The notes under the pieces: model-generated | The model's input: only the letters and a program-made list of their open reading frames with translations | Databases searched by the model: none | What the model was told of the DNA's origin: nothing | Position numbers and translations under genes: made by a program | Origin: Candidatus Magasanikiibacteriota bacterium | Lineage (GTDB): Bacteria; Patescibacteriota; Patescibacteriia; Magasanikbacterales; UBA922 | Length of the DNA stretch: 64,000 nt | Assembly: GCA_041665025.1 (NCBI GenBank) | Contig: JBAYJP010000001.1 | Span: forward strand, 211,996-275,995 | Reading direction: 5' to 3' | In this document: positions 1 through 64,000 of the stretch, in pieces | Layout: every line of letters begins with the position of its first letter | How positions within the stretch are numbered: position 1 is the stretch's first letter

Positions 1-57
1 AAAGATTGTAAGATTAAAAGATTAACAACTATTTGGCTGACAATATCTCAATTTCTT

Positions 58-1854
58 TTATTTCTCAATTTCTCTCACTACAACATCCTGTCCCTCACTA
101 AGTCCTGAAACAATTTCAATGAGACCATTGTCTCCGCGCAAGCCTGTAGTCACTTCAACTTCCTTTATTTCCTCATTTTCCAGTACACGAACTGTTTTTT
201 TACTGCCATCAATCTTGATAACACGCTGGGGAATAAACAATGCATTTTGTTTTTCTTCAGTATTAAATACGACATTTGCAGTCATACCATTCAAAATAGT
301 ATGTTCCGTATCACTCTCAAGAGAAACAGTAACGGTGTAATAGACAACATCTTGGATAATCGTCTCGCCTTTTTCTATTTGTATGACACTGCCCTTGAAG
401 TGGACATCATCACCAAATGCATCGAGTGTGATATCGGCTATGTTTCCAATAGCAACCTTAATAATATCTGTTTCTGGGATATCAACTTTTACTTCAAAAT
501 GGGGATTGACTAATTTTACTGCCACATCTTGTGCACTTGCATATTCTCCAACCTTTCCATCCAATTTGCCAATCATACCAGCAATAGGAGCAATAATGCG
601 AGCTTTGTCACGTGCCGCAACTGCCTGAGCTAGAGATCCTTGAGCTTCGAGAACCTGAGCACGAGCTACATTCACATCTTCAACACGGGGCGGATTTACT
701 GCGTCATTGTATGTAGACTGAGCTTGATCAACCAATGCCTGATATGCGGCGACATCAGCTATAGCTTTTTGTTTTGCATTTTCAAAATTTATTTGTGCCT
801 GTGCATACGCTACCTGAAAACTGGAATAACTATTCCTTGCGGTGTTGATAGCCTGTTTTTGATTTATAACAGAAGTATATTGTGTTGATACAGAAGTACG
901 TACCGTCTGAATTCCTGTTTTGAGCGCATCAAGTTCGGACTGTGACAAATCGCCAATAGGTATGGTTGCATTAAGTGTTTCTGAAACCGCAAACAGCATA
1001 TCACGCGCATCAACCAAAGCCATCTCAGCTATACTAGTCGCACTATCGATTTCTGTCTTTGTGGAATTGGCGCCAATGGTACTCCACATATCAGCCTTTG
1101 CTTTGCTTGCTTTCGCTTGATAATATTCGTTTTTTGCAGTACTTAATTTTCCGCTATTGAGAGCAGAGAGAACGCTTTCAAATTCGTCGTTGGCCAATGT
1201 ATTATCAACGCCCAATATATTGTCAGCTTGAGTAAGCGCGTCATTTAAAATATTCAATGTCGTTTGAAAAATAGCAACCATATCATCATATGCATCCTGG
1301 ACAACCTCACTATTCTCTCCGCCTTCGGATAATTTCAGATCATTTTCAGCAGTTTTCAATGCTGCATCAGCATTCGCAACTGCATCTGCTGAAGTAGCCC
1401 TCACTTGTTCTGATGTTGCCTGGGATTGCTCGAGCTTTGCTTTTAAGTTTGAAAGATATGAGTCTGTCTGGCCTTTTAGGACTTTATCCAAATTTGCCTG
1501 TGCACGCTGTACGCCTGCGCTTGCTTGAGCAACACGACCATTAAGTTCTCGAAGTTCAAGCTCAATAATGACATCTCCCGCTTTGACTTCGTCATTGACC
1601 TGTTTATATATCTTACCAATACGGCCAGCAGTCTCAAACCGAAGCTCAAGTTCATTGGCCGAACTCACGTTGCCTGTGGCATCAACAGTTTGGACTAAAT
1701 TGCCTTTCTGCACCTTCGTTGTCTCATATTGAGGTTTTCCATTGCGTACTGAACTTACCATACCTGCCACAACTAAGACGAGCACAACTGAAAGGGCAAT
1801 ATAAAACCATTTGCGTCGATACCATTTCTTTTTTTGAATATTTTGTTCTTCCAT
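58..1854 (-). CDS. HlyD-family membrane fusion protein (efflux/secretion periplasmic adaptor) with very long coiled-coil insert
   Basis: N-terminal TM helix, then biotin-lipoyl-like hairpin (VQKGNLVQTVDATGNV...AGDVIIELE). About 300 aa of coiled coil. C-terminal beta-barrel motif KARIIAPIAGMIGKL. Confidence 0.7.
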   Translation of the reverse strand: MEEQNIQKKKWYRRKWFYIALSVVLVLVVAGMVSSVRNGKPQYETTKVQKGNLVQTVDATGNVSSANELELRFETAGRIGKIYKQVNDEVKAGDVIIELELRELNGRVAQASAGVQRAQANLDKVLKGQTDSYLSNLKAKLEQSQATSEQVRATSADAVANADAALKTAENDLKLSEGGENSEVVQDAYDDMVAIFQTTLNILNDALTQADNILGVDNTLANDEFESVLSALNSGKLSTAKNEYYQAKASKAKADMWSTIGANSTKTEIDSATSIAEMALVDARDMLFAVSETLNATIPIGDLSQSELDALKTGIQTVRTSVSTQYTSVINQKQAINTARNSYSSFQVAYAQAQINFENAKQKAIADVAAYQALVDQAQSTYNDAVNPPRVEDVNVARAQVLEAQGSLAQAVAARDKARIIAPIAGMIGKLDGKVGEYASAQDVAVKLVNPHFEVKVDIPETDIIKVAIGNIADITLDAFGDDVHFKGSVIQIEKGETIIQDVVYYTVTVSLESDTEHTILNGMTANVVFNTEEKQNALFIPQRVIKIDGSKKTVRVLENEEIKEVEVTTGLRGDNGLIEIVSGLSEGQDVVVREIEK

Positions 1855-1863
1855 ATAAAAAAA

Positions 1864-2100
1864 TTATTTTTTTAATTTTTTAATTTCTTCACTGACATTT
1901 CCAATAAAATCTTCTACCATATTGAGCGGCGCGAGCACAACCATGCCCATGCGCTGCATGACGACAAAATTGTCACCAGTTTTTAAATGTAATGATTCAC
2001 GGACTTTCTTGGGTATAACTACTTGCCCCCGTTCGCCAAGAGAGGTAGTACCTACACAATGTCCACACGATTCATCAAGTGAATGAGATGTATGCTCCAT
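1864..2100 (-). CDS. SpoVT/AbrB (MazE-like) DNA-binding domain protein
   Basis: Looped-hinge helix motif GQVVIPKKVRESLHLKTGDNFVV is typical of AbrB/MazE. 78 aa, no adjacent toxin ORF. Confidence 0.5.
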   Translation of the reverse strand: MEHTSHSLDESCGHCVGTTSLGERGQVVIPKKVRESLHLKTGDNFVVMQRMGMVVLAPLNMVEDFIGNVSEEIKKLKK

Positions 2101-2169
2101 ATAAAAACAATAAGTATGAAAATCATACTTATCGTACTATATTTCCTCATCAATTGTCAACAACGTTTC

Positions 2170-3177
2170 TTACAACGTCTGAAGCATAGCCAAAAATGCA
2201 CGACGAGGATCATGTTTACTTGTCACACAATGGTAAATCACGTGTGCGAAAGGCGCGTGCACATGATATTTTCTTACAAGACGCATAAGACAATGAATTG
2301 CGTCTACCCCCTCTACTGTCTGTTTAACCATCTCACGTGCTTTGTCTCCTGTATACCCTTTTCCCAAATATTCTCCAAACGTTCGATTGCGGCTCTCGTG
2401 CGCAAAAGATGTAACAATAAGATCCCCAACCCCGGCAAGTTCGTACGCGGTCCTACGTCTACCACCCATTGCTTGAATAAGATCAGAAATTTCTCTGAGC
2501 GCATAGGTAAGCAACGCCGCTTTGGTATTTAATCCATATTTCATGCCGTCGCACATGCCTGTAGCAATGGTGTATGCATTTTTGAAAGAACCTCCAATTT
2601 CGACACCAATGACATCAGTAGTGGGGACTAGTTTCACATAATTATTTTCCATCGCACTCCTGACTTTATTCATAGCTTTTTTGTTTTTCGAGGCAATATT
2701 CATAGCGGTAAATTGCCTGCGTGCCATTTGGCTTGCGATAACAGGTCCGGAAATAGTCACAACATTTTTACGAAGTTTTGGACGAATATGTTTGCATATA
2801 ATATGAGGCATCAAGCGTAAGCTATGAGGTTCTATTCCCTTTGATACATCAACTATAATTGCATCATGGGCGATACTGCGTGCCGCAAATGAAATCGTAT
2901 GTTCAAGCACACCGCTTGGAATAACCAGAAAAACAATTTCCGAACCCTCAAGCGCTTCAGCAATTTTGAATTTAGGTACAATATTTTTGGGAAGTTTTAT
3001 TCCTTTTAAATATTTTTTGTTTTCATGATACTTTTCAATTTGGCGTAATGGTTCATGATCTCCTTCCCAATTCCAAATCCGAACCTCATAACCATTTTCA
3101 GCCAACACAAACGCAACGGCAGTACCCATGTTGCCGGCACCCAATACGGTAAGAATTTTCTTTTCGTTTTTATCCAT
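2170..3177 (-). CDS. gpsA: NAD(P)H-dependent glycerol-3-phosphate dehydrogenase
   Basis: Rossmann motif LGAGNMGTAVA, plus GPVIASQ and GDLIVT motifs. The ORF-track start at 3231 runs into the inverted repeat; the true start is MDKNEKK at 3177. Confidence 0.9.
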   Translation of the reverse strand: MDKNEKKILTVLGAGNMGTAVAFVLAENGYEVRIWNWEGDHEPLRQIEKYHENKKYLKGIKLPKNIVPKFKIAEALEGSEIVFLVIPSGVLEHTISFAARSIAHDAIIVDVSKGIEPHSLRLMPHIICKHIRPKLRKNVVTISGPVIASQMARRQFTAMNIASKNKKAMNKVRSAMENNYVKLVPTTDVIGVEIGGSFKNAYTIATGMCDGMKYGLNTKAALLTYALREISDLIQAMGGRRRTAYELAGVGDLIVTSFAHESRNRTFGEYLGKGYTGDKAREMVKQTVEGVDAIHCLMRLVRKYHVHAPFAHVIYHCVTSKHDPRRAFLAMLQTL

Positions 3178-3189
3178 ACAAATAATAAT

Positions 3190-3224
3190 CAAGATACAAG
3201 AAACAAATAAATTGCAATAACCAA
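3190..3224. repeat. left arm of 35-bp perfect inverted repeat
   Basis: Verified by base-by-base reverse-complement comparison with 3641-3675. Confidence 0.85.
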
Positions 3225-3227
3225 ACA

Positions 3228-3623
3228 TCAATTATTTCTATCTTTTCCTGATTTCTCTTTTATTTTTTCCTTCTTTTTGATTATTGAAGAAAATATTTTA
3301 TTAAGTTCTATGCTTTCTTGTAGTAAGGGCTGCATTCTGACTTTAAGCTGGGAGTTATTTTCGATAATCAATCTCAACCAATATATAGATTCTTTAGCTT
3401 CTTTTCTTACAATTCTTAATCTGAATAAAAAATCTTTATCTCCAAGACAATCATTGGCTTCTCGATAATTTGCCCCCATAGATGAACTGGAACGGATGAC
3501 TTGATTTGAATAATATAAATTTGTGTCGCTCCTCGGTAGTTGTTTAGTCATATTCAAAGTTCTTTTCGCAAACTCAAAAGTTCTTTCTTCCAAATCAAAT
3601 GTATGCTCTCCGCCTTCATTCAT
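3228..3623 (-). CDS. four-helix-bundle protein of the 23S rRNA intervening-sequence protein family
   Basis: Family pattern FEFAKRTL...LP...Y.L..Q..RS..S...N..EA....KDF...L.IA..E..E..YWL.L is present. Start could be the GTG at 3629 or the ATG at 3623. Confidence 0.75.
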   Translation of the reverse strand: MNEGGEHTFDLEERTFEFAKRTLNMTKQLPRSDTNLYYSNQVIRSSSSMGANYREANDCLGDKDFLFRLRIVRKEAKESIYWLRLIIENNSQLKVRMQPLLQESIELNKIFSSIIKKKEKIKEKSGKDRNN

Positions 3624-3640
3624 AATCACATTGTTGTTTC

Positions 3641-3675
3641 TTGGTTATTGCAATTTATTTGTTTCTTGTATCTTG
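3641..3675. repeat. right arm of 35-bp perfect inverted repeat
   Basis: Reverse complement of 3190-3224. Confidence 0.85.
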
Positions 3676-3686
3676 TTTATTGAAAA

Positions 3687-4499
3687 TTATAAAAATAATA
3701 AAATCAAAACTCCAATAATCACTCTATACACCACAAATGGCAAAAAACTCCACTTCTGTATTATTTTCATCAACCCCCAAATCGCAAGCAAACCACTTAT
3801 TGCCGACGCCACAAATCCTGCAATGAGCATCTCGACACCGACCGCTTCAAAACCGTTTTTTATCATATCAATTAATTGCATACCACCGGCAAGTGTAATA
3901 ATCGGAACACTCATGAGAAATGAAAATTCTGCTGCGCTTTTTTTATCCAATTTTGAAAACAATCCCGCTGTCATAGTAATACCTGACCGACTGGTTCCGG
4001 GAACAAGTGCGACAGCTTGTGCACAACCAATAAACAATGCGGTACGCCAATTTACCTTCTCTAATGATTGTTGATTGTTGATTGTTGTTCGTTGAACACG
4101 ATCTGCAATAAACAAAACAACTCCCCATACAATAAAATTCACTCCAATAATCCACGTCGCACGCAAGTTCTCTTCTATCCAACTGTCAAATAGGATTCCA
4201 ACAATTCCGGCTGGGATTATACTCAAAATAATTAACCAGGCTAATTTTCTATTACTGCTCCCTGTTCCTTGGTCGCTGTTCACCAGTAACACGCTCTTCA
4301 ACATCCCCAACAACTTCTTTCTAAAATACACAACCACTGCAACGAGTGTGCCAAGATGTATAAACGTATCGAACGCAAGTCCCTGATCTGCCCAACCAAA
4401 TAATTTTGGTAAAAAAATAAGATGGCCAGATGATGAGACGGGCAGGAATTCAGTAAGACCTTGAATTATTCCTAAAACAATTGCTTGAAGTATAGACAT
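3687..4499 (-). CDS. uppP: undecaprenyl-diphosphate phosphatase
   Basis: N-terminal MSILQAIVLGIIQGLTEFLPVSSSGHLI is the UppP/BacA signature; multi-TM protein. Confidence 0.9.
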   Translation of the reverse strand: MSILQAIVLGIIQGLTEFLPVSSSGHLIFLPKLFGWADQGLAFDTFIHLGTLVAVVVYFRKKLLGMLKSVLLVNSDQGTGSSNRKLAWLIILSIIPAGIVGILFDSWIEENLRATWIIGVNFIVWGVVLFIADRVQRTTINNQQSLEKVNWRTALFIGCAQAVALVPGTSRSGITMTAGLFSKLDKKSAAEFSFLMSVPIITLAGGMQLIDMIKNGFEAVGVEMLIAGFVASAISGLLAIWGLMKIIQKWSFLPFVVYRVIIGVLILLFL

Positions 4500-4581
4500 G
4501 CAATAAGTATAGCAGAAATATTGACAAAATTCTATAAATATGATATTATTTTGCGAAACTTACGCGCGGAAAGGGGTTGAC

Positions 4582-4812
4582 ATGGAAAAGACCCGCGCCG
4601 AGTTGGAGAGCCTTCTGCCGGAAGATCCGGCAATGGCTCTGCTGGTGCTGGCCGGCCTGATCTTCGCGTTCATGGTCGGCTGGTTGGTATTTCGGCTTCG
4701 CGCTGCGAAGCGTGTGGCCGAGACACTCAACTTCGAGACCGAGCGCCCCGCTCGCATCGCCGCCTTCGAAGAGAAGTCGGCTGAGCAGGATGGGACGCTC
4801 GTCGTCCGCTGA
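4582..4812 (+). CDS. small single-TM hypothetical protein encoded in a high-GC island (about 60% GC, GC3-rich codons)
   Basis: SD GGAAAGGGG followed by ATG. Protein MEKTRAELESLLPEDPAMALLVLAGLIFAFMVGWLVF... Codons are GCC/CTG/GGC/CGC-rich, unlike the host. An antisense ORF (4546..4842, TTG start) is also open, so the coding strand is not certain. Confidence 0.35.
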   Translation: MEKTRAELESLLPEDPAMALLVLAGLIFAFMVGWLVFRLRAAKRVAETLNFETERPARIAAFEEKSAEQDGTLVVR

Positions 4813-4923
4813 GAAAAAGGAGAAGGAAGATGAAACTTCCAAACAGCGGCGGGGTGCGAGTCTACATGCGCCCTAGCCGCTCCCTGCCATGAGATATTGA
4901 AATATCAATGCATCATGATACTA

Positions 4924-4960
4924 AAAAACCGATTCTTTATATAAGATCGGTTTTTTATTT
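4924..4960 (+). terminator. intrinsic terminator (hairpin accgat...atcggt plus T-run), bidirectional
   Basis: aaaaaccgattctttatataagatcggttttttatttt. Confidence 0.4.
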
Positions 4961-5036
4961 TACTCACCGCTTGAGAATTAATAATACTGTGATATATTCC
5001 TATAGCTCGGGCATACACATTGCGAAAGGAGGAATC

Positions 5037-5384
5037 ATGGCCAAAATCCTCGTGATAGATGACTACCCAACCATACGACGAATAATTACCTGTTTTCTCG
5101 ACAGGGAGCATGAGGTCATTGCTGTCTCAAACGGCGATGAGGCTGTCCGGATGTTTCAGACAAAGTGCTTTGACCTACTAATCGCTGATGTTGAAATTCC
5201 AGATGCGATGAGCGGCGTCATGGCAGGCAGAATTTTGAAAGATCAATTTCCTTCTTTGAAAGTAATCATGATGAGTGGGTATCCCCTCTCTCTCGAAGAA
5301 TATCCTTTTGCGGACAATGTAATCACAAAGCCTTTTCGCCAGACAGAACTGGCTCTTCTGGTTCGCACCACATTAGGAGGGTGA
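5037..5384 (+). CDS. stand-alone response-regulator receiver (CheY-like) domain protein
   Basis: Strong SD aaaggagg 6 nt upstream of the ATG. Motifs MAKILVIDD and LLIADVEIPD (phospho-acceptor Asp). No output domain. The ORF-track N-terminal extension is rejected. Confidence 0.75.
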   Translation: MAKILVIDDYPTIRRIITCFLDREHEVIAVSNGDEAVRMFQTKCFDLLIADVEIPDAMSGVMAGRILKDQFPSLKVIMMSGYPLSLEEYPFADNVITKPFRQTELALLVRTTLGG

Positions 5385-5416
5385 TCGTGTGTGCCCGGGC
5401 AGCCCTCCTTAATAAT

Positions 5417-5453
5417 AAAACCATCCTGCTTATCAACAGGACGGTTTTTTATT
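5417..5453 (+). terminator. intrinsic terminator
   Basis: aaaaccatcctg-cttatcaa-caggacggttttttatttt; the stem has one mismatch and is followed by a T-run. Confidence 0.4.
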
Positions 5454-5521
5454 TTATCTCTGCAGTATCTCAATATATCTCCATTTATATTGTTATCTAC
5501 TAACACAAATTGATTCTCAAA

Positions 5522-6673
5522 CTATACCAGGGCTCTCTTTAGTTCTTCAACTTTGTCCAATTTTTCCCACGGAAATTCATCTCTTCCAAAATGTCCATAT
5601 GCCGCAGTAGCCTGATAAATCGGACGAAGTAAATCAAGTTGTTCAATAATTGCTTTTGGTTTGAAGCTAAATACGTGTCGTACTGCTTGTTCTATTTTTT
5701 CATTTTCCACTTTGCCACTTCCATTAGTATTGACTAGAATACTTACTGGTTCTGCTACACCAATCGCATAAGCAACTTGGATCTCGCATCTATCTGCAAG
5801 ACCAGCAGCAACAATATTTTTTGCAACATAACGCGCATAGTATGACGCGCTTCGATCAACTTTGCTTGGATCTTTTCCTGAAAAACATCCGCCACCATGA
5901 CTGCCGTGTCCGCCGTACGTATCAACAATAATTTTGCGTCCCGTTAGACCCGCGTCTCCTACCGGTCCGCCAATAACAAACCGCCCAGTTGGATTTACAA
6001 AATATTTTGTATTCTCATCAACCAAATTTCCGCACACTGGTTTGATCACGTGTTCGATAATATCTTTGCGAATAGTTTCCAAATCAACATCGTCTGCATG
6101 TTGTGTTGAAATAACAACCGTATCTATACGTTTTGGCTTGCCATCTTCGTATTCTACGGTTACTTGAGATTTACCATCTGGACGAACATATTTCAAAGTT
6201 CCATTTTTACGCACTTCTGCCAACTTACGTGTTAATTTATGCGCATAAATAATGGGCATAGGCATGTACTCTGGTGTCTCATTGGTGGCATACCCAAACA
6301 TAAGACCTTGGTCTCCCGCGCCTTGTTCCTTGAATAAGCCTTCGCCTTCATTGACTCCTTGCGCGATATCTGGTGATTGTCCGGAAATGGCAACAAGAAC
6401 TCCGCACGTACTACCTTCAAAACCATATTCTGGTTTATCATAGCCAATATCCAAAATTGTTTTGCGCACAATATTTTGCACATCGACATACGTAGACGTA
6501 GTAACTTCTCCTGCTACTACCACAAATCCAGTTTTTGCAAGACACTCAATACCTGTATGTGCGTCTGGATCATCTTTGATAATCGCATCCACAATAGCAT
6601 CCGAAATTTGATCACACATTTTGTCTGGGTGACCCTCGGTCACTGATTCTGATGTAAAATAATATTTTGACAT
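5522..6673 (-). CDS. metK: S-adenosylmethionine synthetase
   Basis: [30 protein letters not shown] and a GGGAFSGKD-like motif; full length 383 aa. Confidence 0.95.
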
Positions 6674-6890
6674 ACTTTTTAGTAAATAAAAAACAACTAA
6701 TTAAAGTCGTTCAAGAAGATAGACGCCCCCAATCTGGGAAACGAACATTGTTGAGCAGTAATCTCGCCTATCGACCAAAGCAAGATACAGACCGGCCAAC
6801 AACGAACACCATGTTCTTGGACGATTAGGACGTAACACGAAGCGCGTATCACGTAACAAAATAATATTACAATATCTGTCCTTCGCTGTC
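6674..6890 (-). promoter_or_regulatory. GC-rich structured 5' leader of metK with terminator-like hairpin plus U-run; candidate SAM-responsive riboswitch of undetermined class
   Basis: A 217-nt leader, much more GC-rich than the surroundings. Near the start there is CAACAAUGUUCG...GAACGACUUUAAUUAGUUG followed by UUUUUUAUUU. The SAM-I consensus (GAGGGA..GGCCC..GCAACC) is not present. Confidence 0.3.
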
Positions 6891-6892
6891 AA

Positions 6893-7204
6893 TCACTTCT
6901 CTAATGGATACTTTTTTCTGTACTGTTCCTCGTTATAATATATAAGATAAAAATCCTTGTACGTCAAACCTTGTACTACAACGCCTGCTAAAAATCCGTA
7001 CACAATATTGTTGTAAAAACCAATAAACCACAGCAATAAAAGAAGTAAACCCCCATATAACCAGTGGTGAATGTGCAATATGTGAGGACCAATTCTAATT
7101 CTCACAGATTTGATACGCCCCGGCTGGCCTTCTTTTTTAGCAGATAACAATTTTGTAATCAGAAACCCTAGACCTGTGGAAATAACAAAAATAATCACAT
7201 TCAT
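6893..7204 (-). CDS. hypothetical small membrane protein
   Basis: Two or three predicted TM helices; no recognisable motif. Confidence 0.4.
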   Translation of the reverse strand: MNVIIFVISTGLGFLITKLLSAKKEGQPGRIKSVRIRIGPHILHIHHWLYGGLLLLLLWFIGFYNNIVYGFLAGVVVQGLTYKDFYLIYYNEEQYRKKYPLEK

Positions 7205-7262
7205 AATATAGAAACCGTAAACTAATAAAACTAGATCACAAATTTGGTGCTAAGCTTTATAA

Positions 7263-8465
7263 TTAAAATAGCTTAAAAACACTATACACCGCTCCGACTG
7301 CAAGTGCAAGCAGTAGTACAGGGACCAGAAGCAATGCATGATGTATGTGATATTTCTTATTATTCAACACTCCTTTTTGTCGAGCGCGCCAATATATAAA
7401 TACCACAAATATCAAATCAATACTTACCAATACTCCCCCAATGACATCAATAAGCCCAATAAAGCTTCTCAGTCCTGCCACAAAAATCAAAAACGGAATA
7501 ATACAGACAAGAAGCGACGAAATAATTGGACGTATGCGATAATCCCATGTCAAAGAATCACGAAGCGCCATACCACCCATGAGAAAACCAGTTCCCATGG
7601 CAAGCACTGCAAAAATGTTACCAAATACAAATACCGAATTACCAATAACATTACCCAGGCCTACTGTAGCAATTTCTGTCGTATGTGAACCAGTTACTCC
7701 CACCACCACAAAAGCAAACAAACTGTAAATACCTATGCAAATGAACGAAGCAATAATAATGGTTTTTTTAAATAATCCGTCTTTGTGTTTGAGTAGTGTA
7801 TGCGCTTCGGGTATAACGCCTGTACTGCTCAAAGAAAACAGGATTACACCATAAGGAAGTAATAAATATGCAAAATTGTTAAACTCAACATGGGTACTTG
7901 ATATGTAAGGAGCTCCCAGAATAGAAATAATGATAATAACGAGTAACAGGCCAATACTCAAAAACAGATCAGCAACTTTTATCATGCGCAAACCTACAAA
8001 AACACACACAGAGGCAACTGCAAAAAATACTATACTCCATATAAATGGATCTCCACCAAATAATGCTGAAAGAGATGTTCCCTCGCCAATAATATATACT
8101 GTCATGACTCCGGCTCCCATGAGATAAATAAAGCCCGTCATAACCCAGGCACCCCATGCACCCAAATATTCACGTGCGAGTCCTATAACTTGTAATTCCC
8201 GTCTCGTACATGTCGCCACCTCTCCAATAAGCAGATTAAGACCCATCATGAGTAGCCCGAGCGTGACTATATATATACATCCAACTAGTATTCCTACCTT
8301 TGCAACTACAAAAGGGACACCGAGTACACCAGCACCGATTGTTCCGCTTACGACAAGCGCTACGCCCTGCAATAATGATAATCTGCGTTTAAAAATACCT
8401 CTATGCTGGATAAGAGGATGATCTTCCACAACATGTTCGCTTTTTTTAAATCTATTGAAAAACAT
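7263..8465 (-). CDS. amino-acid permease (APC/HAAAP-like, roughly 11 TM)
   Basis: VALVVSGTIGAGVLGVP motif typical of amino-acid transporter families; polytopic. Confidence 0.55.
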   Translation of the reverse strand: MFFNRFKKSEHVVEDHPLIQHRGIFKRRLSLLQGVALVVSGTIGAGVLGVPFVVAKVGILVGCIYIVTLGLLMMGLNLLIGEVATCTRRELQVIGLAREYLGAWGAWVMTGFIYLMGAGVMTVYIIGEGTSLSALFGGDPFIWSIVFFAVASVCVFVGLRMIKVADLFLSIGLLLVIIIISILGAPYISSTHVEFNNFAYLLLPYGVILFSLSSTGVIPEAHTLLKHKDGLFKKTIIIASFICIGIYSLFAFVVVGVTGSHTTEIATVGLGNVIGNSVFVFGNIFAVLAMGTGFLMGGMALRDSLTWDYRIRPIISSLLVCIIPFLIFVAGLRSFIGLIDVIGGVLVSIDLIFVVFIYWRARQKGVLNNKKYHIHHALLLVPVLLLALAVGAVYSVFKLF

Positions 8466-8504
8466 ACCGCCTTTGAAAAATTTTAATATTTTTTCAGTAT
8501 TTTT

Positions 8505-9506
8505 TTAATATTCTTTCAATATCTCTTCTTTTACTATATCCCAATATTCTGGTTTATTTTGCTTTTCTTTCATCCAATACCACCATTCCACTCCCCATAA
8601 ATACGCACGGTTTGTACCAATATGTTTTACATAATCGATATGTTTTTTGAGGCGTGCGATATTCATAGTTTCTTCCTGCTCTGCAATAGGAGTGTCTGTT
8701 GGTGATGTGTCGGTAAACCATGGCTCTGCTTGAAGTTCAGCAACATACAGACGTTCAGTTCTAATACCCAATATCTTTGCTTTGTATTGATAAAACGCCG
8801 CAGGAAGCCAATCGTACGTCCAAATACGTCCGCCAGGAGTCCGTACAATGCGGTATAATGTCGTTCCAAACAAATCACCTGCTTTACTAGCTCTACGCCA
8901 AGTGCTCAGCTCTCCGCTGTCGGTGATCATGACCCAATGTACTTCATCCATTCTTTTTACCAAATTGACCTCTTCATGGGTAAAATCATTGCGAAATCTT
9001 TTGCAGTCTCCAAAACGAAAACGAATAAACGGCTCATTTTCTACCTGCCATAACTCAAGCGCCGTATTATTTTTGTATCGGTCTACGACAGCTGAAATAT
9101 ATGCGAATAGTTTTGTCTTGTATTCGTCTTCGGACAATGCATTGACCCATGATGGGACATGGCATTCAGGCCAGCGAGGAGCTTTTTGCCCCACAACTAA
9201 TGTCACTTTCGTGCCGGATTCCTTTGCCTTGTTCATCATGTAATCAACATCTTTGAAATCATAGGTGCCTTCTGCTTTTTCTACTTCACTCCACATAGCG
9301 GCAATGCGTATGTATGGCGGTTCTAGATCAGTAAGCATGTCTTCATACACCTGTTTCCAATCCAGACCAAGATATGAGGCATGACCCTGGTTAAAACTTA
9401 TGCCAAAGCGAACGGGATAGGTGCGCAAACTTGAAAACCACAAAAATCCATAACAAAGTGCTATGAGTATAATGATACTAACTAATATAAACAAAATGCG
9501 CTTCAT
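8505..9506 (-). CDS. membrane-anchored glycoside hydrolase, clan GH-A TIM barrel
   Basis: N-terminal TM anchor. LELWQVENEPF (NEP acid/base motif) and a later conserved E in YVAELQAEPW. Confidence 0.5.
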   Translation of the reverse strand: MKRILFILVSIIILIALCYGFLWFSSLRTYPVRFGISFNQGHASYLGLDWKQVYEDMLTDLEPPYIRIAAMWSEVEKAEGTYDFKDVDYMMNKAKESGTKVTLVVGQKAPRWPECHVPSWVNALSEDEYKTKLFAYISAVVDRYKNNTALELWQVENEPFIRFRFGDCKRFRNDFTHEEVNLVKRMDEVHWVMITDSGELSTWRRASKAGDLFGTTLYRIVRTPGGRIWTYDWLPAAFYQYKAKILGIRTERLYVAELQAEPWFTDTSPTDTPIAEQEETMNIARLKKHIDYVKHIGTNRAYLWGVEWWYWMKEKQNKPEYWDIVKEEILKEY

Positions 9507-9521
9507 ATAGCTTATAAAAAA

Positions 9522-10430
9522 TTATATGATCAAAAATAACCCAATACCTACAAGAACAATTGCACTTACTTCTAAAAAGATTTCACGACGAGTAAAATAT
9601 TCTTTAAATATTCCCGGTTTAAATTTCGTTAAGAGATACACCATGACAAACATAAGTGCATACTGCAGGCCGGACAATGCATTGACAACAGTAACACTTC
9701 CTATAGACATAGCAAATTGCAACACAATCACTTGCACAACAGACAACACTTTATTGAAAATAATAATACCCACCACATGACGTCTCGCGTACTGATGAGA
9801 CTCTTGTTTTTTCTTTTTATGGAATGATTTCCATACCGCAGGAAAACATAAGGTAATCAAACCTACTACTCCAATAAACGCACGGGACCAAATAAAACCT
9901 GTCCAAAATGGATATACGCCATATAAATACTTAGCACTCACATGCGATATCGCAAAACACAGCCCTGAAATAAATGCCCACACAAAACCTATATGAAATC
10001 CGTTATGGGAACGCGATTTTTCAAATGAAAGCAAAAGCGATGCCACAATAAGCACCGCGATTCCAACAACCTGTAAGCCCTGTAAAGACTCATTCAAAAA
10101 TAGAGAGGCACACGCGTATGTCGCAATAGTAACTACAGCTCCATTAAATGGATTTATATGAGATGCCTCCCCTTTTCCAAGCGCAATATATACCGTCCAT
10201 AATCCAAGTCCAAAAGCTATGCCGGATACAGCAGTCCAAATCCAATCGTGGCCTATTGGATGGTCAAACCCTATGATAGGCAACGCGGCAAGCGCGACGA
10301 ACATAAAAATTGTGGAGTAAAACGTATACACCACAGGCTTACTCACTGATTTGCTCACAATAATTTTATCCAAAATAAAATTAATTGAAAGCAAGAAATA
10401 ACCCAGCATTGCAATAAAAAACCACAGCAT
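9522..10430 (-). CDS. EamA/DMT-superfamily transporter (10 TM)
   Basis: Two 5-TM halves, consistent with the DMT fold. Confidence 0.5.
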   Translation of the reverse strand: MLWFFIAMLGYFLLSINFILDKIIVSKSVSKPVVYTFYSTIFMFVALAALPIIGFDHPIGHDWIWTAVSGIAFGLGLWTVYIALGKGEASHINPFNGAVVTIATYACASLFLNESLQGLQVVGIAVLIVASLLLSFEKSRSHNGFHIGFVWAFISGLCFAISHVSAKYLYGVYPFWTGFIWSRAFIGVVGLITLCFPAVWKSFHKKKKQESHQYARRHVVGIIIFNKVLSVVQVIVLQFAMSIGSVTVVNALSGLQYALMFVMVYLLTKFKPGIFKEYFTRREIFLEVSAIVLVGIGLFLII

Positions 10431-10444
10431 AGTAAAAGTTTCAA

Positions 10445-10498
10445 GTTATAAAGTTTCGAGTTATAAAGTTTCGATACAGTCAATCATGACTTTATAAC
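10445..10498. repeat. tandem 15-mer GTTATAAAGTTTCGA x2 plus an inverted partial copy; a third copy at 24667-24681
   Basis: Direct reading of the intergenic region between the GT and EamA genes. Confidence 0.7.
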
Positions 10499-11931
10499 TA
10501 TAACAAATGAACATCTTCTATTTCGCTTCTCTTTCCTCTCAACACAACCTCTTCGATATGATAGGCGCCATTGCGCGGAGCATTCAGAAATCCATTCATA
10601 GCAGCCTGCGCCAACCAGCCTGACTCAAGCCAGTCAAACAGCCATTCAGACGTATATCGCGGGTCTTCTTGAGGGACGCCCGCACCAATAGACATGAGCC
10701 ACTGTTTATTGAAATCTTCTTGCGAGCCAACCGTAGGAGCAATAATAATAGGCAGGCCCAAACCAGCATAAAACGATAACTCACTTGGTTTGGTCCACAA
10801 AACGTCAGTCTCATTGAGCACAGCATTAAATTTTTTGAAATACTCCTCTTTTGATTCAGCGTATACAATGGAAATATGTTTGTGATCCTTTAGTGAAAAA
10901 TTATTTTTATGTAACTCGTCTTCATAAAAACGATACACATCGTTACGCGTCCCAGCAACTAGACATAATTTCACTCTTCCTTTTACAATATGTTCACGCA
11001 AACTCTGCGCAATAATAATACCAAGCTCGCGCTGTGCTCCAGCACCGCCGACTGCAAATGTGATGGTAATCGGATGACGCACTTTGCATCTTTTGGCACA
11101 AAATTCTGAACTCAAAAATTCCGAGATGGTATGCGCATATTTACGGCGGTAACGTCCGTCTGGATCGAGATGGGTTATGCGCTCACCCAAAGACTTTTTC
11201 AAAATTGAAAGTGAAGATCCACCAATATTTTCTTTTGGCAAAGGAAATCCCGTAACAAAAATATTTTCTTTCCTGACTCCATACAACTGCAGACGCTCTT
11301 TCACACGCCTATTGGGGACCAAATAATTGATTCTTGTTTTCTTGGGATCAAAGGGCGCCCATGCACGGCTGATGTCTGTATCTGTACAAATACAATAAAT
11401 AGGGCCTTTGTACCCATGTTCTTCTGCAAAAAAGGCAGGGGTAAAAAATGTACTGATGAAAGGCAACGGATTGTGATTCAAAAGTTGGATAAGATGTTTT
11501 CCCCATCCAGACCTAATCATCCGATATATTTGTTTTACTTGAATAGTAGGGCCAGATAAATCGCGTGCGGGATAAAAAGGTTCAATACGCTGGACATAGT
11601 CCATAATGCCAAACGCCGCAGTACCAATAAGCGGAATATGTTTCATCCGAGAAACTGTTTCATAGAGTTTGCGCCCCCCCTCCCACATTCGTTGATCTTT
11701 TGCAGGAATTCCGCCATATTTGTTTGCGTTAATCACTCCGCTTCCATTGGTAGAAACTCCTTCTATTGAAGCGGCAATATCATGCAAAGGGTATGCCGCG
11801 CGCTGATGGCCATAGCCCATATCAACCGTAACGACATATGCATTTTTAAATTTTTCTTGGAAAGCCATAGAAGAAACAAAATATCTCGAAAAAATAAAAT
11901 ATCTTAAATTCAATTGCCTACAGTATACCAC
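10498..11931 (-). CDS. GT-B glycosyltransferase, MGDG-synthase/UgtP/MurG-like (GT28-like)
   Basis: N-terminal VVTVDMGYGHQRAAYPL resembles the G-G-G-H-x-x-A-A loop of GT28/MGD synthases. C-terminal half shows the GT-B nucleotide-binding pattern. Confidence 0.4.
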   Translation of the reverse strand: MVYCRQLNLRYFIFSRYFVSSMAFQEKFKNAYVVTVDMGYGHQRAAYPLHDIAASIEGVSTNGSGVINANKYGGIPAKDQRMWEGGRKLYETVSRMKHIPLIGTAAFGIMDYVQRIEPFYPARDLSGPTIQVKQIYRMIRSGWGKHLIQLLNHNPLPFISTFFTPAFFAEEHGYKGPIYCICTDTDISRAWAPFDPKKTRINYLVPNRRVKERLQLYGVRKENIFVTGFPLPKENIGGSSLSILKKSLGERITHLDPDGRYRRKYAHTISEFLSSEFCAKRCKVRHPITITFAVGGAGAQRELGIIIAQSLREHIVKGRVKLCLVAGTRNDVYRFYEDELHKNNFSLKDHKHISIVYAESKEEYFKKFNAVLNETDVLWTKPSELSFYAGLGLPIIIAPTVGSQEDFNKQWLMSIGAGVPQEDPRYTSEWLFDWLESGWLAQAAMNGFLNAPRNGAYHIEEVVLRGKRSEIEDVHLL

Positions 11932-12055
11932 ATAGCAGCAAAAATTCTAAGCTCTAAACTCGAAACAAATTTAAATGTTTAAATTAAAAAAAATTGAAAA
12001 TTGAATTTTGTAGTTTGATATTATTTAGAATTTTGTACTTTAAGTTTAGTATTTA

Positions 12056-14422
12056 CTATATTTCAATATTGTCCGGCGGCATAAACTTCGCTGGCTGAGT
12101 ATTCATATGCGCCAGTAGTGGTATATCTTCAAGAGACAATTTTCCTGTGTATAAAATTTTCATGCCTTCCTGAAGACTTTCCGAAAGATATTCCCTCACT
12201 TTTGTATATCCGCGAAAATATATGAGATCGCGCGTAGACGCACCCGCCCTGCTCGTGTCAGATATACCACGTTTAGCACGCACACACGTAGTCCAGGCGC
12301 TCTCGTCATCAAGCACATATTCTTTTTTCATATAATTGAACAATTCCACAAACGACATAGTCTGTGCATGGTATGCGGCAATAATACGTATACCAACGCG
12401 CTGCTCTTTTTCGCCCAATGGCAAACCGAGATGGCGCTGGTTATACACTGCCAACCCTTCTTCTGTCTCGAGATAGTGCGCCGTACCCTGTTCAAAAATT
12501 TGAAATGACTGTAATTTACCATTTTCAAGGCGATAAATATGTGTGCATATCTCATGCATAATTGCCGCAGACAAACGATTTTCAGACATTTTTACTTGCG
12601 AACGGACAAAAATAGTTCCATATTTATTCACTGCTATGTCAGCCGCCTGCGTTGAAGAAGTGACGACGCGCCATGAATTCAAATTATGCGTATCCAAAAA
12701 TGTACGCAAACGTTTTAAAATAGCGCGCGTCCCAAGCACTTTACTGGTATCCTCCGTAAGAGGATGTTCATCAATAAATGCTTTGGCTTGATTATACAAG
12801 TCTTCCGAAACATTACCATACAATTTTTCTGACGCATGAGGAAAATCCTCAGTCCCCACTTCGTCGATAAACTCAAGTTTAGTAATCATTTCTTCAATCT
12901 TTCTTACAAACAAGGGCATAAGTGCGTGATCAATGTCACGAGGCAAGGCGTCTATTTCACGCAGCATTTTTTCTAAATCAAATGATGGCCTACGATACAC
13001 AAACTTAGGAGACGCAATGGGACGCTGCAAAAATTGTTCTTTTGCTTCTACAAAATTAAGAGGTTTTATATACGCGAGCACATTAAGTTCCTTATCGATT
13101 TCGCACAATTTCTTGTCAATATTTTTCACAATCTTCTCATTCACCTCTCTGCGTTTAGCCTGCGTAGCAATGTGACTTTCCTCACTCGACTTGCTTTGTG
13201 CTGACTGAGGGTCAATAAGAAACCCATACAAAGCCTTCCCACCAATAATTGCCTGATATGTACCCTCGATATCTTGCATTTTAAAAGGAAACCTCACACG
13301 TTCTCCGCGAATAAGTACGTCGGCAAATCGCTCGGAGGGATCGAGATAGGTAAGGGATGAATCAAATACAACCTTCTCTCCATGTGGATCAATCTTTGCG
13401 CGTATGTGAGTATACGGCGTATTTAATATTTCAATATCTTCATACAAACCAACCACTTTTCGCGCAGTATCGTCTTTTTCTGTTTTTTCTTTCTCTGATA
13501 TGCTACTAAACAAGGCTTTGCTCACCTCAACGCCTTTTTCAGGATTCGGAATTTTTAAATCTTCAATTTTTTTGAGGCGATGCTTCAGTGGAATCTGATT
13601 TGCAATTTGGATGCCAAGCCCCGCGCGCGCATTTAATTCCAAAACTTTAATTCCATTGGTGGTAAGTGAAAGATCAACAGCTAAAAATTTTATTTGGCTT
13701 GCCTGCTGAGCGCGGGCAGCTGCGAGCAAAATAGTGTCCCATTCTGGCATTTCGATTTCTCTCACTTTTTTTCCATTGGGTAATTTTTGTATAAATCTAT
13801 TATGATAAACCGCGTACGTTGCTTTTCCCGTGACAATATCAATACCCGCACCGATAGCTCCCAAATGCAGATTGGCTTTCCCATGCGATTCAATCGTGGG
13901 TAACCGTAACATGGCGATAATCGGAACAAAATTAAAAACAATAATACGGATATCAGGAAGTCCACTTTCAATAAATGATTTGAAATATTCATGTGGCACA
14001 AGCAATTCCTCTATAATAACCTGGTCAAACAAACCAGAAATTGCATATTTACCATCGATAATAGATACCATATGATGATACAGCTCTGTCCATGTATACT
14101 GAGCTCCATCGACGCCAAAAAAATCATTGCCTTTATGCTGTGAAATAACAATAATCCCCTCTCCGCCATAACCGCGGTTTGGCTTAATAACAAATTTTTC
14201 TGGCAATGACTTCGGATTAAGGGTCTTCAAATCATTGTGACGTTTTAAGACTGCGTACACTTTTGCCACGCCAAAACCGCGTACCATGAGGTAATTTTTC
14301 GTAAACATTTTATCATCTGCAAAACGCTTGCTCTCATCTGTATTATAACGGCCGACATACTGCAGATTGCGCGCGTTCATGCCGAGTATGCCGTGGACTT
14401 TTTGAATCAGACCCATATACAA
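12056..14422 (-). CDS. fusion protein: N-terminal ATP-grasp amino-acid ligase (RimK / alpha-L-glutamate-ligase-related) plus C-terminal DUF1704 / QEGLA-motif (MATCAP-like) gluzincin domain
   Basis: ATP-grasp motifs GILGMNARNLQYVGRYN, KFVIKPNRGYGGEGIIVI and LELNARAGLG. C-terminal HExxH (AAIMHEICTHIY) followed by ETEEGLAVYNQ, the QEGLA motif. Confidence 0.6.
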   Translation of the reverse strand: MYMGLIQKVHGILGMNARNLQYVGRYNTDESKRFADDKMFTKNYLMVRGFGVAKVYAVLKRHNDLKTLNPKSLPEKFVIKPNRGYGGEGIIVISQHKGNDFFGVDGAQYTWTELYHHMVSIIDGKYAISGLFDQVIIEELLVPHEYFKSFIESGLPDIRIIVFNFVPIIAMLRLPTIESHGKANLHLGAIGAGIDIVTGKATYAVYHNRFIQKLPNGKKVREIEMPEWDTILLAAARAQQASQIKFLAVDLSLTTNGIKVLELNARAGLGIQIANQIPLKHRLKKIEDLKIPNPEKGVEVSKALFSSISEKEKTEKDDTARKVVGLYEDIEILNTPYTHIRAKIDPHGEKVVFDSSLTYLDPSERFADVLIRGERVRFPFKMQDIEGTYQAIIGGKALYGFLIDPQSAQSKSSEESHIATQAKRREVNEKIVKNIDKKLCEIDKELNVLAYIKPLNFVEAKEQFLQRPIASPKFVYRRPSFDLEKMLREIDALPRDIDHALMPLFVRKIEEMITKLEFIDEVGTEDFPHASEKLYGNVSEDLYNQAKAFIDEHPLTEDTSKVLGTRAILKRLRTFLDTHNLNSWRVVTSSTQAADIAVNKYGTIFVRSQVKMSENRLSAAIMHEICTHIYRLENGKLQSFQIFEQGTAHYLETEEGLAVYNQRHLGLPLGEKEQRVGIRIIAAYHAQTMSFVELFNYMKKEYVLDDESAWTTCVRAKRGISDTSRAGASTRDLIYFRGYTKVREYLSESLQEGMKILYTGKLSLEDIPLLAHMNTQPAKFMPPDNIEI

Positions 14423-14577
14423 TTGTCTACTTTATAACGCATTAAAACTCTAAATACGAAAAACTAAACTCGAAACAAATACAAAATTTAAATAACCAAA
14501 TTACAATTTTAAATTTTAAGAATTTAATATTTGAATTTATTTAGAATTTCGAGATTCGAGAATAGATTTTATATCAA

Positions 14578-16107
14578 CTACTCTTCTTTATGATCAGACA
14601 ATAAACTTCTAAATCGTATGTATTCACTGATGCGCAGGCCGCTAAATTTTCCAAGTAAAATAATAAGGACAAGCGGAACCAAAATAAATTCCGGCCAAGA
14701 AATGATCAAGCTATTGAACGAAGACCAATGAATCATATAATACGATACAATCACAACGCCCAATGTTTCAATAACGCCAAATATGGCCGCACGCAAACCC
14801 TCTTCGGACTTGGTTGCAGTAAATTTTTCAGACAATGTCGACATAACAAGCAAAGGAAATACCGCCACTGACAATGGAAGCGTTGTACCGATCCACATCA
14901 TAATCACCATGAGAATCAAAAAAGACAAACTAATAAATGACAAATTTAGGGCAACCTTGGTAAGATACAGAAGTTCAATTTTTCCAAATATAAATTTCAC
15001 AATATAACTTGTAACAACTGCAAAAATAAACGCGAGAATACCAAATTTGAGGCCCAAAATATAAAAAGTCAAACTAATGATGACCGGGGTGAAAACTCCA
15101 AATGTATTGACACCTACCACATGGCGCGCGAACACAACAACAAACGCGAGAAATGGAACAGTGAGAATTAAATAAATACTGTCTGCAGATATTCCGCGCT
15201 TGATAAACGAAGTAACCAATGTAGACAGTACATACCACTTCGGCTTTCCAGAATCACTATCAATGCGAAGAAATTCAATCCCCCGTTCCTGGAGCTGGGT
15301 TTCTACAGCAGAAATATCAATCGTACTTGCTAATACCCCCAATGCTTCTGGCCGTGTGAGCAATAGATGCCGGGGACGCACGATCTCAAACGTCTGATAC
15401 GCGCCTTGCTTGGCAACATACATATTATTCTCAGAAATAAACACAAATTGTTTATTCTTTAAAATAATTTTTTGCTCATCAGGAACTCCCTGCCAGTACC
15501 GTGTAAATGCCTGCAATCCGCGCAAGGAACTTGTGTAAAACACAAGCGTCTCTGCATCTTGAATTTTTTTTATCTCGGTATCAAACAACTTAAGAAATTC
15601 TTCTTCCGCCACATAGTCACCCTGGGTCTCTGCAGGAACTACGATATCAAATGCAATACCATATTCCTCAGCTTGGCTGTCTAATTCTTTGAGCCGCTGT
15701 GCCGTAGACGAATCTCCAATGAAAATCACGCGTCCATTATATACGAGCACGCTTTTACTGCTCATTCTAATTTCTCCCGTAGCACTATCTGTTGCAGTAA
15801 GTGTAACATCGTACACGTCTGCCTTTACATATTGATGCACTACTTCTGTCCCAACTTCAAAAAATCCGTCTCCGAAATCCCAACGAAACGTAACCGTAGA
15901 TGTGGGAGAAATAGTGGATTTAGAAGCATCAAATATAATCTTTTTATCAACACGGACTGAGTCGTCCGAGACAATAACCGGCGTGAGTGAAAATTCAGCT
16001 AAAACGGAATCTTCTGCTGTCTGGGCATGAGTTATATTTCCCAAACTAACGCCTATGGTTAATAAGAAAAAAAACAAAATATAACCAATATATCGAGATG
16101 TGTTCAT
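14578..16107 (-). CDS. 7TM membrane protein with signal peptide and extracellular PKD domain; 7TM partner of the ATP-grasp/zincin system
   Basis: Signal peptide, PKD motif VTFRWDFGDG, then 7 predicted TM helices in the C-terminal 200 aa. Lies immediately upstream of the ATP-grasp gene on the same strand. Confidence 0.5.
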   Translation of the reverse strand: MNTSRYIGYILFFFLLTIGVSLGNITHAQTAEDSVLAEFSLTPVIVSDDSVRVDKKIIFDASKSTISPTSTVTFRWDFGDGFFEVGTEVVHQYVKADVYDVTLTATDSATGEIRMSSKSVLVYNGRVIFIGDSSTAQRLKELDSQAEEYGIAFDIVVPAETQGDYVAEEEFLKLFDTEIKKIQDAETLVFYTSSLRGLQAFTRYWQGVPDEQKIILKNKQFVFISENNMYVAKQGAYQTFEIVRPRHLLLTRPEALGVLASTIDISAVETQLQERGIEFLRIDSDSGKPKWYVLSTLVTSFIKRGISADSIYLILTVPFLAFVVVFARHVVGVNTFGVFTPVIISLTFYILGLKFGILAFIFAVVTSYIVKFIFGKIELLYLTKVALNLSFISLSFLILMVIMMWIGTTLPLSVAVFPLLVMSTLSEKFTATKSEEGLRAAIFGVIETLGVVIVSYYMIHWSSFNSLIISWPEFILVPLVLIILLGKFSGLRISEYIRFRSLLSDHKEE

Positions 16108-16170
16108 ACGCTTAACAATGTTAAAATATAGTTGTGTATATAGTATAGCAGATTTGGCTCATATAAAAAA

Positions 16171-16196
16171 TCCAGCGTCGCTTTGCTATGCTGGAT
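16171..16196 (-). terminator. intrinsic terminator after tRNA-Trp
   Basis: On the minus strand: uccagcauagcaaagcgacgcugga hairpin followed by uuuuuu (plus-strand A-run at 16165-16170). Confidence 0.5.
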
Positions 16197-16256
16197 AAAC
16201 TACGAAACCCTATTTTGAATTTTACCGCTTGCCAGGCGTAACGAAGTGAGGACTAG

Positions 16257-16327
16257 CAGGCGCTGTAGGAATCGAACCTACACTAACGGTTTTGGAGACC
16301 GTAGTACTACCATTATACGAAGCGCCC
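16257..16327 (-). tRNA. tRNA-Trp (anticodon CCA), no encoded CCA tail
   Basis: Manual cloverleaf: acceptor GGGCGCU/AGCGCCU, D-arm GUAU/GUAC, anticodon stem ACGGU/ACCGU with loop CUCCAAA, T-arm GUAGG-UUCGAUU-CCUAC, discriminator G. Confidence 0.9.
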
Positions 16328-16425
16328 ATGCTTTGAAAGCCAAAAAAGTATACTAAATAATTAACTAAAAATCAAGTAATATATCTTACCTCATTTTTAT
16401 CAAAGATAATAGCGTAATAACGTAT

Positions 16426-17244
16426 TTACACTGATTTAGGCGGTACTTTTTGGATAACATCTGTATCCTTTTTCCAAAAAACTGCAGTAATCATTACCCC
16501 AAGAAGCAAAACAGTAAACAAATATCGAATTTGTACATCAAAAGCTGATAATACTGCCACAATAATACTTGGCCCTGTGAGTGCAAAAAGCCCTAAGGTA
16601 TATATACTCCCAAATTTCCATTCATCCCATTTCCCAAAATAAGCAACTAATAATACAATTACAGATACTACCAACAAATAAACTAATTTTCCAATACCAA
16701 GAATAAAGAACCACGCCACCAAAGCCAGAACAAAAATTCCAGTCTTGTTCATGAGTGTTCCATCTATCCAGGAAATGACACTCTGCTTACCTATTTCAAA
16801 ATTCGGCATTTCAGAAAAATACTGAACTTTTGTCTGATGTTGTTCTCTGTCATAAAACTCCAGCCTATTTGAAGCAAACAACACGCCATCTTGAGTAGAT
16901 GTATCAATGTATGCGTCAATCGGCTCAGTGGTGGATGAAACAGTATCTACGATTATTTTGACAGATTTTTCCTCGGACTCAAATATGTATGGCTGTTCTA
17001 GTTGTGTTACATTGGCTACTCCATCTTTTACTTGTACATGAAATGCGGGGATATTGTTTACAATTTCATTGCGTACGTCAGATACTCGACGTGGTATGAT
17101 TATGGCAGAATAAATCGCGTAGCCTACAGACAAAAGTAAAATAAACAAGATGACATAATTGGCAGCCTGGCGGCCGTTGTTGCGCTGTGCACGCAACCAT
17201 GAAAAGTCATAGAGACTTTTTAGAAACGCTTTGAGGTAAAACAT
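16426..17244 (-). CDS. hypothetical membrane protein (possibly DUF1189-like)
   Basis: N-terminal TM, a soluble middle region and C-terminal TM helices; no catalytic motif recognised. Confidence 0.35.
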   Translation of the reverse strand: MFYLKAFLKSLYDFSWLRAQRNNGRQAANYVILFILLLSVGYAIYSAIIIPRRVSDVRNEIVNNIPAFHVQVKDGVANVTQLEQPYIFESEEKSVKIIVDTVSSTTEPIDAYIDTSTQDGVLFASNRLEFYDREQHQTKVQYFSEMPNFEIGKQSVISWIDGTLMNKTGIFVLALVAWFFILGIGKLVYLLVVSVIVLLVAYFGKWDEWKFGSIYTLGLFALTGPSIIVAVLSAFDVQIRYLFTVLLLGVMITAVFWKKDTDVIQKVPPKSV

Positions 17245-17262
17245 ATATTACACGTAAAAAAT

Positions 17263-17286
17263 AAAACGGTCAGAACTGACCGTTTT
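17263..17286 (-). terminator. bidirectional intrinsic terminator downstream of rpmG
   Basis: aaaacggtcag-aa-ctgaccgtttt. Confidence 0.5.
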
Positions 17287-17294
17287 AGTATATC

Positions 17295-17465
17295 TTACTT
17301 CGTTTCCTTGTGCAATGTATGTTTCTTACAGTATTTGCAGTACTTTTCAAGCTCAAGCCTATCTTTGATAGTTTTCTTATTTTTGCGAGAAAAATAATTG
17401 ATGTGCTTGCACACGGTACATTCAAGCTTAATCATGTTTTTTCGCTCTTCTGATTTTGAGGCCAT
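17295..17465 (-). CDS. rpmG: 50S ribosomal protein L33
   Basis: Not in the ORF track (56 aa). Translation [56 protein letters not shown] shows the L33 C4 zinc-ribbon pattern. Confidence 0.85.
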
Positions 17466-17556
17466 ATCATTAAGTTAATATAGAAAGTTTACCCGTCTAT
17501 TTATAGAATAGGGTGACGTAATAATACACAAAAGACATCGAAATGTCAATACCCAG

Positions 17557-17629
17557 AGCCGTTGCGCGGAATTGAACCGCGGACCACCTCCTTACCATGG
17601 AGGTGCTCTACCAACTGAGCTACAACGGC
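17557..17629 (-). tRNA. tRNA-Thr (anticodon GGU)
   Basis: Cloverleaf GCCGUUG-UA-GCUC-AGUUGGUA-GAGC-A-CCUCC-AUGGUAA-GGAGG-UGGUC-CGCGG-UUCAAUU-CCGCG-CAACGGC-U. Confidence 0.9.
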
Positions 17630-17747
17630 CTAAATTCCTGTGCGTGCCAAGATGACGCGACCATTGCAGCAGATAATCAGCCGCGTAAAGTCGCTGACGA
17701 TCCTACGCGTCACTCAAAGACGCTTCGTGTAGTCGCGTCTTTTCGCG

Positions 17748-17821
17748 TGCACGCCAAGGGATTCGAACCCCTGACCCTCTCGGTGTAAACGAGATGCTCT
17801 AACCAACTGAGCTAGGCGTGC
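17748..17821 (-). tRNA. tRNA-Val (anticodon UAC)
   Basis: Cloverleaf GCACGCC-UA-GCUC-AGUUGGUUA-GAGC-A-UCUCG-UUUACAC-CGAGA-GGGUC-AGGGG-UUCGAAU-CCCUU-GGCGUGC-A. Confidence 0.9.
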
Positions 17822-17825
17822 GTAG

Positions 17826-17907
17826 TGGGCAGAGAAGGATTCGAACCTTCGAAGGCGGAGCCAACAGATTTACAGTCTGTCCCCTTTGACCGCTCGGGAA
17901 TCTGCCC
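17826..17907 (-). tRNA. tRNA-Tyr (anticodon GUA), long variable arm
   Basis: Acceptor GGGCAGA/UCUGCCC, anticodon stem ACAGA/UCUGU with loop CUGUAAA, 13-nt variable arm, T-arm GAAGG-UUCGAAU-CCUUC. Only 4 nt separate it from tRNA-Val. Confidence 0.9.
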
Positions 17908-18005
17908 GTGATAGTTTGTAAAGTTAAAAGTTATAAAGTAAAAAGTTACTAGAGTAAAAAACTAAAACTTTATAACTTGGAACTTTACAACTTTTAACTT
18001 TGGAG

Positions 18006-18078
18006 AGCCGAGAACAGGATTCGAACCCGCGACCCGCTGTTTACAAAACAGCTGCTCTACCAGCTGAGCTATCTCGGC
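18006..18078 (-). tRNA. tRNA-Thr (anticodon UGU)
   Basis: Cloverleaf GCCGAGA-UA-GCUC-AGCUGGUA-GAGC-A-GCUGU-UUUGUAA-ACAGC-GGGUC-GCGGG-UUCGAAU-CCUGU-UCUCGGC-U. The downstream bases are CUCCA, so CCA is not directly encoded. Confidence 0.9.
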
Positions 18079-18187
18079 ACGTCTTCGCTTCGCTACGCCG
18101 TGCAAGCACTTTTACTAAAGGGCATAACTTGGCAAACTTAGATACCTGCCTACCGGCAGGCAGGCTTATTAAACTTAGTCAACTTTG

Positions 18188-19090
18188 CTACTTTAATTCA
18201 TCAATTCGTTGTCTAAAGAGTTGTAACTTTTGATTTTCTGGATTAATCATGCGAAGCTGCTGATAACCATCTTCTGCCAAATCTTTGCGCCCCAATAGTA
18301 TACTGACTTCTACGAAATTGTCAAGGTATTTAGGATTTTGGCCTTCGAGAATCAAAGCCTGTTGTATTGCCTCTAGAGCCGTCTCATATTCTTTTAGTCC
18401 AAACAGCAAATCAAACAGCTTGACAAAGCGTACGGGATTGTTTGGGTTAATCATCACAGCCTCTTGATAATACTCAACTGCTTCTTCTATCTTATTTTCT
18501 TCTTCCGCAATAAGACCGAGCTTCAAATATATTTCTTCATCATTTGGATCAATTTTCAAAACAAATTGATACGTCTCTTTTGCTTCTTTCTTTTGGCCTT
18601 GTTGCAGATATACTGTTGCCAATCCTTTGTACACTGCCTTATTTTTTGGATCCACCTGAAGCGCGGCCAAAAACTCTTTTTCAGCAGTAATCAAATCTCC
18701 TTGTTCAGCATCTTTTTGGGCTGAAGCAAGCAAATCATGCAAATCTTCTTTCTGCTTATCTTTTTGTTCTGGAGTTAAAACTTTTTTAGCTAAAGCGGAT
18801 CCTTCCATAGCTGCTTTTCTCTCCACAGACCCCACAAACCGCCTAAATATAGATTGTATCTTTACAAACAACACAGTTAGGTAAGACAAACGTTTTTTCC
18901 ATTTACCATATACTTCCGCGCTTTCTTTGGCTGCCCTTTTTCTCATAAAATCACTTTTCTTTTTTTTCAATTTTTGAACTGGAAGTGTTTCAACATCAAG
19001 TAGCAATAATTGTGAATAGTGGCGTGCAACAATAATGCCCATTACGACAAGAGAACACCCAATAAGTGAAAGAGGCAAGACCACAGTCAT
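18188..19090 (-). CDS. membrane-anchored tetratricopeptide-repeat protein
   Basis: N-terminal TM helix, lysine-rich linker and several TPR-like repeats (AL..DP.N..AY..LA.VY). Confidence 0.6.
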   Translation of the reverse strand: MTVVLPLSLIGCSLVVMGIIVARHYSQLLLLDVETLPVQKLKKKKSDFMRKRAAKESAEVYGKWKKRLSYLTVLFVKIQSIFRRFVGSVERKAAMEGSALAKKVLTPEQKDKQKEDLHDLLASAQKDAEQGDLITAEKEFLAALQVDPKNKAVYKGLATVYLQQGQKKEAKETYQFVLKIDPNDEEIYLKLGLIAEEENKIEEAVEYYQEAVMINPNNPVRFVKLFDLLFGLKEYETALEAIQQALILEGQNPKYLDNFVEVSILLGRKDLAEDGYQQLRMINPENQKLQLFRQRIDELK

Positions 19091-19094
19091 ATAA

Positions 19095-19841
19095 TTATTT
19101 CAAAGCATTACGAATAAGAGACAAAAACGAATCAGCCTTTGTTGACGCATTTCCTACGAGGACACCATCCACATTTTTTTGTGATATATACGAGTTGATA
19201 TTTTCTGCATTCACACTTCCTCCGTATAAGACGGGAATCTCAGTGCTAATATAATTTTTAAGCTCTAACTTGATAAGCGTATGCATGTCTACAGCGTCCG
19301 CAGGAGTGCAGGGTTGGCCTACCCCGGCCTTTGAAATAGCCCATACTGGTTCATAGGCAACAATTAATTCTTTGTGACTTAATTCCAATCCTTCAAGCGC
19401 TTTCATGAGTTGCTTTTTTATTCTATATATTGCTTTATCTGTGTCTCTGTCTTCTTTTGTTTCTCCAATACAAAGTACGGCAGTCATACCTGCATCAAAA
19501 CAAGCTTCTAGTTTTTTTCTCACTTGATCGTTGTCTTCATTAAACACATGTCTACGTTCAGAGTGGCCGACAAGCACGTATTCTGCGCCTTCCTCTTTGA
19601 ACATTTCAGCAGATATTTCGCCGGTATATGCGCCTCTGGGAAACCACGTTATATTTTGTGCTCCACAAGCTAGGACACCATCTGCCAGCACATCTGCGAC
19701 ATCGCCAAATGCAAGTGTGTTCGGAAACACCGCATATGAAAAATCATGATGAGTTTCCACTTCATGTTTCAATTGCTTCGCAAGAGCAATGCTTTCTTCG
19801 ACATTCAAGTACATTTTCCAGTTGCCAAATATATACTTCAT
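19095..19841 (-). CDS. tpiA: triose-phosphate isomerase
   Basis: GNWKMYLN, VGHSERR and YGGSV motifs. Confidence 0.9.
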   Translation of the reverse strand: MKYIFGNWKMYLNVEESIALAKQLKHEVETHHDFSYAVFPNTLAFGDVADVLADGVLACGAQNITWFPRGAYTGEISAEMFKEEGAEYVLVGHSERRHVFNEDNDQVRKKLEACFDAGMTAVLCIGETKEDRDTDKAIYRIKKQLMKALEGLELSHKELIVAYEPVWAISKAGVGQPCTPADAVDMHTLIKLELKNYISTEIPVLYGGSVNAENINSYISQKNVDGVLVGNASTKADSFLSLIRNALK

Positions 19842-19899
19842 AATTTCTAATTTATAATTTTAAATTTCAAAACAATTTAAAAATTATTTAATTTAAAAT

Positions 19900-21159
19900 T
19901 TAAAATTTAATCTTCCCTGCGTCAATATCCCCAATTACCGCCACTCTTATCTTATTAAAATCAAACACCTCACGCGCAACGCGTATGATATCATCATTAC
20001 TCACCATGTCAACTTTTTTGAGCCAGTCGTTAGGCGTTTCTATCGTATCAAAAAACATAGCTTCACGCGCATAATAACTTGCCTGAGCGCTTGAATCTTC
20101 CAAGGCCAACGTCAATGCTCCTCTTGTGTGGGTCTTTGCGTCTTGAAGTTCTTTGGACATAATACCTTTATTACATATTTTTTCAATCTCTACCTTCATG
20201 ACGTCTACGGCTTTGTTAATATTTTTTGCTTCAAGTCCTGCACGCACAAATACATATCCTGAATCGCGAAACGTTTCTGCTCCACTCCTAATAGTATATG
20301 CAAGGCCTCGGCGTTCACGGATTTGGATAAACAAACGCGAACTCATTGAGCCTCCAAGCACGGTATTCATAACTCCGAGCGCAGGTATGCGCGTGTCAGT
20401 ATGATTAAATCCAGGAAATCCGAGCATGAGCTGAGACTGGTCAGTCTTTTTCTGGTGCACTTCAATACGATCTTTTTTTACACTGCTTCCATATGAAGCC
20501 TTATCAAATAGTCTCGATGCTTTCTTTTGGTTTGATGCTCTGCCAAAATATTCTTCCACAATTTGCTTTGTCTTTTCATTCACATTGCCTGCCGCCACAA
20601 CGAGCATATTATGTGGCTGATAATACGTATCTCGGTAATGCAACACATCTTCACGCTTAAATCCCATAACGTGCTTTTCTGTACCTGCGATATCCCTACC
20701 TAAATGCGATCCACGATACATGAGTTCTTCAAATGCGTTGTCGATATACAACAGCGGATTATCTTTATACATGCGGATTTCTTCGACAATCACGGTTTTT
20801 TCTCTTTGTATCTCTTTCACATCGTACAGCGAATTAAATAGCATATCAGACAAAATATCGCACGATGTTTCTAAAAAATTCACGTCAGTCTTGATATAAT
20901 ACCCGGTATATTCTTTGCTCGTAAATGCATTATATTCCGCACCGAGTCTATCAATCTCGCGTGTCAACTTCAATGTCGAAGGACGTTTTGTTGTACCCTT
21001 AAACATGAGATGTTCGATATAATGAGAAACGCCATTCATCTTTTCTGTTTCATAGCGTGACCCTACTGGAAACATGACTAACAATGTCACTGATTGGGAG
21101 TCTTTGAGAGGGATAAGAATTACCTGGGCTTTATTGTGGAGAGTATAATTTTGAAACAT
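19900..21159 (-). CDS. M16-family zinc peptidase (insulinase/pitrilysin-like)
   Basis: Inverted zinc motif HYIEHLMFKGT (HxxEH). Start trimmed to MFQNYTL at 21159 so it does not overlap the upstream ORF. Confidence 0.75.
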   Translation of the reverse strand: MFQNYTLHNKAQVILIPLKDSQSVTLLVMFPVGSRYETEKMNGVSHYIEHLMFKGTTKRPSTLKLTREIDRLGAEYNAFTSKEYTGYYIKTDVNFLETSCDILSDMLFNSLYDVKEIQREKTVIVEEIRMYKDNPLLYIDNAFEELMYRGSHLGRDIAGTEKHVMGFKREDVLHYRDTYYQPHNMLVVAAGNVNEKTKQIVEEYFGRASNQKKASRLFDKASYGSSVKKDRIEVHQKKTDQSQLMLGFPGFNHTDTRIPALGVMNTVLGGSMSSRLFIQIRERRGLAYTIRSGAETFRDSGYVFVRAGLEAKNINKAVDVMKVEIEKICNKGIMSKELQDAKTHTRGALTLALEDSSAQASYYAREAMFFDTIETPNDWLKKVDMVSNDDIIRVAREVFDFNKIRVAVIGDIDAGKIKF

Positions 21160-21166
21160 AATGTTA

Positions 21167-21424
21167 TTATTTTCTTTTGTCAGGTGAATGATAATTTGCC
21201 TCTGGGTTTGGTTCAAAAGGGTCTCCATCTTTAAACCTAGCATGAAAACAATTACGACAATCTGGATTAGCTACTTTTCCACATTCAGGACACGCAAGCA
21301 CGCCATTCGCATCAGGCCTAGGAATAGCACCGCCTTCGCGAGGTCTTTCATCTTGAATTTGTCTGTCAAGACCAGCCTCCTCACGTCGGCTAGTTATTCT
21401 CTCGATGTCTTCCAGCCTAGTCAT
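21167..21424 (-). CDS. hypothetical small zinc-ribbon protein
   Basis: C-x2-C-x7-C-x2-C (CPECGKVANPDCRNC). Packed between glyQS and the M16 peptidase on the same strand. Confidence 0.3.
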   Translation of the reverse strand: MTRLEDIERITSRREEAGLDRQIQDERPREGGAIPRPDANGVLACPECGKVANPDCRNCFHARFKDGDPFEPNPEANYHSPDKRK

Positions 21425-21428
21425 AAAT

Positions 21429-22772
21429 TTAATTAAACTTCTCATTTAAATAATCTCTCAACTCGCTCATTTCAATTCTCTCCTGCACCATCGTATCTCT
21501 ATCCCTCACCGTAACTTTTTTATCTTCAAGAGAATCAAAATCAACCGTCACACAATATGGCGTACCGATCTCGTCTTGTCTACGATAACGTTTGCCAATA
21601 CTTTGTGTTTCATCATAATCAACCATAAAATCTTTTCTCAAATCATTTGCAATCTGGCGTGCAACTGATGAAAGTTCTTCTTTTTTGGATAATGGCAATA
21701 TGGCAACTTGAACAGGTGCCAAGTGCTTGGGGAATTTCATCACCACACGTGCTTCAGTTTCTCCTTCTTTTGCAGTTGGAGCTTCCTCTTCAGTATACGC
21801 TTCAAGCAATGAGACAAGTAACATACGATCAATACCAAAAGTTGGCTCGATCACATGAGGCAAAAACTTCTCATTTGTTTCAGGGTCTTGGTACGTCAAA
21901 TCTTGTCCGCTCACTTCCTGATGGCGCGTTAAATCAAAATCAGTACGATACGCGATACCATGCAATTCTTTCACGCCAAATGGATATTTGTATTCAATAT
22001 CAACGGTCCGCTTACTATAATGTGCGCGTTCACCATCGGGAATTTCATGCCAAACTAAATTATCCATGTTGATCTGCATAATATCTTTCCACCAGCGTTT
22101 GATTTCATCCAGCCACATCTCAAAAGTTTTTTCCCAATTTTCCGGTTTGATAAAATATTCAAACTCGCCTATTTCAAATTCACGCGTGCGAAAAATAAAA
22201 TTACCTGGCGTAATTTCATTGCGAAAACATTTGCCAATCTGGGCAATACCAAACGGCAATCTGCGTCTCGTAACATTTAAAATATTTTTAAAATTGACAA
22301 ACATACCACCCGCGGTTTCTGGACGCAAATATGCAGTCGTCGATGTATCTTCATTTGTTCCAATAAATGTCTTGAACATGAGGTTAAAATTTTTGGGTTC
22401 AGTAAATGTACCTCCGCAATCAGGACATGTTAATTTTGAAACATCTTGTCCTTCAGTATAGTCTGGAAGCTGGTCAAATCTAAATCGATGGTGACATTTC
22501 TTGCACTCAACCAACTGATCAGTAAAATTCTGCAAATGACCCGACGCTTCCCATGCCTTGGGATTCATAATAATAGCGCTGTCGAGTGGAACCATATCTT
22601 CACGTTCTTGTACAAAAAATTTCCACCACGCTTTTTTGATGTTTTGTTTTAGGGCATGACCAAGAGGACCATAGTCCCAGCTATTGGCTAATCCGCCATA
22701 GATTTCACTACCAGGGAATATAAAACCCCTGCGCTTTGCGAGTGAGGTTACTTTATCTAGTAAGTTTTCCAT
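21429..22772 (-). CDS. glyQS: glycine--tRNA ligase (alpha2 dimeric type)
   Basis: Full-length 447 aa class II aaRS with the GlyRS anticodon-binding domain; typical N-terminus MENLLDKVTSLAKRRGFIFPGSEIYGG. Confidence 0.9.
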   Translation of the reverse strand: MENLLDKVTSLAKRRGFIFPGSEIYGGLANSWDYGPLGHALKQNIKKAWWKFFVQEREDMVPLDSAIIMNPKAWEASGHLQNFTDQLVECKKCHHRFRFDQLPDYTEGQDVSKLTCPDCGGTFTEPKNFNLMFKTFIGTNEDTSTTAYLRPETAGGMFVNFKNILNVTRRRLPFGIAQIGKCFRNEITPGNFIFRTREFEIGEFEYFIKPENWEKTFEMWLDEIKRWWKDIMQINMDNLVWHEIPDGERAHYSKRTVDIEYKYPFGVKELHGIAYRTDFDLTRHQEVSGQDLTYQDPETNEKFLPHVIEPTFGIDRMLLVSLLEAYTEEEAPTAKEGETEARVVMKFPKHLAPVQVAILPLSKKEELSSVARQIANDLRKDFMVDYDETQSIGKRYRRQDEIGTPYCVTVDFDSLEDKKVTVRDRDTMVQERIEMSELRDYLNEKFN

Positions 22773-22998
22773 ATGTGGTATGAATTATAACAGAGTTTTT
22801 TGAATAAAAAAAGACCGCAAAAACGGTCTTGGGTCGCGTGGTCAGGTGACTTTACGCGAGGTTCCACCCAAGTTCCCTGGTTTACCCAGGACTCTTTATG
22901 TAGCAAACTCGCTTTGTGCGTGTTAGTCAGCGTAAGTCTGCGTTTTTGCCACCTCCACGGTTGCCTAGACCGCTTCATTGGTGGTAGTATTAGAGTAT
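22773..22998 (-). promoter_or_regulatory. T-box riboswitch leader (glycine specifier) controlling glyQS
   Basis: Minus-strand RNA contains a Stem-III hairpin CCUGGGUAAACCAGG. It is followed by the T-box box AACUUGGGUGGAACCUCGCG. The antiterminator is CUUGGG[UGGAACC]UCGCGU...ACGCGACCCAAG, with a 7-nt bulge that ends UGGA to pair tRNA-Gly UCCA. A competing terminator AAGACCG-UUUUUG-CGGUCUU plus U7 sits at 22804-22828. Upstream is a loop CUAGGCAA with the GGC glycine codon followed by A. Confidence 0.6.
22804..22828 (-). terminator. T-box expression-platform terminator
   Basis: agaccg-uuuuug-cggucu followed by uuuuuuu, 30 nt upstream of the glyQS start. Confidence 0.6.
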
Positions 22999-23038
22999 CT
23001 CTTTTTTAGAAATAAGTCAACTAAATAAACAAAACTGT

Positions 23039-23575
23039 ATGACAAAACCACTAATATATATTAAGGAAAGGATCGGAAACAACAAGAGGTCATTTGTAAT
23101 TATAAACCCTTTTACAGGCAGAGGTATCCCAATAAACCATAAACTTGTACAAAAAAAATGCAAGGAGTTAGTGTCAAAACTAAAATTAGACGACATTGAT
23201 TACATATTAGGATTTTGTGAACAAGGAATCGTACCCGCATATACTATTGCTTTTTTAACAAAAATACCATTTATCAGCTCAACACGCACTAGACTAAATG
23301 ATCATACTGAAATCCATTTTGTTGAAGAACATTCGATGTTTCCAAATCAGTACATTTATGGACTAAAGAAAGGAGATAAGGTTGCAATAATAGAGGATGA
23401 AATCACTACAGGAAAAACTCTCTGCAACGCTATAACTTCCCTACACCAAAAAGGAGTGGAAGTTAAGGAGGTTGGAGCCTTAATCATGACCAGCGACACC
23501 AATAATCTTGGTAAATTAAAAAAACAGGCAATAAATCCAAAATATATTTTCACAAAAGAGGATATAATCTTCTAA
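23039..23575 (+). CDS. type-I phosphoribosyltransferase family protein
   Basis: PRPP-binding motif VAIIEDEITTGKTL. Confidence 0.6.
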   Translation: MTKPLIYIKERIGNNKRSFVIINPFTGRGIPINHKLVQKKCKELVSKLKLDDIDYILGFCEQGIVPAYTIAFLTKIPFISSTRTRLNDHTEIHFVEEHSMFPNQYIYGLKKGDKVAIIEDEITTGKTLCNAITSLHQKGVEVKEVGALIMTSDTNNLGKLKKQAINPKYIFTKEDIIF

Positions 23576-23600
23576 AAAATATTTTTAAAGAACGTAATAT

Positions 23601-24038
23601 TTATCTTTCCAACACAAACGTCACCGGTCCGTCATTCACTAATTCAACTTTCATATACGCGGCAAACTGTCCGGTTTCGACATGAATACCAGTTTGTTTT
23701 AATTTTTCTACAAAATATTCATATAACCTCTTTGCTTCATCTGGCGGAGCAGCCGCATCAAATCCGGGTCTATTCCCATCCCAGCAATTTCCATAGAGCG
23801 TAAATTGTGATACTGCAAGAATACTACCGCCTGCGTCTTTAATATTTTTATTCATTTTTCCTTGTTCATCTTCAAAAATCCGCAGCTTAATGATTTTATC
23901 TACCAATTTGTCCGCGTGCGCCTCACTATCCCCTTTTCCAATACCTATTAACAACAATAAGCCGTTGGAAATACTCCCAACGACTTTGTTTTCTATTTCT
24001 ACTTTTGATTGTGTAACCCGCTGTAAAACAATTTTCAT
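23601..24038 (-). CDS. dtd: D-aminoacyl-tRNA deacylase
   Basis: MKIVLQRV... SQFTLYG ... NDGPVTF motifs. Confidence 0.85.
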
Positions 24039-24083
24039 ATTTCACTTTCGTAATTTCGTATCTTTTCGTATTTCGTATATAAC

Positions 24084-24635
24084 TTATACTGTCGTAATTT
24101 CACGTTCCTTATCTTCTCCGATCACTTTCAGCTTATCATTATATTCTTTCACCAATTTCTCAAGTTCATCTTGCATTCTAAATTTGTCATCTTCTGCAAT
24201 TTCTTTATCTTTTTCTTTTTTGTCAATATCTTTTCTAATTTCTTCACGAATATTACGCACACTCACACGAGCTTGTTCAAGTTTTTGATGTAGTACTTTG
24301 ATGAGTTCTTGTCGACGTTCTTGAGTAAGATCTGGCAGTGGCAAACGGATAAGCTTGCCGTCATTGACTGGATTGATACCGAGATTTGAAGCGCGCAGTC
24401 CGCTCTCAATCGCCTGCGTAAGACTCTTGTCCCATGGATCAATATTCAATGTCTTGGCATCTGCAACAGAAATAGAAGCAACAGCTTTGAGAGGCTGGCG
24501 TACACCATACGCTTCTACCACGACATCTTCAACAAGCGCAGGAGTTGCTCGGCCCGTACGCAAATTTGAAATCTCATGTTTAAGATGCTCTATAATCTTA
24601 TTAAATTCCTCCTTGTTTTGTGTGATGAAATCCAT
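24084..24635 (-). CDS. frr: ribosome recycling factor
   Basis: 183 aa with the typical RRF N-terminus and coiled-coil; the VVVEAYG motif is present. Confidence 0.9.
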   Translation of the reverse strand: MDFITQNKEEFNKIIEHLKHEISNLRTGRATPALVEDVVVEAYGVRQPLKAVASISVADAKTLNIDPWDKSLTQAIESGLRASNLGINPVNDGKLIRLPLPDLTQERRQELIKVLHQKLEQARVSVRNIREEIRKDIDKKEKDKEIAEDDKFRMQDELEKLVKEYNDKLKVIGEDKEREITTV

Positions 24636-24858
24636 AAACCAAAGTTAATAAAGTATAAAGTTCTCAGTTATAAAGTTTCGACGAATTGTTATATTATTGT
24701 ATTATTTTACAATCTTGATGTCTATTATTTCTATATCTCTATTTATCTCAATGTATCTCAAATTATTTTAATCTTCTAATCTTGCAATCTTTTAATCTTA
24801 AATCTGACACTTCTATTAAAATAATTTGCTAATTTCCACAAACATTTCCGCTTCGACG

Positions 24859-25977
24859 TTACTCCTTCGGCGGAATCGTGTACCCGAGATATATCCAGCT
24901 ATCTTTTTCTGGATGGACGTACAACACCGTTGGTATTTGCTGTGAAGGAAGTTTGCGCGTTTCCCAGGTCTTGCCACCGTCAGCACTGCGATAAAATGTC
25001 GAACGGTTGTCTAGCGTGCCGGTATAATATACTTCTTTATCATTTTTTGGATTAATTGCAAATCCATAGATATCTACACTCCCCGGAGGAGTAACCAAAT
25101 TAATTGCTTCCCACTCTTCTCCGGCATTGCGTGATGTTATCACACCATATTCAGAAATCCAATATATTTGTTCTGCTTTTTGAGGATGTAAATACAATCG
25201 GCGAAATTCAAGCGAACCAGGAAATCCGCTAAATCTATCTTTCAAATTTTCCCAACTAGCACCGCTATCTCTGGTTCGAAAGAGACCAGAATCTCTGGTC
25301 GCTACGTAGAGCAGACCTTCTTTATTATTATCAAATGAGATTTGCTGAAGTTTGTTACCAAAACGATTTGCCACGAGCCAATTTTTGCCCATGTCTTCAC
25401 TCTTGAGCAAATCCCCATTATCCTCAGACATATATATGTGCGTTGTCTTGAACGGATCAAATGCTACAGATGTAATAGCGTCAGACGCCCGAGCCTCACG
25501 AAAAATTTCAGTCCATGACCGCGCACAGTCGTCGGATTTAAATACCTGGCGTCCATTGGTAGCCACAAACGTACATTTATCTTTTGGATGAACAGAAAGA
25601 CTATACAAAAATCCCAAATTAAATGGCTCTACTGAATGCGCCCATGATCTTCCTTCATCAAAACTATAAAAAAGTCCTTGTTCCCGTGATGCCCAATACA
25701 AAGCCTTGTTATCTTGAGGATCGGTAAACAAACGATACACTGAGACGCTCGTAAGCTGTTTGACCCCGTCTACGGCTGGCATTGCTGACAACTGTTTCCA
25801 TGTTTCCCCTTTATCAATACTTAAGAAAAATCCAGCAGGTCCCGATGTCTTTGTTCCACCTGACCCATCAAGAGAAATACAGCTCTGACCCATGGTGACG
25901 ACAGCCATGAGCAACACGCTAAACGTTATGAAATATTTTTTGGTGCGCATATATTGTTTATTAAAATCAAAACTCAA
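24859..25977 (-). CDS. BNR/Asp-box repeat beta-propeller protein (Ycf48-like), secreted or lipoprotein
   Basis: Seven S-x-D-x-G-x-T/S-W Asp-box repeats (SIDKGETW, SFDEGRSW, SDDCARSW, SEDMGKNW, TRDSGASW, SRNAGEEW, SADGGKTW); N-terminal signal with Cys. Confidence 0.6.
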   Translation of the reverse strand: MSFDFNKQYMRTKKYFITFSVLLMAVVTMGQSCISLDGSGGTKTSGPAGFFLSIDKGETWKQLSAMPAVDGVKQLTSVSVYRLFTDPQDNKALYWASREQGLFYSFDEGRSWAHSVEPFNLGFLYSLSVHPKDKCTFVATNGRQVFKSDDCARSWTEIFREARASDAITSVAFDPFKTTHIYMSEDNGDLLKSEDMGKNWLVANRFGNKLQQISFDNNKEGLLYVATRDSGLFRTRDSGASWENLKDRFSGFPGSLEFRRLYLHPQKAEQIYWISEYGVITSRNAGEEWEAINLVTPPGSVDIYGFAINPKNDKEVYYTGTLDNRSTFYRSADGGKTWETRKLPSQQIPTVLYVHPEKDSWIYLGYTIPPKE

Positions 25978-26117
25978 AATTCAAAGTTCAAATCTATATC
26001 TTAAAACTTAAAATTGTAAAAAGATTTTAGTTTTAAGTTCCAATTTTGAATTTTGAGATTTGATTTTTGAATTAATACTCTTAAACTTTTATTAACAAAA
26101 TGGTTAAAATGTGTGAT

Positions 26118-27032
26118 TCACGGCAACTGTAACAAAATATGCTCCGTCAACAACCGTGGATGAATATTTTCTTCCAAATATTTCCGCGCTTTACTAATAT
26201 CATCTGAAACCGAAATAATCGTCTTATCACTCAAATTTGAATTACCCTCACGCGCCATTTGATTCAGTTCAATTTGCCAAATAGACAATACATCTTGCAA
26301 ACGTTCACGCGCTTTTATGTGATCTTCTTTGTCTCCAAATAATTTCTCAACTATGCTCAATTTTTCATAAAACGGCTTTCGGAGCAATCCTTTAAATCGA
26401 TTAATTTCTTGCTTATATATCTCAAAAGATTCAGCATCATTCGCCCATTCCCATGCCTTACCTGGAATGCCCTGGCAATACTCTGTAAGTTCTTGTGCTC
26501 TATCTGGCTCAATAACATTTTTTTCAAGCCATGACGCGATTTTTCTTTGATTTACTAACGAAAAATAAAAAAGCTGGCAACGCGAACGAATAGTCCCAAG
26601 CAATTCTTTTTCATTTTGTGTAATAAGAAAAATAACTGTCTTGCCGCGCGGTTCTTCCAAAGTTTTTAAAAGTGCGTTTGATGCGGCAGTACTCAAAAAT
26701 TCTGCATGGTCAACAATGGCAACACGATATCCACCAGGCAAAAAAGATGTTTGGGATAATTGTGAAATAGCACTGCGTACTTGCTCAATACTAATATCTT
26801 TTTTTAATTTTTCGGTTTTTTCATCTACTATGCGTTCAACTACTATATAGTCAGGATGCATTTGGATTTTGTCGCGTGTAGTTTTGAGAAGCCGAGCAGC
26901 TAACTCTTGGGCCACTGTAAATTTTCCTACGCGCCCTGGACCGCAAAAACAATAGGCGTGGCCTAAATTGCCGTTTTGTATGACATTATCAAAAAAAGAA
27001 AGGATGTTATCATGTCCCACGATGTCGTGCAT
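26118..27032 (-). CDS. holB: DNA polymerase III delta-prime subunit (clamp-loader AAA+)
   Basis: GHAYCFCGPGRVGKFTVAQELA Walker A-like motif; about 300 aa. Confidence 0.8.
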   Translation of the reverse strand: MHDIVGHDNILSFFDNVIQNGNLGHAYCFCGPGRVGKFTVAQELAARLLKTTRDKIQMHPDYIVVERIVDEKTEKLKKDISIEQVRSAISQLSQTSFLPGGYRVAIVDHAEFLSTAASNALLKTLEEPRGKTVIFLITQNEKELLGTIRSRCQLFYFSLVNQRKIASWLEKNVIEPDRAQELTEYCQGIPGKAWEWANDAESFEIYKQEINRFKGLLRKPFYEKLSIVEKLFGDKEDHIKARERLQDVLSIWQIELNQMAREGNSNLSDKTIISVSDDISKARKYLEENIHPRLLTEHILLQLP

Positions 27033-27201
27033 ATATGCTTAGTGTAGCATAATTGGGTTTAAGAGACAAGAAACAAGATACAAATAAAATCTCAATTTCC
27101 AATTTTCAAAATATTCACAGCCAGCCCTTGACGTCTCTCTCTCTCTTTGCTAGGGTTACATATCGCACTTGTCCTGGTGCGATGGAACAAGGAGACAGAG
27201 G

Positions 27202-27420
27202 ATGAAGCGCGAAGTTTCACCGACGGACTTCACAGCAGTGCTTGAGTACGAACCTCAGGAGGCAGCCGAAGCCGAAGCCGAGGCGGCAATGCTCAAGGCT
27301 GAAGGATGGAGGGTTCTCCTCCGTGAACCGACTGTCGACGGCAAAAGGAGACGCGCGGTGTTGGTCCCGGAGTGCACCGAGCTGACCGCGATCCGGTGGT
27401 TCAAAGAGAACAAGCACTAG
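27202..27420 (+). CDS. hypothetical small protein in high-GC island; an antisense ORF (27217..27447) is equally plausible
   Basis: SD AGGAGACAGAGG then ATG; protein MKREVSPTDFTAVLEYEPQEAAEAEAEAAMLKAEGW... The antisense ORF has SD GGAGGUCG then AUG and begins MWVVVGGEKLVLVLF. Confidence 0.3.
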   Translation: MKREVSPTDFTAVLEYEPQEAAEAEAEAAMLKAEGWRVLLREPTVDGKRRRAVLVPECTELTAIRWFKENKH

Positions 27421-27571
27421 CTTCTCACCGCCTACAACAACCCACATCGACCTCCGCTCTCATCTACCTACCACGACACCCTCAGGGCGTCCTTCCTCCA
27501 GCGCCCGCGCATTGGTTATCTCTGCCTTCCAGCGGACATAGTCAGTGAAAATCGCTGGAGAGGAAAAATAA

Positions 27572-27603
27572 AAATCACCCATGAAATTGGGTGATTTTTT
27601 TAT
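27572..27603 (+). terminator. intrinsic terminator
   Basis: aaaaatcaccca-tgaaat-tgggtgatttttttat. Confidence 0.5.
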
Positions 27604-27623
27604 AAAATGTATGGTGGTGATGC

Positions 27624-27751
27624 GATACAACCTACCCTCCATCTCCCTCCCTTACTAGGGAGGGAGAGCCCACTTATATATCTAAATCAAACATTTTAGG
27701 GCGTCCCTCCTCCATTTGTAAGGGAGGAGGAAAGGAGGTAGGTTGCATTAC
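27624..27751. repeat. pair of GC-rich hairpin modules (about 50 bp each, about 80% identical) in inverted orientation
   Basis: Left arm caacctaccctccatctccctcccttactagggagggag matches the reverse complement of right arm gtccctcctccatttgtaagggaggaggaaaggaggtaggttg. Each arm also folds on itself. Confidence 0.45.
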
Positions 27752-27758
27752 AGAATCA

Positions 27759-28898
27759 TTAATCCATCAAAATCTCCAACGTCTCTCTCGCACACTTCTC
27801 CCACGAAAAATCTTTCACTCTTTCTAATCCTCTATTCACATTCTGCATTCTGCATTCTGCATTCTGCATTGCTTCACTAACTCCACGCGCAATATCCTCA
27901 ACACTCATCGGATCCACATACACGCATGCATCTCCCCCAACCTCTTCGAGGCTGTTTCCTTTTGACGCGACCACGGGTGTACCACAGGCCATGGACTCAA
28001 GCACGGGAAGTCCAAAACCTTCATACAAACTAGGAAAAACAAAAACTTCCGCCGCATTCAAAAGGTATGGCAAATCTTGTTCATCTACCCAACCTGGAGT
28101 GACAATGTCATGTTTAAAAACACTATTACTCAGAGTGTGTCTCACCTCTCCATAGCCATATCCTGGTTTACCAACAAGCAACAATTTCAGATTTTCAGTT
28201 TCTGATCCTAAAGTAGTTTTTAATTTATTAAATGCCTGGATGATTCGTGTGGTATTTTTCTTTTCTTCAAGTCTACCAACACTCATAATAAATGGCTTTT
28301 GAATTGAATATTTTTTCAATACCTTTTCAATACCTTTTTCATCTTCAATCTTTTTATATTTCTCATCATACCCATGTTGTACCACAAAAACCTTATCATT
28401 ATTCTGAATTCTCAAATCTGCATTCTGCAATTCTTCTTTTACAAATTTCGAGGGCACAATCACTTTCCACGCTCGTTTTAACGCATACCGCGCCGACCAA
28501 ACAGAATACCACCGCTCAAACCAATTGTACGACTCTGGAAATTTTATTGCGGCAGTATCGTGTATCACGGCTACTGTTTTTTTTGGATGAATCAACGGCA
28601 TGACATGCGCAGGAATAAACAATACATCTGGAGGATTTCTAAACATTTCCCAACTTAATCTGATTTGCGTCCACAATCTCTTTGGCCACCATGCGAGTAC
28701 TTTTTGTGTCCAATTCTCTGGTAACTCCACCAACTCTCCTTGTAAAGGTTTATCCGTATACAATACAAATTCAATTTCCTCCGTGGTCCCTATTCCCTGT
28801 TCCCTATTGTACATTTCTGTAATCACACGAAAGGCGTATTCTTCCACACCTGTTCGTTGCTCACCGTTTGCCCGTGACGCATCAATACCGATGATCAT
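27759..28898 (-). CDS. GT4-family glycosyltransferase
   Basis: C-terminal EGFGLPVLESMACGTPVVAS (the E-x7-E region). Contains an ATTCTGC x4 tandem heptamer near its 3' end. Confidence 0.8.
   Translation of the reverse strand: MIIGIDASRANGEQRTGVEEYAFRVITEMYNREQGIGTTEEIEFVLYTDKPLQGELVELPENWTQKVLAWWPKRLWTQIRLSWEMFRNPPDVLFIPAHVMPLIHPKKTVAVIHDTAAIKFPESYNWFERWYSVWSARYALKRAWKVIVPSKFVKEELQNADLRIQNNDKVFVVQHGYDEKYKKIEDEKGIEKVLKKYSIQKPFIMSVGRLEEKKNTTRIIQAFNKLKTTLGSETENLKLLLVGKPGYGYGEVRHTLSNSVFKHDIVTPGWVDEQDLPYLLNAAEVFVFPSLYEGFGLPVLESMACGTPVVASKGNSLEEVGGDACVYVDPMSVEDIARGVSEAMQNAECRMQNVNRGLERVKDFSWEKCARETLEILMD
27840..27867. repeat. tandem heptamer (ATTCTGC) x4 inside the GT4 coding sequence
   Basis: Direct reading; encodes AECRMQNAECRMQN in the C-terminal tail. 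Confidence 0.8.
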
Positions 28899-29854
28899 AT
28901 TATTTCTGTTTTTTTCAATCTTGTTATGCTAAAGATAGCAATAAACATAATAATGGCGCCAACCCACTGTGCTAAGGTCAAAACTTTGTCATGGATAAAC
29001 CATTCCAAAATAATCGCACTGACCGGAAATACTAATTCATACATTGTCGATTGAGTAGCCGTAACTTTTTTTAATCCGTAATAATATATAAATATCGCCG
29101 TAGCTCCAGTTGTCAGAGCAATTAAAATAAATAAACCAATAAGTTTCAAATCCAACAACCCAAATCCGCTAAACCCAAGATAATTTGTTTCAACGCCCGC
29201 TTTCTTTAGCACTGCAATAACGCCAAGAACCACAATCATCACCGCCGTTGTCATAACATAACGAAGCAATGTTCCAACCCCATGACTCACATTGCTAACT
29301 GCGCGTTTTGAAAAGACAGTAGAAGAACCAAATGAAAATGCAGCAAGCACAGCTAGTAGCGCAGGTACGAGCATCCCTTGAGCGCTTAGATCAGGACGTG
29401 CAAAACCAAATGTCAGGAAATAACTTCCTATAAGCGCCACAAGAGCCCAGATGTAAAACTTTTTGTCTGGACGTTCTTTGAGAAATACAAGCGCAAGAAC
29501 AATAGCAAAAAGTGGCTGTAATTTTTGCAATAATAATACCACTGAAATATTTAATCCATTGCCATAGACCATCAAAATAGCTGCAACAATCGCCATAGTG
29601 CCGAGTGCCCCGCCAAACAAACCAACAAGTGCAAACGATACCCAATCCATTTTCTTTAATAAACTAATTTCTTGTTTTCGAGTAAAATAAAAATAGGAGA
29701 GAAAAACGAGACCTACCGCGTGCAACATAAAAACGATTGTCGGCACGTCATACAATCCCCACTTCATTATTTGCGGCGTAAAAACTACGCCGTCAAATGC
29801 CCACAAAAATGCGGCACACATGATGGACAGCGCACCAAGATACGATTTTTTCAT
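28895..29854 (-). CDS. EamA/DMT-superfamily transporter
   Basis: 10 TM helices in two EamA-like halves. Start set at MKKSYLGAL (29854), which has SD AAAGGAA 6 nt upstream; the ORF-track extension to 29887 is rejected. Confidence 0.6.
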   Translation of the reverse strand: MKKSYLGALSIMCAAFLWAFDGVVFTPQIMKWGLYDVPTIVFMLHAVGLVFLSYFYFTRKQEISLLKKMDWVSFALVGLFGGALGTMAIVAAILMVYGNGLNISVVLLLQKLQPLFAIVLALVFLKERPDKKFYIWALVALIGSYFLTFGFARPDLSAQGMLVPALLAVLAAFSFGSSTVFSKRAVSNVSHGVGTLLRYVMTTAVMIVVLGVIAVLKKAGVETNYLGFSGFGLLDLKLIGLFILIALTTGATAIFIYYYGLKKVTATQSTMYELVFPVSAIILEWFIHDKVLTLAQWVGAIIMFIAIFSITRLKKTEII

Positions 29855-30110
29855 ACGGTTCCTTTCACCCCGCCACGGCGAGGTCAATTAAGTCCCGACT
29901 AAACCACGTAGAACGTGGCGAACGGTCGGCCCACGAATCACACGTGGTCATGCTCTGTTCTTTACGAAGAACTCGGCTCGACGGCTTTACCCTAAACCAC
30001 AAGGGATTTAGGGTTTACGTCCGGTTGGCGAATATTCCACCTCAAACAAAATTACGGGCTTGTCCGCCGTAGCCTTGGCGGAGGTGGACGCCACCCTGGA
30101 ATGAATTAGA
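29855..30110 (-). promoter_or_regulatory. GC-rich, highly structured 5' leader (about 255 nt) of the DMT transporter gene; candidate riboswitch or cis-regulatory RNA of unknown class
   Basis: A series of perfect local hairpins on the minus strand: CCCUAAA..UUUAGGG, CCACGUAGAACGUGG, CCACGAAUCACACGUGG, GUUCUUCGUAAAGAAC, GGUGGACGCCACC and CCGCC..GGCGG. The leader ends directly at the SD of the transporter. Confidence 0.3.
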
Positions 30111-30181
30111 CATGTACGAAATACGAAAACTACGAAATGTACGAATTTCGAATATTTCGCAGTTTTCGTATTTCGTACATA
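30111..30181. repeat. 71-bp AT-rich palindrome built from TACGAAA-type words
   Basis: gtacgaaatacgaaaactacgaaat is near-reverse-complementary to atttcgcagttttcgtatttcgtac (1 mismatch). A related palindrome lies at 48566-48641. Confidence 0.7.
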
Positions 30182-30186
30182 AAATA

Positions 30187-31188
30187 TTATCTAGTCGCAA
30201 GTATCGCCCGTTTATAATTATCCAAATTCTCTAACGCGATACCAGTTCCTTTTGCAACACACAGCAACGGCTCTTCGGCAACATATGTAGCAACTCCAAC
30301 TGCCTGAGCAATAAGTTCATCTAAATTTCTAAGCAAACTCGAGCCACCTGACATAATAATTCCCTTATCCATCACATCTGCAGACAATTCAGGTGGTGTT
30401 TTGTGCAGTACTTCTTTTACTGCTTCGACAAGACCTTCAAGATCACTTTGTAATGCTTCAGTCGTATCATCTGACGTTACTTTGATGGTTCGTGGAAGAC
30501 CCGTAACCATATCGCGCCCTTTTACATCCATAGAGAGCGGAGTCTGCATAAACATAGCAGAACCAACAGTAATTTTCACTTCTTCGGCGCTTCGTTCCCC
30601 AATTGCTAAGCCATATTTTCTGCGCACATAATCAGCAATAGACTGGTCAAATCGATTGCCTCCAATACGAACTGAACCAACCGATACAATACCTCCAAGG
30701 GAAATGACCGCAATTTCTGCTGTTCCACCACCAACATCAATAATCATGTGTCCTGATGGCGAGCCAATGGGAATATCCGCTCCAATTGCCGCAACAATTG
30801 GTTCTTTGATAATGTATGCGGCTTTTGCTCCTGCGGCAAGCGTTGCGTCAATGACCGCGCGTCGTTCTGTCGACGTAATACCTGCAGGCACGGCAACCAT
30901 GACCTCGGGTCGAAACAAATGAATGCCACCAATTGCTTTATTGATAAAGTATCTAAGCATTGCTTCAGTTGTTTTATAACTTGCAATCACACCATCTTTA
31001 AGCGGTCGTTCCGCAATAATACTATCAGGCGTACGCCCGATCATTTCCTTTGCTTCAGCACCAACAGCCAATACTTTTCTGTCATCTTTTGATATTGCAA
31101 CCACAGACGGCTCATTAACAACAATACCCCGTTTGGGGATAAAAACAAGAACATTCGTAGTACCGAGATCTATGCCAACCTTCTTCAT
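30187..31188 (-). CDS. mreB: rod-shape-determining actin homologue MreB
   Basis: MKKVGIDLGTTNVLVF and actin-fold phosphate and adenosine motifs. Confidence 0.9.
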   Translation of the reverse strand: MKKVGIDLGTTNVLVFIPKRGIVVNEPSVVAISKDDRKVLAVGAEAKEMIGRTPDSIIAERPLKDGVIASYKTTEAMLRYFINKAIGGIHLFRPEVMVAVPAGITSTERRAVIDATLAAGAKAAYIIKEPIVAAIGADIPIGSPSGHMIIDVGGGTAEIAVISLGGIVSVGSVRIGGNRFDQSIADYVRRKYGLAIGERSAEEVKITVGSAMFMQTPLSMDVKGRDMVTGLPRTIKVTSDDTTEALQSDLEGLVEAVKEVLHKTPPELSADVMDKGIIMSGGSSLLRNLDELIAQAVGVATYVAEEPLLCVAKGTGIALENLDNYKRAILATR

Positions 31189-31195
31189 AAATTAT

Positions 31196-31318
31196 TCTAA
31201 TTATTCTAATTAACCTAATTATTCTAAAACAAATCCCAATTTCAAATTACATTAAATGTGTATAAGAAACCTTAAAGTAATTGGTCATTTTTTAGAATAA
31301 TTAGAACAATTAGAGTAA
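31196..31318. repeat. intergenic palindromic array of ATTATTCTAA words flanking the mreB upstream region
   Basis: attattctaattattctaattaacctaattattctaa ... tagaataattagaacaattagagtaattaa. Confidence 0.7.
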
Positions 31319-32812
31319 TTAAAAATGTACATCAAAACTTCTGTCTACCCTTAGATCTGTATTCAATTCATAGATAGAATCTCCCCACTTTTCCTGCGCT
31401 TCACCAGGGTTAGCAGATGTAATAGTTTTACCAAAATCCAGGTCAAGCGTCAATGGTGGCGCAAGTGTTCCTATTTGTTTTTGAATACGTAATGTATACA
31501 AACCTTTTTCAACGAGTTCTTTTATACCATCGGGCAACTGATACATAAATTGTATATTTCCTGTATTTCCCGGTTCAATTGATACAAATACACCAAACCA
31601 TTTTTTGCCAAGTTCTGTTCCCTGATCAACGCTACTCGGTTCAAAAGTTTTTACATTCTTTCCATTGTTTACCATGACAGTCACGAGCTCTGATCCATCG
31701 GGTACAAAAATACGCGTATACGTACGATATCGTGTCGTTCGCCAATCAAATGTTCCCTTATGTACATACGTCATAGATGCAGAAGCCAAATAGCGTTCTA
31801 CCTCTGATTCATGCGCCGGAGGACGCCGCGACAATGAATAATGCAAAGAACGTTCAATAGCATGATCAGTTTTCAATGCTGCCAAATTTGCATCTGCCCA
31901 CAAAAGATAATCTCCCTCTGTATCAGCCATGGTGCCATTCCAGCCTTTTTTATCTACCATTTTTTTCAAAGATTCAGATGAGGAGTACACCACAATATGC
32001 TTTTCAGAAGCAAGTGTATTGACCATAGCCCCATATTCATCTATTCTTTTCCACGCATCATTTTTGAGCCGTGCAAGCAATTCGAGCATAAGTGGCCCCA
32101 TAATTTTTTTTCGTTCCAAAAAGTGAATACCTTTTTCATCATATCCATATTCAACTTCATATTCTAATTTTTCAGTGACGTCGTCTGCAGTAAAGGTAAT
32201 GCCGTCAATCGTAATAGGGCCAACTTTTTTCATGATTTCTTCAAGCACGGTCGTGTCTATACCTACAACGGCGTCAATATCCCCTGATTTAACTCCACCT
32301 TCTCCCGTAAATAATTCAAGGCCTTTTTTTGCGCTCTCTGCAAAATCAGGAAACCAATTACTATCTCTAAAATACCACCGATCAACTTTCAACTGCTCTC
32401 TAAGTATTGCGGGCGGTACCGGGCGCCACGAATCGGGCGTATCTCTGTCAATCCTTTCGGTTCCTTCCATTTTGTCTATCTGCATGTTTCCTTTGTCCAA
32501 AGTAACAACCGCGTATGAACCAATAAACCCGCCGCCAGGCCGCAGTTCGGTATTATTTAAAAATAATAATAAATACGTCTTTGGTTCAGAAAACCCAAGC
32601 AACTCTGGCAATGCTTCAAGCAATTCTGTCCCGCTTTCTCCAAACTGGCGCTCAACTTGCTCCCGTACAAATGGAGATTCAACAATTTGTTCCGGGGTAA
32701 TACTGCTTAACCAATGATACAAAAACCACGCACTGCCTAAAAATAGGATAGCAAAAGCAAGTAATATCCATGGCCACTTTGGCGGTTTTCGTTCAAAGGG
32801 GTTATTAAACAT
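31319..32812 (-). CDS. hypothetical membrane-anchored extracytoplasmic protein (DUF4012-like)
   Basis: Single N-terminal TM helix followed by a large soluble domain; no catalytic motif recognised. Confidence 0.35.
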   Translation of the reverse strand: MFNNPFERKPPKWPWILLAFAILFLGSAWFLYHWLSSITPEQIVESPFVREQVERQFGESGTELLEALPELLGFSEPKTYLLLFLNNTELRPGGGFIGSYAVVTLDKGNMQIDKMEGTERIDRDTPDSWRPVPPAILREQLKVDRWYFRDSNWFPDFAESAKKGLELFTGEGGVKSGDIDAVVGIDTTVLEEIMKKVGPITIDGITFTADDVTEKLEYEVEYGYDEKGIHFLERKKIMGPLMLELLARLKNDAWKRIDEYGAMVNTLASEKHIVVYSSSESLKKMVDKKGWNGTMADTEGDYLLWADANLAALKTDHAIERSLHYSLSRRPPAHESEVERYLASASMTYVHKGTFDWRTTRYRTYTRIFVPDGSELVTVMVNNGKNVKTFEPSSVDQGTELGKKWFGVFVSIEPGNTGNIQFMYQLPDGIKELVEKGLYTLRIQKQIGTLAPPLTLDLDFGKTITSANPGEAQEKWGDSIYELNTDLRVDRSFDVHF

Positions 32813-32836
32813 ATATTTTAAAAAAACGGAAAAAAA

Positions 32837-34324
32837 TTATAGTCTTTTTTTCTGCGAAATATTAAATCCAAGGTATTTTCCAAACATCAGGTGGGTTACT
32901 GCGTCAATTGCAGGAATGGCCGCGACCACAATCATCGTTACAGGCAAAAGCGCCCATTGCAATAACATTATAATATATTTGTGTCTCGGATGCGACTCAG
33001 GACGGCGCGGTAGAAGTGGCAAGCTCAGTAGTGCAGAACACAACAACCCTAACATTGCCATAAGCATAAGCTTTTCGAGTAGATGAGGCGCATTAAAAAA
33101 CAACGCACTTTGTTTCACTTCTGGCGACGCAACCCACATAGGCAATCGGCCAAGTATGGTAATAAGAAGCGCTGCCAAACACCACGACCACTTCCCTTCC
33201 CATTCTATAAAAATCCACTTAAATTTTTTCCACCAGGGAATTAATTTTCCTTTTTTACGAAATTCCCACAACAGATAAGGCACATGTTCAGTCCCCCACG
33301 CCCATCGACGTTGTTGCAAGTATAAATTTTTTATACTTTGCCACCAATTATCATCGCGTACCGTATCCATAGATACGGGCAAATACATAGGAGTAACTTC
33401 ATACCTCCCGTTATACGCAAGCAGGCATTGATAAAAAATACGCGAATCCTCGCTTACAATACGCTTCTCATGAAAACCAACATCGACAATCGCTTTGAAA
33501 CTCATAGAGTGAGATGAAAACGTCACCAGAGCATCCTGACGCGCGAGAGTCGTCATCATCCAAAACGTCGTGCCAAATGCCATAATCCTAAGTATTGCCG
33601 GAGACTCCCACATATTATTGTCATAGAGAGCAATAGGTTGAAATGAACTGCGCGTTGGGTTTGGGTGCGTACAATAAAGATAGGTGAGATAGGCAAAATA
33701 CTGCGGGTGACATACCGTATCAATATCAAAGATAGTGGCAATCACATCTGCGTAATTCCATCCGCGCGCGTCAATATATTTTTTTATCTGGCTTTCTGCA
33801 AAGTGTAGGTTTGATCCCTTTCCTGGAATCTCTCCGGGCAATCCAAATGGGTGCAACGTAAATACAATATCTAAGAAACACGTGCTAAATGTCTGCTTTA
33901 CATTATGATATATCATCTCACAATGCTCTTTATTACGCTCTTCACCTGCAATCACAATAACAAACCGTGATGAATCATATGACGATGTACAAACACTTTT
34001 GACCGCAGTTTCCACCACGTCCCATGTTTCATTATAAACCGTCAAAAACACTACGTGCCATTTTGTTTTTGCTTGTGGTATTTCGTGTTGTAATGCATCT
34101 TTCCAATCAACTTTTCTAACTCGTGAAAATCTAAACCACGAGACCGTAAGGTAAAAAGAAAAATTTATAACTTTCAAAACCCAATAAATATCAAATAATA
34201 TAATGGCATAAATCATCCACAACGGCTCAAAAAAAGTCAAAACAACTGACACGAGTAATGTCAGCCATATCGAGAGGCCAGGAAGTATTTCGTAGAGACG
34301 ATAACGTTGGTAATCAGTAAGCAT
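32837..34324 (-). CDS. processive family-2 glycosyltransferase (cellulose/chitin-synthase-like)
   Basis: N-terminal TMs, a GT-A domain (VIVIAGEERN), QRRWAWG (the QxxRW processivity motif) and C-terminal TM helices. Confidence 0.65.
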   Translation of the reverse strand: MLTDYQRYRLYEILPGLSIWLTLLVSVVLTFFEPLWMIYAIILFDIYWVLKVINFSFYLTVSWFRFSRVRKVDWKDALQHEIPQAKTKWHVVFLTVYNETWDVVETAVKSVCTSSYDSSRFVIVIAGEERNKEHCEMIYHNVKQTFSTCFLDIVFTLHPFGLPGEIPGKGSNLHFAESQIKKYIDARGWNYADVIATIFDIDTVCHPQYFAYLTYLYCTHPNPTRSSFQPIALYDNNMWESPAILRIMAFGTTFWMMTTLARQDALVTFSSHSMSFKAIVDVGFHEKRIVSEDSRIFYQCLLAYNGRYEVTPMYLPVSMDTVRDDNWWQSIKNLYLQQRRWAWGTEHVPYLLWEFRKKGKLIPWWKKFKWIFIEWEGKWSWCLAALLITILGRLPMWVASPEVKQSALFFNAPHLLEKLMLMAMLGLLCSALLSLPLLPRRPESHPRHKYIIMLLQWALLPVTMIVVAAIPAIDAVTHLMFGKYLGFNISQKKRL

Positions 34325-34442
34325 AATTGTAATTTGTAATTTGAAATTTTTAATTTAAAAACAATGACAAATTTTTAATATTTCAATATTTAAAATTGCG
34401 TCATTTCAAATTGTTTAAAAATTGTGAATTGTAAATTTCAAA

Positions 34443-34718
34443 TTACCAAACTATTTTAAATTCTCCAAACTCCGCGCTTCCAACATCCATCCATACCTCA
34501 TCTACTTGTTCAACTTTGGCCCATTGGGTTCCTATTCTACACCATTCAAGCATTTTTTTCAACGCGTCTTCATTTCCCTGAGCCACAACTTCTACACTCC
34601 TATCCGGCATATTTTTTACATAACCAACAAGACCGAGCTCCTCTGCTTTTTCTTTTGCTGTTTCACGAAAAAATACCCCCTGTACTTTGCCATGAATGGT
34701 GAGGTGAAGTTGTTTCAT
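34443..34718 (-). CDS. acyP: acylphosphatase
   Basis: VQGVFFR motif and a 91-aa ferredoxin-like fold signature. Confidence 0.8.
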   Translation of the reverse strand: MKQLHLTIHGKVQGVFFRETAKEKAEELGLVGYVKNMPDRSVEVVAQGNEDALKKMLEWCRIGTQWAKVEQVDEVWMDVGSAEFGEFKIVW

Positions 34719-36103
34719 AGTTTTCTTATAACACCTTTTTCCGCGTCCACTTCTACCACATCGCCGTCTCTAAAGACTTGCGTCGCGATTTTAGTCCCCA
34801 CAATACAGGGCTTTTTAAATTCTCGGGCAACAATTGCGGCATGGCTGGCAATACCTCCCTCGTCAGTAACAAAAGCAACGGCTTTTCTCATTCCTTGTAA
34901 ATAATTTGGATGTGTGGTGTTTGCAATTAATACGTCACCTGCCTCAATACGTTTTATATCATGATGGTTGCGTATAATTCGAACCATTCCAGATACAATA
35001 CCCAACTGTGCAACGATACCTTTGACTTCGCGTTTTGATCCAATGTTTTCTGCACTCAAAATCGCTTTCTCATACTTTGAAGGCAAACCAGGAAATATCT
35101 GCAACTTCTGTTTGGCCACATTCATGGTGAAAATAAAATCTTTGTCCTTTCTTTGTTCAGTCAAATGACTCGGCCATTCATTGTTTCTTAGGCTTTCTCC
35201 TATTTCATCCAACGTCAAATATGCCAAATCATTATATTCAATTTGAAAATGGCCTGCAATCAAAATAAAAAGAAAATTCCATGCATACGCCTGCTCTCGA
35301 CGCAAATCATCTCGCCAATCTTTGAAAAAAATAATATATGGGGCTAAATCAATAAATTTTTTCTGCACAACACTAGGGCTCAATAATTTTATCAATTTAT
35401 TTCTGCTCACCATCTCAATGGGAACCGGAGGTTGTGCAGTACTCATAATCCATTCTTCTGTTATAGGCTGGTACCATACGACGGTCCATGCACGCAAAAA
35501 TTGATATTTTTTGATAAGTTTTTCGATTGAGATCCCTCGCGTTAATTCTCTACCCAGCTTCCCAATCGCAGTTTCTTTCCACGGCTTGAGACACGTGTTT
35601 ATAATTATTTCATACTTGTCTCGCAAATTATTTTTATCTATGAGACGTTCGAGTTCATCCTCAAAATCATGCTGCCAAGCCTCCAAGGCCCACCAAGGCA
35701 TGATGCTATAGTTAAAATTAACAAAATCAAAATCTTTTCTAAATTGTTTAAAAACCTTTAGCAAACCTAGTGACGAAATATTATGTTGTAATACTTTTCT
35801 CCACTTCTTCGTCGTCTCATGGGTATGCACAAGAAATTTCAAACCTTTGTGATATGATGAAATAATTTTTTTGGGAGTATTAAAATATTTTTGATACAAC
35901 ATCCTCCCCACTTTCCGAGGATCAACAACTCCACGCCTATAATATGTAAAATGTTTATCTTTAAAATAACCAAATAAATATTCGTCTTTTTTACGAGTCA
36001 TGCCCCAAATTTCTTTATACGCAGTCGACAACACACCGCAAAACGTAGACACATCACAATTTTTACGTATAAAAATTTTTTCCCATTGATATTGGTGCCC
36101 CAT
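34715..36103 (-). CDS. PEP-utilising-enzyme mobile-domain protein (phosphohistidine swivel domain) with unknown N-terminal region
   Basis: C-terminal GGIASHAAIVAREFKKPCIVG matches the PEP-utilizers phosphohistidine motif. Confidence 0.6.
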   Translation of the reverse strand: MGHQYQWEKIFIRKNCDVSTFCGVLSTAYKEIWGMTRKKDEYLFGYFKDKHFTYYRRGVVDPRKVGRMLYQKYFNTPKKIISSYHKGLKFLVHTHETTKKWRKVLQHNISSLGLLKVFKQFRKDFDFVNFNYSIMPWWALEAWQHDFEDELERLIDKNNLRDKYEIIINTCLKPWKETAIGKLGRELTRGISIEKLIKKYQFLRAWTVVWYQPITEEWIMSTAQPPVPIEMVSRNKLIKLLSPSVVQKKFIDLAPYIIFFKDWRDDLRREQAYAWNFLFILIAGHFQIEYNDLAYLTLDEIGESLRNNEWPSHLTEQRKDKDFIFTMNVAKQKLQIFPGLPSKYEKAILSAENIGSKREVKGIVAQLGIVSGMVRIIRNHHDIKRIEAGDVLIANTTHPNYLQGMRKAVAFVTDEGGIASHAAIVAREFKKPCIVGTKIATQVFRDGDVVEVDAEKGVIRKL

Positions 36104-36127
36104 ACCTCAAAAAAATCAAGCTGTTAC

Positions 36128-36496
36128 TTATTTCTTCTTCCCCAAATTCGGCTCTCCTGAATACGTCGCCGAAATATACTGCCCCTTAGCCTGTTTAAGT
36201 AATTCAGGTATTAATTCTTGAACTTTATCAGCCTGCTCGACCGAAATCGCCAAAAGAGGAATCTGTTTCACGTACGCAAATGTATTTGCCACCACGCATG
36301 CGATTCTTGTACTTGTAAATGATCCCGTTCCTACAACGACAATAATACCATCTATCTTCCTATTGGCTATTGGCTTTTGGCTATGAACTAATGAATCAAT
36401 ACAAAAAAGAAGCTCGCGATTACGACCCTCAAAGGTTTTGTCTGTACGCGTTTGTTCATCAAAAAGAGCGAGATGAATCGCGTCTCTGGAAGACAT
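36128..36496 (-). CDS. tsaB: TsaB/YeaZ-like (inactive Kae1 paralogue) short protein
   Basis: IHLALFDEQ...GIIVVVGTGSFTSTRIACVVANTFAY. The ORF-track start at 36535 is translated from the ACATAAC repeat; MSSRD at 36496 is preferred. Confidence 0.5.
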   Translation of the reverse strand: MSSRDAIHLALFDEQTRTDKTFEGRNRELLFCIDSLVHSQKPIANRKIDGIIVVVGTGSFTSTRIACVVANTFAYVKQIPLLAISVEQADKVQELIPELLKQAKGQYISATYSGEPNLGKKK

Positions 36497-36510
36497 GTCG
36501 ATAAGTAAAA

Positions 36511-36538
36511 ACATAACACATAACACATAACACATAAC
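36511..36538. repeat. tandem heptamer (ACATAAC) x4, followed by an inverted GTTATGT/GTTACGT partner at 36571-36597
   Basis: Direct reading. A related ACATAAC/GTTATGT palindromic array lies at 54897-55026. Confidence 0.8.
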
Positions 36539-36597
36539 AATTGCGTAACAAATTCGGTATGTTTGATATGTGTTACGTGTTATGTGATACGTGAAAA

Positions 36598-37191
36598 TTA
36601 TACACCCAACTCATTAACCACTTTCAAATGGTCTGCTTCAAACACCGCATACAAAAACTTATCCATAATGTATCTGCGGTCAGTAAACTCCTGAATACTC
36701 ATGACCGTGTAGCGGATTGTCTGCCCCAAATCAGTTTCGTACTGTTCGATGAGTTTGGTAAGCGTACGAGGTTTAATAGAACCCACAATGAGAAGGTCGG
36801 TCGGTGCACGTTGGTCGGTGGTAAAGACACCGGTAAAAATAAGTAATTTAATTTCTCCCGCCGCAGTAGCCAGGGCATCCATAAATTTTTGCTGTCCAAT
36901 AACTTTGTCCTTGAGAAGCAACGCTTGGAGCTCTGAGTAAATTATTGATTCAATATTCAACTGATAATACTTGCGCAATGTCGTACCCGCAATCATGGGA
37001 TCTTTTTCTTGGTCTTCTTTTTCCATCAAAATATCCAAAGATTTAAGCAGTTCCAGCTCTCTGCGGACCGCGTTTATCTGTACGCCTATTTCTCGCGAAA
37101 GCTCCCGAACAAAAAAAGTACGCTTCGGTTCACGAAAAAAAAGCTTCAATAACTTAATGCGTGTCTTTGAACCAAAAAGGTGTTCAAGCAT
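36598..37191 (-). CDS. putative winged-helix transcriptional regulator
   Basis: N-terminal HTH-like region (KTRIKLLKLFFREPKRTFFVRELSREIGVQINAVRRELELL). Divergent from the 742-aa gene. Confidence 0.4.
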   Translation of the reverse strand: MLEHLFGSKTRIKLLKLFFREPKRTFFVRELSREIGVQINAVRRELELLKSLDILMEKEDQEKDPMIAGTTLRKYYQLNIESIIYSELQALLLKDKVIGQQKFMDALATAAGEIKLLIFTGVFTTDQRAPTDLLIVGSIKPRTLTKLIEQYETDLGQTIRYTVMSIQEFTDRRYIMDKFLYAVFEADHLKVVNELGV

Positions 37192-37362
37192 ACTGTCTTA
37201 ATCAAAAGTCTATATACACTAGCCATACGTCTATTGTAAACCAAATCTCCTTATTTATCAATGTCTGTGTCTATAGCTTGGCAATTGAATAGTTTTTTAG
37301 TATACTACGCTCTATAAGAGATAACGTCAAAAAATGGAATCTAGGATTTCCACCTGGTACCT

Positions 37363-39591
37363 ATGAATACAAAAGTTGACATACAAGAATTTTTTATCGA
37401 AGGGAATGATGACAAGGCTTCCCACGTCCTCCTCCACATAGCTGAACCCGTTACGCCCGAAGAGCAACAGCGAGGTTATTTTTTTGCATTAGCCGAAATA
37501 AATAATAGTTCACCAGAACAAATAGAACAACTTCAACAAGTAATCGATGAGATAGAGTCAGGATACTATGATACGTCGGCACCATACCATGAGACCATGT
37601 TTGAACAAATTCTTCAACGCGTCAATCGCCAAAGCCACCAACTGGTGCAATATACTGACAGCGACATTCACTGTGTGGTGGGCGCACTAAATAATAAAAA
37701 ACTCACGCTCGCATACCGCGGGTCACCCACCGCATCACTATTTTATCCTGATGCAGAAAGTTTCAAAGAAGCAAAAATTATTGATGGGGAAAGCGAGCTC
37801 ACTGAACAACTTTTTTCTGCTGTCGCAGAGGGTATCATAAACGAGGGAGATTATATATATTGTACCACGCCTCATGTGGAACAATATTTTTCTTCTGATC
37901 GAGTACGCAAAATCCTTCCTGGACGAACGACGCGCCAGACATCAGCTCATATCCAAAAATCCCTTGATAGTCTGAAAAATGAATATTCCTTCGGCGGCCT
38001 ATTTTTGCATCTGCCTAGACTGGCAGTCAATGCGGTCGTAGCGAAAAAAGCCCCGCAGTATGAAGAGGGTTCGGAAGCTTCCATGAATAATTTACTCAAT
38101 ACAACTCGATCGACTGCTGAAACTCTCTCACCTCCGGTCCTAAAACACATGAAAGGATCTATCCAGTCATTTCTCAAAAAAAACAAAGAGCACATACCCG
38201 AAGATCAACCTACAACCAAAAAATATGGATCGATTGAAACAAATTACCGCCCCTCTTCACATATACCCCAAGATACGGTGGGAAACAAATTTTTGATAGG
38301 CCTCGGACACGGTTTGGTATTTGTAGGAAAAGGATTATATATCATAGCCAAAAAGATAACTATTGCAATCGGGAGAGGTTCTGTATATTTTTTCTACATG
38401 GTTACCAACAGGCATGGCAGACGGACGCTTATGATGGACATGACTCGTTCGTACCTTCATACTAAACGCGGTACGTTTACAGATCTTGGCATGGGAGCAA
38501 AAGTATTGTCCATTGCACTTATGGCTCTGGTTATATTGTTCGTAGGAAGTATTGCTTATCTAAAAGTAAAAGAGCATAACGAGGCAAAACGGGCTCAATA
38601 TGAAAGTACGGTTGATTCAATTACCGAAAAAAAGAATGAGGCAGAATCTCGACTACTATATGGCGAGGAAACAAAAGCTCTTGGCCTATTACACGAAGCT
38701 CAGCAGATGCTTCAGAATTTGCCCCAAGACAATGATACTGAAAAAACAACATTCAACCAATTAAACCAGGATATTGACGGTGTTCTTAATAAATTACGAA
38801 AAATTTCATCGGTTGATGCGCAATTGGTTGTAGACTTAGTACAAACAAATACAGCTGTTCAGACAGACAAGCTCGTGCTCCTCGGAGACAAAGTCATGGC
38901 GTTTGGATCAACAGATACAAATATATATAGTGTGGATCCGGTTACAAAACAAGTAGAAATAAAAAAACACGACACCATTCCCTCTCTGTCATACGGAGAT
39001 GTACCCAAAGAAAATGATAAAATAATCTTTACCGTGCCACCAGACCGCATTGCAGAATATGACAGCCAGACACAAGCCCTTGTAGCCAAAGATATTTCAT
39101 TTCCAACACAAGATGTGGCTATAACTGACATTACATCATACAGCCGTCGTATATATGTATTGGATCCTTCGCATGAACAAATTTATAAGCACAACCCAAC
39201 TCAGACGGGCTACGATCGTGGGGCGTCATGGATTACCCAAAAAACGTCTTCTCTAAAAGACGCAGTTGCCTTGAGCGTAGATGGAGATATGTTTGTGCTT
39301 ACCAATAATTCTATTTTGAAATTTACGGCTGGCGAAGAACAATCTTTTACTATAAATGGACTTGATCCCGCTTTGAACAAAGCTTCAGACATATGGACAT
39401 ATGCTGATGCAAACAATTTGTATATCATTGAACCAACCAATAAACGCGTTATCTTGATAGATAAAGAAGGAAACTTCAAAGGCCAATACACTTCAAGTCT
39501 CTGGACAAACCCAACAGGCATCGCGGTACAAGAAAAAAATAAGACAATATTTGTTCTCGACAATAACAAGGTCTATCAATTTACGTTTTAA
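37363..39591 (+). CDS. large hypothetical membrane-anchored protein (cytoplasmic N-domain, one TM, coiled coil, extracytoplasmic repeat/propeller-like C-domain)
   Basis: TM helix at about aa 385 (AKVLSIALMALVILFVGSIAYL); no catalytic motif recognised. Confidence 0.4.
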   Translation: MNTKVDIQEFFIEGNDDKASHVLLHIAEPVTPEEQQRGYFFALAEINNSSPEQIEQLQQVIDEIESGYYDTSAPYHETMFEQILQRVNRQSHQLVQYTDSDIHCVVGALNNKKLTLAYRGSPTASLFYPDAESFKEAKIIDGESELTEQLFSAVAEGIINEGDYIYCTTPHVEQYFSSDRVRKILPGRTTRQTSAHIQKSLDSLKNEYSFGGLFLHLPRLAVNAVVAKKAPQYEEGSEASMNNLLNTTRSTAETLSPPVLKHMKGSIQSFLKKNKEHIPEDQPTTKKYGSIETNYRPSSHIPQDTVGNKFLIGLGHGLVFVGKGLYIIAKKITIAIGRGSVYFFYMVTNRHGRRTLMMDMTRSYLHTKRGTFTDLGMGAKVLSIALMALVILFVGSIAYLKVKEHNEAKRAQYESTVDSITEKKNEAESRLLYGEETKALGLLHEAQQMLQNLPQDNDTEKTTFNQLNQDIDGVLNKLRKISSVDAQLVVDLVQTNTAVQTDKLVLLGDKVMAFGSTDTNIYSVDPVTKQVEIKKHDTIPSLSYGDVPKENDKIIFTVPPDRIAEYDSQTQALVAKDISFPTQDVAITDITSYSRRIYVLDPSHEQIYKHNPTQTGYDRGASWITQKTSSLKDAVALSVDGDMFVLTNNSILKFTAGEEQSFTINGLDPALNKASDIWTYADANNLYIIEPTNKRVILIDKEGNFKGQYTSSLWTNPTGIAVQEKNKTIFVLDNNKVYQFTF

Positions 39592-39608
39592 CACATACAC
39601 ATCTAAAA

Positions 39609-39640
39609 CAAAACCACCCCGCTTAGCGGAGTGGTTTTTT
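39609..39640. terminator. bidirectional intrinsic terminator between the 742-aa gene and rplL
   Basis: aaaaccaccccgc-tta-gcggagtggtttttt. Confidence 0.6.
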
Positions 39641-39680
39641 ATTCAGTGTAACTCTTCGTTCACTTCTGTATTTCCGTGTA

Positions 39681-40085
39681 TTATTTCAAATTCACTTTTC
39701 CGCCAGCTTCCTCAATCTTTTTCTTCATTTCTTCTGCATCAGCTTTCTTTACATTTTCTTTTACTGTTTTTGGAGCTCCATCAACAAGAGCTTTTGCATC
39801 AGCAAGTCCAAGACCAGTAATTTCTTTGACAACTTTGATGACCGCAATTTTATTTGCACCAGATTCAGCAAGTTCAACATTGAACTCGCTCTTTTCTTCT
39901 GCGGCTGGAGCTGCACCAGCGGCTGGAGCTGCCATCATCATAGCTGGAGCTGCTGCTGATACGCCAAATTTTTCTTCGAGAACTTTGACTAATTCGGAAA
40001 GATCCAAAACAGACATCTTTTCGACTTGTTCCACGAGAGCCTTGAATTTCTCTGGAACTTCAACGATTGTTTTTTCTTCTGACAT
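39681..40085 (-). CDS. rplL: 50S ribosomal protein L7/L12
   Basis: Typical N-terminal dimerisation domain, Ala/Pro hinge and C-terminal domain ([22 protein letters not shown]). Confidence 0.95.
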
Positions 40086-40093
40086 ATAAATAA

Positions 40094-40615
40094 TTAAGCT
40101 TTACTTTCTTTAATATTATTTAATACTCCGACCAAGTTTCTCAAATTCCCTGCTAGGACATTAACAAATCCTGAAACAGGTGCATTGATAGACCCGACCA
40201 ATCTTCCAAGCAATTCTTGCTTGGTTGGTACTTTTGAAAGTGATATAACTTCCTGCGCAGCGAGAAATCTGCCTTCAAGTATTCCGCCAAAAAATGTAAC
40301 ACTCTCATGTTTCTTGGCAAAATCTGCCAAGAGTTTTGCTGGAGCTACTTCATCCTCTATACCAAGCACAACCGCCACACCTCCACTAAAGGTTCCTGTG
40401 TCTACATCAAGTTTGAGGTCAGTAAGTATTCTCTGCAAGAGAGTCTTCTTGATTGCTGTGTATGTAATATTTTGGTTACGGCAAATTTTACGAAGTTCTT
40501 CAGAATCTTTTACTTTCAATCCTTGAAAATTTGCAAAAACTGCAGATTTTGATTTCTGTAGTGCAGCAGATAATTGTTCAAGAGATTGTTCTTTTTGTTG
40601 TCGTGTCTTAGCCAT
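40094..40615 (-). CDS. rplJ: 50S ribosomal protein L10
   Basis: 173 aa, placed directly upstream of rplL; typical L10 N-terminus. Confidence 0.95.
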
Positions 40616-40830
40616 ATGCTAAGTTTTCTAAGTTAACTAAGTTGTCTAAGTCTTCTACGTTTAATAGCGCAGTAAAAACTCAAACAAAAAACTGTGGTTG
40701 TTCCACAGACCTTTATGTTATCCTTCGACCTTTTTGGCTGAATTTAGCTAAAGTATGATACTTAGCAAACCTAGTCAAATTAGAATAACCTCGGCAGGTA
40801 ATTAAGTCTTTCGACACCTGCTGTCTATGG
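40616..40830 (-). promoter_or_regulatory. rplJ (L10) leader with internal attenuator hairpin
   Basis: On the minus strand: CUGUGG-AACAA-CCACAG followed by UUUUUU (plus-strand 40683-40708), about 70 nt upstream of the rplJ start. CTAAGTT tandem words lie just before the start. Confidence 0.4.
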
Positions 40831-40881
40831 TAATAAACACAGATTACACTATGGCAAAAATTTTGTCAAGTGTAATCGAGC

Positions 40882-40902
40882 TTGTAGCGCCACGGGGAAT
40901 CG
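40882..40902. repeat. 21-bp direct repeat copy (duplicated 3' end of tRNA-Glu)
   Basis: ttgtagcgccacggggaatcg is identical to 41046-41066. Confidence 0.8.
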
Positions 40903-41019
40903 GCTTCATCTCTCACTCGCTTCCGCTCGTTCGGGCTAGCCACCGCCTCGCGGTCGCGCCTTACAGCAAAATCGGCGCGACTCGCTCCGGCGTTCGATTC
41001 CCTCGGTCTGCTCAAAAAT

Positions 41020-41045
41020 AAAATCCCCCATTTAGGGGAATTTTA
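41020..41045 (-). terminator. intrinsic terminator immediately downstream of tRNA-Glu
   Basis: aaaatccccc-attta-ggggaatttt flanked by T-runs. Nearly the same sequence as the terminator at 54421-54448. Confidence 0.5.
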
Positions 41046-41066
41046 TTTTGTAGCGCCACGGGGAAT
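41046..41066. repeat. 21-bp direct repeat copy (within the 3' end of tRNA-Glu)
   Basis: Identical to 40882-40902. Confidence 0.8.
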
Positions 41067-41120
41067 CGAACCCCGATTCTCAGGATGAAAACCTGATGTC
41101 CTAACCATTAGACGATGGCG
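41049..41120 (-). tRNA. tRNA-Glu (anticodon UUC)
   Basis: Cloverleaf GGCGCCA-UC-GUCU-AAUGGUUA-GGAC-A-UCAGG-UUUUCAU-CCUGA-GAAU-CGGGG-UUCGAUU-CCCCG-UGGCGCU-A. Confidence 0.9.
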
Positions 41121-41270
41121 CCATGTAGAGGAATGTGCCAAAGTATACACTACTTTTTAGCAAGTCGTCAAGAGACAAAAACCATTATTCAATTAACAAC
41201 ACACAGGGATTGTGCTATAGTGATTACGTAAGAACTCACACATAAGCCTTAACTACTCTAACTAGACTAT

Positions 41271-42194
41271 ATGAATAAAACCAACACATTACTTATTATT
41301 CTCATCATCGTGGTACTCGGCGTATTTGGTATACTTGCCGCTCGCATATTTTCTCCAGAAGATTCATGGATCTGCGAAGAAACGGGCTGGGTAAAACATG
41401 GAAACCCAAGTAATCCGATGCCTACAACAGGATGTGGCCAAAATGAAACTACGACGACGAATGGCAACACTCAGCCATATACAAATGAAATAGTTGTTGA
41501 TACTCCGAAAATAAATGATGAAATAACAAGCCCACTCAGCATTACCGGTAAAGCCAGAGGAAGTTGGTACTTTGAAGGCTCTTTCCCTATTGAACTACTA
41601 AATGATAAAGGGGATAAGCTCACAACCGCTATTGCTACAGCTCAAGGTGAATGGATGACAACTGAGTTTGTACCTTTTACTGCCACGCTTGCATTTGAAC
41701 CCGGCGATGCGACTTCGGGAATGTTAATTGTAAAAAATGATAATCCGTCAGGAGATCCGTCAAAAGATAAACAGATTGCCATACCTGTTCAATTTAAACA
41801 AGAAACAATGACCGTGAAAATCTTCTTTAATAATGATAAAAATGACCCAAATCTTTCAGATTGTTCCAAAGTATATAGTGTAGAGCGCACTATTCCAAAA
41901 ACACAGGCAGTGGGTCGAGCGGCTCTCGAGCAACTATTTAAAGGATTATCAAAGGAAGAGGCGTATGAAGGATTTTTTGACAACATCCCGGCTGGAGTTA
42001 AAATCCAGAATTTAACCATAGAAAATGGAGTGGCAAAAGTTGATTTGAGTAAAGAATTAGAAGAAGGAGTTGGCGGTTCTTGCCGAGTAACTGCAATTAG
42101 AGCCCAAGTTACAGAAACGCTCAAACAATTCCCTACCGTCAAGGAGGTAATTATTTCTATTGATGGGCGTACCGAGGATATTTTGCAGCCCTAG
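41271..42194 (+). CDS. membrane-anchored GerMN/Gmad2-like domain protein
   Basis: N-terminal TM, a Thr/Asn-rich linker and a C-terminal GerMN-like pattern (VYSVERTIP...ALEQLFKG...VTAIRAQVTETLKQFPTVKEV). Confidence 0.45.
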   Translation: MNKTNTLLIILIIVVLGVFGILAARIFSPEDSWICEETGWVKHGNPSNPMPTTGCGQNETTTTNGNTQPYTNEIVVDTPKINDEITSPLSITGKARGSWYFEGSFPIELLNDKGDKLTTAIATAQGEWMTTEFVPFTATLAFEPGDATSGMLIVKNDNPSGDPSKDKQIAIPVQFKQETMTVKIFFNNDKNDPNLSDCSKVYSVERTIPKTQAVGRAALEQLFKGLSKEEAYEGFFDNIPAGVKIQNLTIENGVAKVDLSKELEEGVGGSCRVTAIRAQVTETLKQFPTVKEVIISIDGRTEDILQP

Positions 42195-42233
42195 TTAACA
42201 CTTGAATAAACGATATAAAACAGGTACTATAAG

Positions 42234-42998
42234 GTGGCTATACTAGCCACTTTTAGTTATCCTATGGAGATACAAGAGCTTAAACAAAAAATAGTCTTTT
42301 TTATCAAAGAAAAAGCTGGAGATAAACCAGTTGTTTTGGGTTTGAGCGGGGGGATAGATTCCGCCCTTGTCGCCTATCTTGCAGTCGAAGCGCTTGGCCC
42401 AAGCAATGTATATGGGGTTATACTTCCATCTTCAACCAACTCTAATCAGGATCTCATTTACGCAAAAAAAATAGCAACAAATCTTAATCTTCAATCTTTA
42501 ATCTTCAATCTTGAACCAATTTTAAAAGCTTACCAAGAATCTACCAATAAACTTTTTTTCTCAAAAAAATCTTTAGGTAATCTAAAAGCACGGATACGGA
42601 TGTCTATATCGTATGGTAAAGCAAATGAGCTAAACGCTCTCGTTCTTGGCACTGGCAACAAAACAGAACTTATGGTTGGTTATTTTACCAAATATGGCGA
42701 CGGCGGAGTTGATCTACTTCCCATTGGAGATTTATACAAAATTGAAGTGAGAGAACTTGCAAAGTATATTGGAGTACCGCAAGAAATTATTGACCGCGCG
42801 CCAACTGCCGGATTGTGGGAAGGACAAACTGACGAAGGCGAACTTGGAATAACATATAAGAAATTAGATAAAATTTTAATGGCAATAGAACGTGGAGAAA
42901 ATCTGGAGTATTTTGACAAGGACGATGTTGAACAAGTTAAACAGCGGATTAAAAATGCGGGACACAAACTCCGCACGCCTCCAATTTGCAAAATTTAA
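42234..42998 (+). CDS. nadE: NH3-dependent NAD+ synthetase
   Basis: PP-loop VVLGLSGGIDSALVAYLA. The start may be the internal MEIQEL at 42264. Contains an AATCTTN x5 heptamer array at 42479-42514. Confidence 0.85.
   Translation: MAILATFSYPMEIQELKQKIVFFIKEKAGDKPVVLGLSGGIDSALVAYLAVEALGPSNVYGVILPSSTNSNQDLIYAKKIATNLNLQSLIFNLEPILKAYQESTNKLFFSKKSLGNLKARIRMSISYGKANELNALVLGTGNKTELMVGYFTKYGDGGVDLLPIGDLYKIEVRELAKYIGVPQEIIDRAPTAGLWEGQTDEGELGITYKKLDKILMAIERGENLEYFDKDDVEQVKQRIKNAGHKLRTPPICKI
42479..42514. repeat. tandem AATCTTN heptamers (about 5 copies) inside nadE
   Basis: aatctt aatcttc aatcttt aatcttc aatcttg; encodes NLNLQSLIFNLE. The same AATCTT word is also tandemly repeated in the intergenic region 24765-24810. 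Confidence 0.8.
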
Positions 42999-43083
42999 CA
43001 GAACACGAATATAGTAAATTAAACGAATCAAAACGAATTCGTTAAAATCAGTTTCATTCGTTCAATTCGCGTTCCATTACGAT

Positions 43084-44436
43084 ATGTCAAAAGCGCTTTT
43101 TATAGGAAGATTTCAACCCTTTCACCTCGGCCACCTAGATGCACTAAAACAAATCACTGAAGACGAGATTATTATTGGGGTTGGAAGTTCACAATATAGC
43201 AGAACTGATGAAAATCCGTGGGCGTTTGAAGAACGAAAGCAAATGATTGAGCAGTCGCTTGCAAACGAACACTTTAATTATTCAATTACCGCGATACCTG
43301 ATATCCATGATGAAAAAAATTGGGTAGACCATGTAAAAAAAATCGTCGGTGATTTTGCTGTTGTATATACAGGCAATGATGTTGTCAAAAAATTATTTAA
43401 AGAGAAGGGATACAGAGTGAAAGAGGTAGGAGTTAAGGTTAAAATTTCTGGAACAGAAATACGCAAGGAAGCTAATCGACTATTTGAAAAACTTTCTAAA
43501 ACAAAGAGAACCATGTCCTACTGTTTGAGTATTGCGCCACTCACACTTGAAATAAATCAACTCAAAAAAGAACAAAATGCCATCATACTCGCCCACTCAT
43601 ATCAGACAACCGATATCATGTACGGCGTTGCAGATTTTATTGGCGATTCATATGGACTAGCAAAAATAGCATCACAACATGACGCGCAGAAAATAATTTT
43701 CTGTTCAGTACATTTCATGGGAGAAACGGCAAAAATATTAAATCCAAAAAAAGAAGTATTGGTACCGACAATGGCAGGATGCTCTCTTGCAGAGAGTATT
43801 ACCGCAAAAGATGTACGAAATCTAAAAGCAAAATATCCGGGAGTTCCTGTAATTACCTATGTGAACACAACGGCAGAAGTAAAAGCTGAAAGCGATATAT
43901 GCTGTACTTCGTCTAACGCCCTGAAAATTATAAACTCTTTGCCTAATGAACAAGTTATTTTTATTCCAGACAAACTCATGGGACAAAATCTACAGAAAAA
44001 GACAGACAAGAAACTTATTTTATGGAATGGAACGTGTATCGTGCATGAACAATTTGATAAGCAAGCTATAGACAATATCCGCGCACAATTTCCAGAAACA
44101 AAGATATTGGCACACTATGAATGTACATCATCGGTAGCTGATAATGTAGACATGGTCGGAAGTACCGGAGAAATGCTAAAATATGTACAAGAAAATCCTG
44201 CCGAACATTACATGCTTATTACTGAGTGTGGCATTACGGACAGAGTTCAAACAGAATTTCCAGATAAACACATTGTAGGCAGTTGTCAACTTTGCCCGTA
44301 TATGAAACAGATTAAATTAGAGGATGTGCTCACTGCATTACAAAATCCCAGAGAAGAGCAGATTATTTCTATTCCGAAGGATATACTTAAGAGAGCGAAA
44401 AAAAGTTTGGATAGGATGATGGAATTGGGCAAGTAA
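43084..44436 (+). CDS. nadA: bifunctional fusion: archaeal-type nicotinamide-nucleotide adenylyltransferase (NadM-like) plus quinolinate synthase (NadA)
   Basis: N-terminal 140 aa FIGRFQPFHLGHL cytidylyltransferase (HxGH) fold. C-terminal 300 aa NadA with its conserved cysteines (ILAHSYQ, FMGETAKILNP, CIVHEQF, GSCQLCPYM). Confidence 0.75.
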   Translation: MSKALFIGRFQPFHLGHLDALKQITEDEIIIGVGSSQYSRTDENPWAFEERKQMIEQSLANEHFNYSITAIPDIHDEKNWVDHVKKIVGDFAVVYTGNDVVKKLFKEKGYRVKEVGVKVKISGTEIRKEANRLFEKLSKTKRTMSYCLSIAPLTLEINQLKKEQNAIILAHSYQTTDIMYGVADFIGDSYGLAKIASQHDAQKIIFCSVHFMGETAKILNPKKEVLVPTMAGCSLAESITAKDVRNLKAKYPGVPVITYVNTTAEVKAESDICCTSSNALKIINSLPNEQVIFIPDKLMGQNLQKKTDKKLILWNGTCIVHEQFDKQAIDNIRAQFPETKILAHYECTSSVADNVDMVGSTGEMLKYVQENPAEHYMLITECGITDRVQTEFPDKHIVGSCQLCPYMKQIKLEDVLTALQNPREEQIISIPKDILKRAKKSLDRMMELGK

Positions 44437-44555
44437 ACAAAAAACCGCTTTTCAGCAGTTCTTTGAAAAAATAGTATGTCCATGGTAAAACTTTATATAT
44501 TGTATAATATACAAAGTTCTCGCCATGGACACCTCCTTGCCAAGCGAGAAAAAGA

Positions 44556-44849
44556 TCAGCGTGCGCTAAAAGAGATCTTTTCGCGTGGGATCCTCTTGCC
44601 CCAAGCCCGGGCACACTCCCGCTCGTGTCTCTCCACACAACCGATCTTGATCAGGTAGGCCAGCACAGAATAGACGTTGCTGTGCCGCACCCTCCAGGTC
44701 GTATCCTCAACGATCCTTACGGCACTCCACTGCTTACCCGGCGTCCCGCTGAGAAGTCTGAAGACCTCATCGCGTGCCGGACGCACAATGAGGTCATAGT
44801 GGAGAAAGACACCAACCAAAACACCGCCGACTATGACCAAAAGCCACAT
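44556..44849 (-). CDS. hypothetical small protein (N-terminal TM helix) in high-GC island, antisense insertion inside the nad operon
   Basis: SD GGAGGT 7 nt upstream of the ATG; MWLLVIVGGVLVGVFL...; GC3-rich codons. Followed by a 60-bp hairpin tgtccatgg...ccatggaca at 44478-44537. Confidence 0.35.
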   Translation of the reverse strand: MWLLVIVGGVLVGVFLHYDLIVRPARDEVFRLLSGTPGKQWSAVRIVEDTTWRVRHSNVYSVLAYLIKIGCVERHERECARAWGKRIPREKISFSAR

Positions 44850-44912
44850 CGCAGTACCTCCGGGGTTGTTGTTTCATTTTTATTCTAACACAAAAAATCA
44901 AAATCTCATAGT

Positions 44913-45782
44913 ATGACAAAAAAACAACTCATCAAAAAATACTTCAACCAAAAAGAAAAACTCAATCTCAAAAATCCCCAATATCTAAAACAAGTAAAAA
45001 CCTTTACGTCTTTTTTGCTTGAAGAAGATCTGCAAGACAATGGCGATATTACCACAAATACTATTATCAAAGGAAATCCAAAAGTAACAGCTATCATAAA
45101 AACAAAAGAAAATGGCATCCTCGCTGGACTAGAAGAAACACGTTGGTTTCTTACGGCCTACGGCTTAAGACTTACGACTTACAAAAAAGATGAAAACATC
45201 ATAAAAAAAGGTACTAAAATAATGAAAATCACCGGTGGAATTAAAGATATACTAAAAATTGAACGGGCCATTTTAAATTTACTTCAACGCATGAGTGGAA
45301 TCGCTACACAAACCAACAAACTCGTCAAAATCACTAAAAACAAAGTACTCATCTGCCCTACCCGCAAAACACAGTGGGGACTACTCGACAAAAAAGCTGT
45401 CACACTTGGCGGTGGCGGAACGCATAGACTTGGATTATATGATTGGATTCTGATAAAAGACAACCATCTCAAACAAATTTCAAATTTCAAATTTCAAATT
45501 TCAAATTTTTGGGAAATTGAAGCGAAAACCAAAAAACAAGTAGATCAGTTTATCAAGCTCAAACCAAGTGCACTGATGTTTGATAACTTTCAACCAAAAG
45601 ATATTAAAAACATACTGCAAAAATATAAAAAAAATATTACAAATACTATAATTTTTGAAGCATCAGGTGGCATTACAGAAAAAAATATTGTAGAGTATGC
45701 AAAGACAGGAGTAGATGTTATTTCACTTGGTTCACTCACTCACTCTACAAAAGCACTTGATATTTCTTTGGACATTTTATAA
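44913..45782 (+). CDS. nadC: nicotinate-nucleotide (quinolinate) pyrophosphorylase
   Basis: QAPRTase pattern (...ICPTRKTQWGLLDKKAVTLGGGGTHRLGLYDWILIKDNH...). Contains a CAAATTT x5 heptamer array at 45474-45508. Confidence 0.85.
   Translation: MTKKQLIKKYFNQKEKLNLKNPQYLKQVKTFTSFLLEEDLQDNGDITTNTIIKGNPKVTAIIKTKENGILAGLEETRWFLTAYGLRLTTYKKDENIIKKGTKIMKITGGIKDILKIERAILNLLQRMSGIATQTNKLVKITKNKVLICPTRKTQWGLLDKKAVTLGGGGTHRLGLYDWILIKDNHLKQISNFKFQISNFWEIEAKTKKQVDQFIKLKPSALMFDNFQPKDIKNILQKYKKNITNTIIFEASGGITEKNIVEYAKTGVDVISLGSLTHSTKALDISLDIL
45474..45508. repeat. tandem heptamer (CAAATTT) x5 inside nadC
   Basis: Direct reading; encodes KQISNFKFQISNFWE. Confidence 0.85.
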
Positions 45783-45859
45783 TTCGTTTCGATTCGTTAG
45801 ATCCGTTTCATTCGTGTTCTATTTCTTAATGGCACACAAATTGAACGAATTAAACGAAT

Positions 45860-47425
45860 ATGAACGAATTGAAATTTGATTTTCTTGTTATCGGCTCAGG
45901 CATCGCAGGCCTGAATTTTGCATTGGAAGCAAGTAAATATGGCACTGTCGCGATTGTAACAAAAAAAGAATTGATGGAAAGCAATTCAAATTATGCTCAA
46001 GGTGGCATTGCCGCGGTACTTGATAAGATGGACAATTTTGGTAGTCATATAGAAGACACACTACAAGCCGGTTGTTATCTGAATGACAAAAAAGCTGTTG
46101 AAACCATGGTAAAAGAAGCGCCAAAGCAAATCCAAAAACTGATTAAAATTGGTGTTGGTTTTAGTAAATGTGAAGATAATCTCTGTTTAACCAAAGAAGG
46201 CGGGCATTCTATGCGTCGTATTGCCCATGTGCATGATACGACCGGAAAAGAAATAGAGCGCGCGTTGATTCACCAGGTGCGGCACAATGCGCGCATAAAA
46301 ACATTTGAATCTCATGTGGCGTTTGAATTGTTTATAAATAATCAGGGATTAGGGAACAGAGAACAGCAGACAAAATCTGATCCCTATTCCCTGTTCCCTA
46401 TTCCCCAATGTTTAGGTTCATTCGTCTTAAACACCGAAGACAATGAGATTTTAGCATTCCAGGCAAAAGCCACAATCCTCGCAACCGGCGGAACAGGTCA
46501 AGTATACAAGCGAAATTCAAATCCAAAAATTGCAACGGGCGATGGGGTGGCTATGGCATACGAAGCAGGGGCAGAAATTCGCGACATGGAATTTATTCAA
46601 TTTCATCCAACCGCGCTTGCAAAAAAAGGCAAACCGGCTTTACTTATTTCTGAAACAGTTCGCGGTGAGGGTGGAATTCTAAAAAACGCCAAAGGCGAAG
46701 CATTCATGAAAAGTCTCCACAAACTAAAAGACTTGGCACCACGCGATATTGTTTCTCGCGCGATATTTGAAGAGATGAAACAAGGACCAGTATATTTGGA
46801 TATCCGACATAAGGGAAGCACCTATATCAAACAACGATTCCCCTACCTCTACAACGAACTCTGGTGGTACGGAGTGAAAATGGATACAGATCTTATTCCT
46901 GTCGCTCCAGCCGCTCACTTCACCTGCGGTGGAGTTCAGACAAACTTAAACGGTGAAACGAATATTTCCGGACTATTCGCATTTGGTGAAGTAGCACATA
47001 CGGGTGTACATGGTGCAAACAGGCTGGCGTCAAATTCGTTGCTGGAGTGTATGGTATTTAGTTCACGAGCTGTGACCGCAGCAAAAAAGTATATTAAAAC
47101 GTGTAGCGATGTGAAAGGAAATAAAGAAGGATTTTTACGTAACACATATCACGTAACCCATAGCAAAAACCTAACGATAGCAAAGTTGAAAAGAGATATT
47201 CAAACACTCATGTGGGAGAATGTTGGAATTGTAAGAAAAGAAAAAAAGATGAAAAAAACACTCGAAATATTAAAAAGATATGAAAAAGATATTAAAATAA
47301 TATTAAAAAACGGTGTAAATAAAGAAATTCTTGAGTTGAAATCATTGTGTATTGTTGCTACACTTATCACGCAAGCTGCACTAGAGAGAAGAGAAAGTGT
47401 GGGGACACATTTTATTATTCCGTAG
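45860..47425 (+). CDS. nadB: L-aspartate oxidase
   Basis: FAD motif DFLVIGSGIAGLNFAL and a succinate-dehydrogenase/fumarate-reductase-flavoprotein-like core. Confidence 0.9.
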   Translation: MNELKFDFLVIGSGIAGLNFALEASKYGTVAIVTKKELMESNSNYAQGGIAAVLDKMDNFGSHIEDTLQAGCYLNDKKAVETMVKEAPKQIQKLIKIGVGFSKCEDNLCLTKEGGHSMRRIAHVHDTTGKEIERALIHQVRHNARIKTFESHVAFELFINNQGLGNREQQTKSDPYSLFPIPQCLGSFVLNTEDNEILAFQAKATILATGGTGQVYKRNSNPKIATGDGVAMAYEAGAEIRDMEFIQFHPTALAKKGKPALLISETVRGEGGILKNAKGEAFMKSLHKLKDLAPRDIVSRAIFEEMKQGPVYLDIRHKGSTYIKQRFPYLYNELWWYGVKMDTDLIPVAPAAHFTCGGVQTNLNGETNISGLFAFGEVAHTGVHGANRLASNSLLECMVFSSRAVTAAKKYIKTCSDVKGNKEGFLRNTYHVTHSKNLTIAKLKRDIQTLMWENVGIVRKEKKMKKTLEILKRYEKDIKIILKNGVNKEILELKSLCIVATLITQAALERRESVGTHFIIP

Positions 47426-47462
47426 TTCGTAATTTCGTAACATTTCGCAAGTTCGGACATAT

Positions 47463-48563
47463 ATGATAATCCTTGGCATCGAAAGTTCATGCGACGATAC
47501 ATCAGTCGCATTACTGGATATAACAGACGACCACATTGAAATCCTTGCGGAAAAAACTGCAAGCCAAATTGATGTACACAAAAAATATGGCGGGGTCGTG
47601 CCAGAGATTGCGGGACGAAAGCATGCGGAAAAAATTGTACCATTGGTTGAACATATTCTTGAAGAAGCTAGGGTTACTAAACCTGATGTAATTGCAGTTA
47701 CGTCTGGTCCGGGTTTAATAACGGGACTTGTGGTGGGAGTTGAAACAGCCAAGACGCTTTCTTATTTATGGGATGTACCTATTGTAGGTGTGAATCATAT
47801 TGAGGGACATATACATAGTGTAAAAATTCCAAATACCAAGATACAAGATACAAATAAATTTCCAATTTCCAATTTCAAATTTCCAGTACTTAGTCTCATT
47901 GCATCAGGAGGCCACACAGAACTTATCCTTTCTAAAAAACAAGGAGAATATGAACGAATAGGAAGTACAGTAGATGATGCTGCTGGAGAATGTTTTGACA
48001 AAGTAGCAAAACTGCTTGGGTTTGATTATCCTGGTGGACCAAAAATTTCAAAATTTGCTGAAACAGGAAACCCCCATGCCATAGAATTTCCTCGACCAAT
48101 GATACATTCAAAAGACTTCAACTTTAGTTTTGCCGGACTCAAAACCGCAGCACTCTATTGGCTGCGAGATAATCAATTATCTGCTTCTCACACACTATCT
48201 TACGAACTTCCAGCCGGAATATTCGGACAAACACCAGAACAACCCACGATCAACGACTTTTGTTCAAGTTTCGAACAAGCTATCATTGATGTCCTGGTTA
48301 CTAAAACCCTCAACGCAGCAAAAAAATACAAACCAAAAACTGTTATTTTAGGTGGTGGAGTTTCTGCAAACAAAAAATTACGTGAGACATTACAAAAAAG
48401 CATTGAAGAAAATTTTCCGGCTTCTAGTTTCTTTCTTCCCTTACCCAAGTATGCCATGGACAATGCGGCCATGATAGCTGTTGCGGCATACCATCATGTA
48501 AAAAAGAAAGAATTTACGTTGTGGCAAAAATTACAAGCAAATCCAAATTGGAAAATATATTAA
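47463..48563 (+). CDS. tsaD: tRNA N6-adenosine threonylcarbamoyltransferase
   Basis: MIILGIESSCDDTSVALL, GVNHIEGH and SGGHTEL motifs. Contains AATTTCC-type heptamer repeats at 47838-47884. Confidence 0.9.
   Translation: MIILGIESSCDDTSVALLDITDDHIEILAEKTASQIDVHKKYGGVVPEIAGRKHAEKIVPLVEHILEEARVTKPDVIAVTSGPGLITGLVVGVETAKTLSYLWDVPIVGVNHIEGHIHSVKIPNTKIQDTNKFPISNFKFPVLSLIASGGHTELILSKKQGEYERIGSTVDDAAGECFDKVAKLLGFDYPGGPKISKFAETGNPHAIEFPRPMIHSKDFNFSFAGLKTAALYWLRDNQLSASHTLSYELPAGIFGQTPEQPTINDFCSSFEQAIIDVLVTKTLNAAKKYKPKTVILGGGVSANKKLRETLQKSIEENFPASSFFLPLPKYAMDNAAMIAVAAYHHVKKKEFTLWQKLQANPNWKIY
47838..47884. repeat. tandem heptamers (CAAGATA x2, then AATTTCC/AATTTCA x4) inside tsaD
   Basis: Direct reading; encodes KIQDTNKFPISNFKFP in a loop between the GVNHIEGH and SGGHTEL motifs. 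Confidence 0.85.
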
Positions 48564-48565
48564 TG

Positions 48566-48641
48566 TACGAAATGCGAAAACTGCGAAAGGTACGAAAAAA
48601 TATATTTCGAATATTTCGTAGTTTTCGGATTTCGTACATAA
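48566..48641. repeat. AT-rich palindrome of TACGAAA-type words, related to 30111-30181
   Basis: gtacgaaatgcgaaaactgcgaaa is near-reverse-complementary to tttcgtagttttcggatttcgtac. Confidence 0.7.
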
Positions 48642-48650
48642 TTACCATGT

Positions 48651-49589
48651 ATGGGATTAAAAATTATCAGTGGCAGTAGCCACAAACAATTTACCCGTGC
48701 CGTCTGTGAACATCTCGGCATTCAAGAAACCAAGACAACGGCCAAAGTTTTTAGTAATGAAAATCGTTTTATTAAAATTGAAGAACCGGTGCGCGGAGAT
48801 GATGTGTTTGTAATTCAAACTCAAGCGTCACCGGTTGATGCACACATCATGGAACTCCTGATGATTATCCGAACTCTGCGCGATGCATCTGCCAAACGCA
48901 TTACCGCAGTCCTCCCCTACTTGCCTTATATTCGTTCTGACAAAAAAGATCAACCACGCGTTTGTCTTGCCGCGCGGCTCATGGCTGACATGTTGCAAAC
49001 CGCAGGAGCAAATCGCGCGCTTATCATGGAAATGCACTCTCCTCAGACACAAGGATTCTTTTCTATCCCAACTGATCATATTATCGCCGCACCCGACATC
49101 GTTACTCACTTGAAACACAATTGGGATTTAAGTAATTATGTACTTATTGCCGGAGACAGCGGAGCGGCAAAACTCCTTCAACCATATGCAGATAGCCTGC
49201 ATCTGCCTGTTGCTATTATGGATAAGCGACGTATGGGGAATGAAGAACAGGTTTCGATCAAAGGAGTTATTGGGGATGTACACGGCAAGAAAGGATTAAT
49301 TATAGACGACGAAACATCAAGTGGTGGTACGCTCATAGAAAATACGAAATTTTTACTCGCACAAAGCGGGGTACTTAGTGTCGATGTATGTTTCATCCAT
49401 GCCGCACTCGGGAAGGGTGCCGTGGAAAAATTAAACAGCTCTCCTATTGGACGTTTTATCACGACCGATACCATCCCCCTCACTGACGAACTTCGCAATG
49501 TGGAAATTGTTTCAGTTGCAGGACGTTTTGCAGAGTTTATCCAAAGAATACATGATGACAAGAGTGTAAAGTCAATAAATGACCTTTAA
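48651..49589 (+). CDS. prs: ribose-phosphate pyrophosphokinase
   Basis: PRPP synthetase motifs (IFSGSSH..., IIDDETSSGGTL). Confidence 0.9.
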   Translation: MGLKIISGSSHKQFTRAVCEHLGIQETKTTAKVFSNENRFIKIEEPVRGDDVFVIQTQASPVDAHIMELLMIIRTLRDASAKRITAVLPYLPYIRSDKKDQPRVCLAARLMADMLQTAGANRALIMEMHSPQTQGFFSIPTDHIIAAPDIVTHLKHNWDLSNYVLIAGDSGAAKLLQPYADSLHLPVAIMDKRRMGNEEQVSIKGVIGDVHGKKGLIIDDETSSGGTLIENTKFLLAQSGVLSVDVCFIHAALGKGAVEKLNSSPIGRFITTDTIPLTDELRNVEIVSVAGRFAEFIQRIHDDKSVKSINDL

Positions 49590-49695
49590 TAATTTTTAAT
49601 TTACAATTTACAATTTGAAAACAATTCACAATTTCTAAATTTTTTAATTTAAAATTGTTTGTAAATTGTAAATTTCAAATTGAAAATTTATTTAT

Positions 49696-49956
49696 ATGCC
49701 TTATATTTCCCAACCCGATCGCGACCGTTTGGATGGCGCGATTGAAAATCTTACTAAGCTCATCAACCCAAACCAACGTGCAGGTGATCTAAATTATTCT
49801 ATCACACGCCTCTTACTTCTCAACCAAGGTGAAGGGCGATACAAAGATTGGAACGAGCTTGTAGGTGTACTTGAATGTGCAAAGCAAGAACTCTATCGCA
49901 GAAAAATTGGTCCTTACGAGGACAAAAAGATGGAGGAAAATGGCGACGCATATTAG
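49696..49956 (+). CDS. hypothetical protein
   Basis: 86-aa ORF with no recognised motif; convergent with the next ORF. Confidence 0.3.
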   Translation: MPYISQPDRDRLDGAIENLTKLINPNQRAGDLNYSITRLLLLNQGEGRYKDWNELVGVLECAKQELYRRKIGPYEDKKMEENGDAY

Positions 49957-50219
49957 TTGAGTTCGTCTGGTAATTTCCCTATAGCCAATTCTGCATAGTG
50001 TTTTTCTAAAACTTTAAACGGTGCCACTACGCGCTGATCTGCCACTTTTAGATGAGAATCATCTCTATGTTGACGCGTTAATTCCAAAAATTTATCTACG
50101 GCCTCATCGGGTATATCCTCCATCTCTCTGTGAAGCAGAGTTGCCATCTGTGCACGAGCTTGATCAAAACTATACTCAGGGACGTGTTCCCGTGAAAAAT
50201 CATGGTTACGTTCGGGCAT
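49953..50219 (-). CDS. hypothetical protein downstream of dnaE
   Basis: Start trimmed to MPERNHDF; no recognised motif. Confidence 0.3.
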   Translation of the reverse strand: MPERNHDFSREHVPEYSFDQARAQMATLLHREMEDIPDEAVDKFLELTRQHRDDSHLKVADQRVVAPFKVLEKHYAELAIGKLPDELN

Positions 50220-50239
50220 ATAGAAAATAAAATTAAAAA

Positions 50240-53200
50240 TTAATTTCTGACCTCGATAAGGCAAGATGGTATAATATCGTGTAGAGAATAATTAAATTTT
50301 TCACTCCACAAAACTTGTGACTGGGTACGGATGACACGTCCTCCAACTTTTATGTACAATGCATACTCACCTGGATGTGCTCCAAATATTTTCTTTAAGT
50401 CATCTGCGTGCGTTTTCAACTCTTCTTGAGACAAAGAAATGATAACACGCTTTGAACTCTCTGGCTTAACATTTTTTCCATTTTGATTGATAGAAAAAAA
50501 CTTTGCTATTTCAGAAATATTTTGTTTGTTAATTTCATACGCCTTTTCTACAAAAATCTTATTATCGCCTTCTTCTTTTGGCGTCTTGCCCCACACGCAA
50601 ATGACATTACCCTCTTTCCATACATGTTTTGATTCTTCATACGTCCGTGGAAATACCAATAATTCTATAGAGCCCGTTTGATCTTGCATGGTGGCAAACA
50701 TCATAATATCACCTTTTTTGGTAATCTTCTTTTTAAGTGAATCAATAACACCGCCGACGGTAAGCGTGCTATCGCGCGGAAACTCTTCCATTTCAGAAAG
50801 CGGAGTTATGCGTCCTCTGAGAACCGTTTCATAATATGCAAAAGGATGAGAAGAAACATAGAGCCCGAGCAAATTCTTTTCCCACACCAATTTCTCATCC
50901 ATAGTCGCGTTTGGTCCGGGTTTCAAAAGTACTTTATTATCAAGTGCAATTTCTGTGCCGGCAAAAAGCGAATTTTGATTGGTTACACGTTTTTCACGCA
51001 CTTGCCGAACGAATGAAAGCAAATTCTCAATATTATTCAAAAGTAGACCGCGGTCATATCCAAAACAATCCATAGCTCCGGCCTGAATCAAACTTTCTAG
51101 AGATTTTTTATTCAAATCTTTGTCATCAATACGTTCCGAAAGATCTTCAAGAGAAGTATAGGGACCATGTTCTCTTTTCTCACGATAAATAACCTCACTG
51201 ATGTGTTCCCCTAAATTTTTTATAGCCGAAAGTCCGAAGCGAATACGGCCTGGTTCACCTGGTTTTGAAACCATGGCAAAATTTCTAAAACTTTCATTCA
51301 CGTCTGGTGGCAACACTTCAATATTCATCCGGTGGCATTCATGCACAATCGCCGCAACCTTTTCTGCGTCCCCTGCTTCAGCCTGAAGCACCGCAGTCAT
51401 GTATTGCACAGGATAATGCGCTTTCATGTATGCAGTCTGATAAGCAACCGTGCCATAACTTGCCGCATGAGCTTTGTTGAAACCATAAGCCGCGAATGGT
51501 TCAATAAGACGCCACAATTCATCAATTTTTTGCTGAGGTAAATTTCCATGATCGCGGCAGCCTTGGTAAAATTTTATTTTCTGTTTTTCCATCTCCTCTG
51601 GAATTTTTTTACCAATAGCTTTTCTAAATTTGTCTGCTTCAGTCCAATCATATCCCGCAAGTTCAATCGCAGTCAAAATGACGTCATCTTGATATACGAG
51701 GAGACCAAACGATGCTTCCAAATATTTTTTCATGCGCGGATCGAGATAATCAATTACTTCTGGATTATGCTTGCGCCGAATATATTCGGGAATGCTCTCC
51801 ATAGGACCCGGACGATACAACGCCACCATAGCCATGATATCATCTATTGTGGTTGGCTTAAGTTCTTTGAGCCAACGCGTCATACCGCTACCACCAAGTT
51901 GAAAAGTCCCCATAGTCTCTCCGCGCGCAAGCATTTCAAATGTTGACGTATCGTCAAGCGGTAAAGTATATACGTCCACATGTTCGCCCAATGTTTTTTC
52001 TACGATTTCAACAGCTTTTCCCAAAATAGAAAGGTTGCGAATGCCAAGAAAGTCCATCTTGAGAAGGCCTGCGGCTTCAACCGCATGCATTTCATATTGG
52101 GTAATAACTTTTTCTCCGCCTGTTTCACGCTGTATAGGAGTAAAATCAGTAAGCGGACGAGGCGCAATAACCACGCCAGCTGCATGAATTGAGGTATGGC
52201 GGGCATTTCCTTCAACTTTTTGAGCTAAGTCGAGCAAGCGCTTTACGTCAGGATTTGATTCATATAATTTTTTTAAATCAGGTTCTTCAATAAGCGCGCG
52301 TTCAATGGTCATAGGGAAACCCTGTGAACCCATAGGGATAAGTTTTGCCACTTGATCACAAAAGCTGTATGACAAACCAAGAGCACGCCCAACATCACGT
52401 GCGCTCGCACGCGCTGCCATAGTTCCAAACGTGATAATCTGTGCAACTTTGTCTGCACCATATTTACCTGTCACATAGGCGATCATATCGTCTCTGCGAT
52501 CGTCTGCAAAGTCAGTATCAATATCTGGAGGAGAAGGACGATGCGGATTTAAAAAACGTTCGAAAGGCAATTTGAAACGGATTGGATCAACTGTTGTAAT
52601 GCCAATTACATACGAGACAAGCGAGCCTGCAGCAGATCCTCTCGTAGTCTGAACAATGCCATGACTTTTGGCATAATGTACATAATCTGAAACGCACAAA
52701 AAGTAAGGAGAATATCCCTTTGTCTTGATAATATCCAATTCATATTCAACGCGGTCTTTCACTTCTTGCGTGACGGGGTTATAAAAGTGTTCTATTTTTT
52801 CAAACGCCATATCGCGCAATACATCATCAGCTGTCTTATGTTCAGGCAATTCAATGCTCGCAAAATTCCACTTATTGAGGGTAATTTCAATGCCAACGCG
52901 ATCCGCGATATGAACTGTATTTTCTAAAGCTTCGGGAACATGACGAAAACGAGACGCAATGTCTTTTGCCGTGTTGAGGGACCTGTCAATATGACGACGA
53001 TCTTCACGATTTCGTTCCGGTACTTTCCATCCTTCTGAAATACAACGCACAACGTCTTGGGCCTCTGACTCGTCTTGACTCAGATAATGTACATCACGCG
53101 TCACCACGAGAGGTATTCCTGTTTCCTTTGATAATTGAATAAGTTTTGTATTCACGTCCAATTGCCCTTCAATTGCCGGATGATCTTGAAGTTCTAAATA

Positions 53201-53713
53201 AAAATTATTTTTACCAAAAATAGTTTCAAACTCGCAGGCGAGATTCTTTGCTTCTTCAATTCTATTTTGTTTGATCAATTGCGGTATCTCCCCTTCTATA
53301 GGGCCTGACAGGGCAATAATATTTTTTGAATATTCTTTCAATATTTTTTTGTCAACCCTGGGTTTTCCATTAAAAAATCCTTCCAAATGTCCGATCGAGG
53401 ATATTTTCAAAAGATTTTGATACCCATAAAAATTTTCTGCAAGCAATATAAGATGATAAATATCTTTGTCTTTTTCCAAATCCTTGTCATGAAGTGATCG
53501 TGGCGCAATGTACATTTCAAGCCCAATAATAGGCTTCAAACCTTGTTTGTTGCATTGTTCATAAAATTCAATTGCGCCATACAACGACCCATAGTCAGTC
53601 AATGCCAAAGATGAAAAACCTCGTTCTTTTGCAGCCTTAACAAGCGGTTTAATTTGAGTTAATCCATTGAGAAGTGAGTAATGCGAGTGAACATGAAGAT
53701 GCACGAAATCCAT
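50240..53713 (-). CDS. dnaE: DNA polymerase III alpha subunit
   Basis: PHP domain MDFVHLHVHSHYSLLNG, polymerase core and an OB fold; 1157 aa. Confidence 0.95.
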   Translation of the reverse strand: MDFVHLHVHSHYSLLNGLTQIKPLVKAAKERGFSSLALTDYGSLYGAIEFYEQCNKQGLKPIIGLEMYIAPRSLHDKDLEKDKDIYHLILLAENFYGYQNLLKISSIGHLEGFFNGKPRVDKKILKEYSKNIIALSGPIEGEIPQLIKQNRIEEAKNLACEFETIFGKNNFYLELQDHPAIEGQLDVNTKLIQLSKETGIPLVVTRDVHYLSQDESEAQDVVRCISEGWKVPERNREDRRHIDRSLNTAKDIASRFRHVPEALENTVHIADRVGIEITLNKWNFASIELPEHKTADDVLRDMAFEKIEHFYNPVTQEVKDRVEYELDIIKTKGYSPYFLCVSDYVHYAKSHGIVQTTRGSAAGSLVSYVIGITTVDPIRFKLPFERFLNPHRPSPPDIDTDFADDRRDDMIAYVTGKYGADKVAQIITFGTMAARASARDVGRALGLSYSFCDQVAKLIPMGSQGFPMTIERALIEEPDLKKLYESNPDVKRLLDLAQKVEGNARHTSIHAAGVVIAPRPLTDFTPIQRETGGEKVITQYEMHAVEAAGLLKMDFLGIRNLSILGKAVEIVEKTLGEHVDVYTLPLDDTSTFEMLARGETMGTFQLGGSGMTRWLKELKPTTIDDIMAMVALYRPGPMESIPEYIRRKHNPEVIDYLDPRMKKYLEASFGLLVYQDDVILTAIELAGYDWTEADKFRKAIGKKIPEEMEKQKIKFYQGCRDHGNLPQQKIDELWRLIEPFAAYGFNKAHAASYGTVAYQTAYMKAHYPVQYMTAVLQAEAGDAEKVAAIVHECHRMNIEVLPPDVNESFRNFAMVSKPGEPGRIRFGLSAIKNLGEHISEVIYREKREHGPYTSLEDLSERIDDKDLNKKSLESLIQAGAMDCFGYDRGLLLNNIENLLSFVRQVREKRVTNQNSLFAGTEIALDNKVLLKPGPNATMDEKLVWEKNLLGLYVSSHPFAYYETVLRGRITPLSEMEEFPRDSTLTVGGVIDSLKKKITKKGDIMMFATMQDQTGSIELLVFPRTYEESKHVWKEGNVICVWGKTPKEEGDNKIFVEKAYEINKQNISEIAKFFSINQNGKNVKPESSKRVIISLSQEELKTHADDLKKIFGAHPGEYALYIKVGGRVIRTQSQVLWSEKFNYSLHDIIPSCLIEVRN

Positions 53714-53815
53714 ACATTGCCGTTTATATCTCCTCTATAGTACGCAAAAATCAGACTTAAATCAAGTTGCACTAATGAACATAACTATGTATACTGTATA
53801 TATCTAATTCTTAAC

Positions 53816-54403
53816 TTGTTAATTATGCAAAAAATCCATCTTGGAGGAATATGCATAGGTTTAGCACTCCTTCTTGGTGCAGGATGCGTGCCTGTAGAAA
53901 ATTTACAAAATATTTCCAATAACCAAGAAGACGCAAATGAAACACCCGAGGAAAATGAACAAAATAATTCAAATACCCCGGAAGAAATAGTACCTACTCC
54001 TGTAGAACAGGCAAGAACCGAACCAGTCGTATCTATCATAGTAAATGACCAGAAAATTTTGGTTGACAGCTCAAATGAAATGGGTGTCCCTGCAAACGCA
54101 ATTGTGGTGGAACGAGTAAAAAATGAAGTTGGCATCTGGCTTGCACTCTATGTAAGCAATAATGGCGAAGCAGGAAAATTTTTAGGCAATGCGTATCTTT
54201 CCGCAGGCAGCCACGAACGCGTTCCTGTATATATTGCCATGCCAAATATTACACAAGCAGAACTTGACGTAGTGCGAGAAATGGTCGTAGTAGTTCATCG
54301 CGATGCAGGAATTCAAAGACAGTTTGAATACGGCGGCGCTGATACATTCTTTACCACAAGCAATGGCAGTGTAATAAAAGACGTATTCAAAGTACTCGAG
54401 TAA
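53816..54403 (+). CDS. hypothetical lipoprotein
   Basis: Lipobox LLLGAGC. An antisense ORF (53785..54135) is rejected. Confidence 0.5.
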   Translation: MLIMQKIHLGGICIGLALLLGAGCVPVENLQNISNNQEDANETPEENEQNNSNTPEEIVPTPVEQARTEPVVSIIVNDQKILVDSSNEMGVPANAIVVERVKNEVGIWLALYVSNNGEAGKFLGNAYLSAGSHERVPVYIAMPNITQAELDVVREMVVVVHRDAGIQRQFEYGGADTFFTTSNGSVIKDVFKVLE

Positions 54404-54420
54404 AAAACGCAACAAATAAT

Positions 54421-54448
54421 AAAATCCCCCTTCATGGGGGATTTTATT
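54421..54448 (+). terminator. intrinsic terminator
   Basis: aaaatccccc-ttcat-gggggatttt followed by att. Confidence 0.6.
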
Positions 54449-54525
54449 AAATATTTTGTAATTTTTTCAATCTTGAATTTATCCGGCGTAGCCCGAGGAA
54501 CGAGGGCGGAGACGGAATCTTGATT

Positions 54526-54843
54526 TCATTTCTTTTTCGCTTTTTTCTTCTCTCCTCGTTCATCCAGCTTCGAGGATAATTTTCCTACCACATATTTCTC
54601 TACAATCTGTCCCAAAACTCCGCTCACCATTCCCATGTGCCCAGTCAACGAATCAACTTTTTTTCGTATAAATTCTACGGCATCGGAAATGAGCTCAAGT
54701 TTATTGGTAAGAATTTCAGTTATACGATTGATATTGCGCAAAGTTCGCGCAGCTTGATACAGTAGCCAACATAAAAAAACTGTAAACCATAAAATTGACA
54801 AAGACAGCACTACATAGAGCAAGTCTTTACTTGTTTCAAACAT
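54526..54843 (-). CDS. small membrane/coiled-coil protein (DUF948-like)
   Basis: One TM helix followed by a coiled coil and a Lys-rich tail. Confidence 0.35.
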   Translation of the reverse strand: MFETSKDLLYVVLSLSILWFTVFLCWLLYQAARTLRNINRITEILTNKLELISDAVEFIRKKVDSLTGHMGMVSGVLGQIVEKYVVGKLSSKLDERGEKKKAKKK

Positions 54844-54896
54844 ATGACAGGCAAATTAAAAATGAATGTTGATTGAATCTAGTATACCACAATGGA

Positions 54897-55026
54897 ATTC
54901 AACGTGCAATTTTACTACTAGAAATCACATAGCACATAACACGTAACATAAAAACAAAAAAATCTTTAACACGTTTTTGTTATGTGTTATGTGTTATGTG
55001 TTATGTGCTATGTGTTACGTGAACAC
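54897..55026. repeat. palindromic array of ACATAAC / GTTATGT heptamer words
   Basis: cacatagcacataacacgtaacat...gttatgtgttatgtgttatgtgctatgtgttacgtg. Confidence 0.7.
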
Positions 55027-56487
55027 CTAGCCCAAAAACCCTCTTGCCTCTGCCGCATGCACTACATGAGACGATAAATCTTCAATCTTCCCACTAAAAA
55101 TAGATTGTGAAATGTATGAGCTAATTTCTTTGTGAACAAAATTATTACGAGTAGCGACTGCATAAAATTTGGTAGCATCTCTCACATCGCGAGGCATATA
55201 TGAAGAATCAAAATCTGCAAACGCACAAGCACTTTGCAAATCGTATTCAATATTTCCGTAAAATGATTTTATAAAAGAAAAATCTTGCTGAGTCAAAGAG
55301 TTGAATGCTAATAATTCTGGTGGGATACCCAAGGAATATAATGCGGCAGTAAATGTGATAGCGCGAGGCAATTGCACTTCTCCGACATTACGCGAATAAC
55401 CAAACAATCCAATATGCATTTTTCTTTTTCTGCGTTTAGGAATAAAAGAAGAAACTTTTTTTATGGCGATAATCAATTCTTTCAATTGCTCTTGATAAAC
55501 TTTTAAATATATCTCAACCAGGGCAAGCGCTTTTTCTTCATCAATTTCAACAGGAGCCCCGGTCTGGCGGGTGTTAAGTTTTGTAATTGCATCTTGAACT
55601 ACGTTCACGGGATTATCAAATTTAAATGAAGACTGAATAGTAAATGTGTGGACACTTGGATATCCTGCTATAAGCTGTTCAACAGTAGAAGGTCGTAAAT
55701 TTCCACGAAATGGTGCTGATCCAGCGCCGAGAATGGGATATACAGGGATACCTGTTTTCTGTGACCAGCGATACAATCGTTGTAATGCAATTTTAACTAA
55801 TATAACTGTAGCAATATTGCCATAATTAACCGCAGGGTCAGAACGGGCGAGAAATACACGTACATACGGAAGATCCTTACCCTTTACATATTCATCAAGA
55901 ATTTCTGCGCAATTCAGTAAACTATTTTTATCTTCAAACAAAGGAATAACATTAATTTCTTTTGGTCTAAATTCCCCAATCCACTCTCCTATGGTAATAT
56001 CACCACTAAAAATCAACTTATCAAATTTTCCCGCGACAAAATCTTTGTAATAATGATAAATTCTATTTAAACTCTTTGCCGAAGTCGCCATGGGCAAAAT
56101 GACTTCAAAAATCGGCGCGATATCACTGCCATAGAATAACCGTGCGGCATCGTATGAGCGCGGGATGCTTTCTAGTGTTTCGAGTAATATTTTTGCTTCT
56201 GTTTGTTCTACCTCTGGATTGGGCACGCGTAATGTAAGAAACACATCTTGCCCTAATTTTTTCGACTTAAAAAACTGCTCATTTTTCGTAAGCAGTTTCT
56301 TTACCACGAAGTTATCTACTTCTTTCCCCTCAAAATCCCACATCTGTTCATCACAACCCAAATGCGAAAACGCATAAAACGCTTCTTGTACTTCATCCTC
56401 TCCCCCAAGCATTCCATTCTCAACAAAAAATGGCTGATGCACATTATCAGGATGCTGGGTGGACATGGTGTGGGGGATGTGGTGCAT
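55027..56487 (-). CDS. ppcA: archaeal-type phosphoenolpyruvate carboxylase
   Basis: N-terminal signature MSTQHPDN; length about 486 aa, typical of PepcA. Confidence 0.75.
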   Translation of the reverse strand: MHHIPHTMSTQHPDNVHQPFFVENGMLGGEDEVQEAFYAFSHLGCDEQMWDFEGKEVDNFVVKKLLTKNEQFFKSKKLGQDVFLTLRVPNPEVEQTEAKILLETLESIPRSYDAARLFYGSDIAPIFEVILPMATSAKSLNRIYHYYKDFVAGKFDKLIFSGDITIGEWIGEFRPKEINVIPLFEDKNSLLNCAEILDEYVKGKDLPYVRVFLARSDPAVNYGNIATVILVKIALQRLYRWSQKTGIPVYPILGAGSAPFRGNLRPSTVEQLIAGYPSVHTFTIQSSFKFDNPVNVVQDAITKLNTRQTGAPVEIDEEKALALVEIYLKVYQEQLKELIIAIKKVSSFIPKRRKRKMHIGLFGYSRNVGEVQLPRAITFTAALYSLGIPPELLAFNSLTQQDFSFIKSFYGNIEYDLQSACAFADFDSSYMPRDVRDATKFYAVATRNNFVHKEISSYISQSIFSGKIEDLSSHVVHAAEARGFLG

Positions 56488-56498
56488 ACCGTTGTTCG

Positions 56499-58973
56499 TT
56501 ATTTTCTCATCTCTGCTCCAAACTTATCACCCAACATCTTCACCACTTTCCCATGCACTTTATCCACTTCCGCAGTTTCCAACGTCTTTTCTGAAGATAC
56601 ATACGTAATATGATACGCCATGCTCTTCTTACTTTCTCCAAGGCTCTCTCCTTCAAATATGTCAAACAATTCTATCTCGTTGATAAGTGTATCGACATTC
56701 TTTATTTCCTTGACAACGTCTCTATGCTGCACATTATGATCAACGACAAATGCAATATCACGCGTAACCGAAGGGTACTCACTTAATCGATGATAATTGC
56801 TCTTAAATAAAAGCAATGATACGAGTGTATTCAAATCAATTTCTGCCAAAGCAACGCGAGATAAAATACCAAAGCGCTCTTGTTTTTCAGGATGAAGTTC
56901 TGCAATGTATCCGATTCGAACGTCACCAACCTGTATATGAGCAGAGCGACTTCCATGAAACCACGACGCTGTATGTTCACGTGCTGACTGCAGAGTACAC
57001 TCAATTCCTAATCTGTGTAATGTGTTCACCACAACATGTGAAAGCACAAAAAATGGTTTCTCATCGCCTTTACCTGCATATGCAAGGCCCCACATAGTAT
57101 CTTGTTTTGGCAGTAAATGATCACTTCCTTTTTTCTCCCTCTCTCCTGCTTCTTCTTTCCAAAATACTTTACCGATTTCAAATAATCGTACTTCATCAAA
57201 TGAGTGAAGATTTTTTTCAATATTTTCTAACAAATTTGGAACGAGGCTTCTGCGCAGATACGGACGGTCTTTTGCAATTGGATTATCGAGCTCAACGTGA
57301 TCTTCTATATTCAAATCTAATTGCTCCACGAGGTGAGGAGAAACAAACGAATAATTATAACTTTCTGTAAAACGATGCTCAAAACATGCCAATTCTTTTA
57401 TCTTCCGTTCTAATGCACGCAATTGATTTTTTTCTGGCGGAGTAATAGAAAATGTTGGCAACTGTGACTCAATATTTCCAAATCCATATATACGCGCTAC
57501 TTCTTCGACAATATCTTCAGCAATGGAAATATCTTTTGTCGCGCGCCAGGTTGGAATTTTTATTTTCAAGTACGTTTTCTTTTCCTCAACAGTAAATCCA
57601 AGACGTTGTAAAATACCGATGACCTCTTTTCTATCAATTTCTTTACCAATTTTCCGAGTAAGAAAATCAAAATGTAATTCAATCGGACCTTGATACAAAT
57701 GAAAATGTTTTTCATCTACTACGTTACTTGCCACTTTTGCATTGGGGCATATCTCAAGCGTAAGCTCAACAGCACGTCGTAAAGCAATTTCGGCATTATA
57801 CGGGTCAAGGCTTTTTTCAAATCGAGCCGAAGAATCAGTACGCAAACCGAGTTTAAGCGCAGTTCGCCGAACATGTGTTGGTTCAAAATTCGCTGATTCA
57901 AAAATAATGGTTGTCGTATTATCTGAAATCTCACTATTTTCTCCTCCCATTACACCAGCCAATGCCAATGCTTTCCCTTCATCTGCAATCATCACATTTT
58001 CACTCGTCAATTCACGTTCCTGTCCATCCAGAGTTTTAAACTTTTCACCATCTTCAGATTTTCTCACAATAATTTTTATTGTTCCCTGTTCCCTGTCCCC
58101 TGTTCCCTTAAGACGCTTTGCGTCGAAAGAATGCATTGGCTGACCTAAATCATACATGACATAGTTGGTAATATCTACAATATTATTTATCGAACGCATA
58201 CCTACAGACATTAAACTCTTTTGCAGCCAATCTGGTGAAGGACCAACCGTAACCCCATCCACTGCTACAGCCATATATCGTGGACATAATTTTTCATCTT
58301 CAACAGTAACTTTCAATTTTACTTGTTCTTTACTCTTTGCTCCTTGTTCCTTTGTTTTATATTCTTTCAGATCTTTTTTGAACAGCACACCAACCTCTCG
58401 TGCAATACCATAATGTCCCCACAGATCTGGACGATGGGAAAGTGATTTATTATCAATTTCGAGTATGACATCATCTAAACTAAGAACTTTTGATAAAGAT
58501 TGTCCTATTTTTTTCTCACTTTGCGAGCTTAAATCTAAAATTTCTTTTTCATCTTTAGGTGGATACATTTCCCCTAAACCTATTTCTGTTGATGCACAAA
58601 TCATACCAGATGATTCCACATCACGAATTTTGGTTGGCTTGAGTTCAATCAATTCACCTTCCCCATGCCACTTCACTTTGGCGCCAATTTTCGCGAGCGC
58701 CACAAGCATACCTTCACGCACGTTTGAACCTCCACAGACTATTTGAACTTGTTCATTTCCTACATCTACTTTACAGACTTTCAGTCTATCGGCGTTAGGA
58801 TGTTTTTCAGCTAAAACTACTTTTCCCAATACAACATTATCAAGTTGTTTTCCTTGATATTCAACCTTCTCCACCTCAACGGTACTGAGTTTTAACCTGT
58901 CAGCAACTTCTTGTGGTGTAATTGAGTCTGGAAGAATGATATATTGTTTAAGCCAATTATAGGAAATAAGCAT
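56499..58973 (-). CDS. pheT: phenylalanine--tRNA ligase beta subunit
   Basis: tRNA-binding OB domain at the N-terminus (MLISYNWLKQYI...), B3/B4, B5 and FDX-ACB domains; 824 aa. Confidence 0.95.
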   Translation of the reverse strand: MLISYNWLKQYIILPDSITPQEVADRLKLSTVEVEKVEYQGKQLDNVVLGKVVLAEKHPNADRLKVCKVDVGNEQVQIVCGGSNVREGMLVALAKIGAKVKWHGEGELIELKPTKIRDVESSGMICASTEIGLGEMYPPKDEKEILDLSSQSEKKIGQSLSKVLSLDDVILEIDNKSLSHRPDLWGHYGIAREVGVLFKKDLKEYKTKEQGAKSKEQVKLKVTVEDEKLCPRYMAVAVDGVTVGPSPDWLQKSLMSVGMRSINNIVDITNYVMYDLGQPMHSFDAKRLKGTGDREQGTIKIIVRKSEDGEKFKTLDGQERELTSENVMIADEGKALALAGVMGGENSEISDNTTTIIFESANFEPTHVRRTALKLGLRTDSSARFEKSLDPYNAEIALRRAVELTLEICPNAKVASNVVDEKHFHLYQGPIELHFDFLTRKIGKEIDRKEVIGILQRLGFTVEEKKTYLKIKIPTWRATKDISIAEDIVEEVARIYGFGNIESQLPTFSITPPEKNQLRALERKIKELACFEHRFTESYNYSFVSPHLVEQLDLNIEDHVELDNPIAKDRPYLRRSLVPNLLENIEKNLHSFDEVRLFEIGKVFWKEEAGEREKKGSDHLLPKQDTMWGLAYAGKGDEKPFFVLSHVVVNTLHRLGIECTLQSAREHTASWFHGSRSAHIQVGDVRIGYIAELHPEKQERFGILSRVALAEIDLNTLVSLLLFKSNYHRLSEYPSVTRDIAFVVDHNVQHRDVVKEIKNVDTLINEIELFDIFEGESLGESKKSMAYHITYVSSEKTLETAEVDKVHGKVVKMLGDKFGAEMRK

Positions 58974-59022
58974 AGTAATATATTAATCAAAGAAATCCAT
59001 TTAAACCTGTTTACACCAATGC

Positions 59023-60081
59023 TTAAAATTGTTCAAGAAAATGTAGATCCCCACTCTTCATCACACGTATCTCATCAATCCCATATTTGAGCATTACTAA
59101 TCGGTCAAGACCAAATCCAAACGCAAATCCTTGATATTCTTGTGGGTCAAGTCCACACTCTTTGATAACATTGGGGTGTGTCATGCCAGCGCCAAAAATT
59201 TCAAGCCAGCCAGTCTGTTTGCATACACGGCATCCCGCTCCCTTACACAGCGTACAGGTAACTTCACCATTCACACCCGGCTCCACAAATGGATAATACT
59301 TTGGGCGCAAACGCAATTGTGTTTCTGGACCGTACAAATGTTTTGCAACTGTTTCCAAAACTCCTTTCAAGTGGGCGAAGTTAATATCCGTGTCTATTAC
59401 CATTCCTTCCACCTGATACAATGTATGTTCGTGGCGTGCGTCAGTCGCTTCATTGCGAAAACAACGGCCAGGGACGATCATGCGTAATGGCGCGCCATAC
59501 TTTTGCAAAGCGCGAACTTGCATAGGTGAGGTTTGTGTGCGCATGACCCATGGAGATGTTCCATTTGGGACATCGTTTTGATTATGTCCTTTAATATAAA
59601 ATGTATCCTGAGAATCGCGCGCGGGATGCGTGGCAGGAATATTCACTGCTTCAAAATTATAGTAATCGCTCTCGAGCTCTGGCCCGTCGAGTACCATAAA
59701 CCCCATGGATGTAAACAAATCTTCCAAATCATTTTGAACAAGCGTGATTGGATGCAGATGACCTTTGGGTTGTGGAGGAAGTTTGGGCTGCGTAACATCA
59801 ATCTTTTCTTTTTCTAACGCACCGCCCCACTCTTGTTTTTTCAGATCTTGTTTTTTCTCTGCATACACCTCTTCAAGTTCCATTTTTACTTCATTGGCAA
59901 GTTTTCCAAATTCTTTTCGCGCGTCGCCAGTCAAATCTTTTAAATTTTTCATGATTTCATTCATTTCTCCTGACCGACGCGAAAAAAATCTTTGATACAA
60001 ATCATCCAGTTTCAAAGTGTCGTTGACTTCGGACAAAGCCTTTTTAAAATCTTTTTGAAGTTTCTCAAGTTGAGGTTTCAT
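59023..60081 (-). CDS. pheS: phenylalanine--tRNA ligase alpha subunit
   Basis: Class II motifs (FRNEATDARHEHTLYQVEG, GFAFGFGLDRLVML). Confidence 0.95.
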   Translation of the reverse strand: MKPQLEKLQKDFKKALSEVNDTLKLDDLYQRFFSRRSGEMNEIMKNLKDLTGDARKEFGKLANEVKMELEEVYAEKKQDLKKQEWGGALEKEKIDVTQPKLPPQPKGHLHPITLVQNDLEDLFTSMGFMVLDGPELESDYYNFEAVNIPATHPARDSQDTFYIKGHNQNDVPNGTSPWVMRTQTSPMQVRALQKYGAPLRMIVPGRCFRNEATDARHEHTLYQVEGMVIDTDINFAHLKGVLETVAKHLYGPETQLRLRPKYYPFVEPGVNGEVTCTLCKGAGCRVCKQTGWLEIFGAGMTHPNVIKECGLDPQEYQGFAFGFGLDRLVMLKYGIDEIRVMKSGDLHFLEQF

Positions 60082-60086
60082 AAGAA

Positions 60087-60395
60087 TTATACTAAACCTT
60101 CTGATTGTAATTTTTGAATTAACTTTTCTTCAGTTTCTCTTGCGACTCTCTCTACGATGTTATCGGTCTTAGGATAGCCTAGATATCTCTCTTTATATCT
60201 TCTGCCCGCTTCGCGTACCTTTTCTTGGTTGGACATCCCTTGTAAATTTTGATCTTCAAAAACTTTTTTCAGGATATTCCACATATAATCCTGCCACAAA
60301 TCATAGTCATCTTTGCGTAAAAACATTTGAAAATAATATTTTTCTAGTTCTGCAACCGTAAGCGACCTATGTTGTTCATGGTGAGTGTCAGACAT
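60087..60395 (-). CDS. hypothetical protein
   Basis: 102 aa with no recognised motif; co-directional with pheST. Confidence 0.35.
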   Translation of the reverse strand: MSDTHHEQHRSLTVAELEKYYFQMFLRKDDYDLWQDYMWNILKKVFEDQNLQGMSNQEKVREAGRRYKERYLGYPKTDNIVERVARETEEKLIQKLQSEGLV

Positions 60396-60465
60396 ATATT
60401 ATTTATTTCCACCACGCGGCTCCCGCGGTCTAAATGGTATCACTTTTCCATCCGTCGCTCCATCT

Positions 60466-60810
60466 CTATGTTCTCCTCTTCTCTGCTGTCTCTCTAGCAA
60501 CTAACAGCTCATCCACGATGCCTCTTATAGCTCTAAAAGCTGTCTCAGGGATATCTACATCTCTACCAAATTCTTTGCCTAAATTGTTAACTATTTGTTC
60601 ACGTCCAAGCCCTTCTCGAATTCCTGATACAACTGCTCGCGCTATCTCCCCCAATGTGTCTTCCATCGCCTGCGTAAGTTCTCCACGCGAAACTGGTTTT
60701 TTACCGCGAATAGGTGCAAATGTGATTCCTCTGAGTAAACACTGTGTTTGCAAACCATCACGTATATATATTTCGAGAATATCTGGCGGGTTATTTTGTC
60801 CTTCTGTCAT
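60466..60810 (-). CDS. hypothetical protein
   Basis: 114 aa; no recognised motif. Confidence 0.3.
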   Translation of the reverse strand: MTEGQNNPPDILEIYIRDGLQTQCLLRGITFAPIRGKKPVSRGELTQAMEDTLGEIARAVVSGIREGLGREQIVNNLGKEFGRDVDIPETAFRAIRGIVDELLVARETAEKRRT

Positions 60811-60840
60811 ATTGAGTAACTAATTATGTTAAATCAGATG

Positions 60841-62031
60841 TTAAAACAACCGTGCTACGTCTCTCCACGTCACCACAACCACAAGTAGCATAAGCAGGAC
60901 AAAGCCAAGCGTATGCGCCAGTTGTTCATATTTCATAGGTACAGGCCGACGAATTACCTTGGCAATCAAGATAAATAGTATGCGTCCGCCATCAAGAGCT
61001 GGAATAGGCAAAATATTTATAGCCGCCAAACTAAGAGAAATCATGGCAGTTACATTTAATAAATAGTTGAAACCAAGTTTTGCGCTTTGGCCCACAACCG
61101 TCGCAATACCCACCGGACCTGATACATCAAACAACAGCCCTTGTCCCATTACTAAATTTTTTATTAATAAGTAAAACGCAATGAAAATATTCAAAAGTCC
61201 AAATACTGATGCGACTAATCCTTTGTATAACGCAAGATACCATGGATAACGAATGATACCCGCGTCTGCAGGCATAATACCGATTACTGCCCTATTAAGT
61301 TCAGAAGAAAATTCAGGAATTATAGAGACAACTTTTTCCTCATTACTTCGATCAATGGTAAACAAGAGTGTTTCACCAGATTTGGTTGAAACATAATCAA
61401 TAAGTTCTTGTGTGGTCTCAATTGGCTCTTCATTAATTTTCAAGACTTTATCGCCAAACTGCAATCCTGCTTTTTCTGCAGGCATTCCTTTTTCCGCTTG
61501 TTGAATTATTACTTGTGGCTGTTCAACTATAATTGCCTTTCTATCGACCCCTTGGGAAAAATCTGTGGGGAGTCCAATCATAAAACCAAGCCCAAGCACG
61601 AGAACGGCGAGAAAAAAATTCATTACCACACCCGCACACAAAACAATAATTTTTTTCCATGCTTTTTGATACCCAAAACTATCTTTTTCTTCCACGCCCT
61701 CCCCATTTTCTCCCTTAATCTTACAAAATCCTCCAATAGGAAGCCAATTCAAAGAATATAATGTTGCAGAAAATTCTTCTTCACGTTCTCCCCCTCCTAC
61801 GGTATTTATCAAATCTGCCGCGTGGTCGCCTTTAGGCGACTTTACGCGGCCAAAAACCCATTTAAATTTCTTTGTCTGAGGGTCACGATACACACCAACA
61901 GCCCGCGGAGGATATCCAAAGCCAAATTCAAATACTTTCATGCCACTTTTACGCGCCGTAATAAAATGTCCAAATTCATGAACCAGAACAAGAATGCCTA
62001 AAATGAGAATAAAAATTAGTATAGTCACCAT
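60841..62031 (-). CDS. rseP: site-2 protease (RIP zinc metalloprotease) RseP-like
   Basis: HEFGHFITARKSGM (HExxH), a PDZ domain, and a C-terminal LDGGRIL motif. Start moved to MVTILIF at 62031. Confidence 0.8.
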   Translation of the reverse strand: MVTILIFILILGILVLVHEFGHFITARKSGMKVFEFGFGYPPRAVGVYRDPQTKKFKWVFGRVKSPKGDHAADLINTVGGGEREEEFSATLYSLNWLPIGGFCKIKGENGEGVEEKDSFGYQKAWKKIIVLCAGVVMNFFLAVLVLGLGFMIGLPTDFSQGVDRKAIIVEQPQVIIQQAEKGMPAEKAGLQFGDKVLKINEEPIETTQELIDYVSTKSGETLLFTIDRSNEEKVVSIIPEFSSELNRAVIGIMPADAGIIRYPWYLALYKGLVASVFGLLNIFIAFYLLIKNLVMGQGLLFDVSGPVGIATVVGQSAKLGFNYLLNVTAMISLSLAAINILPIPALDGGRILFILIAKVIRRPVPMKYEQLAHTLGFVLLMLLVVVVTWRDVARLF

Positions 62032-62174
62032 AAAAATCAATTTGACGTAGTAGTGAATAAACAGTATAATGATTAGTATTATTATCCCATAGGTTACACA
62101 AATTAGCAAGCGTAATAACTCAACGCTTTGTACTCTAAGGGACATATATTTAATTCATTTTAACTCACAAACCT

Positions 62175-62738
62175 ATGCTCGCACTCTATATTGTGCTCGC
62201 AGTCGCCGTAGTCTTCGTTCTATGGATTATTGGCGTTTACAATGGGCTTATCAGACTTCGTAATCGCACCAAAGAAGCATGGAGCGATATTGACGTGCAA
62301 CTAAAACGACGCCATGACCTTATCCCAAACTTAGTAAACAGTGTAAAAGGATACATGACGCATGAACGAGAACTTTTGGAAAATATTACCAAAGCGCGTT
62401 CACAGGCCATGTCTGCACAAGAATCAGGCAATACACAAGATCTTGCCAAAGCCGAAGGGCTACTTGGTGGGATGCTTGGCAAATTGCAAATTGCAGTAGA
62501 AGCATATCCTGATTTGAAAGCAAACCAAAATGTTGGACAACTCATGGACGAACTCTCTGATACAGAGAATAAAATCCAGGCTTCACGCCGATTCTACAAT
62601 GGCAATGTCCGCGACTTCAACACAAAAATGGAAGTATTCCCAACCAATATGATTGCAGGAATGCTCAAATTCACTAAGTTTGAATTCTTTGAGATTGAAG
62701 ATGCGAAAGAAAGAGATAATGTTGAGGTAAAGTTGTAA
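62175..62738 (+). CDS. lemA: LemA family protein
   Basis: N-terminal TM plus the conserved LemA core (NGLIRLRNRTKEAWSDIDVQLKRRHDLIPNLV). Confidence 0.8.
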   Translation: MLALYIVLAVAVVFVLWIIGVYNGLIRLRNRTKEAWSDIDVQLKRRHDLIPNLVNSVKGYMTHERELLENITKARSQAMSAQESGNTQDLAKAEGLLGGMLGKLQIAVEAYPDLKANQNVGQLMDELSDTENKIQASRRFYNGNVRDFNTKMEVFPTNMIAGMLKFTKFEFFEIEDAKERDNVEVKL

Positions 62739-62846
62739 CTCAAAAATCAAAACGCAAAGCTCAAAATTGCAACTCAAAAAATCGAAAATTTGTTGGTTTT
62801 GAGCTTTAACTTTGACTTTTGAAATTTGAGTTTTGAATTTTTCAAT

Positions 62847-63725
62847 ATGTACTCTCAAATCGACTCAAACAAACGAAAAACAACTATCCTCATTCTCATC
62901 TTCACTATTTTTATCATTGCGATAGGCTGGTTTTTGGATGTATATATGGGATATGGATATGGCATAGTCGTGCTGGCAGTTATTATTTCAGTGGTCATGA
63001 CACTAGTGAGTTATTACAAAGGTGATGCTATTGCGCTTGCATCAACTGGCGCGCGCCAAATCGCAAAAGAAGATAATGCCTATGTGTATCGCATAGTAGA
63101 AAATATGGCAATTACGGCTGGTATTCCCACACCCAAATTATATGTCATCAATTCCCCTGCTCTCAATGCATTTGCTACAGGTCGTGATCCAGAACATGCA
63201 TCAATCGCAGTTACGACAGGTATTGTTGCTGCGCTTGAAAATGAAGAACTCGAGGCAGTCATCGCACATGAAATGTCACATATAAAAAACTTTGATATCC
63301 GCGTTATGACCATAGTGGTCGTACTTGTCGGCGCTATTTCGCTTATTAGCAATTTATTTTTTCGTACTCGCTTGCATGGAGGCGACAACAGGAAAAGCTC
63401 TGGAAACCTAGGATCAATTATTATGATTGCAGGAATTGTTTTTCTTATTCTATCACCTATTATCGCCGAGCTTATCAAGCTTGCTATATCACGCAAACGC
63501 GAGTATTTGGCCGACGCATCGGGAGCCTTGCTTACGCGCTATCCCGAAGGACTTGCCCGTGCACTTGAAAAAATATCGCAATCAACCGCGCCCGTAGAGG
63601 GAGCCAGCGCCGCAACTGCACATCTGTTTATTTCAAATCCATTTAAAGGAAAAACTTTTTCCTCTCTGTTTTCTACTCACCCTCCGATTGATGACCGGAT
63701 TAAAAAGTTGAGAGAAATGACGTAA
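62847..63725 (+). CDS. htpX: M48 zinc protease HtpX
   Basis: HEMSHIKNFD (HExxH) and multiple TM helices. Confidence 0.8.
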   Translation: MYSQIDSNKRKTTILILIFTIFIIAIGWFLDVYMGYGYGIVVLAVIISVVMTLVSYYKGDAIALASTGARQIAKEDNAYVYRIVENMAITAGIPTPKLYVINSPALNAFATGRDPEHASIAVTTGIVAALENEELEAVIAHEMSHIKNFDIRVMTIVVVLVGAISLISNLFFRTRLHGGDNRKSSGNLGSIIMIAGIVFLILSPIIAELIKLAISRKREYLADASGALLTRYPEGLARALEKISQSTAPVEGASAATAHLFISNPFKGKTFSSLFSTHPPIDDRIKKLREMT

Positions 63726-63766
63726 GCTTACAGACAATACCTATAGGCTCTATTTTAAAATAAAAT

Positions 63767-64000
63767 ATGAATAGACCAAAATTGAATATGGTATTCTTTG
63801 CACTTTTGACACTCGTTCTCTTCGGTGCAGGGTGCAATACAATAGATACCTCAGTAACATCTAATTCAAACACGGACGAACGACAAACAACTCAATTGAA
63901 AACAGGCAATAAAGTATGTGACGAAGATTATTTTATTAATTCATTAAACGCATTCAACACAACACTATTCGACATAGAACCCCTTAGCACGATCGGTGAA
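63767..64000 (+). CDS. hypothetical lipoprotein (5' partial, runs off the window)
   Basis: MNRPKLNMVFFALLTLVLFGAGC lipobox. Confidence 0.4.
   Translation, partial: MNRPKLNMVFFALLTLVLFGAGCNTIDTSVTSNSNTDERQTTQLKTGNKVCDEDYFINSLNAFNTTLFDIEPLSTIGE

Follow-up and report, generated by a model that had tools for sequence, protein, structure and literature searches.

A small gene enclosed by long complementary arms was found at the uppP/gpsA junction of a Candidatus Magasanikbacteria (Patescibacteria/CPR) genome, in a contig of 283 kb from which a stretch of 64,000 nucleotides, referred to here as the window, was analyzed. The explanation favored by us, with a probability of roughly 0.6, is that this unit is a self-contained and horizontally mobile hairpin cassette of the intervening sequence (IVS) type, composed of a four-helix-bundle gene together with its own terminal inverted repeats of ~7-nt units, and inserted in sense orientation at the junction of the two host genes. 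The word mobile is used here on the strength of comparison between sequences and not of a recognised mechanism. The cassette appears to be one example of a widespread and apparently undescribed class of hairpin-bracketed units, the only known relatives of which are apparently the rRNA IVSs.

The unit is delimited by an exact inverted repeat of 35 nt, and a comparable exact repeat was found in none of 100 dinucleotide-preserving shuffles of the window. When few mismatches are tolerated, the repeat grows to 48 nt with 92% complementarity and defines a cassette within which the four-helix-bundle gene is the single ORF (Table 1). A preliminary description of this DNA had reported the exact repeat of 35 bp around a single gene of the IVS protein family, and this is upheld by the shuffles and by matches of the protein to PF05635 and TIGR02436 above their cutoffs. 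Read on the minus strand, the upstream arm is A/C-rich and composed of about five 7-nt units (CAAGATA, CAAGAAA, CAAATAA, ATTGCAA and TAACCAA). These heptads are degenerate and imperfect, not perfect tandem copies, and the arms are A/T-rich. The cargo ORF starts 4-10 nt from the upstream arm and its stop codon abuts the inner end of the downstream arm, while the outer ends of the arms are situated 5 nt from the uppP stop codon and 6 nt from the gpsA ATG. All three genes, uppP, the cargo gene and gpsA, are encoded on the minus strand. The start of gpsA was fixed by a 335-aa NCBI protein (P0121) with 100% identity and coverage. After subtraction of the cassette, uppP and gpsA are separated by 6 + 5 = 11 nt, in agreement with the gap of 10-12 bp previously given for this junction. 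The GYCNLFVSCIL extension of the neighbouring ORF predictions had been regarded as an artefact, rightly so, since the ORFs 2170..3231 (minus) and 3523..4074 (plus) read through the arms.

The predicted fold closes on a terminal stem which encloses the ORF, with an MFE of -115 kcal/mol and a z of -4.6. No promoter-like site was found inside the cassette on the coding strand, which fits expression of the cargo by transcripts that enter it from the host operon. The window contains a single full cassette, and neither a second four-helix-bundle gene nor a second arm pair was found in its 64 kb; two lone arm-like tracts are located at 27067 and 47837. An imperfect direct repeat of 13 nt lies around the cassette (3176-3188 and 3689-3701). 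Over 10,499 nt the window is matched without any difference by ENA record L001, which probably represents the same assembly and so gives no independent read confirmation.

Table 1. Features of the uppP-gpsA region, numbered from the first nucleotide of the window.
Feature	Position	Strand	Details
gpsA, downstream host gene	2170..3177	minus	ATG at 3177 is the true start
Leftover junction nucleotides, arm to gpsA start	3178..3183	minus	6 nt
Cassette	3184..3681		498 bp
Downstream arm	3184..3231		exact core 3190-3224 (+); complement of upstream arm
Cargo gene, PF05635/TIGR02436 four-helix bundle	3228..3629	minus	133 aa (GTG 3629) or 131 aa (ATG 3623)
Upstream arm (transcript orientation)	3634..3681	coding strand is minus	exact core 3641-3675 (-)
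Leftover junction nucleotides, uppP stop to arm	3682..3686	minus	5 nt
uppP (BacA), upstream host gene	3687..4499	minus	
Closest promoter-like site, coding strand, upstream of uppP	4529..4557	minus	consensus match only

The cargo protein scored 52.5 bits against PF05635 (cutoff 33.8, E 6.5e-14), its residues 15-113 covering profile positions 7-104 of 106, and 72.5 bits against TIGR02436, 'four helix bundle protein' (cutoff 24, E 3e-20). The solved Bacteroides protein PDB 2RLD matches residues 12-117 with an E value of 5.4e-17. PF05635 was present in all of the 2738 homologues found. The 131-aa form which starts at the ATG is the NCBI/JGI protein P0001. Scanning with the defence-system profiles of PADLOC gave no match for the four-helix-bundle protein, for which no further family was hit either, and a marginal one only (E 0.009) for the GxxExxY protein, the product of a second cargo family described below. 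The viral collection contained no relative of the cargo subfamily and no exact arm core, and a few GxxExxY cassettes were present in IMG/VR contigs. Both families, S23p/four-helix-bundle and GxxExxY, rank with the larger bacterial protein families annotated as 'hypothetical'.

The gene order metK-uppP-slot-gpsA-mazE-like-MFP-cca is kept among related Magasanikbacteria, and the neighbourhood in the window comprises metK, a response regulator, uppP, gpsA, the mazE-like gene, MFP and cca. The content of the slot varies among relatives, which are given here with the identity of their gpsA to that of the window. The stop codon of uppP overlaps the start codon of gpsA in L090 and L091 (67%; ATGA, GGTATGAAAAAG), and such a stop/start overlap is the classic arrangement for translational coupling. 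A 45-nt spacer occupies the slot in L093 (58%), a 167-nt spacer with no repeat in L088 (66%), and a cupredoxin gene in L082 and L083 (77%). L084 and L085 (73%) possess at this position a gene for a GxxExxY protein of 137-142 aa (TIGR04256/PF13366) within periodic inverted repeats, and GxxExxY cassettes are also found in L086, L087 and L104 (71%), with arms of 39 nt at 95% in L086 and perfect arms in L104. All these slot arms are periodic, 35-39 nt long and unrelated in sequence to the arms of the window; the repeat units of GxxExxY arms are CCGAATAAT or CGGATAAT. Thus the GxxExxY cassettes resemble that of the window in their use of the identical uppP/metK-gpsA slot in related Magasanikbacteria, in their periodic inverted repeats and in sense placement, whereas the cargo folds are unrelated (a PD-(D/E)XK nuclease, PF13366 PDDEXK_3, versus a four-helix bundle) and the arms are not homologous.

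Judged from these junctions, the cassette is an insertion relative to the related genomes, and the ancestral state is a tight uppP/gpsA junction, overlapping and translationally coupled. The overlapping or tight junction, together with the GxxExxY cassettes in relatives, indicates that at least two insertions, of different small genes bracketed by stems, have taken place here. The comparison of this junction among relatives had been proposed in the preliminary description, and it found the cassette absent, with the overlap in L090 and L091. The same description had offered a mobile IVS-like cassette and an RNase III-processed stem-loop as two options. The former is favored by the empty site, by the alternative bracketed gene in the slot and by arms which recur with the closest homologue elsewhere; RNase III processing is compatible with mobility and both can be true. 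A metagenome scan for gpsA relatives yielded 5 loci only, a number insufficient to trace the history of the slot in fine detail. It could also be that in this lineage the cassette is old and fixed, and by now of use to its host.

Scanning of one genome per species provided 80 loci with relatives of 46-63% identity, distributed in Patescibacteria, Planctomycetota, Bacteroidota, Chloroflexota, Omnitrophota, Nitrospirota, Desulfobacterota and other phyla. Bracketing was scored as the best ungapped inverted repeat around the ORF, with arms sought as far as 250 nt beyond the ORF ends or 40 nt within them. Of 79 homologous loci, 59% scored at least 14 and 24% at least 20, whereas none of 409 control windows of the same size, placed 1-2 kb away within those loci, came to 14 (Mann-Whitney p = 1e-39). 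Among loci identified by tblastn on finished plasmids of cultured bacteria, 11 of 12 scored at least 14 (controls, 11 at most), and this reproduction of the bracketing on finished plasmids excludes an assembly artefact. Most plasmid arms are perfect heptamer tandems of 31-39 nt, such as (CAATTCG)n in pNPUN02 of Nostoc punctiforme, (TAATTCG)n in Nostoc C052 and Dolichospermum, (AAATTCA)n in N. flagelliforme and Aulosira and (GATTAGT)n in Bernardetia. Perfect heptamer tandems directly flank four-helix-bundle genes in finished plasmids of Nostoc, Dolichospermum, Aulosira and Planktothrix.

The arms of the family show a periodicity of ~7 nt, with an identity of 0.61 at lag 7 and of 0.55 at lag 14, other lags giving ~0.27, and the family upstream arm is A/C-rich with G accounting for 5.6% only. 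The cassette ORF is co-oriented with both neighbours in 34 of 39 loci and opposed to both in none of the 39. Median gaps between the arms and the neighbouring genes were 24 and 30 nt. GxxExxY genes represent a second cargo family, in which 7 of 10 loci have a bracketing score of at least 16 and the gene is placed in sense between co-oriented genes. The stem architecture and the sense placement within operons are therefore general features of the four-helix-bundle subfamily and of GxxExxY genes. A third cargo family was proposed for the RNase H-like gene (PF04308) of L030, which seemed bracketed by family arms, and was withdrawn; this gene is actually flanked on one side by an element's distal arm and on the other by an independent ORF-less hairpin (3955-4105).

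When flanks of loci from different phyla were aligned on the conserved core of the protein, common non-coding DNA was observed, for example AAGCACCAAATAACAAATAAATTNCAATGACCAAAAT, which continues through the start codon and whose complement follows the stop codon of the ORF. A profile built from 15 upstream arms recovered other 5' arms and, on the opposite strand, 3' arms across phyla (50 and 41 hits). The closest relative of the window protein, with 71% protein identity, is encoded in another metagenome (L105) and has a different flank with a NIF3-like gene upstream. The ORF of L105 shares 71% nucleotide identity with that of the window and the longest common run is 17 nt; the arms agree exactly with those of the window over stretches of 30 and 24 nt (AATAATCAAGATACAAGAAACAAATAAATT). 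A further relative (L106, 69% identical) has pepA on one side and a U32 peptidase gene on the other, and its arms differ from those of the window by 2-3 substitutions. The arms are better conserved than the coding sequence in what is essentially one close pair, the window and L105. Recurrence of the arms elsewhere, which the preliminary description had asked for, was therefore found together with the gene in L105 and L106, and not as a second full pair in the window.

Over 45 cassettes, similarity of arms was weakly correlated with similarity of proteins (Mantel r = 0.18; 40 of 2000 permutations were as high). The orthologous GxxExxY cassettes of L086 and L104, with proteins 92% identical, contain ACGGAT in both arms of L086 and ACAGAT in both arms of L104, and this matching change in both arms indicates that complementarity was maintained through change. 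On these comparisons the arms are a part of the element and travel with the gene.

The arm profile also identified paired plus and minus matches which represent gene-free hairpins, at 232-350 in L003, 60-200 in L071 and 3955-4105 in L030. Two other gene-free hairpins, at 3398-3530 in L036 and 2625-2780 in L020, have kept CAATGACC, the region around the start codon of a four-helix-bundle ORF that was deleted. ORF-less derivatives with family arms exist. The window itself contains six ORF-less periodic hairpins with stems of 25-45 bp, situated in short spacers between co-directional genes. These are often 1-12 nt from a gene end, a placement like that of the cassette, and their repeat units differ from those of the cassette. 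The six hairpins are likely related to the cassette class.

Intervening sequences of rRNA have been known since 1990, and their origin and function are not agreed. According to the comments of TIGRFAMs, both the four-helix-bundle and the GxxExxY families are sometimes encoded in 23S IVSs. In Coxiella, the 23S IVS forms a 28-bp terminal stem around the S23p ORF, with heptameric repeats (GACAGAT) upstream, and is cut by RNase III midway along this stem (PMC4990558). In CPR bacteria, 23S_rRNA_IVP ORFs occur within insertions of 16S and 23S rRNA (PMC11270868). The cassette of the window has much in common with ORF-bearing 23S IVSs such as those of Leptospira and of Coxiella burnetii helix 45: the same cargo family (PF05635), a similar size (~430-500 nt), long complementary termini around the ORF, an ORF in sense to the host transcript, and an upstream region without a good ribosome-binding site. 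Heptameric repeats just upstream of the ORF start are also found in both the cassette and the Coxiella IVS (PMC4990558). The host, in contrast, is a protein-coding operon and not rRNA.

Residence inside rRNA IVSs had been described as the normal situation for genes of this family, which is not borne out: no rRNA or other Rfam family was found within ~2.5 kb at any of 20 related loci, and no rRNA is present in the 64-kb window. For this cargo family, residence in rRNA is the exception. The element works like an IVS but fails the defining residence in rRNA, so it is not an IVS.

By analogy, the terminal stem is a likely substrate of RNase III. Excision by this enzyme is established for IVSs; in the cassette, cleavage of an mRNA would part two messages, not fragment a structural RNA. 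The 64-kb window, a small part of the genome, showed no signature motif of RNase III. Arm mismatches of the sense-strand G·U and A·C types were equally frequent (52 versus 54 overall, and 7 versus 11 when isolated), so a wobble signature in the sense RNA was rejected and RNA-level selection is unsupported. Similarly, the arms gave no covariation signature of RNA structure beyond one compensated change. Since a G·U excess is lacking and the arms are near-perfect, complementarity would seem to be preserved in the DNA itself, for example through conversion from arm to arm, rather than through selection on RNA pairing alone. Many arms are perfect, and the pattern fits recent formation or DNA-level homogenisation between the two arms.

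The following course of events may be proposed for the host transcript. The cargo gene, apparently with no promoter of its own, would be transcribed with uppP and gpsA, and the arms would pair into an RNA duplex of 35-48 bp, looping the cargo out of the transcript. Cleavage of the stem by RNase III, as in IVSs, would release the cargo mRNA and part the message of uppP from that of gpsA. A stem left uncut would keep ~11 nt between the uppP stop codon and the gpsA start and may preserve the ancestral coupling. In either form, the stem would make the insertion tolerable to the host RNA, as it does in 23S rRNA, and this tolerance would explain the occurrence of one type of element both in operon junctions and at the tips of rRNA helices.

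Heptanucleotide tandem repeats are an over-represented class of repeats which has been unexplained for decades. They have been described in cyanobacteria, along with ~70 convergent GGGAATC pairs per genome in Xanthomonas (Rehm et al. 2015, PMC4692102). These heptamer pairs are intergenic, lie between co-oriented genes ~28 nt from the neighbouring ORF, and were read as G-quadruplex motifs, and no link of the tracts to enclosed genes or to IVSs was made (PMC4692102). The arms of the cassettes share with them the tandem 7-nt units, the frequent convergent pairs on opposite strands, the location in co-oriented spacers, the distance of tens of nt from the neighbouring ORF and a length which varies between relatives. 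They differ in the window, where the arms are imperfect heptads and A/T-rich. A link between the cassette class and these heptamer repeats is plausible. An integron gene cassette has a single attC at its 3' side and stands in an array beside an integrase, while here repeats are present on both sides of the ORF and neither an integrase nor a cassette array was found near the cargo gene.

As an alternative to an IVS-type cassette with its own mobility, an ordinary DNA transposon or MITE-like element is unlikely, even though several features recall one; such an element would carry terminal inverted repeats, be moved in trans by a transposase and have a stem with no RNA role. MITEs and their parent transposons also possess terminal inverted repeats; here these are conserved with the cargo, show no G·U excess, and remain, together with a remnant of the ORF start, in ORF-less derivatives which resemble the internal-deletion derivatives known among MITEs. 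However, no recognisable transposase or recombinase occurs in or near the element, whose sole ORF encodes the four-helix-bundle protein. There is likewise no signal of target-site duplication: the longest direct match between outer ends, compared over 44 cassettes, was 3.6 versus 3.8 in mismatched pairs, a comparison in which short duplications could be missed at fuzzy arm boundaries. The arms are highly diverse among family members and do not form a repeated family within a genome, and the 34:0 orientation bias, strict with regard to host transcription, with placement a few nt from gene ends would be unusual for a cut-and-paste element unless selection were very strong. We give slightly less credence to an RNA processing or insulator module evolved by the host, whose stem would have formed in situ to serve as a stabiliser or RNase III site, with an ordinary host gene inside and nothing mobile. 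Such an in-situ origin predicts neither the empty and overlapping uppP/gpsA junction of relatives, nor the identical 30-nt arm string beside a related gene among unrelated neighbours, nor the arm motifs common to several phyla, nor the occupation of the same slot by a different cargo family with different arms. It would agree with the strictly sense position of the cassette within operons, with the lack of its own promoter and with the many ORF-less periodic hairpins in short co-directional spacers, which could be a general device of the host.

Two further readings have a much lower probability. Heptamer tracts generated by chance or slippage on both sides of a small gene, or an artefact of assembly, are very improbable. 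Although the arms are of low complexity and heptamer tracts, which grow through slippage, are frequent in some genomes (PMC4692102), an exact complement of 35 nt is unexpected by chance, the bracketing is specific to these genes (0/409 controls) and recurs in finished sequences of cultured organisms, and the arm string recurs in another metagenome assembly. Hardly credible is an orphan or decayed diversity-generating retroelement (DGR), with the four-helix-bundle protein as the Avd accessory factor. No reverse-transcriptase-like ORF (YxDD) is present within ~8 kb, no template/variable direct repeat pair was found, the neighbours are housekeeping genes, and a bracketing inverted repeat is not a DGR feature, avd genes of DGRs not being enclosed by inverted repeats, unlike the cargo gene. 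The idea draws on PF05635, which resembles Avd and is the commonest Pfam family adjoining DGR reverse transcriptases (PMC10053308); the fold and family of the cargo protein are homologous to Avd. With neither a reverse transcriptase nor a repeat pair, this reading is refuted in practice for the uppP-gpsA locus. The element can be classed neither as a DGR or integron cassette nor as a recognisable transposon.

A wider proposal, which we regard as speculative and rather doubtful at present, is that heptad-repeat hairpin cassettes form an unrecognised mobile superfamily across phyla, inserted in sense at operon junctions and at rRNA helix tips. The cargo, an Avd-like four-helix-bundle or a GxxExxY protein, would be the factor for the element's own maintenance or mobility, and the elements would decay to ORF-less hairpins. 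The 23S IVSs, the cyanobacterial STRR, the GGGAATC pairs of Xanthomonas and the numerous intergenic periodic hairpins of CPR would then all be one type of element. Movement would possibly be coupled to transcription, through RNA or hairpin DNA, and a pentameric protein might bind the ~five heptads.

No description of such cassettes outside rRNA was found in the searchable literature, which leaves out subscription-only journals and database curation records. The single locus is a new instance, and the interest is in the class which it reveals, where the cargo is of two families, the heptad arms are conserved along with it, placement in operons is strictly in sense, ORF-less derivatives occur and a link to the heptamer repeats is plausible. 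Together with the comparative data, the locus ties together rRNA IVSs, two 'hypothetical' protein families and heptanucleotide repeats. The stem-plus-ORF unit appears to reside mostly in protein-coding operons, to move between genomes with its own arms and to leave ORF-less hairpins behind. For annotation there is a warning, as the arms create false N-terminal extensions of the neighbouring genes. The analysis also provides testable hypotheses, namely that the protein binds its own arms, that RNase III excises the cargo from mRNA and that the stem preserves the coupling of the split genes. If the mechanism of mobility is new, these cassettes would constitute an additional class of bacterial mobile elements.

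Besides the gene-bearing cassette between uppP and gpsA, in which the gene of a four-helix-bundle protein (4HB; PF05635/TIGR02436) is bracketed by inverted arms, the window possesses several other periodic tracts as well as two GC-rich islands. All six long hairpins devoid of an ORF were situated in short spacers separating co-directional genes, one of them between tRNA-Tyr and tRNA-Thr, and the distance to the gene end was often only 1-12 nt. Their stems of about 25-45 bp consist of short motifs repeated periodically, for example ACGAAAT, AATTTAC and CACATAA. These hairpins are likely ORF-less members of the hairpin class to which the cassette belongs.

Table. Positions of repeat tracts, hairpins and GC-rich islands in the window
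Feature	Window positions	Details
ORF-less long hairpin	17916-18001	
ORF-less long hairpin	25963-26067	
ORF-less long hairpin	30112-30180	
ORF-less long hairpin	31190-31324	
ORF-less long hairpin	49591-49688	
ORF-less long hairpin	54926-55014	
Imperfect 13-nt direct repeat	3176-3188 / 3689-3701	ATACAAATAATAA / ATAAAAATAATAA; on either side of the cassette
A/C-rich heptad tract	47824-47890	within tsaD (47463..48563, +)
Lone arm-like tract	27053-27110	spacer next to 304-aa gene (26118..27032)
GC-rich island	27110-27760	about 650 bp, up to 64% GC (genome 39% GC)
Second GC-rich island	4580-4890	56-66% GC; directly upstream of uppP
Two partly complementary tracts	43036-43085 and 45821-45870	GAACGAAT-type units; 80% complementary over 50 nt; first tract part of local palindrome 42996-43079

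Arm-like sequence was also found inside a coding region. The heptad tract of tsaD agrees at all but one position with the 24-nt arm core (CAAGATACAAGATACAAATAAATT), the string common to the arms of the cassette and those of locus L105. The reading frame is kept across the tract, which translates as KIPNTKIQDTNKFPISNFKFP and falls in a variable loop of the product, with the HxxxH motif on one side and the SGGHT motif on the other. No complementary partner of this tract was found in its vicinity. A stretch of 2.7 kb containing three genes separates the two partly complementary tracts, and the first forms part of a local palindrome; they probably represent two independent tracts and not a single large cassette.

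The lone arm-like tract, which differs from the arm core at 3 positions, is immediately adjoined by a GC-rich island containing an 83-aa ORF and a terminator-like hairpin. The second island contains an ORF of 76-90 aa with a hydrophobic segment, and neither ORF has a Pfam match. A similar GC-rich small ORF is situated upstream of gpsA in a relative (L089, 1988-2371). Together with the island upstream of uppP, it may represent another kind of small inserted element.

At the uppP-gpsA junction itself, both copies of the 13-nt direct repeat, read in coding orientation, are similar to the 3' end of uppP at the empty site, where the two genes overlap in relatives. The repeat may be what is left of a duplicated junction, or the two A/T-rich copies may resemble each other by chance; testing the cassettes across the family gave no signal of target-site duplication. 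In a Magasanikbacteria relative, uppP and gpsA are separated by a 167-nt spacer (L088, 2830-2990) that has no inverted repeat and contains the short direct repeats GTAAGC (three copies) and TATCTCA (four copies), which may be the leftover of an eroded element.

Cassettes of other genomes showed further arrangements. In a Planctomycetota MAG (L070, 3110-3570), an intact cassette is followed downstream by a tandem array of four 132-nt units, each composed of an arm and the first codons of a four-helix-bundle ORF. At six loci on finished plasmids (L108, L116, L117, L118, L110 and L113), from cultured cyanobacteria and one Chloroflexota, the cassette sits within defence-type operons. The junctions include cas2-4HB-cas1 (opposite-strand in Anabaena cylindrica), csx2-4HB-cas1 and helicase-4HB-methyltransferase, and Gloeocapsa and Chlorohelix share the junction DUF1156-4HB-Swt1-HEPN.

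Follow-up and report, generated by a model that had tools for sequence, protein, structure and literature searches.

The window, i.e., the whole stretch of 64,000 nucleotides that was analyzed, stems from a genome of Candidatus Magasanikbacteria (CPR), and the host genome and the window have a mean GC content of 0.395. Between uppP, which encodes BacA/UppP, and a gene for a stand-alone receiver domain lies a segment, designated island 1, with a GC content of 0.60 (4556-4900). It is flanked by AT-rich DNA, with GC contents of 0.23 (4500-4555) and 0.32 (4896-5036). The peak value of 0.653 in 150-nt windows (sd 0.062) corresponds to about +4 sd, and island 1 is one of seven segments of the window with a GC content of at least 0.55. 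tRNA genes lie within two of the six other segments, and one of these two also adjoins the L10 leader. Both strands of island 1 are open, the plus strand from 4540 to 4812 (90 codons, with an ATG at 4582 that opens a frame of 76 aa, designated ORF A) and the minus strand from 4546 to 4842 (98 codons). A preliminary description of this DNA had reported about 340 bp of approximately 60% GC between AT-rich flanks, the two neighboring genes, open frames on both strands, a Shine-Dalgarno (SD) sequence, and a terminator of its own downstream of the ORF, and all of these were recovered (Table 1).

Table 1. Features of island 1 and its surroundings (positions refer to the window)
Feature	Position	Strand	Remarks
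uppP (BacA/UppP gene)	3687-4499	-	neighbor of the island
Predicted sigma-70-type promoter	4521-4549	+	-35 TTGACA at 4521-4526, 17-nt spacer, extended -10 TG-n-TATTAT at 4544-4549; 11 of 12 consensus matches
Promoter-like site, putatively for uppP	4529-4557	-	TTCGCA-17-TAGAAT, 9 of 12 matches; back to back with the island promoter and overlapping it
Indel of about 870 bp versus the closest relative (UBA11699, L002)	4539-5410	.	from alignment; both the receiver gene and the transcription unit of the island lie inside
GC-rich hyper-structured RNA body	4556-4895	+	about seven hairpins; MFE -162.5 kcal/mol
Predicted 5' UTR with SD	4556-4581	+	SD AAAGGGG at 4570-4576, 5 nt before the ATG
Closing 5'-3' helix, 5' arm	4559-4569	+	CUUA.G.GCGG; MFE structure, nine pairs with bulges; weak, predicted
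ORF A, predicted single-pass membrane protein of 76 aa	4582-4812	+	annotated by NCBI as MFA6427033.1, 'hypothetical protein'; no detectable homolog (ORFan)
Predicted transmembrane helix, codons 17-37 (AMALLVLAGLIFAFMVGWLVF)	4630-4692	+	21 residues, hydrophobic; 0 of 5000 shuffles
Spacer GAAAAAGGAGAAGGAAG	4813-4829	+	purine-rich, unstructured; strong SD for a second mini-ORF
Mini-ORF B, 20 aa (MKLPNSGGVRVYMRPSRSLP)	4830-4892	+	in the GC-rich 3' hairpin region
Closing 5'-3' helix, 3' arm	4884-4893	+	CUGCC.UGAG; MFE structure, predicted
Intrinsic terminator	4922-4965	+	12-bp stem TAAAAAACCGAT / ATCGGTTTTTTA, 12-nt loop, T-run
Stand-alone receiver-domain gene, 115 aa	5037-5384	+	PF00072, 57.9 bits; 46% GC

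The promoter directly upstream of the island, which the preliminary description does not mention, is close to the consensus. Transcription is predicted to start near 4556, coinciding with the onset of high GC. The -35 element of this promoter lies within sequence that is shared with the closest relative, L002, and its -10 element lies inside the indel. The overlapping site on the minus strand, whose TAGAAT is kept in L002, would function as the promoter of uppP. At the other end, the terminator stem is formed by a perfect 12-nt inverted repeat (4922-4933 and 4946-4957) followed by a T-run, and it is potentially bidirectional, given the A-run upstream. The receiver gene has a promoter-like site of its own (4971-4998), a terminator in common with metK (about 5410-5456), and it is not hyper-structured (z of -0.68 versus synonymous-codon permutation). 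The view that the island is a leader or attenuator of the receiver gene was rejected because of this separate promoter-like site, because no antiterminator partner was seen for the terminator arm, and because loci with only one of the two kinds of genes exist in relatives. A minus-strand leader of uppP was also discarded, because the uppP promoter stands between and the plus strand folds better.

ORF A has a GC content of 64%, and its GC contents at the three codon positions are 0.70/0.42/0.79, compared to 0.51/0.35/0.34 in a reference set of 32 host ORFs with at least 300 codons each. The claim that its GC3-biased codons are foreign to the host therefore holds (0.79 versus 0.34). The length of the ORF is by itself uninformative, because 11% of the dinucleotide shuffles of the island also contain an ORF of at least 76 codons. 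The codon-position contrast is reached in 0.9% of the shuffles, and in none of those that contain an ORF of at least 60 codons. The hydrophobic segment (maximum 19-residue Kyte-Doolittle mean of 2.64) was matched by none of the 5000 shuffles. In the translation it is flanked by acidic residues on the N-terminal side (PEDP) and by basic residues on the C-terminal side (RLRAAKR), and an N-out/C-in topology would follow from the positive-inside rule. A hydrophobic helix of about 20 residues with a flanking charge asymmetry, as predicted here from the sequence, is characteristic of small single-pass membrane proteins. AlphaFold predicts a helix from residue 16 to 49, with pLDDT block means of 92 for residues 21-40, so that the small transmembrane (TM) protein gene of the preliminary description has gained support from the shuffles as well as from a confidently predicted long helix. 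Taken together, the codon-position GC contents, the TM segment and the periodicity in comparison to shuffles, and the presence of an SD and an ATG mark ORF A, as far as can be judged from its sequence, as a genuine coding sequence. The coding status of mini-ORF B is doubtful: its codon-position GC contents (0.57/0.57/0.67) give no coding signal, and the analogous 3' mini-ORF of the related loci L004 and L023 is frameshifted between the two.

The mRNA of ORF A is hyper-structured, and in the predicted fold its G+C is concentrated in stems. The 340-nt core has a z of -5.63 versus dinucleotide shuffles, and of -7.26 when the flanks are included. ORF A alone, compared to synonymous-codon permutations, yields z values of -5.7 and -4.3. 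As controls, 14 segments from genomes with 60-74% GC had a mean z of -0.5 (sd 1.35, minimum -2.25), a GC-rich transporter gene had values of -0.1 to -2.1, and the host genes metK and uppP had values of +1.1 to -3.6. Within the whole stretch, the 240-nt segment 4681-4920 ranks third of 532 in folding, in the company of tRNA clusters. The preliminary description had allowed for the possibility that the region would turn out to be a structured RNA rather than a coding sequence; the first half of this applies, since the RNA is exceptionally structured, but the second does not, since periodicity and TM segment reveal a coding sequence as well. The minus strand of the core also folds well (MFE -145.1, z -4.09), but folding of the plus strand is favored by 17 kcal/mol. 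Its 16 G.U pairs, compared to 6 on the minus strand, are an asymmetry that points to selection at the RNA level.

High GC is limited to the transcribed body (4556-4895). Paired positions of the MFE fold have a GC content of 0.72 and unpaired ones of 0.35, a contrast that is partly inherent to MFE folding: unpaired positions of shuffles have a GC content of 0.447 ± 0.031, so that the excess depletion is only about 0.10, although none of 200 shuffles was as low as the native value. GC3 likewise differs between the two classes of positions, with 0.85 (paired) and 0.50 (unpaired). The predicted fold places the AUG in a loop and part of the SD in a helix (GGGUU/GACCC), with unpaired probabilities of 0.33 for the SD window and 1.00 for the AUG. 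The transcript average is 0.32, and a shared sequestration of SD and AUG was found neither in island 1 nor in most of its positional analogs.

Alignment with L002, in which uppP and metK are only about 90 bp apart, revealed that the island and the receiver gene are contained in an indel. Its overall GC content of 50% is the average of a mixed composition, i.e., AT-rich control regions, the ORF with 64%, and the receiver gene with 46%. The gap between uppP and metK varies from 90 to 1023 bp across lineages, and DNA in common was found for L004 and L023 only. This slot pattern holds in the relatives. The occupants of the slot, which have strong GGAGG Shine-Dalgarno sequences, have GC contents of 0.49-0.64, compared to locus means of about 0.36-0.52, and they are not homologous to island 1. 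They encode membrane proteins or stand-alone receivers; no homology was found among the TM proteins, and the receivers share a mutual identity of only 20-33%. Some of the latter are bona fide Pfam receiver domains, and the range extends from canonical to degenerate. The order of a TM protein gene followed by a receiver gene recurs in L022, but a partnership of the two proteins is not required, because TM-only and receiver-only slots are common.

About two thirds of the slot occupants are hyper-structured. Versus synonymous permutation, the z values are -8.4 (L006), -7.6 (L011), -7.4 (L019), -5.6 (L016), -5.4 (L014), -3.9 (L025), -3.5 (L023), and -3.0 (L004), and versus dinucleotide shuffles the GC-rich cores of the slot reach -15.8 (L011), -6.6 (L023), -5.1 (L004), and -5.0 (L013). 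Other GC-rich slot genes are devoid of a strong excess of structure (L052 -0.2, L063 -1.2, L070 -1.2, L057 -2.8). The occupants of L006 and L011 consist of back-to-back perfect hairpins, and about half of the analogs fold equally well on either strand. The single homologous pair, L004 and L023, allowed a direct comparison. Substitutions at the three codon positions number 26/13/48, with the third dominating, and the UTRs are better conserved than the CDS. Closing helices are stronger in relatives than in island 1, with nine pairs in L014 and a perfect helix of 14 bp in both L004 and L023, and 12 compensatory pairs were observed for this pair versus 0-1 in slid controls. The 14-nt terminal inverted repeat of L004 and L023 is confined to these elements, and we read it as the closing helix of the RNA.

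Island 1 itself stands alone. A homology search with its 76-aa product had been proposed as a check, and it retrieved no homolog beyond the protein itself from about 15 billion proteins and from viral, phage, and plasmid sets. Specifically, a word-index search and an exhaustive phmmer search against 1.84 billion cluster representatives (about 15 billion predicted proteins) yielded ORF A itself or nothing, and no homolog was found among the 5.8 billion clusters formed at 90% identity from that collection, in JGI metagenome contigs, or in IMG/VR. Pfam, NCBIfam, PHROGs, and PADLOC yielded nothing beyond weak noise from the TM segment, and the island DNA produced only short chance or terminator matches with GenBank phages and PLSDB plasmids. 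Neither the GTDB species representatives nor the JGI metagenomes include a carrier of island 1, the best UppP identity being 72-73%. For the receiver gene no close relative was found either. Because island 1 has no homolog, purifying selection on the protein and covariation in the RNA are not directly assessable, and the comparative evidence comes from non-homologous positional analogs only. Rfam searches of the whole window at gathering thresholds and of the island at E up to 10 (4227 families) returned tRNAs, the L10 leader, and weak terminator-like matches only, the same search of 17 related loci returned only tRNAs, and ARAGORN detected no tmRNA. At island 1 there are no integrase or mobility genes, att-like repeats, terminal inverted repeats, or a convincing target duplication.

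A derivation of the three GC islands of the window from one repeated or mobile element was rejected, because they share no DNA or protein similarity and no further copy exists in the window. The comparison with islands 2 and 3 that the preliminary description had suggested turned out two-sided: both are GC-rich ORFans like island 1, but neither is hyper-structured, and they were therefore dismissed as instances of the same phenomenon. A literature search retrieved nothing on GC-rich hyper-structured small genes in CPR, with queries that had been aimed at other properties.

On balance, we think it probable, though far from certain, that island 1 is an accessory gene for a small membrane protein on a selected, very stable mRNA, and that its GC content is a footprint of the selection for stems. 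It would be a self-contained transcription unit, in which a near-consensus promoter of the host type gives rise to an RNA of about 400 nt, with its 3' end at the intrinsic terminator. The product would be a lineage-specific bitopic membrane protein, in which a short acidic N-terminus precedes a single TM helix and a basic, helical tail in the cytoplasm. About seven GC-rich hairpins are predicted to extend through the CDS and the 3' UTR, with the 5'-3' helix as a loose closure and the start codon left exposed. Much of the high GC content, including much of the GC3 bias, could have resulted from selection for stems in the sense RNA, and the composition of a donor seems to be a less likely cause. 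The most likely effect would be an RNase-resistant, slowly translated, and long-lived mRNA. ORF A and the orphan receiver gene would ride on a module of about 870 bp, which is gained or lost in a hypervariable slot divergent from uppP, between uppP and metK. Across the Magasanikbacteria this slot is filled by non-homologous, similarly GC-rich small genes, most of them hyper-structured.

A more far-reaching proposal, which we put forward tentatively and would not call likely, is that Magasanikbacteria harbor an undescribed class of natural 'superfolder' coding RNAs, in which the fold and not the origin of the gene drives a GC excess of 20-25 points. Such a class may comprise accessory genes for membrane peptides or (pseudo)receivers in the slot divergent from uppP, and sometimes elsewhere, with chains of hairpins that are often closed by 5'-3' pairing. 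An independent function of the RNA is conceivable as well, e.g., as a stored or RNase-proof message or as a dual-function RNA, and island 1 might be an orphan member.

The preliminary description had suggested recent horizontal acquisition from a high-GC donor as one possibility. In this reading the ORF, alone or together with the receiver gene, would be a recent arrival from a high-GC organism or a mobile element that has retained the composition of its donor. We consider this unlikely, but it has to be taken seriously. The foreign composition, the presence of the segment in one and its absence from another of two close relatives (a gain or a loss would fit either way), and a hypervariable slot with unrelated contents in different lineages agree with it, and horizontal gene transfer has been reported to be frequent in Patescibacteria (PMC12455944). 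A GC-rich foreign gene pool is also possible because high GC occurs here without excess structure, namely in the two further ORFan islands of the window and in several slot genes of relatives. However, several observations speak against an import. No donor homolog turned up in any of the protein, metagenome, virus, phage, and plasmid collections, the search for mobility genes, att-like repeats, and terminal inverted repeats was negative, the indel is of mixed composition, and the GC boundary follows the transcript body and not the edge of the indel, with a promoter and a terminator that are host-like. Furthermore, genes of true high-GC genomes lack such an excess of structure, and the G+C of island 1 is concentrated in stems.

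The predicted compactness and stability of the mRNA and its closing helix, together with the location of a small and hydrophobic ORFan with one TM segment in a variable intergenic slot, are reminiscent of a module resembling type I toxin-antitoxin systems, with a toxic small membrane protein, a stable and translation-restrained mRNA in the style of hok or aapA1, and control by an antisense RNA. The stronger, conserved 5'-3' helices in the TM-encoding positional analogs (L004/L023, L011) and two terminator-like hairpins on the minus strand inside the island (4840-4825 and 4603-4591) fit as well. Nevertheless, we regard such a module as improbable. A consensus-based scan, which weak promoters could escape, detected no antisense promoter inside or 3' of the island, the sole minus-strand site being the uppP promoter (4557-4529). 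The AUG is fully exposed and the SD is no more paired than average, in island 1 as in most analogs. Typical type I toxins have a length of 60 aa or less, which is exceeded by the ORF A protein, and no type I family was matched in Rfam or Pfam. The same RNA properties are moreover found on the stand-alone receiver genes of the slot, which are non-toxins.

Still a little less probable is a gene for a structured non-coding RNA, in which the ORF would be an accident of high GC. A GC-rich segment bounded by a promoter and a terminator is the classical signature of such genes, and the z of -5.6, the frequency of ORFs of this length in shuffles, and the missing protein homolog would be in agreement. 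However, the strong three-base periodicity, a TM segment that is absent from all shuffles, and the presence of SD and ATG contradict an accidental ORF, no Rfam family was matched even at E up to 10, and the positional analogs are clearly protein-coding, as evident from Pfam receivers and the third-position bias of substitutions.

It is very improbable that island 1 is a neutral by-product of local mutation, e.g., of template-switch (quasi-palindrome) mutagenesis or of a recombination hotspot with GC-biased gene conversion. Whatever occupies the slot would then acquire perfect hairpins and a higher GC content. Such a process could explain why unrelated sequences at one position have the same properties, why several analogs are back-to-back perfect hairpins (L006, L011), why about half of them fold equally well on both strands, and why the receiver domains of the slot range from canonical to degenerate. 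The receiver gene, however, lies in the same indel in the same orientation and has 46% GC without excess structure, the control regions between the GC-rich parts are AT-rich, the G.U asymmetry of island 1 favors the plus strand, and ORF, SD, and TM segment are intact. An assembly chimera or contamination, also considered in the preliminary description and supported solely by the abrupt shift of composition inside a metagenome-assembled genome, can practically be dismissed: a 1488-bp contig of the Logan assembly of run SRR6484324 (SRR6484324_136626), which extends from the start of uppP through the island and the receiver gene to the end of metK, is 100% identical across both island junctions (the run may share the reads of the MAG), a promoter, an SD, and a terminator of the host type lie flush with the island, and many MAGs and metagenome contigs that were assembled independently contain analogous GC-rich islands in the gap between uppP and metK.

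These results have implications for curation, because a GC island with sharp boundaries in a metagenome-assembled CPR genome is easily removed as contamination or annotated as non-coding RNA. Island 1 appears to be neither, and its slot holds analogous islands across the class. It seems that a 'foreign' composition may arise in place via selection on RNA structure, and island 1 would be a case in point. If this is true, it weakens the routine inference of horizontal transfer from atypical GC for small genes. If the slot genes are transcribed into selected hyper-stable mRNAs, they represent a natural counterpart of engineered structured mRNAs and offer an entry to mRNA turnover and translation control in as yet uncultured organisms. 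In addition, the hypervariable locus beside uppP, with its lineage-specific membrane and receiver proteins, offers candidates for host interaction or envelope signaling in episymbiotic bacteria.

Several known systems share features with island 1. Like the type I toxin mRNAs of hok/sok of plasmid R1 and aapA1/isoA1 of Helicobacter pylori, it has a small hydrophobic ORF without detectable homologs in a variable intergenic slot, and a stable, compact RNA with many hairpins and pairing of the 5' and 3' ends is predicted. It differs from both by the lack of a detected antisense RNA gene, the exposed start codon, the length of 76 aa, and the lack of a family match, and also because the receiver-domain genes of the slot have the same RNA style. 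GC-content screens for intergenic non-coding RNA genes rely on islands of GC-rich structured RNA in AT-rich genomes. Island 1 resembles these in its GC spike within a promoter-to-terminator unit, its strongly negative z, and its G+C in stems, but it bears a statistically solid CDS and matches none of the 4227 Rfam families.

With small horizontally acquired islets and ORFan genes, island 1 has in common the atypical composition, the presence or absence in close relatives, the lack of homologs, and the location in a hotspot. Bacterial orphan genes usually have the GC content of their own genome, or a lower one when they are phage-derived (PMC11293555), unlike ORF A, which lies about 25 points above its host. 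Island 1 also differs from acquired islets in its host-like control regions and in that neither a donor nor a mobility signature was found. MgrB and SafA of E. coli are small membrane proteins that modulate two-component signaling. ORF A is similar to them in encoding a predicted single-pass protein of less than 100 aa beside a two-component element, here the orphan receiver, but its product is unrelated to them in sequence, and no histidine kinase lies in its neighborhood.

Last, in engineered 'superfolder' mRNAs highly structured coding regions lengthen the functional half-life of the mRNA. These are engineered or eukaryotic cases, unlike island 1, and to our knowledge no natural bacterial gene class with a superfolder-like structured CDS has been described. 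What they share with island 1 is that structure is packed into the CDS and the 3' UTR via synonymous choices and the initiation region is kept open.

Island 1, the GC-rich patch between uppP and a stand-alone receiver gene, is a genuine gene, specific to its lineage, that encodes a predicted single-pass membrane protein. The preliminary description had reported a small transmembrane (TM) protein gene with its own Shine-Dalgarno sequence and terminator, frames open on both strands and codons foreign to the host. These observations were all confirmed, while the interpretation as a whole, which extended to recent import or chimeric assembly, is partly supported. The GC content of island 1 is 60%, versus 39.5% for the window and 23% (4500-4555) and 32% (4896-5036) in the flanks, and in 150-nt windows it peaks at 0.653 (window mean 0.395, sd 0.062). 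An ORF scan found both strands open, and the codon-position GC of the plus-strand ORF (ORF A) is 0.70/0.42/0.79, compared to 0.51/0.35/0.34 in the host (n = 32 long ORFs). The two pairs of direct repeats around the GC core have nearly equal spacing, which resembles a duplicated promoter-like flank, and could be due to chance in AT-rich DNA.

Coordinates of the features discussed (positions in the window unless a related locus is named)
Feature	Position	Strand	Remarks
23S rRNA intervening-sequence (four-helix-bundle) family protein gene	3228-3629	-	adjoins uppP
BacA/UppP gene (uppP)	3687-4499	-	neighbour of island 1
Direct repeats GAAATATTGA / GAGATATTGA	4515-4524 / 4891-4900		either side of GC core
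Promoter TTGACA-17-TG-n-TATTAT	4521-4549	+	near-consensus; ends 7 nt short of GC rise
Direct repeats ATGATATTA / ATGATACTA	4539-4547 / 4913-4921		either side of GC core
Indel versus UBA11699	4539-5410		about 870 bp; island 1 unit and receiver gene
Island 1	4556-4900
Shine-Dalgarno AAAGGGG		+	5 nt 5' of ORF A ATG
ORF A	4582-4812	+	76 aa; ATG 4582, stop 4810-4812
Mini-ORF	4830-4892		20 codons
Terminator	4922-4965		perfect 12-bp hairpin, then T-run; closes island 1 unit
Receiver-domain gene	5037-5384	+	stand-alone; neighbour of island 1
metK	5522-6673	-	next after receiver gene
Island 2	27135-27570
Island 2 ORF	27202-27420	+	72-aa ORFan MFA6427055.1
Structured region	27361-27720		3' part of island 2 and following spacer
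Hairpin	near 27640-27670		arms beginning ctccatctccctccc and gggagggagag
NadA (quinolinate synthase)	43084-44436	+	fused N-terminal cytidylyltransferase-like domain
Island 3	44511-44876
Island 3 ORF	44556-44849	-	97 aa
AT-rich intergenic hairpins	48563-48640; 54920-55020
Slot genes	L006:3340-3765; L011:3480-3905	-
Homologous slot genes	L004:3330-3860; L023:3290-3820	-
GC-rich islands outside slot	L010:4912-6201; L021:6381-7652; L014:6256-6455

The length of ORF A is no evidence of coding, because an ATG ORF of 76 codons or more is present in 11% of dinucleotide shuffles of island 1. That ORF A is a coding sequence is evident from its TM segment and its codon-position GC contrast. None of 5000 shuffles matched the hydrophobicity of AMALLVLAGLIFAFMVGWLVF (residues 17-37), whose best 19-residue Kyte-Doolittle mean is 2.64, and the GC contrast was reached by 0.9% of the shuffles and by none whose ORF had 60 codons or more. 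A single-sequence AlphaFold model contains helices at residues 3-11, 16-49 and 56-66, with pLDDT block means of 92 for residues 21-40. The flanking charges, acidic PEDP on the N-terminal and basic RLRAAKR on the C-terminal side, form a pattern typical of N-out/C-in membrane anchors, which is thus the predicted topology. On the minus strand, the mirror ORF has a TTG start and a GC3 below its GC1, and no Shine-Dalgarno sequence or hydrophobic segment was seen in it. Past the ORF A stop lies an open, purine-rich stretch that carries a strong Shine-Dalgarno sequence; the mini-ORF that follows it, within the 3' hairpins, has no coding signal across codon positions.

The product is identical to MFA6427033.1, annotated as a "hypothetical protein" and encoded on a 282,871-bp contig of a metagenome-assembled genome (MAG) from Candidatus Magasanikbacteria (CPR/Patescibacteria). 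The proposed homology search retrieved no relatives: among 5.8 billion protein clusters, a word-index search found nothing beyond ORF A itself, and exhaustive phmmer against 1.84 billion representatives (about 15 billion proteins) as well as scans of JGI metagenome contigs and IMG/VR returned itself or nothing. Blastn against GenBank phages and PLSDB plasmids gave no relatives, Pfam, NCBIfam, PHROGs and PADLOC yielded only weak, TM-driven matches to ORF A, and Rfam had no match in island 1 at E values up to 10.

The high GC content of island 1 and the unusually stable fold of its sense transcript are tightly linked. Against dinucleotide shuffles, the 340-nt GC-rich body reaches z -5.63 (-7.26 with flanks), at a minimum free energy of -162.5 kcal/mol, and in a folding scan of the whole window 4681-4920 ranks 3 of 532, together with tRNA clusters and terminator-rich spacers. 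ORF A by itself (228 nt) folds to -116 kcal/mol, which is 24-25 kcal/mol below synonymous permutations, in which codons trade places between positions of the same amino acid (z -5.7 in one run, -4.3 in the other); its synonymous choices build the stems. The same test gave a mean z of -0.5 (sd 1.35, minimum -2.25) for gene segments from 60-74% GC genomes (n = 14), -0.1 to -2.1 for a GC-rich transporter gene of locus L010, +1.1 to -3.6 for host uppP and metK segments, and -0.7 for the adjacent receiver gene. Compared with the minus strand, the plus strand folds 17 kcal/mol more stably and has 16 G.U pairs instead of 6, which points to RNA, not DNA, behind the fold. GC is concentrated in the stems, paired positions having 0.72 and unpaired ones 0.35; the latter value is 0.447 ± 0.031 in shuffles, none of 200 being as low. 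GC3 is 0.85 versus 0.50, the second value resting on 14 unpaired third positions. About seven hairpins in a row and a loose closing helix (4559-4569 / 4884-4893) make up the predicted fold, in which the start codon is fully exposed and pairing of the Shine-Dalgarno region does not exceed the transcript average.

Loci around UppP relatives (L002, L004 etc.) were fetched from species-representative genomes and JGI metagenomes. In the closest relative, UBA11699 (UppP 72% identical, metK DNA about 87%), about 90 bp separate uppP from metK. The indel that distinguishes the window from this relative is mixed in composition, with AT-rich control regions, a 64% GC ORF and a 46% GC receiver gene. Across Magasanikbacteria the gap, or slot, measures 90-1023 bp, and no DNA similarity was found among its contents save for one related pair, L004 and L023. 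The gene divergent from uppP is recurrently small and GC-rich (0.49-0.64 versus locus means of about 0.36-0.52). It encodes either a membrane protein (L004/L023, 105 aa; L011, 106 aa; L016, 96 aa; L018, 156 aa; L057, 92 aa; L052) or a stand-alone receiver (L025, L022, L019, L013, L014, L063), and L022 has both in the same order as the window. The membrane proteins have no detectable relation to one another. The receivers share 20-33% identity and range from canonical to degenerate (Pfam bits: L025 71.8, window 57.9, L019 25.2, L013 21; no match for L014 in receiver-domain scoring). The island 1 gene rides a gain/loss module in an accessory slot.

Excess RNA structure is common to most slot genes. 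Against synonymous permutation, z is -8.4 for L006, -7.6 for L011, -7.4 for L019, -5.6 for L016, -5.4 for L014, -3.9 for L025 (despite its solid receiver domain), -3.5 for L023 and -3.0 for L004; the receivers with the strongest structure include L019 and L014, and do not include L013 (-2.6). Against dinucleotide shuffles, the GC-rich cores of L011, L023, L004 and L013 reach -15.8, -6.6, -5.1 and -5.0. In L006 and L011 at least seven perfect hairpins of 9-22 bp are chained through an ORF with a strong Shine-Dalgarno sequence. No excess structure accompanies the high GC of L052, L063 and L070, and L057 and L022 fall in between. The two-TM ORF of the homologous pair L004/L023 has 26/13/48 substitutions at codon positions 1/2/3 at 70% amino-acid identity, and is therefore coding. 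Its UTRs are nearly identical and more conserved than the ORF, a perfect 14-bp helix (GCAGGTGGAGCTGC / GCAGCTCCACCTGC) pairs the 5' with the 3' UTR in both, and a 3' UTR mini-ORF is frameshifted between them. RNAalifold predicted 128 pairs with 12 compensatory changes, versus 0-1 with partners slid by 1-3 columns, a comparison inflated by deriving the structure from the same alignment. Of the GC-rich islands outside the slot in relatives, some are ordinary foreign-looking genes, e.g., a 569-aa transporter-like ORF (z about -1), and others have excess structure (L014, -4.2; L021 7370-7652, -4.7).

The proposed comparison with islands 2 and 3 showed that both are unrelated to island 1 and encode ORFans without hyper-structure (z -0.9 overall and -1.8). 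The island 2 ORF has a codon-position GC of 0.65/0.44/0.69 and a long C-rich 3' region. No homologue of the island 3 ORF was retrieved, and its exact sequence is absent from the protein collection searched; it carries a TM segment at its N-terminus, and PadR/TrmB matches (E 0.05-0.09) mark a weak winged-helix-like region. The 3' part of island 2 and the spacer that follows, with the hairpin near 27640-27670, rank with the most structured windows of 240 nt (z of about -6 to -7). The two AT-rich hairpins, which are unusually long and rank 1st and 5th in the window-wide scan, are probably terminators; one consists of a CGAAA-rich inverted repeat and the second of five tandem GTTATGT heptamers and their paired complement.

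In view of the coupling between high GC and the stable sense-transcript fold, selection on mRNA structure is favoured as a major cause of the composition of island 1. The main rival is simple import from a high-GC donor, as the preliminary description had suggested. Import accounts for the indel and for neighbouring GC-rich ORFans without excess structure, but leaves the excess structure, the stem-centred GC, the host-like control regions and the total lack of homologues unexplained. Orphan genes of gut prokaryotes normally match the genome GC, or are lower if phage-like (PMC11293555); therefore, an orphan at +25 GC points is atypical on any reading. Three further explanations fare worse than import. 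A type I toxin-like module has a similar architecture, but three of four defining tests failed (no antisense promoter in a consensus scan, an exposed start codon, no family match). A structured RNA instead of a CDS, also considered previously, is right about the strong structure, but the coding statistics contradict a pure non-coding RNA. The G.U strand asymmetry and the unstructured receiver gene of the same indel and orientation both contradict a neutral mutational process that builds hairpins. An assembly chimera is very unlikely, because analogous islands exist in many independently assembled relatives, and a 1488-bp Logan contig (run SRR6484324, which may also have fed the MAG) is 100% identical to 4395-5882, from the uppP start across island 1 and the receiver gene to the metK end.

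In the predicted fold the initiation region is open, while the transcript body and 3' UTR are held in stems. Given this arrangement, the most likely effect of selection on mRNA structure would be a long-lived, nuclease-resistant message that is slowly translated, not translationally silent. A partnership of the ORF A protein with the adjacent receiver is possible, and is not required, because TM-only and receiver-only slots are common. If true, a slot-wide reading as "hyper-folded coding RNA" would raise the significance of island 1. The element joins two known kinds, an orphan gene for a small membrane protein and a structured mRNA.

Follow-up and report, generated by a model that had tools for sequence, protein, structure and literature searches.

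LysX and ArgX are ATP-grasp ligases that act on a C-terminal Glu, joining an amino acid to that of a dedicated partner, LysW, via the γ-carboxyl group and in a biosynthetic role. According to the RimK literature, the C-terminal Glu is also the site of RimK action. RimB and RloA cut poly-Glu tails (PMC11957791, PMC12239564), and the RimK/RimB system, too, includes ligase–peptidase fusions, the RimBK hybrids (PMC11957791). In the rlo system, the defects seen when the rloA proteases are deleted disappear if rloB or rloC is lost as well (PMC12239564), which fits a ligase product that needs trimming. Here, we compared these systems with a two-gene locus in a window of 64,000 nucleotides (the whole stretch of DNA analyzed) from a Candidatus Magasanikiibacteriota bacterium. 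The original prediction, made from the sequence, had assigned the locus to a system known from comparative genomics only; however, the related rloABC operon was the subject of a genetic study in 2025 (PMC12239564).

Domain architecture of the enzyme

The ORF at 12056..14422 on the minus strand has a TTG as its first codon and an ATG two codons further on (14416). Translation from this ATG gives a 786-aa product that exactly matched a public protein (P0001; 100% in both identity and coverage). The fused ATP-grasp/MATCAP ORF that had been predicted is real, as both halves matched Pfam models well over the gathering scores, and the motifs quoted for it (GILGMNARN, residues 9–17; ELNARAG; HEICTH; EEGLA) were all found in the translation. 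An assembly-induced fusion was ruled out by the recurrence of the architecture in at least 376 protein clusters, Patescibacteria in every case, and by the presence of both domains in all 120 listed homologues (each 761–811 aa, with identity down to 42%). The prediction of two halves was right about both catalytic domains and missed a third: the enzyme is a cytoplasmic protein (AF2 model, pLDDT 90.9) composed of an ATP-grasp domain, a degenerate retropepsin-like domain at residues ~318–405, and a MATCAP domain (Table 1).

The ATP-grasp domain matched ATPgrasp_ST in Pfam (PF14397; E 1.4e-56, residues 16–285) and TIGR02291 in NCBIfam (1.9e-75, under the equivalog cut-off). The Pfam RimK model scored under threshold, and the TTL family (PF03133) had no match in the enzyme. 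When the AF2 model was searched using Foldseek, its N-terminal half matched RimK (5zct/5zk6, E 2.7e-9), and LysX/ArgX structures (3vpb, 5k2m) were among the best matches of the ATP-grasp domain; 5zk6 is a complex with RpsF, and 3vpb and 5k2m are LysX/ArgX with the carrier LysW. Lys-78, Glu-136, Glu-137, Asp-248, Glu-260, Asn-262, and Arg-264 were invariant in the alignment of the 120 homologues listed.

The C-terminal half matched MATCAP in Pfam (PF08014; E 2.6e-45, residues 468–773) and TIGR02421 (QEGLA) in NCBIfam (2.2e-51, under the equivalog cut-off, with a score of 175 versus 338.65). Human MATCAP (7z5g) was matched both by sequence (phmmer, 4.1e-10), with HExxxH, TEEGLA, and RAKRG aligned, and by structure (Foldseek, E 1.4e-13). 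His-621, Glu-622, His-626, Glu-652, Glu-653, Lys-715, and Arg-716 were invariant among the same 120 listed homologues. We take the invariant residues of both halves to be catalytic or metal-binding; judged by these residues and by the matches to human MATCAP and RimK, both halves look catalytically competent.

The middle domain was predicted to be all-β with one short helix (AF2). Its profile (A2) matched that of the intact domains of short fusions (A6) with an hhalign probability of 98.0% (E 1.7e-13), and the latter matched RloA structures (9g59/9g58) at 4e-11. The short fusions represent a sister architecture, in which ATPgrasp_ST is joined to an intact retropepsin domain without MATCAP. A D[TS]G[AST] motif was present in all 14 short fusions versus 1 of 66 and 0 of 120 MATCAP-type proteins, the latter set being the listed homologues of the present enzyme; at the sequence level, the retropepsin motif decays where MATCAP is present.

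Table 1. Features of the locus, numbered from the first nucleotide of the window
Feature	Position	Strand	Basis
Enzyme gene, 786 aa	12056..14416	−	ORF list, translation, Pfam, AF2, exact public match
Alternative TTG start of the enzyme gene	14422	−	ORF list
ATP-grasp ligase domain, ATPgrasp_ST/RloC-like, residues 9–300	13517..14392	−	PF14397, TIGR02291, Foldseek
LELNARAG, residues 259–266	13619–13642	−	Translation
Degenerate RimB/RloA-like retropepsin domain, residues 318–405	13202..13465	−	hhalign, AF2 fold
KIDPH, remnant of the catalytic motif	13382–13396	−	AKIDTGA to AKIDPHG (DTGA to DPH)
Long helix connecting the middle and MATCAP domains, residues 411–444	13085..13186	−	AF2 secondary structure
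MATCAP/DUF1704 metallocarboxypeptidase domain, residues 430–786	12059..13129	−	PF08014, phmmer, Foldseek
HEICTH, residues 621–626	12539–12556	−	Translation
EEGLA, residues 652–656	12449–12463	−	Translation
AT-rich intergenic spacer, partner gene to enzyme gene, 161 nt	14417..14577	−	Sequence read
Membrane partner gene, 509 aa	14578..16107	−	Pfam PKD_4, 7TM_transglut; AF2; upstream of enzyme gene
Signal peptide of partner	16024–16107	−	
PKD domain of partner	15739–15981	−	PKD_4 2.2e-13, residues 43–109
α/β ectodomain of partner	15265–15735	−	
Seven TM helices of partner	14647–15195	−	7TM_transglut 7.7e-30, residues 300–502
Cytoplasmic juxtamembrane helix and C-terminal tail, FSGLRISEYIRFRSLLSDHKEE	14581..14646	−	
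Terminal Glu-Glu of partner, proposed acceptor and trimming site	14581–14586	−	

The membrane partner and its C-terminal tail

No promoter or terminator signal over shuffled controls was detected in the spacer between the two genes; in relatives, the gap was mostly about 20 nt or less, or the genes overlapped slightly. Two MATCAP-type loci (L027 and L059) had no partner gene within ~4.5 kb on each side, a point against the tail model proposed below. The earlier statement that the two catalytic halves usually occupy separate neighboring genes mixes two contexts. MATCAP/QEGLA genes of Proteobacteria adjoin a GshB-type ATP-grasp gene, with no 7TM gene seen nearby in the two loci scanned, and the usual companions of ATPgrasp_ST are a retropepsin and a 7TM protein, the rlo operon being an example.

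The PKD_4 and 7TM_transglut matches bore out the neighboring signal-peptide PKD-7TM protein. In its AF2 model (pLDDT 88.7, pTM 0.79), the PKD domain matched ColG (2y72) with a TM-score of 0.90, normalized by target; the RloB model of NCBIfam matched the 7TM part only (61.8 bits versus a cut-off of 900). The cytoplasmic loops, including the tail, contain nine Lys and Arg residues, versus none in the outside loops between the TM helices. The signal peptide, the seven TM helices, and the positive-inside rule thus place the tail in the cytoplasm in the topology model, and the PKD and α/β domains point outwards. The tail was modeled as a coil downstream of a helix (residues 493–504), and its positions −1 and −2 were much more conserved than −3 to −7. 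The encoded terminal Glu run ranges from 1 to 4 among partners; ribosomal protein S6, the substrate of RimK, likewise has a few Glu residues encoded at its C-terminus.

The tail co-varied with the type of enzyme. Partners of MATCAP-type fusions ended in Glu in 63 of 63 cases, 56 of them in EE, EEE, or EEEE, whereas an EE ending was found in none of the 17 partners of ATP-grasp–retropepsin fusions and in neither of two proteobacterial RloB-like proteins. The enzyme type was predicted correctly from the tail alone in four of four cases. One of these four partners (P0360) clusters with the retropepsin-type partners (bootstrap 96/100) and has their YebC-RuvC synteny; despite this grouping, its tail ends in EE and its enzyme is a MATCAP fusion. 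The association (Fisher p 7.5e-11) ignores phylogeny, and the co-variation may go back to as few as one or two events in evolution, with the outcome retained since. The Glu ending in every MATCAP-type partner hints at a bacterial means of writing a protein tail and erasing it again. MATCAP/TMCP enzymes, which are affected by mutating the penultimate Glu and for which deglutamylation is also reported (PMC10499314), fit a tail of the -EE kind.

The tail follows the MATCAP domain, not the ATP-grasp domain common to all system types, and tubulin detyrosinated by MATCAP ends in -EE; both observations are also consistent with a tail that mimics the MATCAP product and serves to bring the enzyme to the membrane or to auto-inhibit it, the true substrates being other proteins with acidic C-termini. 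We consider this improbable, since the module has no other candidate substrate linked to it, its loci share no recurrent third gene, and, among ORFs of at least 100 aa in the window, only the partner ends in EE. For a ligase–trimmer fusion adjoining one specific membrane protein, the simplest explanation is that it acts on that protein.

Proposed extension and trimming of the tail

All of these findings agree with the predicted self-contained module for adding a C-terminal residue and taking it off again, and the partner's own -EE tail is its candidate substrate. The module consists of two genes and occurs in Patescibacteria. We propose, with a probability of about one half, that the ATP-grasp domain lengthens the -EE tail, probably with Glu, and that the MATCAP domain trims it back, much as RimK/RimB do on S6 and TTL/MATCAP on tubulin. 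Domain identities, conserved catalytic residues, the topology of the partner, the pairing of the two genes, and the co-variation of tail with enzyme are established here; we infer the tail as substrate, the added amino acid, the physiological output, and the chemistry. Since the partner is encoded with its tail already trimmed (-EE), ligation would come first in the cycle: the RimK/RloC-like ATP-grasp domain would use ATP to add amino acids, most likely Glu, to the α-carboxylate of the partner's terminal Glu. The MATCAP-type HExxxH/EEG domain would remove the added residues singly from the C-terminus and halt at the encoded -EE stub. The balance between ligase and trimmer would determine how long or how charged the tail is and hence, presumably, the activity of the 7TM protein. 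The middle domain would be a relic of the retropepsin that trims in sister systems; with its catalytic motif gone, it was probably kept as a scaffold that binds the tail or stimulates the ligase. If rloABC is a guide, the physiological output may be envelope or osmotic homeostasis.

Some properties of the related systems point instead to a free peptide or polymer, such as poly-α-glutamate, that the ATP-grasp domain would make, the MATCAP domain would trim or degrade before export, and the 7TM protein would export or anchor; the -EE tail would then merely be a primer or docking handle. RimK also produces free poly-α-Glu, stimulated by RimB. The RloA proteases of Pseudomonas are secreted, implying a substrate outside the cytoplasm and favoring an exported product over tail extension, and free polyE peptides were deemed possible by the authors (PMC12239564). 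In addition, retropepsin-type and proteobacterial partners retain the ATP-grasp/7TM pairing without Glu tails. As the same ATP-grasp subfamily serves these systems, the partner tail is not a universal acceptor or, alternatively, acceptor specificity differs among system types. Conversely, both peptidase domains of the present enzyme are fused to a cytoplasmic ligase, so that trimming must be cytoplasmic; the 7TM family is not known to act in transport; and a free product does not by itself explain why terminal Glu occurs in 63 of 63 MATCAP-type partners and nowhere else. We therefore regard a free product as rather unlikely.

The gene pair had also been placed within a block of envelope genes. 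EamA, GH-like, and DUF6938/MGDG_synth-like genes were indeed found downstream, and they are common to another Magasanikbacteria locus; they were not found in the Kerfeld- or Gracilibacteria loci examined, and, of the flanking families, none was present at more than 19 of 66 loci. The block is lineage-local synteny outside the module. Its presence in two loci, the Pfam family name "sugar-transfer associated," and the envelope phenotypes of rlo operon mutants (PMC12239564) would accord with an ATP-grasp domain that adds amino acids to a surface glycopolymer or lipid-linked precursor, working together with the neighboring glycosyltransferase-like, DMT, and GH-like genes. This seems very improbable, given the limited distribution of the block, a carboxypeptidase whose requirement for a free peptide C-terminus is ill-suited to sugar chemistry, and closest structural relatives that are protein-tail and peptide ligases.

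Comparison with known systems

The tail-extension model resembles LysX/ArgX–LysW in the attachment of an amino acid to the C-terminal Glu of a dedicated partner, and these ATP-grasp ligases are among the best structural matches of the domain; they differ in their γ-carboxyl chemistry, their biosynthetic role, and their soluble carrier protein, and they are not known to involve a peptidase partner. Proteobacterial QEGLA (TIGR02421) loci (Photobacterium L086 and Aminobacter L088) also place a MATCAP-family gene beside an ATP-grasp gene. There, however, the genes are separate, the ATP-grasp protein is of the glutathione-synthetase type (GSH-S_N + GSH-S_ATP), MATCAP is fused to or adjoins N-formylglutamate amidohydrolase without a 7TM partner, and the motif is QEGLA rather than EEGLA. 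In P. damselae at low salinity, a QEGLA-motif gene was up 27-fold and a gene annotated as glutathione synthase GshB, four locus tags away, 38-fold; we take the latter to be the GshB-like ATP-grasp partner.

The tubulin cycle (TTL/TTLL and MATCAP, i.e., TMCP1/2) likewise opposes an ATP-grasp ligase to a MATCAP-family HExxxH/EEG carboxypeptidase on an acidic C-terminal tail, which ends in -EE once trimmed, and the MATCAP homology is direct (PF08014; 7z5g, E 1.4e-13). In contrast, the ligase of this locus lies outside the TTL family, both activities are on one polypeptide, the proposed target is a bacterial membrane protein, and the trimmed -EE state is the one encoded by the gene.

In the RimK/RimB/S6 (RpsF) system, the C-terminal Glu of one specific protein is lengthened by an ATP-grasp α-L-glutamate ligase, and a dedicated peptidase reverses the extension. 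The present ATP-grasp domain is structurally nearest to RimK (Foldseek), and RimB-like retropepsins are homologues of the relic domain in the middle. Unlike in RimK, however, the ligase belongs to the ATPgrasp_ST subfamily; the domain order is reversed relative to RimBK hybrids; the retropepsin motif was lost and an exo-acting MATCAP metallocarboxypeptidase gained; and instead of S6, a 7TM membrane protein is the proposed target.

RloABC of Pseudomonas aeruginosa (PMC12239564) differs in that RloA is a separate, secreted, and active retropepsin, whereas the retropepsin here is fused, cytoplasmic, and degenerate, with MATCAP added. The RloB ectodomain is an inactive transglutaminase, in place of which the present partner has a PKD plus an α/β domain, and the two RloB-like tails examined lack terminal Glu. 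Both systems nevertheless combine an RloC-family ATP-grasp protein, a 7TM_transglut protein, and a poly-Glu-directed peptidase, and a juxtamembrane motif, G-L/Y-R/K..E..RF, is common to the partner and RloB-like proteins.

Domain architecture and distribution of the fusion enzyme

Pfam searches of the 786-aa enzyme placed ATPgrasp_ST (PF14397) at residues 16-285, above its gathering score (192.2 bits against a cut-off of 31.4, E 1.4e-56), and MATCAP/DUF1704 (PF08014) at residues 468-773 (155.4 bits against 27, E 2.6e-45). These matches, the presence of the quoted motifs and the identity of the product from the ATG at 14416 to a public protein established that the originally predicted 788-aa ORF with two catalytic domains is real. 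The public protein is named 'tyrosine/phenylalanine carboxypeptidase domain-containing protein [Candidatus Magasanikbacteria]', and public annotation of the fusion architecture is at the domain level only. An assembly-induced fusion was rejected because the fusion was matched by at least 376 protein clusters and all 120 homologues listed among them (761-811 aa, identity down to 42%) carried both domains. Listed homologues with an informative source name came from Patescibacteria (Magasanik-, Kerfeld-, Buchanan-, Peregrini-, and Gracilibacteria). A genome scan of species representatives with the ATP-grasp alignment as the query returned at least 566 related loci, with both the MATCAP-type and the shorter retropepsin-type fusions (see below) counted, indicating that the module is widespread in small-genome Patescibacteria. 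The contigs of nine related loci (L013, L014, L018, L057, L061, L064, L067, L077, and L082) include several titled 'uncultured Gammaproteobacteria' or 'Bdellovibrionales'; these titles may be binning or naming errors since the ATP-grasp domains share 42-68% identity with those of Patescibacteria-labelled MAGs. ATP-grasp/7TM systems were reportedly first predicted by Iyer et al. in 2009. In the literature searched, we found no description of the Patescibacteria architecture and no paper joining DUF1704 with ATP-grasp or MATCAP with a bacterial ATP-grasp.

Features of the window, with positions in the whole stretch
Feature	Position	Strand	Remarks
Enzyme ORF	12056-14422	(-)	TTG start; ATG two codons on, at 14416
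Quoted enzyme motifs	residues 9-17, 259-266, 621-626, 652-656		present in translation
Spacer between partner and enzyme genes	14417-14577		161 nt, AT-rich
Partner gene	14578-16107	(-)	upstream, co-directional; 509 aa; PKD_4 2.2e-13, 7TM_transglut 7.7e-30
tRNA-Trp gene	16256-16327	(-)	149 nt upstream of partner gene
Four tRNA genes (Thr, Val, Tyr, Thr)	17556-18078		fill an ORF-free stretch further upstream
447-aa ORF	19900-21243	(-)	M16 (insulinase-type) peptidase by Pfam
447-aa ORF	21429-22772	(-)	same length, in tandem with the preceding ORF
Ribosomal protein L10 leader	40676-40848	(-)	Rfam RF00557, 62.6 bits
tRNA-Glu gene	41050-41122		adjoins the L10 leader

The AlphaFold2 model of the enzyme was confident (pLDDT 90.9, pTM 0.70), and its N-terminal half matched RimK, including the RimK-RpsF complex 5zk6 (Foldseek E 2.7e-9), as well as LysX/ArgX. 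At the profile level, the enzyme scored below the equivalog cut-off of the RloC-type family TIGR02291, 'alpha-L-glutamate ligase-like' (253.8 bits against 314.2, E 1.9e-75), missed the Pfam threshold of RimK (PF08443; 17.3 bits against 21), and gave no Pfam match to TTL (PF03133) at E up to 0.1; judged by these scores, it belongs to a subfamily related to TIGR02291 and is not an equivalog. The C-terminal half matched human MATCAP 7z5g (Foldseek E 1.4e-13, target-normalised TM-score up to 0.69), with HEICTH (621-626), EEGLA (652-656) and RAKRG aligning with the human protein, the first two with its HEIGTH and TEEGLA. In MATCAP, HExxxH is the metal motif with the catalytic Glu, and the third ligand lies in EEG (PMC10499314). 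The cut-off of the QEGLA-motif family TIGR02421 was missed (175.2 bits against 338.65, E 2.2e-51), the motif being EEGLA and not QEGLA. In the 120 homologues, HEICTH and EEGLA were invariant, as were H621, E622, H626, E652, E653, K715, and R716 of the MATCAP half and K78, G82/G85/G87, E136, E137, D248, E260, N262, and R264 of the ATP-grasp half. From the general features of the two folds, we take these residues to be catalytic or metal-binding and assign to those of the ATP-grasp half the roles of a Lys before the Gly-rich loop, an acidic hinge, and Asp/Glu/Asn metal ligands; their invariance suggests that both halves are under selection as enzymes. We know of no tubulin in these bacteria, so the target of the enzyme must differ from tubulin.

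Residues ~318-405, located between the two halves, form a conserved all-beta module. A Pfam scan of this region by itself gave no match to a retropepsin, and a profile search of the PDB returned only chance-level matches; the domain was identified only after sister loci were found, in which some PKD-7TM relatives lie upstream of a 430-492-aa protein composed of ATPgrasp_ST and a RimB-like retropepsin domain in which AKIDTGA is intact, without MATCAP. The window enzyme aligned with one of these short fusions through residue 356 (35% identity, 2e-69), and a profile of its middle domain matched that of the intact domains with a probability of 98.0% (E 1.7e-13, profile-profile comparison). The intact domains in turn matched PF05618 and 9g59/9g58 (4e-11), which are crystal structures of RloA (PMC12239564), the retropepsin of the Pseudomonas aeruginosa rlo operon. 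The motif D[TS]G[AST] was present in 14/14 short fusions versus 0/120 homologues of the window protein; among MATCAP-type loci it occurred in one of 66, there out of context. At the catalytic site, the window protein reads KIDPHG, without an Asp-Thr/Ser-Gly-Ala motif, and takes its place in a decay series running from KIDTGA through RIDTSL, KIDSTS, KIDPH (window), and "KIDL." to no motif. On this sequence evidence, the middle domain is a homologue of RimB/RloA-like retropepsins (PF05618) with an apparently dead catalytic motif. The profile match and the motif loss thus give the order ATP-grasp, dead retropepsin, long helix, and MATCAP, so that both catalytic halves of the predicted two-domain fusion stood and the reading was partly supported and sharpened, but three domains were found instead of two.

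The membrane partner and the conserved gene pair

The predicted signal-peptide PKD-7TM neighbour was borne out by its PKD_4 and 7TM_transglut matches and by a signal helix in the AlphaFold2 model (pLDDT 88.7, pTM 0.79). According to this model, the signal helix is followed by a PKD sandwich matching that of ColG (2y72, target-normalised TM-score 0.90), an alpha/beta domain for which structure comparison revealed no clear relative among solved structures, seven TM helices, an amphipathic helix (493-504), and a coil formed by the last five residues, DHKEE, of the terminal sequence ...RFRSLLSDHKEE. Since the N-terminus is external and seven helices follow, the model places the tail in the cytoplasm; nine Lys and Arg residues lie in the cytoplasmic loops and tail and none in the outside loops between the TM helices. 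The RloB model NF052267 matched only positions 315-508, the 7TM part (61.8 bits; cut-off 900), so the partner lacks the inactive transglutaminase ectodomain that RloB has. Just after TM7, a juxtamembrane motif, G-[LY]-[RK]-x-x-E-x-x-[RK]-F-[RK], was conserved across MATCAP-type, retropepsin-type, and proteobacterial RloB-like proteins, whatever their tail, and could be a common docking site for the ATP-grasp enzyme.

The conserved unit is the gene pair: all that Magasanik-, Kerfeld-, and Gracilibacteria loci had in common was a PKD-7TM gene with the fusion gene after it. A conserved third gene was rejected, as the most frequent flanking family occurred in 19 of 66 MATCAP-type loci, all of one lineage. 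The envelope block in which the pair had been placed is partly borne out by the genes downstream (DUF6938/MGDG_synth-like, EamA, GH-like, and permease genes), but these genes recurred only in another Magasanikbacteria locus, were not common to Kerfeld- or Gracilibacteria loci, and were rejected as part of the module. Amidation of an envelope glycopolymer by the enzyme together with these downstream genes is weakened by this lack of conserved synteny and seems very improbable. Related loci mostly had ~20 nt or less between the two genes or a slight overlap, with 81 nt in L006 and 217 nt in L012; promoter and terminator signals in 11800-16600 were no better than in shuffled sequence.

Several loci varied in their arrangement. 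One Gracilibacteria locus, L072, is open throughout only under genetic code 25, in which UGA is a sense codon, and its partner (7683-9452) lies downstream of the enzyme (4219-6804), not upstream, and still ends in ..KREE. Two MATCAP-type loci (L027 and L059) had no 7TM partner gene within ~4.5 kb on either side; the partner may be elsewhere in the genome or missing. In two retropepsin-type loci, a second ATP-grasp gene lies directly downstream of the first, with its own AKIDTGA retropepsin-like domain in L093 (6455-7933) and as a 320-aa protein of the YheCD/GshB type in L094 (6512-7474). In those MATCAP-type loci for which the called genes were examined, no such extra ligase was seen.

Partner tails and a proposed tail modification

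Among 103 tails of the partner family, 79 ended in two to four Glu, 7 in a single Glu, and 17 were Lys/Arg-rich. One 540-aa family member (P0336) has a long Ser/Asp/Glu-rich tail, ..RRQSSGSDSEEESSSQDSEAS, in place of a short -EE or basic tail. An extra search with the full partner alignment gave 131,026 matches, mostly giant multi-PKD proteins, and added 22 partner sequences. Custom HMMs served to link each tail to the enzyme encoded next to it in 80 species-level loci, with four further look-ups added.

C-terminal residues of partners by type of neighbouring enzyme
Enzyme type	Partners	End in Glu	End in EE
MATCAP-type fusion	63	63	56 (other 7: QE or VE)
Retropepsin-type fusion	17	3 (single E)	0
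Proteobacterial RloB-like (Legionella, Aeromonas)	2	0	0

Tail type co-varied with enzyme type (Fisher p 7.5e-11, a value that ignores phylogeny), and prospective prediction of the enzyme type from the tail alone was correct in all four cases. Positions -1 and -2 of the partner were nearly fixed, while -3 to -7 varied freely. The 7TM region of the partner P0360, with the tail excluded, grouped with retropepsin-type partners (96/100 bootstrap), with which it shares YebC-RuvC upstream synteny; this protein terminates in ..FHEE, and the gene after it encodes a MATCAP fusion of 795 aa. The weight of the association rests on the retention of terminal Glu across deep divergence and on this contrast between close relatives.

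The domain identities, topology, pairing, and co-variation are established, whereas the substrate, the identity of the added residue, and the physiological output are inferred. In the S6 system, RimK lengthens the C-terminus of the protein and RimB takes the added Glu off again (PMC11957791). Runs of at least eight Glu are cut by RloA, and the defects of protease-less mutants are suppressed by loss of rloB or rloC (PMC12239564). The HExxxH/EEG carboxypeptidases MATCAP/TMCP are sensitive to a mutated penultimate Glu and, according to the title of that work, also deglutamylate (PMC10499314). The characterised relatives of both halves act on C-terminal Glu tails, and the simplest reading is the writing and trimming of such a tail: the ATP-grasp domain would extend the cytoplasmic -EE tail of the partner, most likely with Glu, and the MATCAP domain would trim it back, one residue per step. 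MATCAP would have taken over from an endo-acting retropepsin, whose catalytic motif then decayed. We assign this reading a probability of about 0.5.

Alternatively, a free peptide or poly-Glu could be made and exported, with the tail serving as a primer or handle; the secretion of RloA and the tails without Glu in other system types fit such a product, but the strict association of terminal Glu with MATCAP speaks against it, and we regard it as rather doubtful. It is unlikely that the tail is a docking or pseudo-product element of an enzyme with other substrates. If the tail is instead written and trimmed as proposed, Patescibacteria might possess a reversible C-terminal tail code, in which a single ATP-grasp writer/MATCAP eraser adds and removes Glu, or some other residue, at the -EE end of a 7TM protein serving as sensor or transporter, and this pairing would have been the evolutionary source of the ligase/MATCAP logic that eukaryotes later applied to tubulin tails; we advance this only tentatively.

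Relation to known ligase-peptidase systems

The fusion and its partner thus represent a candidate ligase-peptidase tail-modification system with a specific, testable substrate hypothesis. For RloC/7TM_transglut systems, the Patescibacteria variant offers a concrete candidate substrate, the partner's own C-terminal -EE, and, with a short peptide as the tail and a single soluble protein as the enzyme, simple in vitro tests are possible. The physical coupling of a MATCAP-family carboxypeptidase to an amino-acid ligase in bacteria also bears on the origin of the tubulin tyrosination/glutamylation machinery.

In Proteobacteria, MATCAP-family proteins adjoin a different ATP-grasp, of the GshB type, and are fused to or lie beside an N-formylglutamate amidohydrolase. 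This arrangement was seen in L086 (4104-7098, a Photobacterium plasmid/chromid) and L088 (4451-8195, an Aminobacter plasmid), where a glutathione-synthetase-type ATP-grasp gene adjoins the MATCAP-family gene; L086 also has a LysR regulator and a 2OG-Fe(II) oxygenase in the vicinity. No 7TM gene was found in these two proteobacterial loci scanned. In Photobacterium damselae, low salinity strongly induces a QEGLA-motif gene and also a gene close to it that carries the annotation glutathione synthase GshB. Since MATCAP-family proteins stand beside two different ATP-grasp families, the pairing may have arisen more than once.

The window system would work like RimK/RimB on S6 and TTL/MATCAP on tubulin, with rloABC as a relative; by their own thresholds, the enzyme falls outside RimK, TTL, TIGR02291, and TIGR02421 and the partner outside RloB. 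The RloABC system has a separate secreted protease, RloA, with a signal peptide; the window locus has no such gene, its sole retropepsin-like sequence being internal to the cytoplasmic enzyme. Likewise, RloB combines an inactive transglutaminase ectodomain with the 7TM region, whereas the window partner combines PKD and alpha/beta domains with it.
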